Shown here: piece after piece, positions 1-46,823 of the stretch | How the letters are laid out: the number at the start of each line of letters is the position of its first letter | Position numbering within the stretch: position 1 is the first letter of the stretch | Source: Parcubacteria group bacterium | GTDB taxonomy: Bacteria > Patescibacteriota > Minisyncoccia > Phycocordibacterales > UBA2135 | NCBI GenBank assembly: GCA_016180525.1 | Contig: JACPBB010000002.1 | Coordinates: forward strand, 1-46,823 | Direction: 5' to 3' | Length of the DNA: 46,823 bases | Notes under the pieces: model-generated | The model's database searches: none | Told to the model about the DNA's origin: nothing | Seen by the model: the letters and a program-made list of their open reading frames with translations, nothing else | Translations under genes and position numbers: made by a program

Positions 1-3
1 AGC

Positions 4-35
4 AAAAACTACCCCGCTTAGGCGGGGTAGTTTTT
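4..35. terminator. Bidirectional intrinsic-terminator-like hairpin downstream of the 69..776 gene
   Basis: aaaaactaccccgc-ttag-gcggggtagttttt; positions 4-17 pair perfectly with 22-35; A-run and T-run flanks. Confidence 0.6.
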
Positions 36-64
36 GTATGTCTTTACTTTTGTATGTCTTTACA
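33..64. repeat. 16-nt tandem duplication (tttgtatgtctttacN x2)
   Basis: 33-48 and 49-64 identical at 15/16 positions. Confidence 0.8.
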
Positions 65-68
65 TGAT

Positions 69-776
69 TTATTCGATAGCATCAAGGGCTAATTTAAGCG
101 CTTCATCTCCAGGCACCGCAATAAGACCTTTTTTTAGAATTTCTTTTGCTTTTTCAACATCTTTAAGCACTTCAAGGTAAAAATCTGCCGTTTGCACATA
201 GAGATAGGGTAATTTTGAGTCATTTTCTATGGCTTTAAGATAATTTTTTTCCGCTAAGATTGGATTTCCCAAGTAATAGCCGTATAAAGCGCCTAAGTTA
301 CCAAACGATATAGAGTTATTTGGCCGTATAACGCTTGCGTACTCCCACGCCTGCCGTGCGCCCTCGTAGTCCTCAATTGATTTACGCCTTAATCCAAGAT
401 CAATCCATTCATTAAACAAACTAGCATCTTGCTTAAGAAGCACCACAAGGGCGCTTATTTTACTTATGATTTCGTCTTTTTGTGATGGGTGCGTGGAATC
501 GGGAATTACAATTTGCCTATCTAAATCTGGCACCGGTGTCGTAAGGGCCATTTTCCCATCTTCTGTCGCCGTGGTGTTTTGAGGTACCTCTACGAGCACC
601 CCTTCTGGTATATTTTTTTCCTGCACCTCATCCATATTGGACCCTTCAACTTCGTTCAGTGTAGGCGATTTAGCGATATTGTTTTTAACAGCTACATCGG
701 TATATATAATGTAGCCAACAAAAGATGCTAAAATAAGAACCAAAAAAGCGATATACACGTGCTGTTTTTCCGTCAT
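69..776 (-). CDS. Membrane-anchored TPR-repeat protein
   Basis: Track ORF 69..845 begins at TTG. The first ATG (776) gives MTEKQ followed by a hydrophobic helix (VYIAFLVLILASFVGYIIY). The C-terminal half has TPR-like helices (AWEYASVIRPNN, GNLGALYGY, AEKNYLKAIE). TAA stop. Confidence 0.6.
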   Translation of the reverse strand: MTEKQHVYIAFLVLILASFVGYIIYTDVAVKNNIAKSPTLNEVEGSNMDEVQEKNIPEGVLVEVPQNTTATEDGKMALTTPVPDLDRQIVIPDSTHPSQKDEIISKISALVVLLKQDASLFNEWIDLGLRRKSIEDYEGARQAWEYASVIRPNNSISFGNLGALYGYYLGNPILAEKNYLKAIENDSKLPYLYVQTADFYLEVLKDVEKAKEILKKGLIAVPGDEALKLALDAIE

Positions 777-900
777 GATAAAACTAATTGTAGTATAATT
801 TTTTAGTTTTTGCAATCTGCTAAGAAGATTCAATATCCGTGCCAAGTGTCTTTCCTTGGAGAAAGCTCTGCTAAGGAAAGACCTTTGGTTAATTTATTAA

Positions 901-934
901 ACAAAAAATCCCCTAAAAATAGGGGATTTTTTGT
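901..934 (-). terminator. Intrinsic terminator hairpin after the 1202-aa surface-protein gene
   Basis: acaaaaaatcccct-aaaaat-aggggattttttgt; 14-bp perfect stem. Confidence 0.65.
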
Positions 935-939
935 TAGCC

Positions 940-958
940 CTCCGACAACACGTCGGAG
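940..958 (-). terminator. Second, stop-proximal hairpin after the surface-protein gene
   Basis: ctccgac-aacac-gtcggag, 7-bp stem 19 nt after the TAA at 977. Confidence 0.4.
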
Positions 959-976
959 CACAAGGCGGCTAATTTA

Positions 977-3900
977 TTAGTGAGTGAATACTCGAGTCTG
1001 CATGTCTTGGCCGACAGTCGGGAATCCAGGAAGACCATAGCTGTTCGTCCAGTCAGTCGCATTGTTAGATGCAGCTGCTGCCGTAAGCGTGGTCGTTGAG
1101 TTTGGAGACCAGATGAATCGGTCAGTTGTTGAAGCACTGTTTTCAAGAGCGCTAACACAACCCATGTGCGCAGTCGCATCGTAGAAGCAGCCCGCTTGTA
1201 CACCTGAAGGTTCAGCAGAGTCAGAAAAGAGCTTAATCGCAACGGTTTCAGTGTTGTTCGCGGTAAGCGTTGCAATAGTGCTTGCGCGCAAAACATAGTC
1301 CTTTGAGTTACCTGCCTGAATTATACGGTCTACCGCAGCGTCATCAAATGTAATTCTCAATTTTTCAGCGCCAGCATCTCCCGTAGCTGAAGTTGAGGTT
1401 GAAACACCGGTTGCGTTTACCGCCCCACCTGGACCGAACAACTGAATTCCAGAAATTTCAGCAAGACCAGTTATGCTCACATTGAATGAGAGCGCTCGGA
1501 GCGTAACATCGCGTCCTGAGGCGGCAGTAAGACGAATTTTGTAGAGGTCGCTTCCTGCGGCAAGAGCCGTTGCGGTTGTTACGTCAGAGACGGTAATAAG
1601 GCCACGGTACACTTTTACTGCATTTGCGGCTGTATCACCACTTGAGCCGCTAATCGTTACACCTGAGCCAACACCGGTCGCGTAGTTACCATTAAGACCA
1701 TTGTTGTCTCCATCGTAATCAACTGAGACAACGGCGCCAAATGAACCAACCGCGCTGTTTACATCATGTCCGGTAAGGTCCCCTTTTACGGTAAGGGTAA
1801 CTGAATCACCAGCATTTATTCGCACTGGAGTACTCAAGGTTGAAGTCGCAAGGTCTTGGTTGTCTCCCGCGCCAAGTCCGAACTGTGCTTCACCAACTTT
1901 AGTGGAGCCGTTCCAGATTGACACCTTTTGGTTTAGAAAGTCATTTGGCGTGTTTGAAGCCGTGTTTCCAAGTGCAAGCGCGATTTGCTTGATATCAACA
2001 GATTCATCAGCTGACGCTTCAAAGCGATATTTTGCAAGTGTAACATCCGACGTTCCCGCTTGCACAGCTTTGAATAAGACTGACGTGTCATTTGTAACCG
2101 TGTAAGCACCGTTTGCTGCGGCGGTCATCACTTGACCGTTTGCGTCATTGAATGTTTCAACGATTGTTTCGCCTGAAGTAAGTCCTGTTGCGGCAGTAAA
2201 TGTAGCGGCGCCATCAAGACCCCACCAGTAGAGTGCTGTTACGCTACTCTTAATATCACATTTAAGTGATAGTGTCTTTGAAGTTCCTTTTGCAAGCGTA
2301 ATGCCTGTTCCATCAAAGATGAGACTTGTTGAGGAAGCCGTGTCAGCTGTTGCGGGGTTTTTAACATTTGAGCCAGTCGTCAAAGATACCGCGCCGTCAT
2401 AGAGCTGACAGTTCGTAAGGTCAGTTCGCGTTCCAGTCGTGTCAAAGTAGAGTGGAATTGATGTAACCCTAATGTCTTCACCAGATTGTGATACATCAAA
2501 GATGTACCGAGCGAATTCAAACTGGCTTGCTCCGGCAATGACCGTTCGCGCTGTCGGCTGTGCTGAGACAGAAACCGTAAACGCACCGGCTTTTACCGTC
2601 TGCGTTGAACCGGTTACCGCTGAAGCTGGAGCGGGTGTAATGGTGTTACCAGTTACCTGTCCTGTCACCGTTCCAAAGTCAGAGCTTGGCGTCGTTGAAG
2701 CAACGACCGTGTCGTTGTTCGCGAAATCAGTTCCAAGTTTCGCTTTGAGAATGACATTCGTGATACCAATCGGAAATGTAATTGAGTCAGTGAGTGTAAT
2801 CGAGCCTGATTTATCCGTTGCGCCGGAGCCGTCTGCAGGTCCTGCAAGAACGGTACCGTTTGAATCAACAACAATGAGATTGGTAAGGTCAGCAAGACCG
2901 ATTGTCGTTCCTGCGTTGTCGGTTAATGTAAAGTTAAACGCCAACTGTGAAACCGAAACGGGTTCACCCTTTACATCAAAGGTAAATCCTGCAATCGGCT
3001 GGTCTGAAAGGTTGATCGCAATGTTTTGCGCAGGTACTCCTGCCGTCCACGATGAGACGTTCATCGTACCATTTGAGACGGTAACTTGTGCCGCATCATA
3101 ATACGGGTTGTTTGTTGTTTTGAATGCAGCAGAATCAGCGGTCGTGTTGGTCCCAAATGGGGGTGTAAGGCCAAATCCATAGAGATTCCCCACAATGTGA
3201 ACATCTGTTCTTCGCTCAATGTCAAAGTCAACGGTTCTGTTTGAGCCGCCGATGACATCTCCGCGAATACTGATGTCTTTTGAGAATCCTTTCTTAATTT
3301 CAATTCCATTGCTCGGGAAGATGGTTGTGTAATATCTGCCGTTTGCGACAGCGTCATATTCAACGCCATCAACGATTGTTTTGACTTTTGCAAGGTCATC
3401 TGCCGTTGCTGAGCCAGACTGATACCATCTAATTGACTTCAAAGTAAGGTCTTCAGCAGAACCTGCCGTAAATTTCGTGCCAGAGAAGTAGTATCCGGTT
3501 GTGCCAACTTCTTTGGTCTGGTCTGCGCCAGGGTCAAGAGAGCCCCGCGCGACAGTTGAAATTGAACCAATCGCAAGAGAGTTGTTCACAGTGTGCGTAG
3601 CGCCAGTAATCGGGAATGTACCATGAACCGTTGCCGAAGTGTTTACCGACATAACCGCAAGTGATGGGACTTCGCCTGATTCACCGCCAAGGTTTGCGGC
3701 GGTATCCATGTTCGCGCCAACGATAACTGTTTTTGTCGTTCCGGCTGGAATTACAAAGTCAGTTCCAATAGTAACTTGGTGGTTTGAATTTAAAGTCTTT
3801 TCAATACCGATAAGTGTGCCATCTTCATTCATAAGCACAATGCCGACGAATGAAGTGTCAGCCGCAAGTCCCTGTCGTTCTACGACAAGACTGTTTACGG

Positions 3901-4585
3901 TGACTGCACCATCAGCGCTCGCGGTTAAGTTTACTTTCGTAAACGGAACCCGCGAAGCTCCTCCTGGAGCCAATGAATTTGATGGCTGTACCGAGTGTTT
4001 GCTTACCGTAAGACCGCTACCGATCGGCGTGACAACAACAGGTGCTGGAGCTCCCGGAGTTGCCGGAGTTGTTGCTACCGCCCCAGTTGAGCAGAGTGCG
4101 TTTGCTTTCACTCGGGATGACGCGCCGAAATATCCCGTTCCCGCGGAAAGTCCGACAGGGGTGAGAACTTCAGATGCGTATTTGTTCTGGAACTTTGCGA
4201 CAGCCGCTTTTGTTGCCGGACCAAATGTTGAGGTCTCATTTCCTGGAGAACCTGCTCCACTTGATGCAACAAGAGTTGCTGAATCAGAGTTCAAGAATTT
4301 TTGAAGCTTCATGACATCATCTCCTGTTGAGCCGGTCGTCAAGTTGCGAGACCATGTGTATGGACACGCGCTTGAGCCAGTCGCCGCGCCTCCCGAGAGA
4401 GTTGCGAGCTGTGCCTGAAGAGCAGAGATTGTCTGCAAGAGGCTCTGGATTTGTGCCGTGAGAGATTCAACGGTTTGTGCCGCTGCCGTGCTCGGAAGAG
4501 CGGTCGCGAAGACCATTCCCAAGAGCATGAGCGCAACAACAAAACCGACGATTTTGACAGTTTTAGAAGTAATAATGTTACTCAT
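977..4585 (-). CDS. Large secreted/anchored cell-surface protein: signal anchor, short coiled coil, PG_binding_1-like domain, then repeated beta-sandwich-like modules (S-layer/adhesin-like)
   Basis: ATG at 4585. N-terminal helix VGFVVALMLLGMVFATAL. ESLTAQIQSLLQTISALQAQLATL. PG-binding-type GSTGDDVMKLQKFLN...FGPATKAAVAKFQNKY. Remainder is T/S/G/A/V-rich with recurring module starts. Spot G+C 31/60 at 1021-1080. Confidence 0.8.
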   Translation of the reverse strand: MSNIITSKTVKIVGFVVALMLLGMVFATALPSTAAAQTVESLTAQIQSLLQTISALQAQLATLSGGAATGSSACPYTWSRNLTTGSTGDDVMKLQKFLNSDSATLVASSGAGSPGNETSTFGPATKAAVAKFQNKYASEVLTPVGLSAGTGYFGASSRVKANALCSTGAVATTPATPGAPAPVVVTPIGSGLTVSKHSVQPSNSLAPGGASRVPFTKVNLTASADGAVTVNSLVVERQGLAADTSFVGIVLMNEDGTLIGIEKTLNSNHQVTIGTDFVIPAGTTKTVIVGANMDTAANLGGESGEVPSLAVMSVNTSATVHGTFPITGATHTVNNSLAIGSISTVARGSLDPGADQTKEVGTTGYYFSGTKFTAGSAEDLTLKSIRWYQSGSATADDLAKVKTIVDGVEYDAVANGRYYTTIFPSNGIEIKKGFSKDISIRGDVIGGSNRTVDFDIERRTDVHIVGNLYGFGLTPPFGTNTTADSAAFKTTNNPYYDAAQVTVSNGTMNVSSWTAGVPAQNIAINLSDQPIAGFTFDVKGEPVSVSQLAFNFTLTDNAGTTIGLADLTNLIVVDSNGTVLAGPADGSGATDKSGSITLTDSITFPIGITNVILKAKLGTDFANNDTVVASTTPSSDFGTVTGQVTGNTITPAPASAVTGSTQTVKAGAFTVSVSAQPTARTVIAGASQFEFARYIFDVSQSGEDIRVTSIPLYFDTTGTRTDLTNCQLYDGAVSLTTGSNVKNPATADTASSTSLIFDGTGITLAKGTSKTLSLKCDIKSSVTALYWWGLDGAATFTAATGLTSGETIVETFNDANGQVMTAAANGAYTVTNDTSVLFKAVQAGTSDVTLAKYRFEASADESVDIKQIALALGNTASNTPNDFLNQKVSIWNGSTKVGEAQFGLGAGDNQDLATSTLSTPVRINAGDSVTLTVKGDLTGHDVNSAVGSFGAVVSVDYDGDNNGLNGNYATGVGSGVTISGSSGDTAANAVKVYRGLITVSDVTTATALAAGSDLYKIRLTAASGRDVTLRALSFNVSITGLAEISGIQLFGPGGAVNATGVSTSTSATGDAGAEKLRITFDDAAVDRIIQAGNSKDYVLRASTIATLTANNTETVAIKLFSDSAEPSGVQAGCFYDATAHMGCVSALENSASTTDRFIWSPNSTTTLTAAAASNNATDWTNSYGLPGFPTVGQDMQTRVFTH

Positions 4586-5602
4586 AGTTTAAGTTGTAAA
4601 TGTTTCGTCAATTGGCGAAACATTTTTTGTTAGTTATGTTACTGATTAAAATTAACTGATAATTTTTTGTGCCGACGAGCAATTTCAGCGCTCGCGGCAT
4701 TTTGTTAACAAGGTGTATTGTTGGGTGAATAATACGCTTGTACTATATTTAATTTTTGATCTGTAGATTTTGCAGTGCGACCGAAAATATTCCGGCGCGC
4801 ATTGCATCTAGTAAATCTAAGTTACTCGACCTTCGTTTCACAATCTAATGTTGTGGGTGCTTTTTACAGCACCTCGACCTAATTATTCTGTGTAGAAATC
4901 AAATTAAAATATTCGTTTCAATAATTTCTTTCACTTCAGTATCAATATTATATTGTCAAAGGGCCCGCATTCATTCAGAAAATTCTTCCGTGACGCGCTT
5001 TATAATTCTCCATATCCTTATACAGATACAGAAAAAGCACGCATAATTTCACCCATTTCTCTCCTGCATACTATTATAATATGTATGCGAGAGTACTGTA
5101 AATGAAATTGTGGATAACTTCAGTATTTTAAGGGGTGTGTCAAGAATATAGGATAAAACATTATCTTATATAGCTTGTCAACAAAAACCGTATTTCAGAA
5201 AATTCGGATACAACTAGTGAAACATCCTACACCAAAAAGAGCAAAAAGTTACTTGAAAAGTGCACCATTTGTGGTGTGGTGTGCTTAGATAACCCACGTT
5301 TCTTCATTCATTGGCGTTAGTTTTTAGAGTTGCCACACCTTCAATATTGAGACATCAGAGACACCAAACACAGGATGTCAGACACCCGAGATTGTTTGAA
5401 ATATTCAATCCACTAAAGGAAAGACATTAAGCTAAACACTTTTCAATGCCGCAAGACGTTAAACCTGTCGATCTTGATGAATACATACACCCTACACAAA
5501 AAACACAGGGTATTAAATATCGGGTAAGAGAGCATTATCGTTTCTCCCACATCACCAATCGGTGTTTCAAAGTTGCGAACATCGAATGTCTAGAGTTTAG
5601 TG
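4586..5602. other. About 1.0 kb of AT-rich non-coding DNA upstream of the surface-protein gene (presumed promoter plus long leader)
   Basis: No credible ORF. The only track ORF (5446..5772 +) overlaps the convergent gene end. Near-perfect palindrome 5066..5088 has TATAAT on both strands. Confidence 0.5.
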
Positions 5603-6505
5603 TTAATTTATGGAGAGCGCATATTTACTCCAACGCCGCTCGCCTGTTTTGCGTACAATGCCTTGCTCAACGAGAGAGAGAAGTTCACGCTGAATGGTTT
5701 TTTCACTGCAACCAGAGACAACTTCTGATATGTCTTTTATGCTCACTTCGCCACGCGATTTTAAAAGTTTAAATATAACGTCTTGCCGCATTCCTTTTTT
5801 GCCTATCATCAAACCGGGTTTGCTTTCAATCCTTCGACCTTGCTCAGGATTAACCCTGAGTTTATCGAATGGGTCAACAATATTTTGATTACTGCGTTCT
5901 GTTGTTTCCGCAGGTATTTTTTCTTGTCCATTTTGTATGACACTATTTTCTGTCTTTTTAACTTCCCCTGTATTATTTTTATTTTGTCCTTGAAGATACG
6001 TCGGTAACCGTTTTTCCCTTGATGACAGATTCGTTTTTAATTCAAAAAAATCTTGCGGAAGCATGATTCCATCAACTGACTGCCGCATTTTAAGACGGTC
6101 TTCAAGTGTTTCATACAAGCTTGTATATTCATCTCTTAAAATCGCATAATTCATTTGAGAAATAAATTTTACAGAAACTCCAAAGCGCAATAACGATAAA
6201 ATTTCCGACAACAGGGGTAGGGCAACACCGACAGCTTCCTCCTTGTGGAGAGCGATCTTGATTCCCTTAAAGGAATTTATAAAGGACAAAAATTTCATTG
6301 CGCTATGACGCATTTCCCACTTATATGGCTCTTTGTCCTTTATGAAATCGGTAATTAAATACAGGGCCGTTGTGATTTTTTCAGTTTTTTGGCTTACAAA
6401 TAAAGCGTGCTGGTCTGTTGTTTCCATTTCAAACCTTGACAACGACTTTTCGCTGCCATTCGCTCCAATACTAGTGTCCTTTTTGTGTCCTTCATCTAAA
6501 AACAT
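5603..6505 (-). CDS. Putative transcriptional regulator with C-terminal winged-HTH (DeoR-like) domain
   Basis: C-terminus QDVIFKLLKSRGEVSIKDISEVVSGCSEKTIQRELLSLVEQGIVRKTGERRWSKY. ATG at 6505. TAA stop. Confidence 0.55.
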   Translation of the reverse strand: MFLDEGHKKDTSIGANGSEKSLSRFEMETTDQHALFVSQKTEKITTALYLITDFIKDKEPYKWEMRHSAMKFLSFINSFKGIKIALHKEEAVGVALPLLSEILSLLRFGVSVKFISQMNYAILRDEYTSLYETLEDRLKMRQSVDGIMLPQDFFELKTNLSSREKRLPTYLQGQNKNNTGEVKKTENSVIQNGQEKIPAETTERSNQNIVDPFDKLRVNPEQGRRIESKPGLMIGKKGMRQDVIFKLLKSRGEVSIKDISEVVSGCSEKTIQRELLSLVEQGIVRKTGERRWSKYALSIN

Positions 6506-6603
6506 ATGGATTTTTATGAAAATAAAACAGGTCTTTTAATTTTTAAAATGTCGAATAGATCAATTATATATAAAGTTTTTTTTATGCATACTTTACAGCA
6601 ACG

Positions 6604-6624
6604 AGGTTATAGGTTATAGGTTGT
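6604..6624. repeat. Heptamer array AGGTTRT x3 in the ftsK leader
   Basis: aggttat aggttat aggttgt; partial inverse copies acctaag (6645..6651) and acctaat (6667..6673). Confidence 0.7.
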
Positions 6625-6708
6625 GAATCATGGGCATTTCTCATACCTAAGAGCTAACACATGGAAACCTAATAAAAAATAGGAACGGTATGTTATTATT
6701 ACATAATC

Positions 6709-8991
6709 ATGGGAAAAAAGATTAAAAATGGCGGGCGCGGACGCCTTCAGAATCTCTTTTTTTTATCAGAATTAAAAGACGAAACGAAACGATGGATAGT
6801 ATCCATACTTTCATTCCTTCTAACACTCTTCTTCCTTATCGCGTACGCTGATGCCGCCGGGGTAGTAGGAGTTTTTATAAAAAAAATATTTACTAATTTA
6901 TTCGGATTTGGATATTTTTTGTTTCCCTTTCTTTTGGCAGGATTCGGCGCAATGCTCCTTATGACAGAGAGGCCGCGATTTGTGGCAACAACACTTATTG
7001 GGGGCGGACTTTCTGCCGTTTCGGTACTTGCGCTTCTCAGTATCATAAACACTCTTTGGGGCGGGACAGTCGGATTATATTTGGCGTCTCCTTTTATTGT
7101 TTTGTTTGACGTGTTCGCCGCAAAAATTATTTTATTTGGAATTATGCTTGTTTCCCTTCTTATTTTTTTTGACGCGACTCCCGCAAAAACAATAGCGCTT
7201 ATCTCCTCATTTTTTGTAAAACTAAAAGGGAAATTCGGCAGAAAAAAATCCGATACCGATGTTTATTCTCAAGATGACATTGATGAGACAAGTGCGGAGA
7301 CTGAAACACCGAAAGAAGTTGACGAGGAGCCTGCGACAGAAAGCAAGACAGAAGACGCGGAGGTAACCATTGCGTCCCGTATTGCTCAAAAAATAAAAGG
7401 TGCGGACAAAAATAAAAACGCATTCAAACCCTTGAATTTTTTTAATTCAAAAAAATATAATCCCCCGCCTCTGTCGCTGCTTGAAGAGGATAAAGGAAAG
7501 CCCGGAGTGGGCGACATAAAAGCGAACGCGAATATCATCAAAAGAACGCTTCAAAATTTTGGTATCAGCGTTGAAATGGACGAAGTTTCTGTCGGGCCGT
7601 CATTTACTCGCTACGCCTTAAAGCCGGCCCAGGGTATAAAGCTTGCCCGTATTGTGGGACTTCAAAACGACCTCTCGCTTGCACTTGCCGCGCATCCCCT
7701 GCGTATTGAAGCCCCTATCCCCGGACGCTCTCTTGTCGGAGTAGAAATACCAAACAGCAAAAAAACAACAGTTGGCCTTGGCTCTTTGCTTCTCGCTCCG
7801 CAAATGAAGGCTGCGGAAGTTCCTCTTGCATTTCCGGTCGGAAGAAACATCGCGGGAGACGCGGTCGTCGGTAACTTGAATAAAATGCCGCACCTTCTTA
7901 TCGCGGGCGCAACTGGCTCAGGAAAATCGGTTACCATTCACACAATCATTACTTCTCTCTTATATCGCAATTCTCCGGCACATCTCCGACTTATTATGGT
8001 TGACCCGAAGCGAGTTGAATTAACGTTGTATAATAGCATTCCTCATCTTTTGACGCCCGTTATCACAGAGCCCAAAAAGGCAATTCTTGCCTTAAAGTGG
8101 GCGGCAAAAGAAATGGACCGGCGCTATGATATTTTAGAAACTGAAGCAGTGCGCGATATTGAGTCATATCATAAAAATATCGTGGAGCCCGCGTATAAAA
8201 ATAGTAGCGAAACGGCGATGAAAGAAAATGTGCCTTCCCCTGAATTATTGCCTTACATAGTAATCGTCATTGACGAGCTTGCGGATATTATGAGCACCTA
8301 TCCTAGAGAATTGGAGTCGGCAATCGTGCGTATCGCACAGATGTCCCGCGCTGTCGGCATTCACCTTGTTCTTTCCACGCAGCGACCGCAAGTAAACATC
8401 ATAACGGGTCTTATCAAAGCAAATATTCCGGCGCGCATTGCGCTCCAGGTATCGTCACAGACAGATTCAAGAACCATTCTTGATATGGGTGGTGCAGAGA
8501 AACTCCTCGGAGCCGGAGATATGTTGTTTCTTTCGGGAGATATGGGAAAGCCCGCCAGACTCCAGTCTGCTTATATTGGCGAGCCAGAAATTAAAAAGGT
8601 CGTAAAATTCCTCTCTTCCCAATACTCAGAAGATGAATTCGGCATTGATTTAAACTTAAGCTCTCCGAATAAAGACGCCTTATTTGAAGCAACTATTGAT
8701 GATGATCTCCAAAACGGAGACGATGATGACCTCTACGAAGAGGCGCGTGATATTGTTGTGCGGAGTAAAAAGGCGTCAACCACATTTCTGCAACGAAAAT
8801 TAAAAATTGGCTACGCGAGAGCCGCCCGTATTATGGATATACTGGAAGAGCGCGGGGTAATTGGTCCCGGAGAAGGCGCAAAACCCCGCGAAATTCTCGT
8901 TTCAGCAGAAGGTTTCGGAGAGATGCCGACAGAGGAGACAGAGGAGGACGATTACGAAGAAGAAACCGGGGAGACTAAAGAGAGAACATAA
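6709..8991 (+). CDS. ftsK: DNA translocase FtsK/SpoIIIE
   Basis: N-terminal TM helices, acidic linker, Walker A GATGSGKS, Walker B IVIVIDELAD, C-terminal gamma wHTH FLQRKLKIGYARAARIMDILEERGVI. Confidence 0.95.
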   Translation: MGKKIKNGGRGRLQNLFFLSELKDETKRWIVSILSFLLTLFFLIAYADAAGVVGVFIKKIFTNLFGFGYFLFPFLLAGFGAMLLMTERPRFVATTLIGGGLSAVSVLALLSIINTLWGGTVGLYLASPFIVLFDVFAAKIILFGIMLVSLLIFFDATPAKTIALISSFFVKLKGKFGRKKSDTDVYSQDDIDETSAETETPKEVDEEPATESKTEDAEVTIASRIAQKIKGADKNKNAFKPLNFFNSKKYNPPPLSLLEEDKGKPGVGDIKANANIIKRTLQNFGISVEMDEVSVGPSFTRYALKPAQGIKLARIVGLQNDLSLALAAHPLRIEAPIPGRSLVGVEIPNSKKTTVGLGSLLLAPQMKAAEVPLAFPVGRNIAGDAVVGNLNKMPHLLIAGATGSGKSVTIHTIITSLLYRNSPAHLRLIMVDPKRVELTLYNSIPHLLTPVITEPKKAILALKWAAKEMDRRYDILETEAVRDIESYHKNIVEPAYKNSSETAMKENVPSPELLPYIVIVIDELADIMSTYPRELESAIVRIAQMSRAVGIHLVLSTQRPQVNIITGLIKANIPARIALQVSSQTDSRTILDMGGAEKLLGAGDMLFLSGDMGKPARLQSAYIGEPEIKKVVKFLSSQYSEDEFGIDLNLSSPNKDALFEATIDDDLQNGDDDDLYEEARDIVVRSKKASTTFLQRKLKIGYARAARIMDILEERGVIGPGEGAKPREILVSAEGFGEMPTEETEEDDYEEETGETKERT

Positions 8992-8993
8992 GC

Positions 8994-9344
8994 ATGCCTC
9001 GTCAAAAAATTACATCAGGCATTAAATTAGTCGTCGCGACAATTGTGCTGCTTTTAATACTTGGTTATGCTTATGCAAGAGTAGAATCATTTCTTCGCGG
9101 ACCTCGGATAATAGTGACGAGTCCACAGGACGGAGAGGCTATTCCCCTTTCGTCTTATTTTATTACCGCAGAGATAGAAAGAGCCGCGCACATTACACTA
9201 AATGGGCGGCAAGTCTACACCGATGAGTCCGGAGAGTTGCGCGAAGAAGTATTTTTTGCAGAGGGTTTAAATGTTTTTGAACTTGCAGCAAAAGATCGTT
9301 TTGGGAGAATAACAAAAAAAGTTTTAACAGTGATTTATAAATAA
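8994..9344 (+). CDS. Small signal-anchored hypothetical protein, translationally coupled to ftsK
   Basis: ATG 2 nt after the ftsK TAA. One N-terminal helix (LVVATIVLLLILGYAYA) followed by a beta-rich ~85 aa. Confidence 0.6.
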   Translation: MPRQKITSGIKLVVATIVLLLILGYAYARVESFLRGPRIIVTSPQDGEAIPLSSYFITAEIERAAHITLNGRQVYTDESGELREEVFFAEGLNVFELAAKDRFGRITKKVLTVIYK

Positions 9345-9350
9345 ATAACT

Positions 9351-9427
9351 AAAGGCACTAGGCGTTAGGCATTAGGAAAATAAATTCTTCTCCTAATGCC
9401 TAAGGCCTAATTTCCTAAAGCCTAAAA
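9351..9427 (+). repeat. Inverted heptamer arrays (NNAGGNN x4 / CCTAANN x5) forming a long imperfect hairpin immediately upstream of recA
   Basis: aaaggca ctaggcg ttaggca ttaggaa ... cctaatg cctaagg cctaatt (t) cctaaag cctaaaa. Positions 9357-9377 pair with 9391-9411 with 2 mismatches. recA ATG at 9430 has no Shine-Dalgarno. Confidence 0.75.
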
Positions 9428-9429
9428 AT

Positions 9430-10440
9430 ATGGCAAAAATAAAAAAGGAAAAAGTAGAAATAAGCGGAGCACTTGACGATGCGCTCTCCGCGATAAAAAC
9501 AAAATTTGGCGAGGGTGCGATTATGAAACTTGGAGACCGCCCCAAGGTTAACATTGATGCTATCCCGACGGGCTCAATCGGACTTGACGCGGCACTCGGC
9601 GTCGGCGGACTTCCCCGTGGCAGAATTGTTGAAATTTTTGGTCCGGAATCCTCGGGAAAAACAACACTCGCTCTGCATGTCGTCGCGGAAGCTCAGAAAA
9701 AAGGTGGCGTGTGCGCTTTTATAGACGCGGAACATGCGATGGATCCGGATTATACAAAAAAATTGGGAGTTAATATACAAGATTTGCTCATTTCACAACC
9801 GGATACTGGAGAGCAGGCGCTTGAGATTACTGAGAGCCTTGTCCGCTCAGGAAAAATTGATGTTATTGTCGTTGATTCTGTCGCCGCGCTTACGCCAAAA
9901 GATGAAATTGAGGGAGAAATGGGAGCACACCATGTCGGCAAACAAGCGCGACTCATGTCACAAGCGCTTCGAAAATTGACCGCAATAGTCGCGAAGAGCA
10001 AAACTATCGTTATTTTTATAAACCAAATTAGAATGCAGATTGGGGTCATGTTTGGGAATCCAGAGACAACTCCCGGCGGAAAGGCGCTTAAATTTTACAC
10101 TTCGGTCCGCATTGATGTACGCCGTATCGCTCAAATAAAAAAAGGAGATGAGGTCATCGGCTCGCGCACGCGAGCAAAGGTGGTAAAAAATAAAGTTGCG
10201 GCTCCGTTTAGGTTTGCTGAATTTGACCTTATTTATAACGAAGGAATTTCAAGGGAGGGTGAAATACTCGCGCTTGGAGAAAAATACGGCATTATTTCAA
10301 AATCAGGCGCTTCATACAGTTTTGGAAAAGAAAAACTGGGCAGAGGATATGACGCTTCGCGGCAACTATTAAAGGAAAACGCAAAAATACGAAATGAGAT
10401 TTTGGAAGAAATTAAAAATAAATTGAAAGAAACGAGTTAA
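9430..10440 (+). CDS. recA: Recombinase RecA
   Basis: Full-length 336 aa. Walker [29 protein letters not shown] motifs. Confidence 0.97.
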
Positions 10441-10446
10441 AAAGAG

Positions 10447-10492
10447 CAAAACAAAAATTCCTCCGATATTCATCGGAGGAATTTTTGTTTTG
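10447..10492. terminator. Strong bidirectional terminator between recA and the convergent membrane-protein gene
   Basis: 21-bp perfect stem (caaaacaaaaattcctccgat / atcggaggaatttttgttttg), 4-nt loop. Confidence 0.8.
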
Positions 10493-10498
10493 TATTCT

Positions 10499-10819
10499 TT
10501 AGATACCAGCAAATAGTCCTGTTGATCTGCGTCCTATAATATCTCGCGCAAGAAGGGCTACGACAACAATCATACCGAGCATTAACATCTGCACCGTAAA
10601 TTCAGTATTACGAAGCGCTGATTCAAAAAACGCGTAACTTCCAGAGAGGCCCCAGTCAGGATGCCAGTTTACAAACACATCGCGTACCGAAACATGTGCG
10701 GCAAACTGCCATACGAAAAAGAAGATAAGCGCAAATTTTATGGTTACTGCGTTAAATACCTGACGCACAAACCAAATAAAGTATACGCGGCGCATTATTC
10801 TTTTTGTTAAATCTGCCAT
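10499..10819 (-). CDS. Multi-pass membrane protein downstream of the ECF sigma gene (possible anti-sigma factor)
   Basis: First ATG at 10819 (MADLTK). Three hydrophobic helices. Positioned directly after the sigma gene. No zinc anti-sigma HxxxCxxC motif. Confidence 0.45.
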   Translation of the reverse strand: MADLTKRIMRRVYFIWFVRQVFNAVTIKFALIFFFVWQFAAHVSVRDVFVNWHPDWGLSGSYAFFESALRNTEFTVQMLMLGMIVVVALLARDIIGRRSTGLFAGI

Positions 10820-10874
10820 ATTTTTAAAACTTACAACACACAACCGACAACAAACAATAAATAGTTGAGGGTCA

Positions 10875-11453
10875 TTAGTTGTTAGTTAAATCTTTATTGA
10901 CCTTTTTAAACTCTCTTTTGGCGCGATAAATTCTTGTTTTCACAGCTGATATGGAAATTCTTTCAAGCGCGGCAATTTCTTTCTGTGGCATACCGTCAAG
11001 AAAATGAAGTTTGAGTGCTCGCCCGAGCTGTTCGGGCATCCGCGATATGATAGAGGCGACATAATCGTATGTTTCAGTATCATCTATCTTTTCCGGAAAT
11101 GCTTCATATATCTCTTTTTCAACGCGCAACAGAGCGCCATCATCTTTCTTTAACTTCTGATAGTGGGAAAAGGTTGTATTTAAAAGTATTTTATACCCCC
11201 ACGACTTAAACGAAGCCCCTTCTTGGACCTTAAAACGAGCAGCATTTAAGTATATTTTAACGAATGTCTCCTGAACAATATCCTCAACTTCTTCCCTATT
11301 GCCCAAAATACCCCTTACTTTGTTAAGAAATGGGGTTTGATATCTCTGTATCAGTATCTCAAAAACAGCTGGTTTTTTAACTGACAAAAAGAGAATCTCT
11401 TCATCTTTTTTGTCGTGAAGCGCTCCTTTTTTTTCTAGAACATCATCAAGCAT
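10875..11453 (-). CDS. ECF-type sigma-70 family RNA polymerase sigma factor
   Basis: Region 2 EDIVQETFVKIYLNAARF. Region 4 HTH MPQKEIAALERISISAVKTRIYRAKREF. Confidence 0.85.
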   Translation of the reverse strand: MLDDVLEKKGALHDKKDEEILFLSVKKPAVFEILIQRYQTPFLNKVRGILGNREEVEDIVQETFVKIYLNAARFKVQEGASFKSWGYKILLNTTFSHYQKLKKDDGALLRVEKEIYEAFPEKIDDTETYDYVASIISRMPEQLGRALKLHFLDGMPQKEIAALERISISAVKTRIYRAKREFKKVNKDLTNN

Positions 11454-11709
11454 GAATATATATTATTATATCGTAAATATAATTGGTTCGCTCAGACAAA
11501 ATGAAAATAAATTTTCATTTTGCTCCTCGCTGTCAATTATAACTCACAGATAGCATTGTATAGTATATCAGACTCTTTCCACATTCAATATGAAAAAATT
11601 TGACAAAATTTTAAACATGTTTCAGAAAACAAAATACTCTTGTATTTTGTATGAATCCGATTAAAATCCAAGACAGTATTACGTGCTACCACAAGAAGGG
11701 AGAAACCTC

Positions 11710-12204
11710 ATGATGCCAGGCTTTGCGGGAAACATTCTACGGGCAACAGTCGTGGTGTTCGCATTTACAGCCGCTGGCTGCGAGTCAATGAAGAATCTTA
11801 ACATGGGTACGCTCTTTGGCGCCGGAGCAGGCGCGGCCATTGGCTCGCAAATCGGAAGCGGTAAGGGTAATCTTGTAGCAATGGCCATCGGTACACTCGC
11901 TGGCGCATGGGTCGGCACTGAAATTGCCAACAAGCTTGATCACAGCGACAAAATGCACGCAGAGCGCGCAGCACAAACGGCACTAGAGAGAAATGATACT
12001 GGGGCGGCAACTCCATGGCAGAATCTCAAAACTGAAAGTTCTGGTACCTTTAAACCGACGAGTAATCCTAAGATGATTGACGAAAAGCGATGCCGCACCT
12101 TTATTCAAACGGTAACAATTGAAGGAAAGGAGACCGTCGCCACGGGCACAGCGTGCCAAAAAAATAAAAACGATATGTGGCGTATCGTCTCATACGATAA
12201 CTAA
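11710..12204 (+). CDS. Lipoprotein with glycine-zipper (17-kDa surface-antigen-like) domain
   Basis: Track ORF starts at GTG 11683. ATG 11710 has AAGGGAG 8 nt upstream. Lipobox FTAAGC. Glycine zipper GTLFGAGAGAAIGSQIGSGKGNLVAMAIGTLAGAWVG. C-terminal CRTF...GTACQ...WRI module. Confidence 0.6.
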   Translation: MMPGFAGNILRATVVVFAFTAAGCESMKNLNMGTLFGAGAGAAIGSQIGSGKGNLVAMAIGTLAGAWVGTEIANKLDHSDKMHAERAAQTALERNDTGAATPWQNLKTESSGTFKPTSNPKMIDEKRCRTFIQTVTIEGKETVATGTACQKNKNDMWRIVSYDN

Positions 12205-12216
12205 GCACAAACATTT

Positions 12217-12243
12217 AACACGACTCAGTTTAGAGGTCGTGTT
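12217..12243 (+). terminator. Intrinsic terminator after the glycine-zipper lipoprotein gene
   Basis: aacacgac ... gtcgtgtt, 8-bp stem followed by a T-run. Confidence 0.6.
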
Positions 12244-12381
12244 TTTTCTTTTAAAAAATGAGGTGTACACGAATTTGACATTATTATAAAAGTATTTCAA
12301 AGAAAATCTTTATCTTGTTTTTTTGAAAAATGAGACTAATATTCACATTAGAAATTAAGCCATAAAAAATGAGGCGTAGCA

Positions 12382-13002
12382 ATGCGTATGGGAACTCTGT
12401 GTGCTGTTATGATAAGCGCCGTTTTGCTCACGGGAGCATGCAGTAGTATGTCACTCCCCGGTGGAGATTTTCTCCAGCGAGAAAAGACTAAAACAAGCGA
12501 TGAGAAGTGGATTGACTTTGAGGATGCAAAGATTTCATTTGGAGACATTAAATCACATATTGATTCCGGTAAAACTGTTACGGTTCAGGACTTGGACTAT
12601 CGCGGATTTGGTCCAAATACTAAAAACGCAAACGCGTTCATTTACACGAAACTGGAAGATTTATTCATGGGCACCACTAACGACCGTTCCCGTATACCAG
12701 ATGACGTAGCGCGCTGCACTGCAAAAAAGGGAGATTGTTATGGACTTCTGAAAGAAATTTCTAATGAAAAACATCAAGGAAAAGAAAGTTTGCTTGAAAG
12801 AATTACAAGCAAAGAGGAAACAGAGATTACCGGATGGAAATTTACAGCATTATTTGCGGTTGAGAAACGCGAAAAAGAGGAAGTAGTGGTTGCGGCCTAC
12901 CTCCACGACGAAAAACCCCAAATAGCGAATGTGGAAAAAGGATCAGATGCTCGAAAATCTTTGATAGATAAAATAGGAATTCTTTCTTTGTTCGGATTTT
13001 AA
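12382..13002 (+). CDS. Hypothetical lipoprotein
   Basis: GAGG 7 nt upstream of the ATG. Signal peptide with lipobox LLTGAC. No recognisable domain. Confidence 0.65.
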   Translation: MRMGTLCAVMISAVLLTGACSSMSLPGGDFLQREKTKTSDEKWIDFEDAKISFGDIKSHIDSGKTVTVQDLDYRGFGPNTKNANAFIYTKLEDLFMGTTNDRSRIPDDVARCTAKKGDCYGLLKEISNEKHQGKESLLERITSKEETEITGWKFTALFAVEKREKEEVVVAAYLHDEKPQIANVEKGSDARKSLIDKIGILSLFGF

Positions 13003-13015
13003 TCAAGTAAAAAAC

Positions 13016-13036
13016 GAGCCCGCATTAAGTGGGCTC
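13016..13036. terminator. Bidirectional terminator between the lipoprotein gene and rpsR
   Basis: gagcccgc-attaa-gtgggctc with flanking A-run/T-run. Confidence 0.65.
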
Positions 13037-13069
13037 ATTTTTTATAATTTTTTACCATACTGCTTATAT

Positions 13070-13276
13070 TTATCGTGAAATATACGGCAACAGCCCCATG
13101 TATCGGGCACGTTTAATCGCTTCCGCTATTTTTCTCTGATTACGGGAGCTTGTGTTTGTTTTTCTCTTTGAGAGCATGCGGCCATGCGTGTTTAAAAACT
13201 TTTTTAGTATCTCCGTGTCTTTGTAATCCACACGTTTTACATATGCTCCGCTAAAATTATTGTTGTATGTGTCCAT
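13070..13276 (-). CDS. rpsR: 30S ribosomal protein S18
   Basis: 68 aa. RNQRKIAEAIKRARYMGLLPY. Lies downstream of ssb. Confidence 0.92.
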   Translation of the reverse strand: MDTYNNNFSGAYVKRVDYKDTEILKKFLNTHGRMLSKRKTNTSSRNQRKIAEAIKRARYMGLLPYISR

Positions 13277-13286
13277 GCCAAAAAAT

Positions 13287-13314
13287 AATGAATTATGTGA
13301 AATGAATAATGAAT
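13287..13314. repeat. Heptamer array AATGAAT (4 in-phase units, 1 degenerate) in the ssb-rpsR spacer
   Basis: aatgaat tatgtga aatgaat aatgaat. Confidence 0.7.
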
Positions 13315-13333
13315 ATATTTTTTACAAACCCTG

Positions 13334-13777
13334 TTAAAACGGTATATCCTCCGGATTAATATCTTCTTCGGGATATTCAATAGTGTCTAATTCTTCCTTC
13401 TTCCCGGCATTTTCACCACTATCTTTTTTAGCCAGCGCACCCCCTCCTCCTCCGCGAGGTCCAAATTGCACGCGATCCGCAACAATCTCGGTTCTATATT
13501 TCTTTACGCCATCGGGTCCATCCCAACTTCTCGTTTGAATTCTTCCTTCAATGAGCGCAGAGCTCCCTTTACGCAGGTATTGTGATACCGTCTCCGCCTG
13601 CCTGCCAAAAACAACAACGTTGTGAAAATCAACACCTTCTTGGGTTTTACCCTCCTTGTCTTTCCACACACGATTCGTCGCAATCGCAAAATTTGTAACC
13701 GGCGTACCTGAGGGTAGAGATTTTAATTCGGGATCTTTTGTTAAATTTCCGTAAATAAATGCTTTGTTTAGATACAT
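13334..13777 (-). CDS. ssb: Single-stranded DNA-binding protein
   Basis: OB-fold N-terminus, Gly-rich linker GPRGGGGGA, acidic tail EDINPEDIPF. Confidence 0.93.
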   Translation of the reverse strand: MYLNKAFIYGNLTKDPELKSLPSGTPVTNFAIATNRVWKDKEGKTQEGVDFHNVVVFGRQAETVSQYLRKGSSALIEGRIQTRSWDGPDGVKKYRTEIVADRVQFGPRGGGGGALAKKDSGENAGKKEELDTIEYPEEDINPEDIPF

Positions 13778-13803
13778 ATGTTTGGGGTTTAATTTTGTCT
13801 AAA

Positions 13804-13831
13804 CGCCTTACGCTATCCGCTAAACGCTTTA
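13804..13831. repeat. Heptamer array CGCYWWN x4 in the rpsF-ssb spacer
   Basis: cgcctta cgctatc cgctaaa cgcttta. Confidence 0.7.
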
Positions 13832-13833
13832 AA

Positions 13834-14346
13834 TTATTCTACCATTAACTCCTCAATCGTCTTGTCTAATTCCGCCTCTGAAAGTACTTTTTCTGGCTCT
13901 TTCTTTTTTTCTGAGGGCTTTTTAGTGCGAATCGGTCGTTTATCTTTAAGAAATATCATTTTCTTTAAGGGCACCGCCTTTTCTTCCGTTGTTTTAATTA
14001 AAATAAATCGAAGTATATTTTTATTGTGCCGCAACTCCTTTTCAAGCGCAACGGCATCTATTGACGGCATTTTAAATTTAATCCAACCAAAAAGCGCGGT
14101 GTCAAAATATTTCCGCTTCTCCTCAATCATTTTTGGAATAGAATACGCAAGCGTTATGGGGCGTGGCATTTGATCGGAGACAACCATCCCTTTCCTTTTT
14201 TCAACAAAATCTTTAAGTTTGCCAACTTCTTCTGGAAGAGACTCTTCCGTTAAGGTCGGCAAAAAATGATACCCCAACTCGTAGAGTTGCGGATCTGTTC
14301 CATCGTTTGTGATGTTTGCCTCTAGTTCTTTATCTGCTTCTGTCAT
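13834..14346 (-). CDS. rpsF: 30S ribosomal protein S6 with Lys/Glu-rich C-terminal extension
   Basis: ATG at 14346 (track ORF starts at TTG 14352). YELGYHFLP start typical of S6. Located upstream of ssb-rpsR. Tail KDKRPIRTKKPSEKKKEPEK. Confidence 0.8.
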   Translation of the reverse strand: MTEADKELEANITNDGTDPQLYELGYHFLPTLTEESLPEEVGKLKDFVEKRKGMVVSDQMPRPITLAYSIPKMIEEKRKYFDTALFGWIKFKMPSIDAVALEKELRHNKNILRFILIKTTEEKAVPLKKMIFLKDKRPIRTKKPSEKKKEPEKVLSEAELDKTIEELMVE

Positions 14347-14401
14347 ATTCAAGCAATGGTAGCAAAAGCAATTTTAAACGTCAACTAAAAGCATGGGCAC
14401 G

Positions 14402-15211
14402 CTAAAGAGCGAAAACACGACGAGCGTTTTCAACAAGCGCCCCGCGCACTATTCCAAAATCTTCCCCACGGATTTCTGCAATTTTTTTAACCACTTCTAT
14501 GACATACACCGGCTCGTTGCGCTCTCCTCTGTGCGGTACGGGGGCGGCGAACGGGCAGTCAGTTTCAGACATAATCATGTCAAGTGGCGCATATTTCACG
14601 ACTTCGTCATAGTCGTGCGTAAAAGTTAAAACGCCGGTGAATGAAATAGTAAAATCAAGTTCAAAATATTTTTTTGCAATCTCTTTTGTGCCAGTAAAAA
14701 AATGAATGTTGCCAAGAAGCATGTCTCCGTGTTCTTTCTTTTTTGATTTTAAAATATCAATTAAATCATCGTGCGCGCTCGCCTCGCCTCCGCCTCGGCG
14801 AAGTGGGTCGCGACAATGAATCATGAGCGGCTTATTAAGCTCTACGGCAAGAGCAATATGTGCCTCAAGTACTTCTTTTTGTTTTTGTATTTTTTCTTTT
14901 TCCGGTTTCGTGCGAAAGAAATCAAGTCCGCATTCCCCTATCGCGACTACTTTTTTATTTTTTGCCAATTCTCGGTAATAAGAAATATCAAACGATTCTT
15001 TAAATACATCGTTCGGATGAAGTCCGACTGTTGCAAATAAATAATCTTTTTCCACAACTTCCCGTATCGCCAATTCTGAACTTTTCGCATCAACGCCTAC
15101 AACAAGCACACCTACGCCTTCGTCTTCCATCCGCCCCAAAACTTCTTTTTTGTCTTTACTAAATTGCGGAAATTGAATATGCGAATGTATATCAAAATAT
15201 TTTTGAGTCAT
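14402..15211 (-). CDS. tatD: TatD-family metal-dependent hydrolase/DNase
   Basis: FDIHSHIQF, GECGLDF, MIHCRD, ETDCPF motifs. 269 aa. Confidence 0.88.
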   Translation of the reverse strand: MTQKYFDIHSHIQFPQFSKDKKEVLGRMEDEGVGVLVVGVDAKSSELAIREVVEKDYLFATVGLHPNDVFKESFDISYYRELAKNKKVVAIGECGLDFFRTKPEKEKIQKQKEVLEAHIALAVELNKPLMIHCRDPLRRGGGEASAHDDLIDILKSKKKEHGDMLLGNIHFFTGTKEIAKKYFELDFTISFTGVLTFTHDYDEVVKYAPLDMIMSETDCPFAAPVPHRGERNEPVYVIEVVKKIAEIRGEDFGIVRGALVENARRVFAL

Positions 15212-15232
15212 GTTCTTAATACTATATCAAAA

Positions 15233-15253
15233 AAGCCCTCACGAGGAGGGCTT
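15233..15253 (-). terminator. Terminator after higA
   Basis: aagccctc-acgag-gagggctt, followed on the minus strand by a T-run. Confidence 0.6.
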
Positions 15254-15258
15254 CAAAA

Positions 15259-15570
15259 CTATACTATGCGCCTTATTGGCTTAATTTTTGCAATCTGTTT
15301 TTCCAAGTGCCGCGAAGCAATGATGAGATCTCGACCACTCTGCAAATTCATCCAAAGCTCTGCAGTAGTGCCAAAAAACCTGCTCAAACGAACAGCAAGG
15401 GGGGCGGTGATACGAGCCCGCTCATTCACAATGGTGCTTAGGTGTTTTCTGGAAATTCCGAGAATGCGTGCCAACTTTATTACGGATAATTTGTAGGGCT
15501 TCATAAACTCTTCACGAAGAATCTCGCCAGGATGAGTGGGTACTCGCCTTCTCTGTAATCTCGTAGACAT
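15259..15570 (-). CDS. higA: HigA-type (XRE-family HTH) antitoxin, no cognate toxin gene adjacent
   Basis: PGEILREEFMKPYKLSVIKLARILGISRKHLSTIVNERARITAPLAVRLSRFFGTTAELWMNLQ. GGGAGA SD 7 nt upstream of the ATG. Confidence 0.8.
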   Translation of the reverse strand: MSTRLQRRRVPTHPGEILREEFMKPYKLSVIKLARILGISRKHLSTIVNERARITAPLAVRLSRFFGTTAELWMNLQSGRDLIIASRHLEKQIAKIKPIRRIV

Positions 15571-15601
15571 ATCGCAATCTCCCGTTTGTCGTAAAAACTA
15601 G

Positions 15602-15634
15602 AAAATAGTATATACTATTTTAAAATAAAGTCAA
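15602..15634 (-). promoter_or_regulatory. higA promoter with overlapping perfect 20-bp palindromic operator
   Basis: Minus strand TTGACT (15634..15629)-N16-TATACT (15612..15607). Palindrome aaaatagtatatactatttt at 15602..15621 covers the -10. Confidence 0.55.
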
Positions 15635-15642
15635 CCCCATAT

Positions 15643-15663
15643 GTTGGATATCGGATGTCCAAC
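15643..15663 (-). terminator. Hairpin after the 819-aa gene (weak terminator candidate, no T-run)
   Basis: gttggatat-cgg-atgtccaac, 9-bp stem including one G-U pair. Confidence 0.35.
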
Positions 15664-15674
15664 AATTGAACAGT

Positions 15675-18134
15675 TTAGCGGGCACGGGCCTGCGTGACGC
15701 CGGAGCCGCCAAAAGGATTTTCCGCGAAGGCAGCAAAAATAAAGGTGTCTGAAGCGTTAAACTGTGTGTCAGAAGACCTTATCTTGAAGCCGTTGGACAG
15801 AAAATCAACGTGGTAATTCGTGCTGGTTGCCTCTGCATTGTCTAGGTCAGGCCACAATATTGTGTCCAAAGGATTATAAGTATCTCGCGCTACGTCTAAC
15901 AGACCCCAAGAACCAAGTGCGCCAGTGCGTTTGGTGATGATTATAGCAGGCCTGAATCCGCACCAAACGAAAGGGCCGTCAGCCGAGCCATTTCCAGTAT
16001 ATTTTCCTATTTTTGAAAACCCAGAAACTTCTGCGAAGCAATACATCACATAATTCTTTGTACTTTGGTTCACGCCCGCCCTAGTTCCAAGCGATACCAC
16101 ACTAGAGGAAGGGTCTGTGCTATTCCAGACATCTGATGCTGCGGAAACTTCTGCAGAATTGCTATGAAGATGTAAATTATAGGTATTATTTGTCATGTTC
16201 GTGTGAAAGACAAACCATCCTTCAAGCGCATCAGCACGCTGCTTCACTAATACGAATTTAGGGGCCGCACCAATCCCGTGTCCAACAGTTCCGTTAGCGC
16301 CAGTACCTGTATAAGTAACAATTGAAAATCCCGAAGTTGTGTTTGCGCTAACTGTTGAAGTAATTGAGCCGCTTGTGTTGCTTGAACCACTCCCATTACC
16401 CCTCCAACACCATGCAACGTTAGGGCTGTTCGCAGCATTGTAATTGCTGTCTGTTCCCAATGTGAATCCAGAAGAGTCAAAACTTTTAAGGCCCTCTGCT
16501 ACCGTTGATTCATTGTTTGCACTGTCTGAATTAAGTTCAAGGGTTGCGCCTCTTACACTATCAACCAAAACATGCTCAACTATTGTGTCTCTGTCTTTAA
16601 TCCATACAATGTCTGGCTGGAATGTTGAATTCCCCGAGAGCGTAATTGCGTTTTCAGCGCCGGTTCCCGTGAATATTTGCGCCTGGAAATGTTTACTTGG
16701 GTCTGTGACTGTAGGCGCTGGGAGATTTGCCGTATTAATGCGTTTAAAGCCTGTTGGGATTGTATGGACAAAAGCGCTTTGACCGAAATTCCATGTCCAC
16801 TTAGCGCCACTTTCAAGAAACATGCAGAAAAAATAAGACAATGTGGTTGAAAGAGTCGTATATGCGGCATTTGTGCCTACTGCTGGATCACCACTATTGA
16901 ACCATGTGCCATTTTTCCCCCACCAAATTTTTCCATTGTCCAAATCAACAGCAATCATCATCACGTCGTTGGTGGTAAAAGAACTGCCATAAGAAGCGCT
17001 TGAATTATTGTTGAGTTTGTTCCCGTCAGCCCATGTAAGCGCAAAATCTGTCGAGCGAAAACCCACACTGTTCTCAGTCGTGTCCCATAAATGGCTACTG
17101 TTTTCCTGGACAACACCTATGGCTCCACTTGAACCCGTTGTCGTAAAAGTTGTCTCGCAATACCACTTTCCACCAGGGCCGATTGCCCTTGAGGTCATAG
17201 GTCCCGCATGAGCTGCGGCTGGCGCATGAGTCACTACCAGCCCTCCATCAGAAATTGTAGCCGTGTTGTCTGCGTCTCCACCCCTCTGCAAAGAATCAAA
17301 TACCATGTAGTTTCCTACATTGTTCGCCGCGTCGTCAGTCGGACTATCAAGCATCTTGTCGTTTGCCGCAAGACCGCTCGGCGTGAAGTCATTGTTGTTT
17401 CCGCTGACGTCGTTGCCGAGGTCCGCGCTGTTGGCAAAGTCAAGATAAAAGCCGTTCGTGCCGTATGATCCTGTGTACTGCTTTGGTCTCCAGACTCCAT
17501 TACCGTCAAACTCACCGATGTCAGTCGGGCTTAAGGCAATACCATCTGTAAAAATAAACTCGGCCATATACATATCACAGAAAAAAGTTGAGCCGCTTGG
17601 TTCATTTCTCCATCGTCCAATAGATTGCGTTTTCCCTGACCTATTAAACCCTCCGATTTCTGTGTTTTGGCTTGGATAAGTCTCGGTGTCGAAGACGGTT
17701 ATTCTTGTACCGTTGTGATACACCCTCATTCTGTCTCCTTCCGTCGCGTTTGCGGAATCCCAAACAAAAAGAAGATGCCCCCAGGCACCAGGATCTCTAA
17801 AAACTTGTGTCGTAACTAACCTGCCGACTGTTGTAATACCAGTATCCCTTAATCCAATGTCTAATTTATGAGATGTATTTATACCTATCTCAGAAACAGT
17901 ATTTTGAGTAGAGTTTGCTGGCGCAGTTATAATATAATCTCCTGAACTCGGCGCCAAACTTGCTCTCTTGTACCAAATACTAAATGAAAAAAGTTTTAAA
18001 TTGCCGTCTGCCGAAGGAGATCGTGTCAGGTGCGCGCTGTCATCGTCGTTGAATCTCAAAGATTGCGAAATTGTGTAGCCATTGCTTCCGGCAGCGCCTA
18101 AAAGAGATCTAAACGACGTTCCAAGTGGAGACAT
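15675..18134 (-). CDS. LamG(ConA-like) + SPRY + 3x ~100-aa repeat protein, phage tail-fibre-like, no signal peptide
   Basis: LFSFSIWYKR, GHLLFVWDS, MRVYHNGT, MYMAEFIF (LamG-like). GKWYCETTF, VMMIAVDLDNGKIWWGKNG, WNFGQSAF (SPRY-like). Three repeats: IFTGTGAEN..IVWIKDRD, TYTGTGANG..FVLVKQRAD, KYTGNGSADG..IIITKRTG. Confidence 0.65.
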   Translation of the reverse strand: MSPLGTSFRSLLGAAGSNGYTISQSLRFNDDDSAHLTRSPSADGNLKLFSFSIWYKRASLAPSSGDYIITAPANSTQNTVSEIGINTSHKLDIGLRDTGITTVGRLVTTQVFRDPGAWGHLLFVWDSANATEGDRMRVYHNGTRITVFDTETYPSQNTEIGGFNRSGKTQSIGRWRNEPSGSTFFCDMYMAEFIFTDGIALSPTDIGEFDGNGVWRPKQYTGSYGTNGFYLDFANSADLGNDVSGNNNDFTPSGLAANDKMLDSPTDDAANNVGNYMVFDSLQRGGDADNTATISDGGLVVTHAPAAAHAGPMTSRAIGPGGKWYCETTFTTTGSSGAIGVVQENSSHLWDTTENSVGFRSTDFALTWADGNKLNNNSSASYGSSFTTNDVMMIAVDLDNGKIWWGKNGTWFNSGDPAVGTNAAYTTLSTTLSYFFCMFLESGAKWTWNFGQSAFVHTIPTGFKRINTANLPAPTVTDPSKHFQAQIFTGTGAENAITLSGNSTFQPDIVWIKDRDTIVEHVLVDSVRGATLELNSDSANNESTVAEGLKSFDSSGFTLGTDSNYNAANSPNVAWCWRGNGSGSSNTSGSITSTVSANTTSGFSIVTYTGTGANGTVGHGIGAAPKFVLVKQRADALEGWFVFHTNMTNNTYNLHLHSNSAEVSAASDVWNSTDPSSSVVSLGTRAGVNQSTKNYVMYCFAEVSGFSKIGKYTGNGSADGPFVWCGFRPAIIITKRTGALGSWGLLDVARDTYNPLDTILWPDLDNAEATSTNYHVDFLSNGFKIRSSDTQFNASDTFIFAAFAENPFGGSGVTQARAR

Positions 18135-18136
18135 AA

Positions 18137-18496
18137 CTAACTCATATTAAGACCGGCCGCAAAGCCATACCAAATCGTACCGCCGTCAACTGTAAAAAAA
18201 GTCAGAACATCTACTCCGGAAGCGGTAAGTGTTGGTGCTGTTGCCCCCGCCCAATCAACCGACGCGGGCCAGGTAACTGTCTGACTACCGCCATTTGTAA
18301 GTACAAGCGTGAAATATCCACTTGTTCCACTCGCGGGAGCTTTTGAAAATGTAAAAGTAGTTGCTGAAGTATCAACCGTCGCGGTCACAACATTTCCAAG
18401 ACCTAAATCAATATCTTGGGTGCCTCCCCCGATAGAACCAATGGCGTTTACTGTTTCGGATCGTACAGTAATTGGTGTTGTGAATTTAATAGCCAT
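18137..18496 (-). CDS. Small beta-rich partner protein of the fibre-like gene (phage-structural-like)
   Basis: 119 aa. Its stop lies 2 nt before the 819-aa start. TWPASVDWAGATAPTLTASGVDVLTFFTVDGGTIWYG. No signal peptide. Confidence 0.6.
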   Translation of the reverse strand: MAIKFTTPITVRSETVNAIGSIGGGTQDIDLGLGNVVTATVDTSATTFTFSKAPASGTSGYFTLVLTNGGSQTVTWPASVDWAGATAPTLTASGVDVLTFFTVDGGTIWYGFAAGLNMS

Positions 18497-18539
18497 GTAG
18501 TGCAGTTAAAAAGTTCATAAGGTTATAGAGTTTAGAAAA

Positions 18540-18767
18540 TTATAACGTTTCCTTATCAATCACAAGAACCTCTTCTCCCTTTTTATTAAACAATTTCAAT
18601 TCTCGCCCAGTCTCAACAACACGAAAATCCTTCAAAAATGCCTCATTGAAAGGCTCCGAGCGCGAAAAAGTAAGGTACGGGCCAAATATTTTACCCAACA
18701 AAAAACCGCCGCCGCCGATTAATGACCATTTTAAAAAATTCCTTCGTTTTTCATCAATTTGCTCCAT
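18540..18767 (-). CDS. 75-aa protein with canonical twin-arginine signal motif
   Basis: Track ORF 18540..18863 overlaps tatA out of frame. The ATG at 18767 gives MEQIDEKRRNFLKWSLIGGGGFLLGKIF..., matching S/T-R-R-x-F-L-K. It starts 5 nt after the tatA stop. Confidence 0.6.
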   Translation of the reverse strand: MEQIDEKRRNFLKWSLIGGGGFLLGKIFGPYLTFSRSEPFNEAFLKDFRVVETGRELKLFNKKGEEVLVIDKETL

Positions 18768-18771
18768 ATTT

Positions 18772-18948
18772 TTATGCCGCGTCTTCTCCCTCGCGGAGTT
18801 CTTTTTCAATCTCTTTTTTCCCTTTTTTAAATTCACCCGTTGCCCTTCCAAGTCCGTGAGCAAATTCAGTTATTTTTTTGCTCCCGAAAAATAAAATTCC
18901 GACTACGAGTATTATTATTAAAATTTCAGGTATTCCAAGTCCAAACAT
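18772..18948 (-). CDS. tatA: Twin-arginine translocase subunit TatA/E (58 aa, below the ORF-track cutoff)
   Basis: Hand translation MFGLGIPEILIIILVVGILFFGSKKITEFAHGLGRATGEFKKGKKEIEKELREGEDAA. FG..PE...LFG.KK...G...FKKG pattern. TAA stop. Confidence 0.85.
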   Translation of the reverse strand: MFGLGIPEILIIILVVGILFFGSKKITEFAHGLGRATGEFKKGKKEIEKELREGEDAA

Positions 18949-18952
18949 ATTT

Positions 18953-19035
18953 TAGGTGATAGGTGTTAGGTAATAGATGCTAGGTGATAGATTAAAAAAC
19001 CTATAACCTAAAACCTTTAACCTGCAACCTACTAT
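18953..19035. repeat. Inverted heptamer arrays (TAGRTNN x6 / CTNNAAC x5) at the tatC-tatA junction
   Basis: taggtga taggtgt taggtaa tagatgc taggtga tagatta - aaaaac - ctataac ctaaaac ctttaac ctgcaac ctactat. The right array encodes the last residues of TatC (LQVKGFRL). Confidence 0.8.
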
Positions 19036-19783
19036 TATGACTAATAATTATTCCGACCCCGTATAGAACAATCAATGGAACCGATAAGAGAACCATACTC
19101 ACTCCGCTTCCGTCAGGAGTAACCACCGCGGAAAGAATCAGAAATCCCAAAAATGCGTATCTCCATTTTTCTCTCCAGAACTGCTCGGAAATTATACCCA
19201 TATAATTCATCAGAAACATAAAAACAGGAAGTAAAAACAATATGCCCACAACTATAACGAGTGAAAAAACCAAGGCAATAAATTCATTGACGGAAAAGAA
19301 CGAAGTCGCTCCAATCAGGGCGGCATATTCATACAAAAATGAAAAAATAGGGGGTATAATGAAAAAATACGCGAATAGCGAACCCCCGATAAACAAAATG
19401 GCTGACGGAATAAGAACCTTCAAAATTGCTCTTTTTTCACTAATATAAAAGGCCGGAGAAAAATACCGCGTGAAGATATACAACGCGTACGGAACAGTAA
19501 TTATAACCGATAGCAGAAACGCAATTAATATCTGTGAAACAAACGCGCTTGCCGGATTAGTAACAATTAAATCTACGCCCTCAGGCATTAAATCATTTCT
19601 TATTGTCTCAAAAAAATAAAGCGCCGCCGAATGTTTCTCGGGAACCGGAAGTGGTATTGAGTATTTCCCAATATTCACTTTCTCTATTCCAATGGAAAAA
19701 AGTATTATTGTGCTTACCAGCACGAGAAAAAGCCATTTCAGCAATTCAGTGGCCATTGTTTTCAATTCGCCAACAAGACTCAT
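19001..19783 (-). CDS. tatC: Twin-arginine translocase subunit TatC
   Basis: 6-TM protein. FYISEKRAILKVLIPSAILFIGGSLFAYFFIIPPIFSFL. WRYAFLGFLILSAVVTPDGSGVSMVLLSVPLIVLY. Confidence 0.85.
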   Translation of the reverse strand: MSLVGELKTMATELLKWLFLVLVSTIILFSIGIEKVNIGKYSIPLPVPEKHSAALYFFETIRNDLMPEGVDLIVTNPASAFVSQILIAFLLSVIITVPYALYIFTRYFSPAFYISEKRAILKVLIPSAILFIGGSLFAYFFIIPPIFSFLYEYAALIGATSFFSVNEFIALVFSLVIVVGILFLLPVFMFLMNYMGIISEQFWREKWRYAFLGFLILSAVVTPDGSGVSMVLLSVPLIVLYGVGIIISHNSRLQVKGFRL

Positions 19784-19888
19784 AGCGTTTATAATACCAT
19801 ACTGCCGGTCTCTATAGTTTCATAGTTGCGAATATCTGAATATATTATACCGCTTCAACGCAAGATTCGGCAAATATAACTGTTGATT

Positions 19889-19914
19889 AAAAGGCGTCCA
19901 AATTGACGCCTTTT
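19889..19914 (-). terminator. Terminator after the metG-arsR unit
   Basis: aaaaggcgtc-caaatt-gacgcctttt. Confidence 0.65.
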
Positions 19915-19950
19915 AAATAGTATTTATTCTTCAAGCCTGTAGAACATATT

Positions 19951-20292
19951 TTAGAAATGTTGCTTCCAAAAGGTGTGCAATATTTTACACGGCTCTATAA
20001 TGCGCGGATCCCTAACCGTGTAAAAGATATTTCTCCCCTCTCGCCGTATTTTTACCAAATGATGGGCACGCAAAATGGCCAAATGTTGGGAAAGATTTGC
20101 TTTTCTGATGTTAAGCGCGCGCCCCAGTGTGTCAACCGTTAATTCTCTTTTTTTGAGAATATTTAAAATCTCAAGGCGTTTATGGTTTGCTAAAATTTTA
20201 TAGATAATCGCGTTTCTGTGGTATGTCTCTTGTGGAAACGGTGAAAGATTTTTTGTTTTGGATGAATTTCGTGATGTTTTTATTTTTTGCAT
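19951..20292 (-). CDS. ArsR/SmtB-family winged-HTH regulator
   Basis: HKRLEILNILKKRELTVDTLGRALNIRKANLSQHLAILRAHHLVKIRREGRNIFY. Confidence 0.8.
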   Translation of the reverse strand: MQKIKTSRNSSKTKNLSPFPQETYHRNAIIYKILANHKRLEILNILKKRELTVDTLGRALNIRKANLSQHLAILRAHHLVKIRREGRNIFYTVRDPRIIEPCKILHTFWKQHF

Positions 20293-20302
20293 AACTTCTG
20301 AA

Positions 20303-21727
20303 CTATTTTCTTATAAATAATGGCTGCGGCATTTTGTTTTCTTTTATTGTTTCTTTAATTTTTATGTTTGCCTCAGGCATAAATGGAAAGAGCATCCGTC
20401 CTATCCAGTATAATTCTACCGCAAGTTCAAAAATAATCTTTTTCCCTGCCATAGGATTTTTTTTAACAAGCTTAAACGGCTCTTCTGTCGTTATTCGCTC
20501 ATCAAGTTTTTGCACGCGACTCCATATAAAATCCATTGCTCTATTAAATTCATACGATTCAATCGCATCTGTATATTCTTTTGGAAATGGCGCGGGCGCT
20601 GGAGACTCAATCGGATTTTTGAGGTTGTCTTCGGCAAGTTTCATAATGCGAGAAACTAGATTTCCTAAACCGTTCGCAAGATTCGCGTTATATGCCTCTT
20701 TGAATTTTTCCATTGTAAAATCAGAATCTTCAAATGAATGAATATGCCGCGCCAAATAATATCTAAGCGCGTCCGTGCCATATTCATTAACAATAGCGAC
20801 AGGATCAATGACATTGCCGAGACTTTTACTCATTTTCTGCCCGCCAACAGTAATAAACCCATGAATTACAATTTGTTTTGAGGGAGAGAGCCCTGCGGAG
20901 AAAAGCATTGCTGTCCACATGGCCGCCTGCTGTCTGATATTGTCTTTTCCCGCAAATTGAATAACCGGCCACCAGGTATTAAATTTTTTTAAATCATCCG
21001 GCCAGCCAATTGCAGAAATATAATTGACCAGCGCATCAAACCAAACATACATAACCTGCTCTTCGTCCCCTGGCACAGGAACACCCCAGGGCATTTTTTC
21101 TTTTCTTCGAGAAATACTAAAATTCTCAAGCCCGCGTTCTATAAATTTTTTTATTTCATTAAACCTAAAATTAGGAATTACAAACTGTGGATTTTTGCCG
21201 TAAAATTCTAACAGTTGTTTTTGGTATTTTGAAAATCTGAAAAAATAATTTTCCTCGTCTATTGTTTCAAGTTCCTGGTCAGGGTGAAGCGGGCAGCATC
21301 CTTTTTCGTTTAAATCAGAGTCCGTTTTTTCCAATTCGCATCCGACACAATATTTTATTTTGTAATTTTTCTTGTAAATATCTCCATTCTTATCACAAAG
21401 TTTCCAAAATTCCTGTGCTGCGTTTTTATGATGTTTATCCGTGGTTCTCACAAAGTTAATTCCGTCCCATAAATTAAGGGTTTTTTGCAGACTTCTGAAT
21501 TTCTCCGCGTATTCGTCAACATACTTTTGCGGACTTACGCCTCTCTCTTTCGCTTTCCGATAAATTTTAATGCCATGTTCATCAGTACCGGTATTAAAAA
21601 AAACCGCATCCCCTTTTAAGATGTGGTAGCGCGCGAGAATGTCGGCATGTACCGCTTCAAGCGCAAAACCAATATGCGGCTCCGCATTTACATACGGAAG
21701 CGTTGTGGTGATATATATGTGTTTCAT
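20303..21727 (-). CDS. metG: Methionine--tRNA ligase (short form, no C-terminal tRNA-binding domain)
   Basis: HIGH-type PHIGFA, KMSKS (QKMSKS), zinc knuckle CVGCE...CCPLH. Confidence 0.93.
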   Translation of the reverse strand: MKHIYITTTLPYVNAEPHIGFALEAVHADILARYHILKGDAVFFNTGTDEHGIKIYRKAKERGVSPQKYVDEYAEKFRSLQKTLNLWDGINFVRTTDKHHKNAAQEFWKLCDKNGDIYKKNYKIKYCVGCELEKTDSDLNEKGCCPLHPDQELETIDEENYFFRFSKYQKQLLEFYGKNPQFVIPNFRFNEIKKFIERGLENFSISRRKEKMPWGVPVPGDEEQVMYVWFDALVNYISAIGWPDDLKKFNTWWPVIQFAGKDNIRQQAAMWTAMLFSAGLSPSKQIVIHGFITVGGQKMSKSLGNVIDPVAIVNEYGTDALRYYLARHIHSFEDSDFTMEKFKEAYNANLANGLGNLVSRIMKLAEDNLKNPIESPAPAPFPKEYTDAIESYEFNRAMDFIWSRVQKLDERITTEEPFKLVKKNPMAGKKIIFELAVELYWIGRMLFPFMPEANIKIKETIKENKMPQPLFIRK

Positions 21728-21738
21728 TGAGGCGCGCG

Positions 21739-22815
21739 CTATTTTTCTTTTTCAGAAAGTCGTTTTTCTTCTTCTATTTTCTTGCGCTGAATGTCATCCA
21801 CAAATTCTACAATAGCCGCCGCAACCGGTACCGCGAGTAAAATTCCCAGAAAGCCAGCAAGTTGTGCTCCGACAACAAGAGCAATAATGACAAGAATTGG
21901 AGAAACCCCTACCACCTTCCGCACAACAAGTGGGTAAATGAGGTGATTTTCAAATTGCTGGATAATGACATACAACCCGATAACCATAAGTCCAAGAGAG
22001 GCACCATTTGTAAATCCGAGAGCAATCGCCGGAATGGAAGCCAAAATAGGCCCAAAGAGCGGAATAATTTCAAAAAGGGCGGCGAGTACAGCCAGCAAAA
22101 GGGCATACGGAACACCAAGAATGGTAAGTCCAAGATAGACAAGAACGCCGACAATAAGTCCGAGTAATAGTTGTCCTTGCATCCATCGTCCGATTTTCAT
22201 TTGCGAGCGCTGCCAGAGGCCAATAATATATTTTTCCTGGCTCAACGGAGTCACGAGGCGTAGAAAGTTTTCAATTCCTTTTTCCTGAACCGAAAGATAA
22301 AATGAGATGACAATAATTAAAATAAAACTCAAAAGACCTCCGAAAATGGTGCTCAGCGATTGAAATAACCCATCCGATATGCGAGAGGCAACATTTTGTA
22401 TCTGGGAAACAGCTTGCCCGAGCGAAAAATCACCAGAAAGCCCTTCAACAAATTGCTGGCCTGCTGAAAATCCGCTTTGCACATTCCCCGGATCAAAAAT
22501 GGGGAGCGAGGTAATGTACTCCGGCAGAGAAGAAACTAGCCCGGATGTTTCATTCAAAAGTGGCGGAAGAAATAAGTAGAAAATACCAACTAATACGATT
22601 GCAAACGCCAGGTATATAAAAATAACGGCAATTACTCTTGGTAGTTTGTGATTCACAAACCATTTTGTCATCGGCTCAATGGCGGAAGCAATAACAACCG
22701 AAGTAAGTAAAACAAGGACGAGATCTCGTAATACGTACAGAGCGACAAAAAACAAAACGACCAAAATCGCCTTAAAAAATGAGGCGGCGTTTATGTTTAC
22801 GATAATATTTGACAT
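21739..22815 (-). CDS. AI-2E/PerM (UPF0118) family membrane transporter
   Basis: 358 aa, about 8 hydrophobic helices, family-typical length and C-terminal GFLGILLAVP segment. Confidence 0.6.
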   Translation of the reverse strand: MSNIIVNINAASFFKAILVVLFFVALYVLRDLVLVLLTSVVIASAIEPMTKWFVNHKLPRVIAVIFIYLAFAIVLVGIFYLFLPPLLNETSGLVSSLPEYITSLPIFDPGNVQSGFSAGQQFVEGLSGDFSLGQAVSQIQNVASRISDGLFQSLSTIFGGLLSFILIIVISFYLSVQEKGIENFLRLVTPLSQEKYIIGLWQRSQMKIGRWMQGQLLLGLIVGVLVYLGLTILGVPYALLLAVLAALFEIIPLFGPILASIPAIALGFTNGASLGLMVIGLYVIIQQFENHLIYPLVVRKVVGVSPILVIIALVVGAQLAGFLGILLAVPVAAAIVEFVDDIQRKKIEEEKRLSEKEK

Positions 22816-22847
22816 GTTTTTATTCTATCACGTTATCCGTAAAACCG

Positions 22848-24122
22848 TTATACCGCAAGTAAAGACAGGAGCTTTTTCCCGTCTTTTTTTGCATACGGCC
22901 CGATAAGAGCGATATTCCCTTTTTTTGTTTTTAAAATATTATTTGCAACGCGCCGTATGTCATTGGCTGAAACTTTTTGAATCAAAACCGCTCGTTCTTG
23001 GGGGGTTTTTAATTTTTTTTCTAAAACTTCGGTAAGACCGTAAAATTGAGCGCGCGCGTGAGATGTTTCAAGTCCGGAAAATAAATTGCCAATGAGATAA
23101 TTTTTAACTTTCTGCAATTCGACTTCAGAAACCGGATTATTTTTAATAATTTTTATTTCATCAATAATCGCGTGTAAAATTTCGGCGACCCGCTTGTTGT
23201 CAATGCCGGTGCTTACTGCAAAAAATCCATGGTCGGTAAGAAACTCTGCTTCGGCACTTATATAATACCCCGCGCCAAGCTGGTCGCGAATGCGGTGAAA
23301 CAAGCGTGAACTCATTCCCCCACCCAGAACTCCAGCAAGTACCGAGAGCGCCGCGCCGTCTTTATGATTTGCCCGATATGCCCTGAAGCCTACTATCACG
23401 TGTGTTTGGCTTGTTTTTTTATGTTTAATTAAAATACTGGGCTTTTTTTGAGTATCGCTTGTTTTCTTTTTAGAAGCTTTTTTTGAGTTTGGAATTTTCG
23501 CAAACATTACAGATACTTCTTTCGCCACTTCGTTTTCATCACAATTTCCTGCAATAATGACAACGGTTGAAGAGGCGACATAATTTCTTCGTTTATAATC
23601 TACAATATCTTTCCGCGTCATATTCCGTATTGTCTTTCGGGTACCCGCGATTGGCCAACCTGCCGGCTGATTGCCGTAGAGCAAGTCGGTGAACAGATCC
23701 CACACATCCCTCTGCGGAGAATCCTCATACATTTCAATCTCCCCAATGATAACGCCTCGTTCTTTTTCAATTTCTTCTTTGGGAAATGTGCCGTTGAGAT
23801 AAATATCAGAAACAACATCAAGCACTTTTTTAAAGTGTCGAGTTTCTGCCTTCGCGTAATATCCGGTATATTCGTATCCTGTAAATGCGTTATACGAGGC
23901 ACCAAGCCCATCTAATTCTTCTGAAATAGCTTTTGAAGTCGGGCGTTTTTCAGTGCCTTTAAAGCAGAGATGTTCCAAAAAATGCGAAACACCATTAATC
24001 CGTTTTGATTCATATTTTGAGCCGGTTTCAGTAAGCACCAAAACAGTCGTCGTTAAACTGTTCGGCATAGGCACAGTAATAAGCCGCACGCCATTTTTTA
24101 ATGTTTTCTTTTTAAATTTCAT
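22848..24122 (-). CDS. M16-family zinc peptidase (pitrilysin-like)
   Basis: HxxEH motif HFLEH near the N-terminus. 424 aa, two-lobed length. Confidence 0.85.
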   Translation of the reverse strand: MKFKKKTLKNGVRLITVPMPNSLTTTVLVLTETGSKYESKRINGVSHFLEHLCFKGTEKRPTSKAISEELDGLGASYNAFTGYEYTGYYAKAETRHFKKVLDVVSDIYLNGTFPKEEIEKERGVIIGEIEMYEDSPQRDVWDLFTDLLYGNQPAGWPIAGTRKTIRNMTRKDIVDYKRRNYVASSTVVIIAGNCDENEVAKEVSVMFAKIPNSKKASKKKTSDTQKKPSILIKHKKTSQTHVIVGFRAYRANHKDGAALSVLAGVLGGGMSSRLFHRIRDQLGAGYYISAEAEFLTDHGFFAVSTGIDNKRVAEILHAIIDEIKIIKNNPVSEVELQKVKNYLIGNLFSGLETSHARAQFYGLTEVLEKKLKTPQERAVLIQKVSANDIRRVANNILKTKKGNIALIGPYAKKDGKKLLSLLAV

Positions 24123-24174
24123 AAAAAATTGATATGTTTAATTCTACAGGTTTTTTAATTTTTGTATAGAAAAA

Positions 24175-24196
24175 AGCCGCTCACGGAAGGGCGGCT
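24175..24196 (-). terminator. Terminator after the 310-aa secreted-protein gene
   Basis: agccgc(tc)-acggaa-(gg)gcggct, T-run on the minus strand. Confidence 0.55.
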
Positions 24197-24207
24197 AGTG
24201 AAAACTA

Positions 24208-25140
24208 TTATGGAGCGCTGTAATTGAGTTGTTTTTTTGTTGCATTTTCTCTTTCCATCCTCGCTCCCTCTAGTTTTTCTTTAATTTCTGGAAAGTTGGC
24301 AAGCAATGCTTCCCAACCTTCGCGACCAACATTCAAATCCCGATACTCTTTGTCATAATTGTCATAACCTACAAAACTTACTTGTCCCAATTTAATGAAT
24401 GCGCCATGCGGGTGTAAAGAATATATTTTTGCCCAAACATGTGTGCGTATGGAATAATAATTTATTACAGGTCGCCAATCCTCTTTTACTACAAAAATCT
24501 TGACGTCCGTAATCCAAACACGTTGTCCGCTTATCACATTATCTATAATTTCTCCCGACTGCAGATGTGAGAATTTTTTTCCATTCAACTGTTTATCCAG
24601 ATTATGCGGATACGCGCCTCGCACGCGTAAATGACGCCGATCATACGGGGTATCAGTTCCATTTGAAACAACAACAGAAACAGCTGTTTGAGGAAGTTCG
24701 GGAATTACAACTCCTTTTTCCGCAAATAGTTTTCGCAGGTGTTCATTGGGGTCAACGTTCAAAATGTATCCGTTTTTTGAAGTAACCGGGTAAATGATTT
24801 TGTGGTCCTTGTATCCGCCACAGCGAACGCAGCCAACACTAATTGTATTTTTATCAACTCCCCACCATCTCTTTTCACCGTAGTTCGGTAACATCCCCCT
24901 TTTTAAACTCACAGCACCTCTGCACTCATTTCTGTTAATTCCATCTCTCATGAGAGACCCATCTTCCTCTCTTTCCGCTACTCCTACATTAAAACGCACC
25001 TTGTCGCTGTCTAACTGGCAATACTCACTTATGTTGCTATCAGAATAGTCTGTCTCGGTACCAGTATTATGCGCATGGCCTGTTTGAGACAAGAAAAGAG
25101 CAAAAATGCCCGCGGACAAACCTGCCAGAGGTCGTCTCAT
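24208..25140 (-). CDS. Secreted hypothetical protein (Cys-containing, no recognised domain)
   Basis: Signal peptide MRRPLAGLSAGIFALFLSQTGHA. Co-oriented 30 nt after glyQS. Confidence 0.65.
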   Translation of the reverse strand: MRRPLAGLSAGIFALFLSQTGHAHNTGTETDYSDSNISEYCQLDSDKVRFNVGVAEREEDGSLMRDGINRNECRGAVSLKRGMLPNYGEKRWWGVDKNTISVGCVRCGGYKDHKIIYPVTSKNGYILNVDPNEHLRKLFAEKGVVIPELPQTAVSVVVSNGTDTPYDRRHLRVRGAYPHNLDKQLNGKKFSHLQSGEIIDNVISGQRVWITDVKIFVVKEDWRPVINYYSIRTHVWAKIYSLHPHGAFIKLGQVSFVGYDNYDKEYRDLNVGREGWEALLANFPEIKEKLEGARMERENATKKQLNYSAP

Positions 25141-25170
25141 TCGTCTTTCTCCCTACAAAGAAACTGCTGA

Positions 25171-26529
25171 TTAGCATATATTTTTGAGTATTTTTGTCAA
25201 CTCGCTGATTTTTACGCGCCCCTGTTTCCCCGTGTCTCTGTCACGAACGGTAACAGAGTCATTTTCCAGAGTTTCAAAGTCAATCGTAATGCAGTGGGGC
25301 GTGCCGATTTCATCTTGCCTTCTGTAACGCTTGCCAATGTTGCCGTTGTCATCCCACATAACTCCTCCGGTCCGCCAATTGGCGGATTCTTTTTTGAGCA
25401 TTGTATACACTTCACGGGCTTTCGCAACTAATTCTGGCTTATTTCTCAAAAGTGGAAATACTGCCGCTCTAATCGGGGCAAGTTCTGGTTTTAATTTTAA
25501 AAACACCCGCGTCTCACCACCTAGAGTATCTTCCGTATACGCTTCAAGAAGCACGAAGAGAACGGCGCGATCAACTCCTCCCGAGCATTCAATATCCCAT
25601 GGAGTAATCTTGTTTCCCGTTTCACTGTCTGTATAAACAAGATCTGCTCCACTATATTCGCCGTGCCGTTGCAAATCCCAGTCTCCCCGATGATGAATAC
25701 CAAACGCCTCTTTCCACCCGGCAAACGGGGTATTATATTCTATATCCCATGCGTTCTTGGCGTAATGAGCTCGTTCATCTTTTGCATGCTCGCGCAGCCG
25801 AAGATTTTCTTTTTTGATTCCTAGCGCCGTATACCATTCAAAAGAAAAATTTTTCCAATATTCAAACCATTTTTCACCTTCTTTTTTTTCGGGGAAAACA
25901 TAATATTGAAGTTCCATTTGTTCAAACTCGCGCTGCCTAAAAAGAAATTCTCTTGGCGCAATCTCGTTACGAAACGCTTTCCCGATTTGCCCAATACCGA
26001 ACGGAAGTTTTGGATGCATAGAATCAACAATATTTTTGAAATTAACGTGTACGCCCTGAGTAATTTCTCCGCGTAAATATACATCTGTTGCGGTCTTTTC
26101 TGATGAACCAAGTCTTGCTCCAACTAAAAGATTAAATTTTTTCGCCTTAGTAAATTTATATCCAGCTGACCCTGATTCGGATTTGTGTTTGAAAGCATGC
26201 TCATCAGATTGATCTTCACGAATTTTCTCGTGACAAATCTCGCATTCGACAACCGGGTCAGTAAAAAGCTCCGTATGTCCCGACGCTTCCCAAACACGAG
26301 CAGGCATAAGAATTGCCGCGCTCATCCCATATACATCATCGCGGTCAGCAATAAATGATTTCCAAAAATATTCTTTAATATTGTGGCGAAGCTCAACTCC
26401 GAGCGGACCATAATCATAAACACCAGCAAGCCCGCCATAAATTTCAGAGCCCTGAAATACAAAGCCGCGCCTTTTACATAAGGATACTATTTTTGAAAGC
26501 GTGTCTTCGTGTGTTTTTTGATGAGTCAT
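25171..26529 (-). CDS. glyQS: Glycine--tRNA ligase, homodimeric class II type
   Basis: GLAGVYDYGPLG, IGKAFRNEIAPR, C-terminal anticodon-binding region. 452 aa. Confidence 0.92.
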   Translation of the reverse strand: MTHQKTHEDTLSKIVSLCKRRGFVFQGSEIYGGLAGVYDYGPLGVELRHNIKEYFWKSFIADRDDVYGMSAAILMPARVWEASGHTELFTDPVVECEICHEKIREDQSDEHAFKHKSESGSAGYKFTKAKKFNLLVGARLGSSEKTATDVYLRGEITQGVHVNFKNIVDSMHPKLPFGIGQIGKAFRNEIAPREFLFRQREFEQMELQYYVFPEKKEGEKWFEYWKNFSFEWYTALGIKKENLRLREHAKDERAHYAKNAWDIEYNTPFAGWKEAFGIHHRGDWDLQRHGEYSGADLVYTDSETGNKITPWDIECSGGVDRAVLFVLLEAYTEDTLGGETRVFLKLKPELAPIRAAVFPLLRNKPELVAKAREVYTMLKKESANWRTGGVMWDDNGNIGKRYRRQDEIGTPHCITIDFETLENDSVTVRDRDTGKQGRVKISELTKILKNIC

Positions 26530-26540
26530 ATATATTGTTT

Positions 26541-28490
26541 TTATTGCGCCGCAGGAGACTCCACAACTTTCCCTTGAGTAAAGACGAAGTTCGGGTCTGA
26601 GTTCAGGGAAATCGTAAGCGCCTTTCCGGTCAGCCGAATCGCGGCGCCGGTAAACTCGTCAACTCCGGAAAACACAGACTCCCCCGAAATAGTCGGCGAC
26701 TGATTTAGCTGAGAAATGCTTGGAATAAAACCAATTTGAAACGCGGCCGTGCGCGGAGGAAGTGTTACCCCTGCTCCCGCTTCAAGCCGTCCGAGATTCC
26801 ATGTAATTTCCCGTGACGCTTCATTGTACGTCACATCTTCTCCTCCGGGAGCTTTAACGCCACGCCACGCCACATACGGAGGAAGCACTGTCCTTACCGT
26901 TCCGCGAGATATGTGATTTGAAGAATTAACGGCAGTCCATACTATAGTATATGTCGTCTCTTTTTCAACCTCTGGAGGCAATGGGCCGATATTTTGAAAC
27001 GGGCCAATAAAGTATACAGCATTTGCGGAAAACACAGCCTCGGAACTTATTTTTATTTTTTGCTCCACTCTACCCTCTATGCTTTCCTGAACACCCCGTT
27101 CAGAAAGCCTTTTTCCGCTTGTAGTAATTACAATTGAAACTTCCGGATTTCTAAACAATGTCCCGTTTTGGGTAAACAGCGGCTGCGGGGTAAATCTGAA
27201 ACTTGTTCTGCCCTGCGCGCCTGACTCAATTTCGGCAAGTTCAGGAAGTGAATTTTTGTCCCAGAGAATCGTATCGTTCGCCGAATTATAAAAACCATTT
27301 CTTGGGTCAACGGAGCTTTTATCAATAACGGCCCCGTTTAGTTTCGCTTCTAGCTTCGCGTCAACGATTTTGGTCGGAAGATTGTTGGTCCAGACAATGC
27401 TTACATCAAGCAACTCTCTACTTCCCGCAACATACTCTGCCGTCGCGTCACCGTTCACAAACAGCAAAACCGAAACAAACGGACGCGCGATTTTAACGGC
27501 AGCAAGAGAGCTGTTGTAGACAACCCCGAGTCTGTTTTCTCCAATACCGGACCTTCCACCCAAAGAAACACGAAACACTTTTTCTTCGCCATCTTGCCCT
27601 TCCATAACTCCCCGTATTGTAATCGTCCGCTTTCCCCCGGGCGCAAGATCTCCCACAGTCCAGACAGTATTATCAGAGACAGGCCTCGGCTCCGCGCTTA
27701 TAAATGAAAACCCGAACGGATATTCCACGGAAAGTAAAAGATCTCTCGTTACGGTATCCGTATTTGAAGTAATCGTAATGTCCACTTTAAATTCTTGGCC
27801 GGAAACAACCTCAGCAAGTGTTTCCACGGAAAGACTTGTCGCCGAAGAACTTACGTGCGCTATATATTCTTTTTCTTTCGCAAAAATGGCGTTTGAATCG
27901 GCAACCCGATATTCCAGTGTAATTTTAAACTTTTTTTCGTCGCCCTCTTGCCCAAAGAGCACGACTCGTATCGGTTCCTTTACAACTTCTCCCGGTTTTA
28001 TATTTGGAATTGCTTTCCTGAAACGAGTAAGCTCCCTTTCCAGATTATCAGCGCCCCTCGTTCCTTCCGGATATTCTATGAGCAAATCAGCAGACTCAAG
28101 AGATACGCTATTGTTATTTTCTATAATCACCTGTAATTGCACCTCTTCTCCTGCCGGAACCGCGACGGGGCCGGAAACTAAAATATCCACATTCCGTGTT
28201 GAAACAATATTTGAATCACGCAAAAAAACAAATGCCGCTATGACAAGCGCAAGTGTGAAAAATAAAACAGAGAACAGAAAAAATTTTTTCCAAAAAGGCA
28301 TGGGTGGATTAGGCACTGTTCTAACTTGAGCAGTCTCACTTAGGGCAGGCTCCTCATTCCATGAGTCAGACTGTTCTTCTCCGTGAGAATGAAGTTCAAA
28401 CCGTTTTTTTTGCAGGGTGTTTTTGTCACGTCTATAGAGGATTTTTTTGAGACGCTCAATTCTTCCTTCAGAATTATTACTCATTGGCAT
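26541..28490 (-). CDS. Single-pass membrane protein with large beta-rich extracytoplasmic region
   Basis: Cytoplasmic N-terminus, helix FFLFSVLFFTLALVIAAFVFL, then ~550 aa of repeated beta-sandwich-like segments. Confidence 0.7.
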   Translation of the reverse strand: MPMSNNSEGRIERLKKILYRRDKNTLQKKRFELHSHGEEQSDSWNEEPALSETAQVRTVPNPPMPFWKKFFLFSVLFFTLALVIAAFVFLRDSNIVSTRNVDILVSGPVAVPAGEEVQLQVIIENNNSVSLESADLLIEYPEGTRGADNLERELTRFRKAIPNIKPGEVVKEPIRVVLFGQEGDEKKFKITLEYRVADSNAIFAKEKEYIAHVSSSATSLSVETLAEVVSGQEFKVDITITSNTDTVTRDLLLSVEYPFGFSFISAEPRPVSDNTVWTVGDLAPGGKRTITIRGVMEGQDGEEKVFRVSLGGRSGIGENRLGVVYNSSLAAVKIARPFVSVLLFVNGDATAEYVAGSRELLDVSIVWTNNLPTKIVDAKLEAKLNGAVIDKSSVDPRNGFYNSANDTILWDKNSLPELAEIESGAQGRTSFRFTPQPLFTQNGTLFRNPEVSIVITTSGKRLSERGVQESIEGRVEQKIKISSEAVFSANAVYFIGPFQNIGPLPPEVEKETTYTIVWTAVNSSNHISRGTVRTVLPPYVAWRGVKAPGGEDVTYNEASREITWNLGRLEAGAGVTLPPRTAAFQIGFIPSISQLNQSPTISGESVFSGVDEFTGAAIRLTGKALTISLNSDPNFVFTQGKVVESPAAQ

Positions 28491-28522
28491 TTAATATAGT
28501 ATAACACAGCGCCACATAGGGC

Positions 28523-29380
28523 TTACTGTATATGCAGTGTATTGCCGTCACTTTCAAAAACAATTGTGCCAAGCTCATCCGTTCGCATAATGACGCTTCC
28601 AAACACTTCAAATCGGTCCAATACCTCCTGGTGCGGATGGCCATACGAGTTGTTTGCTCCGGCGGATATGATGACGTATTCAGGACTCGTGTGTCCTATA
28701 AACGTTTCCGACGATGATGTTTTAGAACCGTGGTGTCCTGCTTTTAAAACATCCGCATTTAAGTTGCTTCCATCAAGAGATACGAGGTATTGTTCAATTT
28801 TTTGAGGAGAATCTCCGGTAAGAAGAAAAGAGGTGTCTCCATACATAAGTCGCGCAACAATCGAAGCGTCATTTGTGTCCATTCCCGAAGGATCTCTGTC
28901 GGGAAAAAGAACATGTAGATATACTCCTTCGCTTAGTTTTAATTTCATTCCGCGACGCGCTAAAATTTTTGTAATATTTTTATTTTCAATTAATTGTTCG
29001 AGTTGTGCATATACTGCGGTATCGGACTCTACGCCCGGCTCCATAACCATAGCAACGTGATACCGATTCAAAACATCCGGCAATCCTCCGACGTGATCTT
29101 TGTCAGGATGCGTGGCGAGCAGCACATCAATAGACCTGTCATAAAACGGCATGATTCTTCCGAGTCTGCGGAGAACTTGTGCTCCGCCGCCTCCGTCTAT
29201 GAGCATTTGATTACCATTCGGCGCTTCAATAAAAATTGCGTCCCCTTGTCCCACATCTAAAAACGCAACAGTTAGAATATCGCCTCGCTCTTCCTTAAAA
29301 ACCGCGTACCAGATAAATGCGTTAGCAAAAAAGAGCACGCCGAGAAAACATTGAACCGCATTTTTCTTTAAAAACCCCAT
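28523..29380 (-). CDS. ComEC-type metallo-beta-lactamase domain protein (stand-alone)
   Basis: Signal anchor, VAFLDVGQGDAIFIEAPNG, HPDKDHVGG, GHHGS. Confidence 0.8.
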   Translation of the reverse strand: MGFLKKNAVQCFLGVLFFANAFIWYAVFKEERGDILTVAFLDVGQGDAIFIEAPNGNQMLIDGGGGAQVLRRLGRIMPFYDRSIDVLLATHPDKDHVGGLPDVLNRYHVAMVMEPGVESDTAVYAQLEQLIENKNITKILARRGMKLKLSEGVYLHVLFPDRDPSGMDTNDASIVARLMYGDTSFLLTGDSPQKIEQYLVSLDGSNLNADVLKAGHHGSKTSSSETFIGHTSPEYVIISAGANNSYGHPHQEVLDRFEVFGSVIMRTDELGTIVFESDGNTLHIQ

Positions 29381-29434
29381 TTTGAATGAGTGTACTGTAA
29401 CTTATTATTCAGTACAAGTAGTAAATATATAGAA

Positions 29435-29458
29435 AAAGAGGTGTGGGTGCGCCTCTTT
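29435..29458 (-). terminator. Terminator after S41 peptidase paralogue 1
   Basis: aaagagg ... cctcttt, T-run on the minus strand. Confidence 0.5.
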
Positions 29459-29475
29459 TAAAAATATTTAAAAAA

Positions 29476-30774
29476 TTATTGTTCCTTGACGCTCATAGAC
29501 TGAACAGTTTCTAGGGCGGCAATAAATTGTGCGTCTTCCTCGGTTAACGTGTCTTCGGGAATCTTTCTTGTATCCTTAACCTCCTTTGTAGGAATTACTC
29601 CGATGTCCTGAATTTTCTGCTTTCCGTTTCCAACCAAAAATTCAAACGTGGTAAGTTTGAGCCCGACGCCGTTTGAGAGTTTGTAAACGGTCTGACCAAC
29701 CCCCTTTCCATAAGAGCGACTGCCGAGAACCGTAAATTTACCGTGAGCATTTCCCCAGTCCTGCATCGTGCCTGAAAACATCTCCGCGGCTGACGCGCTT
29801 CTGTTATTTACGAGTATGATTACCTTATAATCCTTAAACGCGCCAGGTTTTTTCTTTTCGCGTGTTTTTGGATATTCAAATGTTCCGGTTAAAGACTCTA
29901 TCGTCTTCTCATCCTCTTTTCTACGTTCACGCAAGGTCGTCACAATGTCTTTCGGGTTATCGCTAAAATAAAAAAGCATTTCAAGAGAAGAATATAAGGT
30001 GCCCCCGGGATTGTCGCGCATATCAACAATGACACGCGGAGTTTCTTTTTCGGTTTTACTAAATGAACGTAGTGCTTCTTCAAAGTCATCCGCAGTTTCT
30101 TCGTTGTGTCCGGTAACTTGCACGTAGCCAACGCCAGAATTAAGCTTTTGAAAGGAGACCGTTGAAAGTTTAATTTTTTCTCTCGTGACTGTAAGTGTGA
30201 GATTCTCTACGCCGCGCGCAATATGTATAAATACTACCGAGCCGACCTTTCCGTGCAATACGCTTACCGCATGCGATATATTTTGTATTTTAATTATTTG
30301 AGACGACTCGGCATTCTGAATGCTTACAATAACATCCCCCTTCTTCAGTCCCGCACGCTCAGCAGGGTTCCCCGACATGACGCTCTCAATAATTACCGCA
30401 TCGCTGTCGTTTTTAAGCAACGCGCCGATTCCACCGAAATTCCCTTCCATGCGCTCATTGAGTCTCGCCATTTCCCATTGCGAGTGAAATCTGGAATGCT
30501 GGTCAAGGCACGCAAATCGTTTTTGTTCCAGCGCTTCTAGTTCTTCGTCTGAAAAAGAATCAATTTCCTGATCTACGGAAATATTCCCGCTCGCCCTTAA
30601 AAACTCTTTCGTGATGATGGGCTTGCACTGCAGAAGACTGGCCCCCGACAAAGAATCATGCTCAAAAATTTCAAACGCTTGCTCTAGGGGGTCTTTCGTA
30701 TAAACGAGTAATATACCCAAAAAGACAAAGAAAAGAGCAAAAACCGGAATGCTGTATTTGACGAATCTCTTCAA
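29476..30774 (-). CDS. S41-family C-terminal processing peptidase with PDZ domain (paralogue 1, membrane-anchored)
   Basis: TTG is the only possible start (in-frame TAA at 30793; GGAG 6 nt upstream). PDZ NFGGIG...GLKKGDVIVSI. Catalytic Ser NNRSASAAEMF. Lys SYGKGVGQT. Confidence 0.85.
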   Translation of the reverse strand: MKRFVKYSIPVFALFFVFLGILLVYTKDPLEQAFEIFEHDSLSGASLLQCKPIITKEFLRASGNISVDQEIDSFSDEELEALEQKRFACLDQHSRFHSQWEMARLNERMEGNFGGIGALLKNDSDAVIIESVMSGNPAERAGLKKGDVIVSIQNAESSQIIKIQNISHAVSVLHGKVGSVVFIHIARGVENLTLTVTREKIKLSTVSFQKLNSGVGYVQVTGHNEETADDFEEALRSFSKTEKETPRVIVDMRDNPGGTLYSSLEMLFYFSDNPKDIVTTLRERRKEDEKTIESLTGTFEYPKTREKKKPGAFKDYKVIILVNNRSASAAEMFSGTMQDWGNAHGKFTVLGSRSYGKGVGQTVYKLSNGVGLKLTTFEFLVGNGKQKIQDIGVIPTKEVKDTRKIPEDTLTEEDAQFIAALETVQSMSVKEQ

Positions 30775-30980
30775 GAGACTCTCCGTGTCAAATTAACTAT
30801 TCTTTGAAAAGCCTAACACGATACCTTTCAAAAAGGAAGACGCCGCCATATTTTGACCACAATAGACCTGAAGTGTGTTTAAAAACTTCGCTCTGCCTTC
30901 ACCCCTCCTACTCCGCATCTTCACTTTTATGCACATTAAACTGGTCCCCTCACTTACCGTGAGAAATTGGGAAAAGAAAA

Positions 30981-30998
30981 AGCCGCCTAGAAGCGGCT
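30981..30998 (-). terminator. Terminator after the CPBP protease gene
   Basis: agccgc-ctagaa-gcggct, T-run on the minus strand. Confidence 0.55.
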
Positions 30999-31008
30999 CG
31001 TGGCATAA

Positions 31009-31752
31009 TTAAAAAATTAAAAAATAGATATATCTTTGGAAAAAGAAAACAAGATTGGCAACGCTGTGCATGACAATTGGAACAACTATTGAGTTTGTTC
31101 TAATTCTGGCAATACCAAAAAGAATTCCTAAGGCATATACTTCTAACAACAAAATTACTGAGTAAAAGTATTGCGTGTGAGCCACTGTAAAGATAAGGGA
31201 GGTAACCACAACCACAATGGTGATGCGCGTTTGTGAGGGCGCAATCCCTAGGTATCCTTTCAATAAAAATCCACGAATAAAAAATTCTTCAATAAGGGGA
31301 GCAATAAATACAGCCTGCGAAAATCTAATCCAAGATGGAATAAAGGATGCTGTGATCATTTCCTCTTGATAGGTGGCGCGAACGTCCTTTATCAATATAA
31401 GATTGAAAAAAAACATTCCGAGAGCAATGCATGCCGTTACACAGACCCAAAATAGCAAGGTACGTCCACTGGGGTTATATAAAGACGCGTACTCTCGTAA
31501 AGATATGTCCTTTTTCAGAGACATACAAAACAAGATTAAAACAATCCCTGTTAGCATAAACGCCAAATCAGACATAAACCCAACCTCATAGGCAAATAGT
31601 GCAGAATCAAAAAGAAAAGCTTTTGTAATGCCGTATGCAATTGAAGAAAATGTAAATATGAAGAACACAAAGACTGTCGTTGCAAAAATTCCCCATGGTC
31701 TTCCGTGGTGTGGAAACTCTGAAGCTTCCCTCGCGCCATCACTATGCACCAT
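31009..31752 (-). CDS. CPBP (CAAX/Abi) family intramembrane glutamic protease
   Basis: EEFFIRGF (EExxxR), FTVAH, MHSVANL motifs. Multi-pass. Confidence 0.8.
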   Translation of the reverse strand: MVHSDGAREASEFPHHGRPWGIFATTVFVFFIFTFSSIAYGITKAFLFDSALFAYEVGFMSDLAFMLTGIVLILFCMSLKKDISLREYASLYNPSGRTLLFWVCVTACIALGMFFFNLILIKDVRATYQEEMITASFIPSWIRFSQAVFIAPLIEEFFIRGFLLKGYLGIAPSQTRITIVVVVTSLIFTVAHTQYFYSVILLLEVYALGILFGIARIRTNSIVVPIVMHSVANLVFFFQRYIYFLIF

Positions 31753-31815
31753 TACAGAGCTTTAATTCCAAAAATCTTCTTTCCAAAGTAAATCAGATTG
31801 GATTCTGAAAGTCAA

Positions 31816-31840
31816 AAACGAGACGCAGTGCGTCTCGTTT
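31816..31840 (-). terminator. Terminator after S41 peptidase paralogue 2
   Basis: aaacgagacgc-agt-gcgtctcgttt, T-run on the minus strand. Confidence 0.7.
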
Positions 31841-31853
31841 GTCTTTCTACACT

Positions 31854-33131
31854 TTATTTCGCAGTTTCAGCAGGCGGAACATAATATTGGAGCGTTTCTT
31901 CTGCAAGCCAAAATTGTATATCTTTCTCGGTCAAAGTCTCTTCGGGCGAGCCTCTTAAATCTTTTACCTCAATTGTTGGAATAACGCCAATTTTGTGAAT
32001 ACCCTTTTTCTCATTTCCAACCAAAAATTCAAATGTCGTAAGCTGGAGACCCATTCCGCCTGAAAGCGTATAAATAGTTTGCCCGACACCCTTGCCATAT
32101 GAATGAGCCCCTAAAATAATAAATCTTCCGTGAGCACTGCCCCAATCCCGCATTGTGCCGGCAAAAATCTCAGCAGCTGAGGCGGTCCCTTCATTTATAA
32201 GCACTATTGCGACATAATCTTTAAACATTCCAGGCTTTTTCTTTTCTTGAGTCTTTGGGTATACGAATCCATCCCTCATAGACCCAACCGTTATAACGTC
32301 TTCTGCTGTTCGGTCGCGTATCGTCACTATAATATCTTCGGGCTTTTCACTGAAATAAAAAAGCATTTCAATCGGTGAAAATAAATTACCACCAGGATTG
32401 TCGCGCATATCAATGATTACACGTGGAGCATCTTCCCCGTTTCCGATCGCACGCAACGCGATTTCAAAATCATCCGCGGTTTCTTCATTGTGTCCGGTAA
32501 CTTGCACATAACCAACGCCAGAGGAAAGTTTTTTAAAAGCAACTGTTGAAAGTTTAATTTTCTCCCTCGTAACAGAAAAAGTAAGCTGTGCTTCACCTCG
32601 CATAACGGTAATCAATATTGAACTTCCCGCCTCGCCTCGTAATATGTCAAGTGCGTCGGAAAAATTCTTTATTTCAAGAACAGGCGAAGATTCATTTTGC
32701 CGAACACTTTGAATAATGTCTCCTGCCTTAATGCCCGCCGTGTCTGCCGGCTTCCCGGCAACAACGCCATCAACAATAACTTTCCCGTCATTTTCTGCAA
32801 CAGTAACTCCGATTCCACCGAAGTTCCCTTCAGTTACCTCTGCCATTCTGTGCATCTCTATTTCAGAGAGAAACGACGAGTGTTCATCGAGGCACGCAAG
32901 CCGTTTTTCCCAATCTGCAATGGGCTCTCCTGTGGATTGCAGAGATTCATTTGCTTCTTTGAATTCTTCAAGAATTGTACTCTTACATAATTCAATATTG
33001 GGCTGTAAAAGAGAGTACTTTTCAATGAGCTCAAGCACCTCTTTCTCGGCACCAGGATCCGCGTACACAAGAGTCGGGGCGCATATGAGAAAAAACAAAA
33101 CAAGCGCGACATACTGGACAGTTTTTTTCAT
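31854..33131 (-). CDS. S41-family C-terminal processing peptidase with PDZ domain (paralogue 2, cleavable-type signal peptide)
   Basis: Signal MKKTVQYVALVLFFLICAPTLVYA. PDZ NFGGIG...GIKAGDIIQSV. Ser NEGTASAAEIF. Lys SYGKGVGQT. Confidence 0.85.
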   Translation of the reverse strand: MKKTVQYVALVLFFLICAPTLVYADPGAEKEVLELIEKYSLLQPNIELCKSTILEEFKEANESLQSTGEPIADWEKRLACLDEHSSFLSEIEMHRMAEVTEGNFGGIGVTVAENDGKVIVDGVVAGKPADTAGIKAGDIIQSVRQNESSPVLEIKNFSDALDILRGEAGSSILITVMRGEAQLTFSVTREKIKLSTVAFKKLSSGVGYVQVTGHNEETADDFEIALRAIGNGEDAPRVIIDMRDNPGGNLFSPIEMLFYFSEKPEDIIVTIRDRTAEDVITVGSMRDGFVYPKTQEKKKPGMFKDYVAIVLINEGTASAAEIFAGTMRDWGSAHGRFIILGAHSYGKGVGQTIYTLSGGMGLQLTTFEFLVGNEKKGIHKIGVIPTIEVKDLRGSPEETLTEKDIQFWLAEETLQYYVPPAETAK

Positions 33132-33188
33132 AATAACAGCATCCTTTTCAACTTCTTCTTATAGCGTACCACGGCGGCATAAGAAAAA

Positions 33189-33213
33189 AGCCTGCGCGAC
33201 ATGCGTGCAAGCT
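33189..33213 (-). terminator. Terminator closing the MotA-like three-gene operon
   Basis: agcctgcgcg-acatg-cgtgcaagct (10-bp stem, 1 mismatch, 1 G-U), followed by TTTTTT on the minus strand. Confidence 0.6.
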
Positions 33214-33252
33214 TTGGTCAACTCCAATAGTAATGGAGTTAATTTTTATATT

Positions 33253-33786
33253 TTATAGTTTTTCTGGTGGTGGTCCTAAACGTTCAAAAGTTCGCGGACT
33301 TTGAGCGGGCGGCTCTTTGAGCGGAGCTGCCGGCTGAGGAAGCGGATAGAATAGCTGATCGAGGGTATCCAGGCTTCGTTTATATTCAAACGGACTTTTC
33401 ATCATGAGACCGCTCTTATTTCGTTGCGCCTGCCGCATGGCCTCTTGCAATCGCTCTGCCATGGGCCTATTCCACGGTAGAACATAGTACCGAGGTTCCG
33501 GCACTCCGCGCAACTGCAGCCAGAGATAAATACCCTTCCCTTCTTTTATAACCACTCCGAGAACCGCGGCGTCTTTCGCAGAACGATGCACCCATTCAAG
33601 GTGAACCGGTTTTGGACGGCTTAACAAGTCCATAAGAGCTGCGTATCCAGACGCCACAAACAAAACAGTCAAAATAATTGCGGCAGATTTTACCCAAAAC
33701 CTTCGCGGAGACCAGACAGCAATAGCCGCAAGCCCAACTGCAATGCCGATAAAGATAAGGCTATATTGTGTGAGCGCTTCCATCAT
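33253..33786 (-). CDS. Two-TM membrane protein with soluble domain and Pro-rich C-terminal tail (gene C of the MotA-like operon)
   Basis: Helices LIFIGIAVGLAAIAVW and AAIILTVLFVASGYAALM. Tail YPLPQPAAPLKEPPAQSPRTFERLGPPPEKL. AGGAGGG SD. Confidence 0.7.
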   Translation of the reverse strand: MMEALTQYSLIFIGIAVGLAAIAVWSPRRFWVKSAAIILTVLFVASGYAALMDLLSRPKPVHLEWVHRSAKDAAVLGVVIKEGKGIYLWLQLRGVPEPRYYVLPWNRPMAERLQEAMRQAQRNKSGLMMKSPFEYKRSLDTLDQLFYPLPQPAAPLKEPPAQSPRTFERLGPPPEKL

Positions 33787-33846
33787 GGCACTACCCTCCT
33801 TTCGGTTTCGGTTTCGGTTAGGGCATGTTGCATGCGTTTTTTTTCG

Positions 33847-34491
33847 TTAGTTTGGCTCGTCGCCACGAGAATTTCCCATCATGGGTGAGCGAAGTTTTTT
33901 GGTTAAACTGTGAACACTGCTGTCAATTAATGTGCCTTCGGGCGTAAGCGAGAATCGAAACGCGGTAATTTCTTCACCGGTTTCATGTAACTCTACGGTT
34001 GTTTTAAGAATTTGCTTGGTCCTTGCCTCTTTAGAAGACTTCAGGCTTAAAACGACAATGACGGGAACAGGATACGTGTTCGCGCCGTTTCTGAATAAGT
34101 GCACATTCACCGTATACTCTCCGGGAACAATCCCTCGGGTATACGCGGTTTCATAATTAATATTCGTTGCATCCCCTTGGTGTCCCAAATCATCTCGCAG
34201 AAGATTAAAGAGCACTCCGCCCTGGTTTGAATACCCAACGGGCACGTCACCAGGAGCTTCAACCCATAAATCAACATCAATATCAAGACTATCCGGCCAT
34301 GTGATTTCAACAATAACGTTTCCCGGAGGAACAATGTCGTCCTTGGCCTGCTTCGCGGGTGGATTAATGTGCGGCAACAGTAGAATGACCATTGCCACAA
34401 ACCCCAAAAGTGCGAGGGTAATCATGTCCCGCATCAACATGCCAGTCCCACCGTCATTGTCAAACCAACGATCGTTTCTCATTCTTGACAT
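33847..34491 (-). CDS. Single-pass protein with ExbD/TolR/MotB-like Asp-bearing TM helix and a non-canonical ~170-aa extracytoplasmic domain (gene B)
   Basis: MRDMITLALLGFVAMVILLL (Asp22), then VIVEITWPDSLDIDVDLWVEAPGD...PGEYTVNVHLF. Starts 3 nt after gene A, with GGAGGA SD. Confidence 0.6.
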   Translation of the reverse strand: MSRMRNDRWFDNDGGTGMLMRDMITLALLGFVAMVILLLPHINPPAKQAKDDIVPPGNVIVEITWPDSLDIDVDLWVEAPGDVPVGYSNQGGVLFNLLRDDLGHQGDATNINYETAYTRGIVPGEYTVNVHLFRNGANTYPVPVIVVLSLKSSKEARTKQILKTTVELHETGEEITAFRFSLTPEGTLIDSSVHSLTKKLRSPMMGNSRGDEPN

Positions 34492-34494
34492 TGT

Positions 34495-35244
34495 TTATTC
34501 CTCCAACTCTCTGCGGGTTTTTTCTTGAATTTCGCCAAACTCTCCAAGCAAATTAACAAAGTCGCTCCCGCCAACACGCAATATATGGAGGTTTGTCTCA
34601 AGCCAAATGCCGCCAAAAATGCCGCCAGCAAGAGTCGTATAGAGCGCAACGCCCATGCCGTTTACGAGTGTCGCGACCATTGTTCCAATAGAATTCGTAT
34701 CGCCCACAAGACCTGGATTTATTCCAGAGAGCACCATGACAAACCCCACAACCGTTCCCAAAAATCCAAGGAGCACAAGTACCGCGCTTAAACGCCCGAT
34801 GATTGCAAGACGGCTAAACCATTTATCTTCAAGAATATGGTGCAAATTCGCGCGGGTTCCGCTGTCCGCTCCACGAATCGCGTTTAAATATTCCGCGACG
34901 CGAGAAAACCGCGGAGGATTTTCTTCTTTCAGGTAATTAATTTCGCGACTTGTTACAAACACCTTTTTAATGGAGATAAAAAGACCAAAAGCAAACACCA
35001 ATGTCATTACCAAAATATAGGTAGTGAGGGCATCAAATGTGAGGAGTGTCTTAAGCCACGAAACATCTGCCTTTTTTCCAAAGAGCTTATCTACCCACCC
35101 TTCAAATATTCCTAGGGTAAAGAGTGTGATAAAAAGAAGATTACAGATAATAAATTTCAGCCAGAGAAAGTATGAATATCGTTCCGAGTCCTTCTTGTCC
35201 AGAACATCAAACGCGGCACGAGCCATTGTTGCGGTCCTTTTCAT
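34495..35244 (-). CDS. MotA/TolQ/ExbB-family ion channel protein (gene A)
   Basis: Four helices. LLGFLGTVVGF and GMGVALYTTLAGGIFG in the last two. Track ORF starts at TTG 35247. ATGs at 35244 and 35226. Confidence 0.7.
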   Translation of the reverse strand: MKRTATMARAAFDVLDKKDSERYSYFLWLKFIICNLLFITLFTLGIFEGWVDKLFGKKADVSWLKTLLTFDALTTYILVMTLVFAFGLFISIKKVFVTSREINYLKEENPPRFSRVAEYLNAIRGADSGTRANLHHILEDKWFSRLAIIGRLSAVLVLLGFLGTVVGFVMVLSGINPGLVGDTNSIGTMVATLVNGMGVALYTTLAGGIFGGIWLETNLHILRVGGSDFVNLLGEFGEIQEKTRRELEE

Positions 35245-35418
35245 CAAAACAGACTTCTTACCTATTCTTATAGAAAAACTGATAGTGTGTCAATAGGACA
35301 CCATAAAAAAATCTTTTTTGCTTTTTCCTGCGCGCAAAGCTCGGCTAACGCTTGACTTCAGGGGTAAAATATACTTCTATATAAAAAGAGGGTTTTGAAA
35401 ACAAAACGGAGTATTCGT

Positions 35419-36507
35419 ATGAAACATTTCCGATTAGTTGTTGCGTCTTTCGCTGTCTTTATACTTCTTGCAGGTCCGACATTGGCAAAAGAGCCGCCAC
35501 TTAGTTTTTCTTCGGTTGTTAAAAGGGTATCTTCTGCTGTGATAAGCATTGAGACAACAAGGACGGTAACGGAAGAAAACCCGGAGCCGCAAAATCAACA
35601 GGACATGCTTCCCCCTGGTTCTCCGTTAAGAAAATTGTTTCCTAAACCAAAAAAGCAAGAGGTGCAAAAAAGGAAAGTAGTGTCAGTCGGCGCTGGATCT
35701 GTAATTAGTCCTGATGGATATATCGTTACGAATAATCATGTGGTGCGGGGGGCGGATAGTATAGAAATTATATTTTCTGATGATACCCATACTCCTGCAA
35801 AAATAATCGGGCAAGATGCAAAGACTGATATCGCTGTTTTAAAAATTGACTCTCCCAAACCTCTCGCCCACCTTGTGTTTGGTAATTCTGAATCAGTTGA
35901 GGTCGGGGACTGGGTTATTGCCGTTGGAAACCCGTTTAATTTGCGTAATACGGTAAGCGTCGGAATTATTTCGGCAAAACACAGAAAAATACCCGATATG
36001 CTTGCTCATTATCTCCAAACGGACACATCAATTAACCAGGGCAATTCAGGCGGACCGCTTTTTAATCTCACTGGAGAGGTTATCGGTATAAACACCGCAA
36101 TCTTTTCACTAACAGGCGGAAGTATTGGAATTGGATTCGCACTTCCTTCAAATGAGACAAGACATGTAGTTGACGAACTGCGTACGCACGGCAAATTGAG
36201 ACAAGTGTGGTTCGGCGTAAGACCCGCTGACATTACCGAGGAACATTCGCCTTCTATAAGAACGTATAAAGATAATGGGGTTTTAATAACCGAAGTAACT
36301 ATCGGAAGCCCCGCGCATGGAGGGGGACTCAAAAACTCGGATATTGTTGTCTCTTTTAATGAGAAGCGAATAAAAACAGTTGATGACTTAAAGTCAGCCT
36401 TGCTGTTTGCCCGAATTGGCAGCAACGCGAAAGTGCGCGTGGTGCGGAACGGAAGAAATGTGGAACTTTCAATCCTCATCAAAGAAAAGCCCGAGACAAG
36501 CAATTAA
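35419..36507 (+). CDS. htrA: HtrA/DegP-family serine protease with one PDZ domain
   Basis: ATG 35419 with GGAG 7 nt upstream (track ORF starts at TTG 35395). Signal peptide. TNNHVV, DIAVLKI, GNSGGPLF. Confidence 0.88.
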   Translation: MKHFRLVVASFAVFILLAGPTLAKEPPLSFSSVVKRVSSAVISIETTRTVTEENPEPQNQQDMLPPGSPLRKLFPKPKKQEVQKRKVVSVGAGSVISPDGYIVTNNHVVRGADSIEIIFSDDTHTPAKIIGQDAKTDIAVLKIDSPKPLAHLVFGNSESVEVGDWVIAVGNPFNLRNTVSVGIISAKHRKIPDMLAHYLQTDTSINQGNSGGPLFNLTGEVIGINTAIFSLTGGSIGIGFALPSNETRHVVDELRTHGKLRQVWFGVRPADITEEHSPSIRTYKDNGVLITEVTIGSPAHGGGLKNSDIVVSFNEKRIKTVDDLKSALLFARIGSNAKVRVVRNGRNVELSILIKEKPETSN

Positions 36508-36526
36508 AATAGTAATTAAAAAAATA

Positions 36527-36551
36527 AACCCATCTTAGTTTTAGATGGGTT
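36527..36551 (+). terminator. Terminator after htrA
   Basis: aacccatct-tagtttt-agatgggtt followed by a T-run. Confidence 0.7.
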
Positions 36552-36671
36552 TTTTCTATATTTTTTATATTTTAACAACTGTATGCTTGTCCAGATTCGC
36601 TTCAAATTTGTGGAAACATTTTCATTTATTGATTATTACGGCCATATATACTTGTACACACAAGGGCGTGG

Positions 36672-37910
36672 TTAAGAAAGACGCCTCGTAATCGGCTTAG
36701 AGCGAACAAGTGGCAAAAAGAACCACATACACGCGACAAAGAGCGCCGAGAGAATAACAAGAGGTTTATAGTGAAACATCTCGTAGATATTTGCACCAAT
36801 AATATTTCCCACGCGCGCGCCAAAGTTGGTCATTGACATGAGGAGCGCAAATACTGTTCCCTCGGCGTTTTCTGGACACACTCGCGCGGCAAGTGTTAAA
36901 ACACCAAGAAATGTAATAACTCCTATAAACGAAGTCGAGCCGCTCACAATAAACGCAGTTGCCAGATTGTCATAAAACAAATATGCAAGCGTCGTAAGGC
37001 ATCCCACGGCAATGATGCCATTCAAAAGCACCCGCTCAGAGAGTTTGCTGCAAAAAGCCGCATAGACGAGAGCTCCAACAATAAAACAAATTTGCGATAT
37101 GGTTCCAATGTGTCCGATCTGAACCTGCGTGAACTTCAAAACATCAATTTGATAATTATAGAGAACCGTCCCTAAGCCGGGCTGCATGTTGAAGAGAAAA
37201 AGAAAGATGGCACATCCCCAAATAGGTTTCATCTTGAGCGCCTCTTTGACACCGAGCCATGCCTTCCTTGAAGCATCCGCGACCGAAACAGATTTTTCTT
37301 CTTTCAGAAAGCGAGCCGTAACAAAAATAACGATACACGGAGCAACAGCAGAAATAAGAACAGCATTTTGGAAAGAAAGGTATTCTGCTATATATCCGCC
37401 GAAAAACGTAACAATAACGCCAGCGCATGAAATAGAGAGCCATTGTGCTGATTGCAATCGGTCTGTCGCCTGTAGCGGCTTTCCTCGCTCAACCATGACC
37501 GCGTCGCAGAGAACGTCCGAGCAAGCATATCCGACCATTGCAATAAAATACAACGCCAATACTGTCGTATATGAGTATCCGAAAAATGATATAAGAATAT
37601 ATGCTCCGAGACTCAAGAATGATGCGATAAAGAAATAGCTTTTACGCCGATATCCAAAAATGGGAACGCTGTCCGATAAAAACCCGTAGAGAGGTTTTAT
37701 CATCCAGGGTATCGTAACCAAAAACATAAAGCTCGCCTGCCCCGCAGGATTGAGCCCCAAATTGTTTTTCAAAAACAGATCAAGGGCTTGAGCATGAAAT
37801 CCTGGATTTCCGCCTAATCCCTGCAGAAAATAATACACTCCGACAAGAATCATGAGCGGCAATATATTTGACAAACGCACGCCATCACAGAGTGTCGCAA
37901 TTCGGTTCAT
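36672..37910 (-). CDS. Folate-biopterin transporter (BT1/FBT) family MFS permease
   Basis: 12 helices. Signature loop PWMIKPLYGFLSDSVPIFGYRRKSY. Confidence 0.6.
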   Translation of the reverse strand: MNRIATLCDGVRLSNILPLMILVGVYYFLQGLGGNPGFHAQALDLFLKNNLGLNPAGQASFMFLVTIPWMIKPLYGFLSDSVPIFGYRRKSYFFIASFLSLGAYILISFFGYSYTTVLALYFIAMVGYACSDVLCDAVMVERGKPLQATDRLQSAQWLSISCAGVIVTFFGGYIAEYLSFQNAVLISAVAPCIVIFVTARFLKEEKSVSVADASRKAWLGVKEALKMKPIWGCAIFLFLFNMQPGLGTVLYNYQIDVLKFTQVQIGHIGTISQICFIVGALVYAAFCSKLSERVLLNGIIAVGCLTTLAYLFYDNLATAFIVSGSTSFIGVITFLGVLTLAARVCPENAEGTVFALLMSMTNFGARVGNIIGANIYEMFHYKPLVILSALFVACMWFFLPLVRSKPITRRLS

Positions 37911-38005
37911 AGCAATGATCCTTTGTTCATTTCTGAAAAAAGTTAAACACGGCGAACATGAAAACGTAACTAGATAATATTTTTTTGTATGTTACAATAA
38001 TTCTC

Positions 38006-38629
38006 ATGCATGTATATCAAGAGAAAAAATTTACTATTCCCGAATTAAAAGGAATATCTCCAAAACAATTAGAAGTACATTTGGGGCTTTACGCCGGGTA
38101 TGTAAAACATGTAAATCTTCTGCGGGAGAAAATTCATGAGCTAGAGGCAGCAGACAAAGAAAAAAACGCCTACACGATTGCTGAACTACGAAGACGATTT
38201 AGTTTTGAGTTTAACGGCATGCGCATGCATGAATATTATTTTGAACAGTGGGAAAAAGGGCCTAAAACACTGACGGGTTCGTCAGCACTCGCCCAAGCTG
38301 TTTCGGAAAAATACGGTTCGTGGGAAAATTTTATTTCTCATTTTAAAACAGTTGGCATGAGCCGCGGCATCGGCTGGACGGTGCTCTATTGGGACCCGAC
38401 CGGTAAAACACCCGCTTCGCCCGCGAAGCGAGGCGAGCCACATACGGCATGGGTTGGAGACCACGAACTCGGCACACTTGCGGGGTTGCCAGTCATACTT
38501 GCCCTTGATATGTGGGAGCACGCGTTTATGGTTGATTACACGCCCGCGGAGAAAGGAAAATATATTGACGCGTTTCTTCTAAATCTTAATTGGAGCATTC
38601 CCGAAGAACGATTCAAAAAGGCACAGTAA
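38006..38629 (+). CDS. sodA: Fe/Mn-family superoxide dismutase
   Basis: ATG 38006 (track ORF starts at TTG 37985). Ligand contexts LEVH, MHEYYF, DMWEHAF. GIGWTVLYW. Confidence 0.7.
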   Translation: MHVYQEKKFTIPELKGISPKQLEVHLGLYAGYVKHVNLLREKIHELEAADKEKNAYTIAELRRRFSFEFNGMRMHEYYFEQWEKGPKTLTGSSALAQAVSEKYGSWENFISHFKTVGMSRGIGWTVLYWDPTGKTPASPAKRGEPHTAWVGDHELGTLAGLPVILALDMWEHAFMVDYTPAEKGKYIDAFLLNLNWSIPEERFKKAQ

Positions 38630-38653
38630 AAAAATCCCCGCAAGGGGATTTTT
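38630..38653. terminator. Bidirectional terminator between sod and the convergent secreted-protein gene
   Basis: aaaaatcccc-gcaa-ggggattttt. Confidence 0.7.
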
Positions 38654-38659
38654 AAATAT

Positions 38660-39112
38660 TTAAATTCCAACACCATCTTCAACGCGGACAGAAACGGCTG
38701 AAAAATATATTTTAGAAACACCACTGACATTCACACGTGCCCGCATAAGAGTTCCTTCAGTTTTAACTATCTTTCCATTTTTCTGGACAGAAATAACAGT
38801 GCGCCGATACACAATAAGTGGAGTAACAAAACCGCTCACAATAGCGCATTTCGAATTTCCCGCCTTGTCATTTGAATTGAGCAGAAGAAGTGTCCTTGAA
38901 AGAGCCGCGTCACGCCCGCCTTGCTCGTTTGCAATCAATATGGAATCTGCGTCCGCCTTTTCGGTACAAACCAGAATTCTGATAGACACCGTGCTCTGTT
39001 CGTTAAGAATAAGGTCACTGTGAGTGCTGTTGTGGTGAGCTTGCGCTAAAGACGCTGCACCCAAAAGACAAAGCGCAAACACTGCCACCGCCTGCAAAAC
39101 TTTATTCATCAT
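38660..39112 (-). CDS. Small secreted hypothetical protein
   Basis: Signal peptide MMNKVLQAVAVFALCLLGAASLAQA. 150 aa. No recognised domain. Confidence 0.6.
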   Translation of the reverse strand: MMNKVLQAVAVFALCLLGAASLAQAHHNSTHSDLILNEQSTVSIRILVCTEKADADSILIANEQGGRDAALSRTLLLLNSNDKAGNSKCAIVSGFVTPLIVYRRTVISVQKNGKIVKTEGTLMRARVNVSGVSKIYFSAVSVRVEDGVGI

Positions 39113-39184
39113 GTTCTCCCGTAAAAGTTTCTTTCTTCACCTTATTCTCCTCACATTAAAAAGGCAAGTTTTTGTGTTAAGAAT

Positions 39185-40681
39185 CTACTTTTGCATTTTT
39201 ACCCTTCCAAAAAAGTAGAAAAGAGTAACCCCATAAAGTGCGTATAGAAAGAGTGCGGCGGCAAATGGAAAATTTTTGATAGTAACTGATGCAAACGGAA
39301 GTGAATTAAAAATATCAACCACCGTAAGCTCATACGATAAAAGCGCGTATGTCACCCACGCAAACGGAAGCGAGAGCAAGAAACTTATAACACCGAGAAC
39401 TCCGGTTAGAAACCCAAACAGCATTGTGAATGGAATAAACGCGAGAATGAGCATGTTGACCGGCACGGAAACAATACTCAACTGCCCCGTCATATATAAA
39501 AGAAGCGGCAAGACGAATAATTGCGTCGCGATTGTTGCCGTTAAAACATCGCGCAAACCAAGACGCTCGGTAATAAATGAAAAATATTTTTGCAAATGTG
39601 GCGCAAGATATATAAGACCGACCGTCGCCATAAACGAAAGCTGAAACGACGCGTCAAATATTAAAATGTGCGGATTGTGAATAAGCATCGCCGTCGCGGC
39701 AATCATAAGCGCTATCGTTATTTCGTACACCCTTCCTGTCGCCCGCGCGAAGAGGACCAGAAGCGCCATGATAGATGCTCGCACGATTGTCGCCCCCGCT
39801 CCGGTCATTAAAGCAAACCCCACAATGCCGAGTGATGAGAGTGAAAGCGCGAAATATCGCGGAGCAAATGAGGCAACCTTGCCTATCCATTCGGCAACAA
39901 TCGTCACATTATATCCGGATAAAACGACGATATGGATGATGCCTGTCGCGCGGAACGCATCAAGCAATTCTTCTCCGAGCGAATGCTTCGCGCCAAAGAC
40001 GATGCCGCCGACGAGCGATGCATGCGGCTCGGGAATAGCACGGGATATTGAATCAGTAAGCGCATGTTTTATTGAAAAGAGCGCAGATTTTATTTTGTTT
40101 CCGTTGCCGTGTCCGACAAGTTCAATCTTCGGGTAAAACATTTGATAATAAATGCCGTCTTTTTTGAGCCATGAAACATAGTCAAACACTCTTCCCGAAT
40201 CAGAGCCAGAAAAATTTTTTGGAATTTGGAGTTCTCCGCGCACGCCCACTTTGTCTCCGTATTTAAATTGCGGATACTGCTCGGCTACAAGCAACGCTTT
40301 TACTGATTGAGAAATATTCGTCTCATTCACTTTTTCAATTTTGAGCGTTAGTTTCGTATGTGTCTCGCGCACATCCGGCTCATCAACAATAACACCCGCG
40401 ATTTCAATATTTCTCCCCGCGTATTCAGCAAGCGGCGGAGCAATATCGCTTATGTCGTAACGCAAAACACCAAGCCCAAACGAAACGAGCGTTATCCCCG
40501 CAAACAAAAACAACATACCAACATTCTCAAGTATGTTGGTATGTTGTAAGAAATATAGAATGAATAATATCAGACCGAGAAAAAGGAGAAAAACGGGAAA
40601 ATAAATGCCGAAATCAAAAAACGAGCGAAACGCAATCCCGCCCGCGAAAGCAATAAAAGAAACAAGCATCCATTTGTTCAT
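39185..40681 (-). CDS. comEC: ComEC/Rec2 DNA-uptake channel protein (DUF4131 + competence domain only, no MBL domain)
   Basis: Multi-pass. GIIHIVVLSGYNVTIVAEW competence motif. 498 aa ending in TM segments. Confidence 0.85.
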   Translation of the reverse strand: MNKWMLVSFIAFAGGIAFRSFFDFGIYFPVFLLFLGLILFILYFLQHTNILENVGMLFLFAGITLVSFGLGVLRYDISDIAPPLAEYAGRNIEIAGVIVDEPDVRETHTKLTLKIEKVNETNISQSVKALLVAEQYPQFKYGDKVGVRGELQIPKNFSGSDSGRVFDYVSWLKKDGIYYQMFYPKIELVGHGNGNKIKSALFSIKHALTDSISRAIPEPHASLVGGIVFGAKHSLGEELLDAFRATGIIHIVVLSGYNVTIVAEWIGKVASFAPRYFALSLSSLGIVGFALMTGAGATIVRASIMALLVLFARATGRVYEITIALMIAATAMLIHNPHILIFDASFQLSFMATVGLIYLAPHLQKYFSFITERLGLRDVLTATIATQLFVLPLLLYMTGQLSIVSVPVNMLILAFIPFTMLFGFLTGVLGVISFLLSLPFAWVTYALLSYELTVVDIFNSLPFASVTIKNFPFAAALFLYALYGVTLFYFFGRVKMQK

Positions 40682-40719
40682 ATTGTAGTAATACTACCCC
40701 TAAGATATTAAATTACAAA

Positions 40720-40743
40720 AAACGCTGGAAAATACCAGCGTTT
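40720..40743 (-). terminator. Terminator after the 132-aa membrane-protein gene
   Basis: aaacgctgg-aaaata-ccagcgttt, T-run on the minus strand. Confidence 0.6.
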
Positions 40744-40753
40744 AAAAATAAAT

Positions 40754-41152
40754 TTAAAATAAATAATATGAAAAGAATATCATATTTATGGCAAATCCCA
40801 AGACGGGTGCCGCGAAAATAAATATGTCGCCCAGACTAGCTACTCCAATGTGGGGAATTGGAATAATATCTCCAAACAAGTTAAGATGAGTAGCGGACGA
40901 CATCGGTACATACTCATGCTTGTTGTGCAACTGAGACATCCGTATTTGAATTTTATGCATTGCGGTAACTCGAATGGGCATTTTGTTCTTATTGCAAAAC
41001 ATAACAAGCAAATTCATGCCACGACCCAAAAACATTAAAACAAAGAAAATGCACGCGGAATAAATTATACCGTATATGTATTGCGATTCTATAATCAAGA
41101 ATAACAAACTACTCATTAAATAAGAAAAGAAGGAGCATAAAAAGACAAGCAT
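40754..41152 (-). CDS. Small multi-pass membrane protein (DUF5317-like by recollection)
   Basis: Four hydrophobic segments. NKNKMPIRV ... LFGDIIPIP ... SLGDIFIF. Confidence 0.45.
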   Translation of the reverse strand: MLVFLCSFFSYLMSSLLFLIIESQYIYGIIYSACIFFVLMFLGRGMNLLVMFCNKNKMPIRVTAMHKIQIRMSQLHNKHEYVPMSSATHLNLFGDIIPIPHIGVASLGDIFIFAAPVLGFAINMIFFSYYLF

Positions 41153-41249
41153 CCCTTATCCTTTGTCTTTGGAAACAAACCTATACCAAGCATAGTTTTT
41201 TCATCTGTTCTGTCAATACATTGCAGCCATTGCGCAAAGGCCCACCAAA

Positions 41250-41717
41250 TTAGAGTAACGTTCCTGTTGTTTTTTGTTTATTCTCCCCCTTGTCCATCGC
41301 CTTATTCGCAAGCTCGTCGGCTTTTTTGTTTTTCTCACGCGGAATGTGCGTGAGAGTAAGATTCGGAATGTCTGAGACGCGCATGTTCCATACTTTTATA
41401 AACTGCGGAAAAAGCGATTCTTCTTTTATTTGATATTTTCCGCTTAACTGTCTCGCCACAAGCTCGCTGTCTGTCTTCACCTCCACTTCCATTTCTTTTA
41501 ATTTTTCTTTTCCAAATATTTTTTTGACGGCTTGAAGACCGAGGATAATCGCCTGATACTCTGCCCAGTTATTCGTCCGCACACCCAGAAACTCCGAAAT
41601 CTCTTTCAACACATTCCCTTTTTCGTCGGCTATCACCGCGCCGGCTCCCGCGATTCCAGGGTTGTTTCGTGACCCACCGTCTGTATAAATTATAATTTTC
41701 CTTAATTCTTGATTCAT
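41250..41717 (-). CDS. rnhA: Ribonuclease HI
   Basis: IYTDGGSRNNPG, NNWAEYQAII, TDSELV, NKKADELAN. Confidence 0.88.
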   Translation of the reverse strand: MNQELRKIIIYTDGGSRNNPGIAGAGAVIADEKGNVLKEISEFLGVRTNNWAEYQAIILGLQAVKKIFGKEKLKEMEVEVKTDSELVARQLSGKYQIKEESLFPQFIKVWNMRVSDIPNLTLTHIPREKNKKADELANKAMDKGENKQKTTGTLL

Positions 41718-41723
41718 AATTCA

Positions 41724-43412
41724 TTATTCCTCGCGTGTCATTGAAATGACACGCAAGCGAGGAGCACGGGAGCCACGGAAGCCGTTGCGCTCCATGTGCG
41801 CGGTAAGCGCGACTCTGTCCCCTTCTTTAAACTGAGAAACCAATTCGTCTGCAAAAAATGAAACCGCGGGCACCTCTCTGCCACTCATATTTTTAAAAAT
41901 AAACGTCATATGATTTTTTTCTTTACCAAAAAACTGCACACCATCAATTTTTATGTTTGGAAATATAAAAACGGGTTTGGGGTTCCCCGTGCCGAATGGA
42001 GAGAGCCGTTCAATAAGGGAGAGTGTCTGTTCCGTCACTTCATCAAGTGAGAGCTCCGCGTCAACAATGACATCTCTACTTTTGGGGTCGCGTTTCTCAA
42101 TTTTCTGGTGCGCCTCAAGGAGCGCGTCTTCAAATAAATGAATTTTTTCATTGTGAATTGAAAATCCGCCGGAATTCGCGTGCCCGCCAAAGTCAATAAA
42201 TATACCTTCCGTAACCTCTCGCATACACTCAACAACGTGAATGCTCCCGTTTGAGCGGCATGAGCCGCGAATAACCTCCGAGCCAAGCCGTCCCCACAAA
42301 AAAACAGGGCGTTCATATTTCTGACTTAGCGTGTTTGCCGCAAGCCCCAAAACACCAGGCTGCCAGTTGGGATTGCCCGTCACTACCACATCTTTGACGC
42401 CATTACTTTCTATTTTTTTAGTCGCTTCTTTAATAATGCCCGCCACAACGCCTTTCCGTTTATTGTTAAGGGAATTTAAATTTTTAAGCGTTTCGCGCGC
42501 CTTTATTTCATCGCGCTCGGAGAGAAAGTGAAATCCTAAAATAGGGTCATCCATTCTGCTTGCCGCGTTTATCCGCGGGCCAATCACAAAACCGATATCG
42601 TCTTCCGTTACAAACCGCTGATCCACATAAAGACTCCTGAATAAATGCATAAGCCCCGGCCGAGGCGATTTGCGAAGCACTTTTAATCCGTAATAGGCAA
42701 GAGCCCTGTTTTCTCCGACAAGTGGCACCATGTCCGAGACCGTGGCAATCGCCACCATGTCCAGAAGCCACTTCTCCCAGCCGTCATGAATTTCAAACGC
42801 GCTTTGTTTTTTCCCCTCTTCTACTATCGCCTGAATGAATTTAAACGCCACGCCGCATCCGCATAAATCTTTAAAAGGATATTCATCTTCTTTTTGGTGC
42901 GGATTTATAATTGCATGGGCTTCGGGAAGTATTTCGGATGGCTCGCCCGCCTTGCTATCGCCCTCACGAGGCAGGTGGTGGTCGGTTACGATAATATCTA
43001 CTCCGAGAGTATTCGCGTGCGCGATTTCGTCTACATTTGTAATACCGCAGTCAACAGTAATGAGAAGAGAGGCTCCTCGTTCTTTACATTTACTAATTGC
43101 CTCTTTGCTTAAGCCAAAGCCTTCAGCGTGTCTGTGTGGAATATAATTTTCAAAATTCTCGTAGCCCACTTTTTTGAAAAAATCGTGAAACATAACCGCG
43201 GCGGGAAGCCCGTCGGTGTCATAATCAGTAAAAATCACAATTCGCTCGTTGTTTTTAAGCGCATGCACAAAACGAGAGGCCGCCCTTTCCATGCCCTTCA
43301 TTAAAAACGGGTCGTGCAGGCCTTTTTCATAATCGGGATTTAAAAAAACCTCCCGTTCGGATTCGTCGGTGATGCCTCGTTTTTGAAGGAGAGTATCTGT
43401 GAGCGCGTGCAT
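41724..43412 (-). CDS. recJ: Single-stranded-DNA-specific exonuclease RecJ
   Basis: DHH motifs DYDTDG, ITVDCG, VTDHH. DHHA1 GGHANSGG. Track ORF starts at GTG 43442 inside the upstream hairpin, so the first ATG (43412) is preferred. Confidence 0.9.
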   Translation of the reverse strand: MHALTDTLLQKRGITDESEREVFLNPDYEKGLHDPFLMKGMERAASRFVHALKNNERIVIFTDYDTDGLPAAVMFHDFFKKVGYENFENYIPHRHAEGFGLSKEAISKCKERGASLLITVDCGITNVDEIAHANTLGVDIIVTDHHLPREGDSKAGEPSEILPEAHAIINPHQKEDEYPFKDLCGCGVAFKFIQAIVEEGKKQSAFEIHDGWEKWLLDMVAIATVSDMVPLVGENRALAYYGLKVLRKSPRPGLMHLFRSLYVDQRFVTEDDIGFVIGPRINAASRMDDPILGFHFLSERDEIKARETLKNLNSLNNKRKGVVAGIIKEATKKIESNGVKDVVVTGNPNWQPGVLGLAANTLSQKYERPVFLWGRLGSEVIRGSCRSNGSIHVVECMREVTEGIFIDFGGHANSGGFSIHNEKIHLFEDALLEAHQKIEKRDPKSRDVIVDAELSLDEVTEQTLSLIERLSPFGTGNPKPVFIFPNIKIDGVQFFGKEKNHMTFIFKNMSGREVPAVSFFADELVSQFKEGDRVALTAHMERNGFRGSRAPRLRVISMTREE

Positions 43413-43435
43413 ACTAAAAAGTATAGCACGGAAAG

Positions 43436-43481
43436 AAATCACCCTGCCCCGTCGTTTGTAAACGACGGGGCAGGGTGATTT
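43436..43481 (-). terminator. Very strong hairpin (about 21-bp stem) after the 152-aa gene; shares its core stem with the hairpin at 46225..46252
   Basis: aaatcaccctgccccgtcgtt-tgta-aacgacggggcagggtgattt. Confidence 0.7.
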
Positions 43482-43512
43482 TCCATAAAAAAGTTAGGTA
43501 ATTTTGTTTCGT

Positions 43513-43971
43513 TTAATTCTCTTTCGGATTTGCTCTTTTTTCCGCGCGAATGTATATCGGCTCCCCTTCAAGTGTTTTATTCCATTCTGTTTTTTCCGCA
43601 TAGGTCTCCCCACCAAATCCGTTCATTAATTCGGAAATTTTTATCGCCACACGCTCGTCCTGATATACGGGTTTAATCCAAAATAAGACACTATATGTAC
43701 CAACAGTGTTTTTGCCCCATACACACCATCGAGGGTGCGCATCTACATCGCAAGAATATTCTTTAATTAAATATTCGTGAAGATCTAAGGGATTTATATA
43801 CTCTTCCTCTTTTAAAATGTTTTGCTGTTTTCTTCCGAATATTCTTTGCGCTTTTTTAAATGAAAGAACATTTTCCTCTTTGGGTACTGCTTGAGAGTCT
43901 TTGGATAAAACCTCGTTTTCTGGAATATCTTCTGGATTTAATTCAGGATGTATTCGTTCAATTTTGGACAT
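43513..43971 (-). CDS. Cytoplasmic hypothetical protein
   Basis: 152 aa. Starts 2 nt after the SIMPL gene stop. No TM or recognised motif. Confidence 0.6.
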   Translation of the reverse strand: MSKIERIHPELNPEDIPENEVLSKDSQAVPKEENVLSFKKAQRIFGRKQQNILKEEEYINPLDLHEYLIKEYSCDVDAHPRWCVWGKNTVGTYSVLFWIKPVYQDERVAIKISELMNGFGGETYAEKTEWNKTLEGEPIYIRAEKRANPKEN

Positions 43972-43973
43972 AT

Positions 43974-44786
43974 TTACTCAATCGCGTAGATGATAGTAAC
44001 AAACGATGTGATTTTATTTTCTCCCACGGGAATTTCCGGGGTGGGAGCACCGCCTCCTTTCCCAAACGCTGCCTCTGAAACTGCAAAATCACGCGCGTAA
44101 TACACTGGCCCTCCCCCCTCACTAAAGTTTACGATTTTTATAATTTTTACGTCCAAATCGTCTGCAAGTATTTTTGCTTTTTCTTTTGCGTCCGCAATTG
44201 CCTTTTTGCGCGCGTCACGCAACACCCTTTCTTCATCTTCAATCACGAAATTAACACTACTTATATTTGTCGCGCCTAATTCACCCACGCGCGCAAGCGC
44301 CTTGCCTATGGTGTCATCGTTTTTCATTTTTACTTCAACCCAGTGGGAAACTTCGTAGCCAACAAGTATTCGCTCTCCGGAAATCGGAAAACCGCCCTGC
44401 GTGCGCGACTCTTCATATTCATAACGCGGGGCAATGTTATAATTTGTCGTTTTAATATTTTTTTCAGGAACATCCATGTCTTTCTTGAGTGCGTCAAGAA
44501 TGGCATTCATTTTTTTTGTTACCACTGTTTGCGCTTCCGAAACCGTATCCGCTTCTTCAATTACCGCAAAGGAAAATTGCGCGGTGTCCGGAGCGGCAAA
44601 CACCTCTCCTTCACCTGAAACAGAAATGGTGTTTCTAAACTCAATACCCTCGCCGACAAAGCGAGCAGACTTTACTTCATTATAAAAAAGCGCGAGCACA
44701 AAAAGCGCCCCCGCCGCCAATAATACAAAAAACGCCCAGAACACATATCCGGCATATGAATCAAAATATTTTTTTAAGTTTTCCAT
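43974..44786 (-). CDS. SIMPL/DUF541 (BP26/OMP28-like) domain protein, signal-anchored
   Basis: ATG 44786 (MENLKKY) followed by a helix. ISVSGEGEVFAAPDTAQFSFAV start of the SIMPL fold. The upstream part of the track ORF overlaps the promoter region. Confidence 0.7.
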   Translation of the reverse strand: MENLKKYFDSYAGYVFWAFFVLLAAGALFVLALFYNEVKSARFVGEGIEFRNTISVSGEGEVFAAPDTAQFSFAVIEEADTVSEAQTVVTKKMNAILDALKKDMDVPEKNIKTTNYNIAPRYEYEESRTQGGFPISGERILVGYEVSHWVEVKMKNDDTIGKALARVGELGATNISSVNFVIEDEERVLRDARKKAIADAKEKAKILADDLDVKIIKIVNFSEGGGPVYYARDFAVSEAAFGKGGGAPTPEIPVGENKITSFVTIIYAIE

Positions 44787-44850
44787 GCTTTTATTATAGT
44801 ATAAAAAATTGATTGACAAAAGCATCCTGCGGCAGTATTGTATACGAATT
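44787..44850. promoter_or_regulatory. Compact divergent promoter region; both transcripts apparently leaderless
   Basis: Plus: TTGACA (44813..44818)-N17-TATTGT, ATG 9 nt later. Minus: TATAAT (44798..44793) 6 nt before the ATG at 44786. The -35 regions overlap (TTGACAA / TTGTCAA). Confidence 0.45.
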
Positions 44851-45294
44851 ATGGCCGAAGTAAAACAATCGTATTTAAAACAGGTCACGCAATTCTATTT
44901 TGCCCCTATTTGGCAATCGTTTTTTACCATTTTCTATCTGCTCTTTTTCTTTTACTTTATCGTATTTCATTCAGGAAAAATCTGGCTTGCGTTTAAATTT
45001 ATAACTTACACGTTTGGCAATTCTTCAGAGCTTTTAGGTTTAAGTTATCTTTTTTTAGGAGTTGTATTCCTTATCAGTCTTATAATCCCCTTTTCCGTAA
45101 GTGTCTACGCCATTCTGCTTCTGTTTGAGGTATGGAAAGAAACAACCTGGGAGCAAAGCGTAAGGCTTTTCGTAACCGCGCTTATTATAGTGACCGTGCC
45201 ACTCCTTATTATTGTGATGGACGATATTATCCGCCTTGTGGGAAGCCAGCCACAGCTTCAGGAATTTATTTTCTTAAATCATATTCGTCTGTAA
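44851..45294 (+). CDS. Multi-pass membrane hypothetical protein
   Basis: ATG 44851 (MAEVKQ). Four hydrophobic helices. The track start TTG 44809 lies upstream of the putative -35. Confidence 0.6.
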   Translation: MAEVKQSYLKQVTQFYFAPIWQSFFTIFYLLFFFYFIVFHSGKIWLAFKFITYTFGNSSELLGLSYLFLGVVFLISLIIPFSVSVYAILLLFEVWKETTWEQSVRLFVTALIIVTVPLLIIVMDDIIRLVGSQPQLQEFIFLNHIRL

Positions 45295-45325
45295 CTTTGA
45301 CCATAGTATAAAAATGTGATGAAAC

Positions 45326-45357
45326 AAAAAATCCGCGTTGCGCCGCGGATTTTTTTA
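45326..45357 (+). terminator. Terminator after the 44851..45294 gene
   Basis: aaaaaatccgcg-ttgcgc-cgcggattttttt. Confidence 0.7.
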
Positions 45358-45374
45358 TTTATGATGTAATAAGG

Positions 45375-46220
45375 ATGCTTAAAGGTTCTTTAATGACGCA
45401 GAAAAAAATCATAGGCGTTATCGGAAAGCCTGGGTCAGGAAAAGAAACGGCTGCGAAAGAAGTCGTGAAAAGATATGGGAGCGATGCAACCCACATTACA
45501 TTTTCGGGCCCTCTAACCCAATTTCTGCTTGATATGGGACACCGGGATGATGAGATAGAGCGACCGCTCTTACAGCGACTCGGTCAAATGCTTGTGAAAC
45601 ATTTCCGCCCGGACGCGGTGACGTGCGGAGTTTTACATCTCGTAAAAAGGACATTTGAGCCCATCATTGTTGTTGATGGAGTTCGGTGGCCGAGCGATTT
45701 CGCGGAGCTAAAAAATCCTCTTAACTTTATTCAAAGGGAGTCTGGCACGGATGGATGGAAAAGGCTGGTAAGAAAATTCTACAAAAGACGCACGAAGGAT
45801 TCGGTAAGAGAATTTCTTTTGGACATGGACTGTTCCGGAAGAAATATTGACGCAGAGCTTATTGAAACAACTTCAGACCTCCTTATCAAACACTTTGGAG
45901 ATGATTTCTTTATTCCGAGTAAGAAACATATTTCTGAGACGACCAGAGACGCTTCCGATTCGGTGCGATGCTTCATGGTTTTCGTTGATGTCTCGCCCAA
46001 AGAACGATTTGAGCGAATCAAGGAACGAAAACAAAGGGCTGGAGAAGGCGATCTCACCTGGGAGGAATTTTTAAAGCAAGATTCGGCGCCGAATGAGCAA
46101 CATATTCCGGAATTGGCAAAAAAAGCTGATTTCACGATTGATAATGAGGAACGAGACCCTCAATTAAAGAATCTCCGGGCGCAAGTTGATGAATTTTGCA
46201 GAAAATTTTTAAATGCATAG
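45375..46220 (+). CDS. P-loop nucleotide/nucleoside-kinase-like protein with a ~90-aa internal insertion
   Basis: IGVIGKPGSGKETAAKE Walker A. VVDGVRWPSDFAEL. Later VFVDVSPKERFERIKER. Alternative ATG at 45393. Confidence 0.55.
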   Translation: MLKGSLMTQKKIIGVIGKPGSGKETAAKEVVKRYGSDATHITFSGPLTQFLLDMGHRDDEIERPLLQRLGQMLVKHFRPDAVTCGVLHLVKRTFEPIIVVDGVRWPSDFAELKNPLNFIQRESGTDGWKRLVRKFYKRRTKDSVREFLLDMDCSGRNIDAELIETTSDLLIKHFGDDFFIPSKKHISETTRDASDSVRCFMVFVDVSPKERFERIKERKQRAGEGDLTWEEFLKQDSAPNEQHIPELAKKADFTIDNEERDPQLKNLRAQVDEFCRKFLNA

Positions 46221-46224
46221 AAAT

Positions 46225-46252
46225 AACCCCGTCGTTTCCAAACGACGGGGTT
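46225..46252. terminator. Bidirectional terminator hairpin sharing the stem CCCCGTCGTTT/AAACGACGGGG with 43436..43481
   Basis: aaccccgtcgttt-cc-aaacgacggggtt between convergent genes. Confidence 0.65.
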
Positions 46253-46823
46253 TATATATCAATATCGGCAACAATGGGTTTATGGTCCGAGCCACACATG
46301 TCTTCCAGCACTTTTTGCGAGACAACCGTTATTTGTTCAGGAACTAAAATGTGGTCAAGCTGAAATTCGGAACCGCCAATTTTAAACGTTGAACATCCTT
46401 TAAAAATGTTTGTGAGACCATGTTTTTTACAAATCTTTTCAAACTGCTCTCGCTCATTAAGCCACAGCCATTTATGTTCAAATCCATGTCCCATCCAACC
46501 AACAAATCTTGGGTACAGCCCCTCTCCAAAAATATTCAGGTCTCCCACAACAATAGCATGCTTAATAGCTCCACGCCGTTTGCGTTTTTTCAGTACATAT
46601 TTAAATTGATTAAGCCGATTGCGAGGGCTAGTTCCAACTTCAAGATGGGTATTCATGATTTCAATGCATCCGTTGGAAACTTGAACGTCGGCGCGCTGAA
46701 ATTCAAGGTGCTCGTCAATTTTTGTCCACGCGGTAAAAAATGACCTCCACCCTCTTTTTGTCCGAGTTCGTATTGCCCGCACACGAACCACGGGAAGTCG
46801 TGAAAGAAATAGTAACGCACGCG
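46252..46823 (-). CDS. Endonuclease/exonuclease/phosphatase (EEP) family protein, 5' end cut by the window edge
   Basis: VVGDLN and C-terminal GSDHKPIVADIDI. The frame stays open upstream of the GTG at 46791 through position 46821. Confidence 0.7.
   Translation of the reverse strand, partial: RALLFLSRLPVVRVRAIRTRTKRGWRSFFTAWTKIDEHLEFQRADVQVSNGCIEIMNTHLEVGTSPRNRLNQFKYVLKKRKRRGAIKHAIVVGDLNIFGEGLYPRFVGWMGHGFEHKWLWLNEREQFEKICKKHGLTNIFKGCSTFKIGGSEFQLDHILVPEQITVVSQKVLEDMCGSDHKPIVADIDI

What the first reader, a model, noticed from the sequence alone, without database searches (positions are those of the whole stretch)
33189..35247. Orphan MotA/ExbB-like channel + Asp-bearing single-pass partner with a non-canonical output domain + Pro-tailed membrane protein: candidate new ion-driven stator-type module
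Seen in sequence:
- Three co-oriented minus-strand genes: A 34495..35244 (250 aa), B 33847..34491 (214 aa) and C 33253..33786 (177 aa). B starts 3 nt after A, with a GGAGGA SD inside the end of A.
- The unit is closed by a hairpin plus T-run (33189..33213) and diverges from htrA.
- A has four hydrophobic helices. The last two carry LLGFLGTVVGF and GMGVALYTTLAGG, the MotA/TolQ/ExbB channel pattern.
- B has one helix, MRDMITLALLGFVAMVILLL, with Asp22 at its cytoplasmic end.
- What follows in B is neither an ExbD-type periplasmic domain nor an OmpA/PG-binding domain. It is a ~170-aa domain beginning VIVEITWPDSLDIDVDLWVEAPGD...PGEYTVNVHLF. It looks like a beta-sandwich and reminds me of the DUF2135/YfaP-type motif (unverified).
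- C has two helices, a ~90-aa soluble part and a Pro-rich tail (YPLPQPAAPLKEPPAQSP...GPPPEKL). It resembles TonB/TolA in style only.
- No flagellar, gliding, TonB-dependent receptor or Tol-Pal genes occur in the window.
- Spot G+C counts are 36/60 at 33301-33360 and at 34621-34680, against 20/60 at 20401-20460 in metG.

Established: Asp22 of B sits at the position of the essential protonatable Asp of TolR (D23), ExbD (D25) and MotB (D32).

Inference: the backbone looks CPR-like, and such cells are generally considered monoderm. I read the trio as a self-contained 5:2-type stator with a novel output domain. It may be horizontally acquired, and it may be functionally tied to the surrounding protease genes.
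Basis: partly seen in the sequence, partly recalled or inferred. Interest (0 to 1): 0.8.

Follow-up and report, generated by a model that had tools for sequence, protein, structure and literature searches.

The report
Unnamed proton-motor gene trio, also phage-borne
Three adjacent genes encode what looks like a small proton-driven membrane motor of an undescribed family, conserved across Alphaproteobacteria and also carried in miniature by phages, where a periplasmic protease gene often sits next to it.

Summary
The three minus-strand genes are real and form one operon-like unit.

- **A** (250 aa) passes Pfam's MotA_ExbB cut-off. It keeps the two channel threonines of ExbB and TolQ.
- **B** (214 aa) has one membrane helix. 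Its Asp22 aligns with TolR D23, ExbD D25 and MotB D32 and is conserved in nearly all relatives examined. Its periplasmic beta-sandwich is neither ExbD-like nor OmpA-like. It resembles E. coli YfaP (DUF2135) only remotely.
- **C** (177 aa) has two membrane helices, a small domain and a conserved Pro-rich tail. It has no TonB or TolA features.

No Pfam, NCBIfam, PADLOC or PHROG family covers B or C, and I found no paper describing the trio.

The order A-B-C recurs with unrelated flanks in alphaproteobacterial MAGs and in cultured Azospirillum brasilense. It therefore looks like a resident, conserved alphaproteobacterial module. The CPR, monoderm and recent-transfer inferences are not supported.

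Rhizobium phage 16-3 (p038, p040, p042), other rhizobiophages and 32 IMG/VR contigs carry miniaturised versions, with A of about 140 aa. In 14 of 39 phage loci an HtrA-like serine protease gene lies directly upstream of A. The window also has htrA next to A.

Best reading: a new family of 5:2-type proton motor with a periplasmic output, possibly coupled to periplasmic proteolysis.

The parts
34495..35247 (-). Gene A: 4-TM MotA/TolQ/ExbB-family channel subunit (250 aa). Start uncertain: TTG 35247, ATG 35244 or ATG 35226.
   Evidence: The ORF is. Pfam MotA_ExbB scores 28 bits against a cut-off of 22.9 over residues 141-212. hhalign to E. coli ExbB TM2-TM3 gives 59% probability and places T165 and T205 at ExbB T148 and T181. 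Family alignment A5 has G161, G164, T165, T204 and T205 invariant.
33847..34491 (-). Gene B: single-pass partner (214 aa). Short cytoplasmic N-terminus, membrane helix with Asp22, Pro-rich linker, then a beta-sandwich of about 145 aa with a nearly invariant acidic cluster.
   Evidence: The ORF is. Asp22 aligns with TolR D23, ExbD D25 and MotB D32. It is invariant in alignments A1, A2 and A7 and present in at least 90% of the diverse A4 set. The AF2 model shows helix 16-42 plus nine strands (mean pLDDT 70). There is no ExbD or OmpA Pfam hit. hhalign to YfaP gives E=3.9e-4.
33253..33786 (-). Gene C: 2-TM membrane protein (177 aa) with a small beta-beta-beta-alpha-beta domain and a conserved FYxxPQPAxPxK tail.
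   Evidence: The ORF is and alignment A3. The AF2 model has mean pLDDT 82.6. No PDB fold match reaches E<1e-3. There is no similarity to TolA.
34499..34504 (-). GGAGGA ribosome-binding site for B, overlapping A's last codons. A's stop and B's start are 3 nt apart.
   Evidence: Sequence.
33795..33800 (-). AGGAGG ribosome-binding site for C.
   Evidence: Sequence.
33181..33242 (-). Two hairpins after C. The second is followed by a U-run and is a likely intrinsic terminator closing the unit.
   Evidence: Sequence and fold (-23.8 kcal/mol, z = -5.2).
35264..35293 (-). Sigma-70-like promoter candidate (TTGACA-18-AAGAAT, 10 of 12 matches) upstream of A, in the divergent htrA-A intergenic region.
   Evidence: This is a consensus match only.
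35395..36507 (+). htrA-type periplasmic serine protease (Trypsin_2 plus one PDZ), divergent neighbour of A and a possible functional partner.
   Evidence: Pfam. It is 29-32% identical over about 280 aa to the HtrA-like genes that sit immediately upstream of A in viral contigs L035, L038 and L042.

Best explanation
The trio encodes a self-contained, proton-motive-force-driven inner-membrane motor of the MotA/ExbB '5:2' kind. It belongs to a family that has not been described.

A would form the channel ring. A dimer of B would sit in it through its membrane helix, whose Asp22 is protonated and deprotonated as ions pass. This would turn or pull B's periplasmic beta-sandwich. C, anchored by a helical hairpin, puts a small domain and a conserved Pro-rich tail into the periplasm. 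It would act as the third, coupling or targeting subunit. That makes it functionally analogous to TonB or TolA, not homologous to them.

The module is a conserved resident of Alphaproteobacteria. Phages have captured it in a stripped-down form, in which A is reduced to its four helices. In phages it is frequently coupled to a periplasmic HtrA-type serine protease. The work done is therefore most likely on periplasmic or envelope proteins, in concert with that protease.

**Shown:** family membership of A; the conserved Asp and threonines; the novelty of B and C; conservation of A-B-C order; phage copies; protease synteny.

**Inferred:** 5:2 assembly; rotation; periplasmic location of C's domain (positive-inside rule); any coupling to proteolysis.
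For: - **A is in the family.** It passes the Pfam MotA_ExbB cut-off. It aligns to ExbB and TolQ TM2-TM3 with both channel threonines in register, and these are invariant in its family.
- **The Asp is conserved.** B's Asp22 aligns with TolR D23, ExbD D25 and MotB D32. It is invariant in A1, A2 and A7, which include all 7 phage copies, and present in at least 90% of the diverse A4 set.
- **The genes are coupled.** They are tightly packed here and overlap in relatives.
- **The order is conserved with changing flanks.** A-B-C recurs in Geminicoccaceae and other alphaproteobacterial MAGs, in Azospirillum brasilense Sp7 and in one Burkholderiales-labelled MAG.
- **The family is large and uniform.** B's family has 1780 representative clusters at 50% identity, all about 190-215 aa.
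- **Phage 16-3 carries the whole module.** p040 matches B (hhalign 100%, E=1e-45). p042 matches C (96.7%). p038 matches A (94.3%).
- **The phage A proteins are in the family too.** The 141-148 aa proteins upstream of B in five other rhizobiophages hit Pfam MotA_ExbB.
- **Viral contigs.** 32 IMG/VR loci carry the module, within genuine phage contexts.
- **Protease synteny.** A protease gene lies directly upstream of A in 11 of 32 IMG/VR loci and 3 of 7 cultured phages. It is of two architectures. htrA adjoins A in the window lineage.
- **Precedent.** TolQ-like rings partnered by non-ExbD 'transpore-helix' proteins have been described (PMC12204202).
Against: - No multimer model or experiment was possible, so stoichiometry and rotation are by analogy only.
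- A's Pfam score is modest and covers only the last two helices.
- The B model is mediocre. Mean pLDDT is 70, and the most conserved loop (residues 98-119) is below 50. Foldseek gives no significant hit for B or C.
- In most bacterial loci no protease is adjacent.
- In the window lineage the htrA adjacency comes with conservation of all other flanks, so there it carries little weight.
- Many protease-linked phage loci are related 16-3-like phages and are not independent observations.
- One phage-like contig (L018) has B-C with no recognisable A nearby.
Confidence: 0.6

Rival explanations
1. It is an ordinary, diverged Ton or Tol paralogue (ExbB-ExbD-TonB or TolQ-TolR-TolA) that energises an outer-membrane transporter or Pal-like tether encoded elsewhere.
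For: - The three-gene layout is the same.
- A aligns best to ExbB and TolQ.
- The Asp is in register.
- C has a Pro-rich stretch.
Against: - B has no ExbD domain in Pfam at E<=1. hhalign to ExbD and MotB covers only the helix.
- C has two helices, no His or SHLS-type motif, no TonB_C or TolA domain, and no similarity to TolA.
- B's linker is only about 15 residues, too short to reach the outer membrane.
- No TonB-dependent receptor or Pal gene lies next to any of more than 45 loci.
Confidence: 0.07
2. It is an anti-phage or superinfection-exclusion module of the Zorya type. A membrane motor senses or blocks incoming phage at the envelope, and the periplasmic protease is the effector.
For: - A's helices give weak ZorA hits in PADLOC (E=4.4e-7) and NCBIfam.
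- The module lies in the accessory region between immX and attP/int of temperate phage 16-3.
- It also sits beside attL in RHph_TM3_3_14B.
- A protease is co-encoded in many phages.
Against: - Bacterial copies are strongly conserved (B is 55-65% identical to the window copy across the alphaproteobacterial lineages sampled). In the loci examined the trio is a single unit with housekeeping-type flanks that show no phage hallmark genes. That is unlike patchy defence islands.
- A lacks the long ZorA tail.
- There are no ZorC, ZorD or ZorE-type effectors, and B and C give no PADLOC hit.
- Large Rhizobium phages of 154-171 kb (RHph_I46, RHph_I1_18) and the gp32/UvsX-bearing contig L018 carry the module among DNA-metabolism genes.
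Confidence: 0.13
3. In phages it is a lysis or envelope-remodelling accessory. In bacteria it is an envelope-maintenance device acting on peptidoglycan or on outer-membrane tethering, not on proteins. B's acidic beta-sandwich would be a Ca2+- or glycan-binding module.
For: - A lysozyme or endolysin gene lies 1-5 kb upstream in RHph_X2_25, RHph_TM3_3_14B and L032.
- The Azospirillum locus is next to an amidase-like ORF and a putative periplasmic ORF, by my reading of the translations; these were not profile-tested.
- B has an invariant D/E/N cluster. Weak fold hits are to Ca2+-binding beta-sandwiches (2lge, PAD, Tk-SP C-domain).
Against: - The fold hits are non-significant (best E=0.07).
- In the large Rhizobium phages RHph_I46 and RHph_I1_18 the module sits among replication genes.
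- No lysis gene is consistently adjacent.
- There is no peptidoglycan-binding domain in Pfam.
Confidence: 0.15

Closest known systems
ExbB-ExbD-TonB (Ton) and TolQ-TolR-TolA (Tol) motors
   Same: - A is a MotA_ExbB family member whose last two helices align to ExbB and TolQ with the channel threonines conserved.
- The partner has a membrane-helix Asp in register with ExbD D25 and TolR D23.
- A third membrane-anchored gene carries a Pro-rich segment.
- The three genes form an operon.
   Different: - A has an extra N-terminal helix (four in all) and only a cytoplasmic loop of about 50 aa. In phages it has none.
- B's periplasmic part is a beta-sandwich of about 145 aa, not the ExbD/TolR fold.
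- C has a two-helix hairpin, no His motif and no TonB or TolA C-terminal domain.
- There is no outer-membrane partner in any neighbourhood.
MotAB / PomAB flagellar stators
   Same: Four-helix topology of A. The Asp sits at the cytoplasmic end of B's helix (MotB D32). One relative of B even gives a weak MotB_plug hit (E=0.0087).
   Different: - hhalign of A to E. coli MotA is nil.
- A has no large cytoplasmic torque-generating loop.
- B has no OmpA-like peptidoglycan-binding domain.
- No flagellar genes are nearby.
TolQ-like rings with 'transpore-helix' vWA partners (Williams-Jones et al. 2025, PMC12204202)
   Same: The concept is the same. A TolQ-like subunit is paired with a non-ExbD protein that supplies an Asp-bearing helix and carries a different periplasmic output domain.
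   Different: The output here is a YfaP/DUF2135-like beta-sandwich, not vWA. A dedicated third subunit (C) is always present. The family is also phage-borne.
E. coli YfaP / Pfam DUF2135
   Same: B residues 58-139 align with YfaP 142-217. They share W..DxDL.V..P.....Y.N...D.D...E...G.Y.V (hhalign E=3.9e-4). Three of 58 relatives hit Pfam DUF2135, best E=1.3e-4.
   Different: The window protein scores 12.8 bits against a cut-off of 22. hhalign probability is only 35%. YfaP is a secreted protein of the alpha-2-macroglobulin (yfaS) operon and has no motor partner. The function of DUF2135 is itself unknown.
Zorya ZorAB
   Same: A MotA/ExbB-type ring with a non-flagellar role that is linked to phage biology. 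A gives weak ZorA hits over the helices.
   Different: A has no long ZorA tail. B has no ZorB-type peptidoglycan-binding domain. There are no ZorC, ZorD or ZorE genes. Conservation in bacteria looks like that of a housekeeping gene set.

Membership tests
MotA/TolQ/ExbB proton channel family (Pfam PF01618), for A | Profile match above the curated cut-off | tested here: met
   28.0 bits against a cut-off of 22.9, residues 141-212. Azospirillum A scores 34.6 bits and the phage A proteins 22.5-26.8 bits.
MotA/TolQ/ExbB proton channel family (Pfam PF01618), for A | Conserved polar (Thr) residues on the last two helices lining the channel (ExbB T148/T181, TolQ T145/T178) | tested here: met
   hhalign puts T165 and T205 at these positions. 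They are invariant in A5. In some phage copies the first is Asn.
MotA/TolQ/ExbB proton channel family (Pfam PF01618), for A | Adjacent gene for a single-pass partner with a conserved Asp in its membrane helix | tested here: met
   B follows 3 nt downstream. Asp22 is in register with TolR, ExbD and MotB and is invariant or nearly so.
MotA/TolQ/ExbB proton channel family (Pfam PF01618), for A | Pentamer around a dimer (5:2) and ion-driven rotation | not testable with these tools
   No multimer prediction or experiment was available.
ExbD/TolR family (Pfam PF02472), for B | ExbD/TolR periplasmic domain | tested here: not met
   No Pfam hit at E<=1. hhalign to E. coli ExbD covers 20 residues of the helix only, probability 1.6%. 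The AF2 model is an all-beta sandwich.
MotB / OmpA-like stator partner, for B | C-terminal OmpA-like peptidoglycan-binding domain | tested here: not met
   No OmpA hit. hhalign to MotB covers 27 helix residues only.
TonB / TolA force transducers, for C | Single N-terminal helix with the conserved His (SHLS-type) motif | tested here: not met
   C has two helices. No His lies in either helix, and none is conserved in A3.
TonB / TolA force transducers, for C | C-terminal TonB_C or TolA domain III | tested here: not met
   No Pfam hit. hhalign to TolA gives probability 0.8%. No Foldseek hit reaches E<1e-3.
DUF2135 / YfaP-like domain, for B's periplasmic part | Profile match above the curated cut-off, or significant profile-profile match | tested here: inconclusive
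   The window protein scores 12.8 bits against 22. Three of 58 relatives match, best E=1.3e-4. hhalign to YfaP gives E=3.9e-4 but 35% probability, with the invariant motif residues shared.
Zorya (ZorAB plus effectors) | Long C-terminal ZorA tail and adjacent ZorC, ZorD or ZorE effector genes | tested here: not met
   A is 250 aa, and the PADLOC and NCBIfam ZorA hits cover only residues 147-217. B and C give no PADLOC hit. The neighbours are proteases and transporters.

The most novel reading that the evidence does not exclude
The trio, together with an HtrA-type protease, forms a proton-motive-force-powered periplasmic proteolysis or extraction machine. In the ATP-free periplasm a 5:2 motor would do the job that AAA+ unfoldases do in the cytoplasm. 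It would pull or present envelope proteins, through B's beta-sandwich and C's Pro-rich tail, to a serine protease. Phages would carry a miniature P-A-B-C cassette to remodel the host envelope proteome, for example by removing receptors or incoming phage proteins.
Probability: 0.22. Interest if true: 0.92.

Novelty: new variant of a known kind. Interest (0 to 1): 0.74.

Why it matters
Known 5:2 ion-driven motors (MotAB, ExbBD, TolQR, GldLM, ZorAB) each opened a field. This would add a family whose two non-channel subunits have no described relatives.

- It is conserved across many alphaproteobacterial lineages.
- It is present in a genetically tractable organism (Azospirillum brasilense Sp7) and in a classic temperate phage (16-3), so it can be tested directly.
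- The phage versions contain what may be among the smallest MotA/ExbB-type subunits (about 138-148 aa, four helices and almost nothing else). That would be useful for defining the minimal motor.
- The recurrent, tightly packed or overlapping HtrA-type protease gene raises the testable idea that proton-motive force is coupled to periplasmic proteolysis.
- It also gives a first functional context for the DUF2135/YfaP-like fold.

Tried and rejected
**Searches that returned nothing useful**
- Foldseek of the B and C models against PDB, and of B against BFVD. No hit reached E<1e-3. The B model is only moderate, so this is weak negative evidence.
- Sequence search of A and of the B profile against PDB. 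This gave nothing for B and only marginal MotA and ZorA hits for A.
- PHROGs for all bacterial and phage A, B and C proteins. No family matched.
- NCBIfam and PADLOC for B and C. Nothing matched.
- Rfam and tRNA scans of the window. Nothing found.
- Literature searches on DUF2135, YfaP, new 5:2 families, 'transpore helix', phage 16-3, and phage-encoded ExbB/TolQ/MotA or HtrA. No description of this trio turned up.

**Searches that fell short**
An alignment query would have reached further.
- The search for homologous proteins on A found only 13 relatives because this lineage's A is divergent.

**Readings rejected**
- Horizontal acquisition.
- A CPR-like, monoderm backbone.
- A functional tie to the two S41 peptidases. 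They are adjacent only in this lineage, where the whole neighbourhood is syntenic.
Full report
**1.

The three co-oriented minus-strand ORFs exist as described.

| Gene | Coordinates | Length |
|---|---|---|
| A | 34495..35247 | 250 aa |
| B | 33847..34491 | 214 aa |
| C | 33253..33786 | 177 aa |

- A is read from a TTG.
- B's ATG lies 3 nt after A's TAA. GGAGGA (34504-34499) overlaps A's last codons.
- C has its own AGGAGG.
- Two hairpins follow C. The second runs into UUUUUUCUU (-23.8 kcal/mol, z = -5.2).
- A 10-of-12 sigma-70-like site sits upstream of A, in the 147-bp region shared with the divergent htrA.
- The quoted peptide motifs are all present. Hydropathy resolves three helices in A, one in B and two in C. 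A's fourth helix, which carries GMGVALYTTLAGG, falls below the cut-off and is assigned from the motif and alignment.
- The G+C remark is true but unremarkable. The trio's G+C is 0.44-0.50 and its GC3 0.45-0.47. Other genes of the window average 0.43 (sd 0.027) and 0.40 (sd 0.035), and several housekeeping genes are as high.

**2. What the three proteins are**

*A.*
- A passes Pfam's MotA_ExbB cut-off, at 28 bits against 22.9.
- A profile of its family aligns to TM2-TM3 of E. coli ExbB (59% probability) and TolQ. It does not align to MotA.
- In that alignment T165 and T205 fall on ExbB T148/T181 and TolQ T145/T178. From my knowledge of the Ton and Tol literature these are the channel-lining threonines.
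- Both are invariant in the family alignment, within LGxxGTVxGF and GMxxALYTTLxG.
- A has four helices like MotA, but its cytoplasmic loop is only about 50 residues.

*B.*
- B has a short cytoplasmic N-terminus, one helix, a Pro-rich linker of about 15 residues and then an all-beta domain. The AF2 model has mean pLDDT 70.
- Asp22 aligns with TolR D23, ExbD D25 and MotB D32. It is invariant in alignments A1, A2 and A7 and present in at least 90% of 58 diverse relatives.
- Beyond the helix there is no similarity to ExbD, TolR or MotB.
- The periplasmic domain carries a set of invariant residues: W65, D72, D74, W76, G86, R99, D100, D101, G103, E114 and N129.
- It has no significant PDB or BFVD fold match and no PDB sequence match.
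The window protein scores below threshold (E=0.13). Three of 58 relatives reach E down to 1.3e-4. hhalign to E. coli YfaP gives E=3.9e-4 (35% probability) with the invariant motif shared.

*C.*
- C has a two-helix hairpin. The positively charged loop WSPRRxxVK suggests both termini are periplasmic. This is an inference from the positive-inside rule.
- Next come a conserved LLSRPKP junction, a small beta-beta-beta-alpha-beta domain (mean pLDDT 82.6) and a conserved FYxxPQPAxPxK tail.
- It matches no Pfam family, no PDB fold and not TolA.

**3. Distribution in bacteria**

- B has more than 4200 relatives at 90% clustering. All are unnamed 'hypothetical proteins' without Pfam domains. The 120 best listed are 59-66% identical to the window protein.
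- A full HMMER scan finds 1780 clusters at 50% identity, uniformly about 190-215 aa.
- Named sources are Alphaproteobacteria (Geminicoccaceae, Rhodospirillales), with one Burkholderiales-labelled MAG.
- The order A-B-C, usually with overlapping genes, recurs with unrelated flanks in every bacterial locus examined.
- It is also present in cultured Azospirillum: seven chromids, including A. brasilense Sp7.
- Close relatives of the window organism keep the same extended synteny: sodB, BT1, htrA, then A-B-C, S41, MBL, DUF11, proS.
- The trio is therefore an old resident of this lineage, not a recent import. The backbone is alphaproteobacterial, not CPR-like.

**4.

- A distant B relative sits in a phage-like contig (gp32, a UvsX-like gene, RNR, ThyX) followed by a C homologue, with hhalign 97.7%.
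- tblastn against cultured phages finds 15 rhizobiophage records.
- In temperate Rhizobium phage 16-3 the region between immX and attP/int reads as follows:

| Gene | Identity | Evidence |
|---|---|---|
| p036 | trypsin-like periplasmic protease | annotation, Pfam |
| p037 | small protein | not analysed |
| p038 | 138-aa, four-helix A homologue | hhalign 94.3% |
| p039 | unassigned | none |
| p040 | B homologue with Asp-bearing helix | hhalign 100%, E=1e-45 |
| p041 | small hydrophobic protein | none |
| p042 | C homologue | hhalign 96.7% |

- Five other rhizobiophages encode a 141-148 aa protein just upstream of B that hits Pfam MotA_ExbB at 22.5-26.8 bits. These include phages of 154-171 kb.
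- A scan of IMG/VR found 32 further viral loci. Local HMM mapping shows A-B-C in most. Where my A profile failed, a four-helix protein of 136-155 aa with the family's RHIAN motif still precedes B.
- Flanking genes of four of these contigs are phage genes: endolysin, DNA transfer protein, tail fibre and repair exonuclease.
- The helix Asp and the acidic cluster of B are invariant in all seven aligned phage copies.

**5. The protease link**

- A trypsin/HtrA-like gene lies directly upstream of A, often overlapping it. This holds in 3 of 7 cultured-phage loci and 11 of 32 IMG/VR loci. A fourth cultured phage has one 2 kb downstream.
- Two architectures occur. One is short, about 220-300 aa, without PDZ (the 16-3 group). 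The other is full-length HtrA-like, about 360-377 aa, and 29-32% identical to the window's HtrA.
- The window lineage has htrA divergently adjacent to A.
- Most bacterial loci do not have a protease next to the trio. Many of the phage loci are related to each other. I therefore treat this as a recurrent but not universal association.
- The S41 peptidases downstream have no such support.

**6. Mechanism**

The best-supported reading is a proton-driven 5:2-type motor.
- A forms the ring.
- B forms the Asp-bearing axle, and its periplasmic beta-sandwich is the moving output.
- C is a dedicated third subunit.

B's short linker keeps its domain near the inner membrane, so the partner is probably C or a periplasmic protein, not the outer membrane. 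The phage A proteins have essentially no cytoplasmic part, which also argues for a periplasmic output. Assembly, rotation and the target are all inferred.

The protease synteny suggests that the work is done on envelope proteins. The boldest version is a PMF-powered substitute for an unfoldase in the ATP-free periplasm, and I rate it at about 0.2.

The rivals each have some support and specific counter-evidence, set out in the Rival explanations section. They are a diverged Ton/Tol paralogue, a Zorya-like defence or exclusion module, and a lysis or peptidoglycan-directed device.

**7. Comparison and novelty**

- A is a member of the MotA/TolQ/ExbB family.
- B and C fail the defining domain tests for ExbD/TolR, MotB, TonB and TolA.
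- The closest conceptual precedent is the TolQ-like plus 'transpore-helix vWA' pairing of Williams-Jones et al. 2025 (PMC12204202).
- I found no description of this trio in Pfam, NCBIfam, PADLOC, PHROGs or the literature held here.
- I class it as a new variant of a known kind. Because tractable hosts exist (A. brasilense Sp7, phage 16-3), it can be tested directly.

Noticed in passing
window 29476-33131 and 35395-36507: Protease-rich neighbourhood. Two paralogous S41 (Ctp-type, PDZ-containing) peptidases (29476-30774 and 31854-33131) flank an Rce1-like CPBP intramembrane protease (31009-31752). HtrA lies on the other side of the trio and an M16 peptidase at 22848-24122.
   Followed up: partly
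window 33787-33846: The 60-nt B-C spacer contains (CGAAAC)x3 and a small GCATGCAACATGC hairpin after an A-run. In most relatives B and C overlap instead, so this spacer is specific to this lineage.
   Followed up: no
window 977-4585 (-): A 1202-aa ORF with no Pfam hit at E<=1e-5, sitting in the most G+C-rich stretch of the window (0.45-0.50).
   Followed up: no
window 15675-18134 (-): An 819-aa protein combining a SPRY domain with DUF7483 (E=3e-116). SPRY domains are uncommon in bacteria.
   Followed up: no
L002 1-7600 (Alphaproteobacteria MAG CBDFML010000012.1): Tandem paralogous copies of the module within 7.5 kb: A-B-C, then a further B and A, then A-B-C again.
   Followed up: partly
Azospirillum chromids, e.g. 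NZ_CP012915.1 (L017 6175-8118): Each of seven Azospirillum chromids has two places matching B. Only the best was inspected. It lies beside an amidase-like ORF and a putative periplasmic ORF; these are my readings of the translations and were not profile-tested.
   Followed up: partly
L022 5463-6005 and L023 4120-4878 (Rhizobium phages RHph_X2_25 and RHph_TM3_3_14B): Homing endonuclease genes (HNH, Seg-like) are inserted between genes of the phage protease-A-B-C cassette without removing any member.
   Followed up: no
L018 6998-9154 (JGI metagenome contig Ga0213465_1379206): A phage-like contig carries B and C directly after thyX, with no recognisable A within 8 kb. Either A is elsewhere or B-C can use a host ring.
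   Followed up: partly
L021 7724-9157 (Rhizobium phage RHph_I1_18): A von Willebrand factor A protein is encoded about 2 kb downstream of the phage A-B-C module. This recalls the TolQ-like/vWA pairings reported in PMC12204202.
   Followed up: no
window 41250-41717 (-): A stand-alone RNase H / RVT_3-type protein sits next to recJ. The same pair is conserved in relative L016.
   Followed up: no
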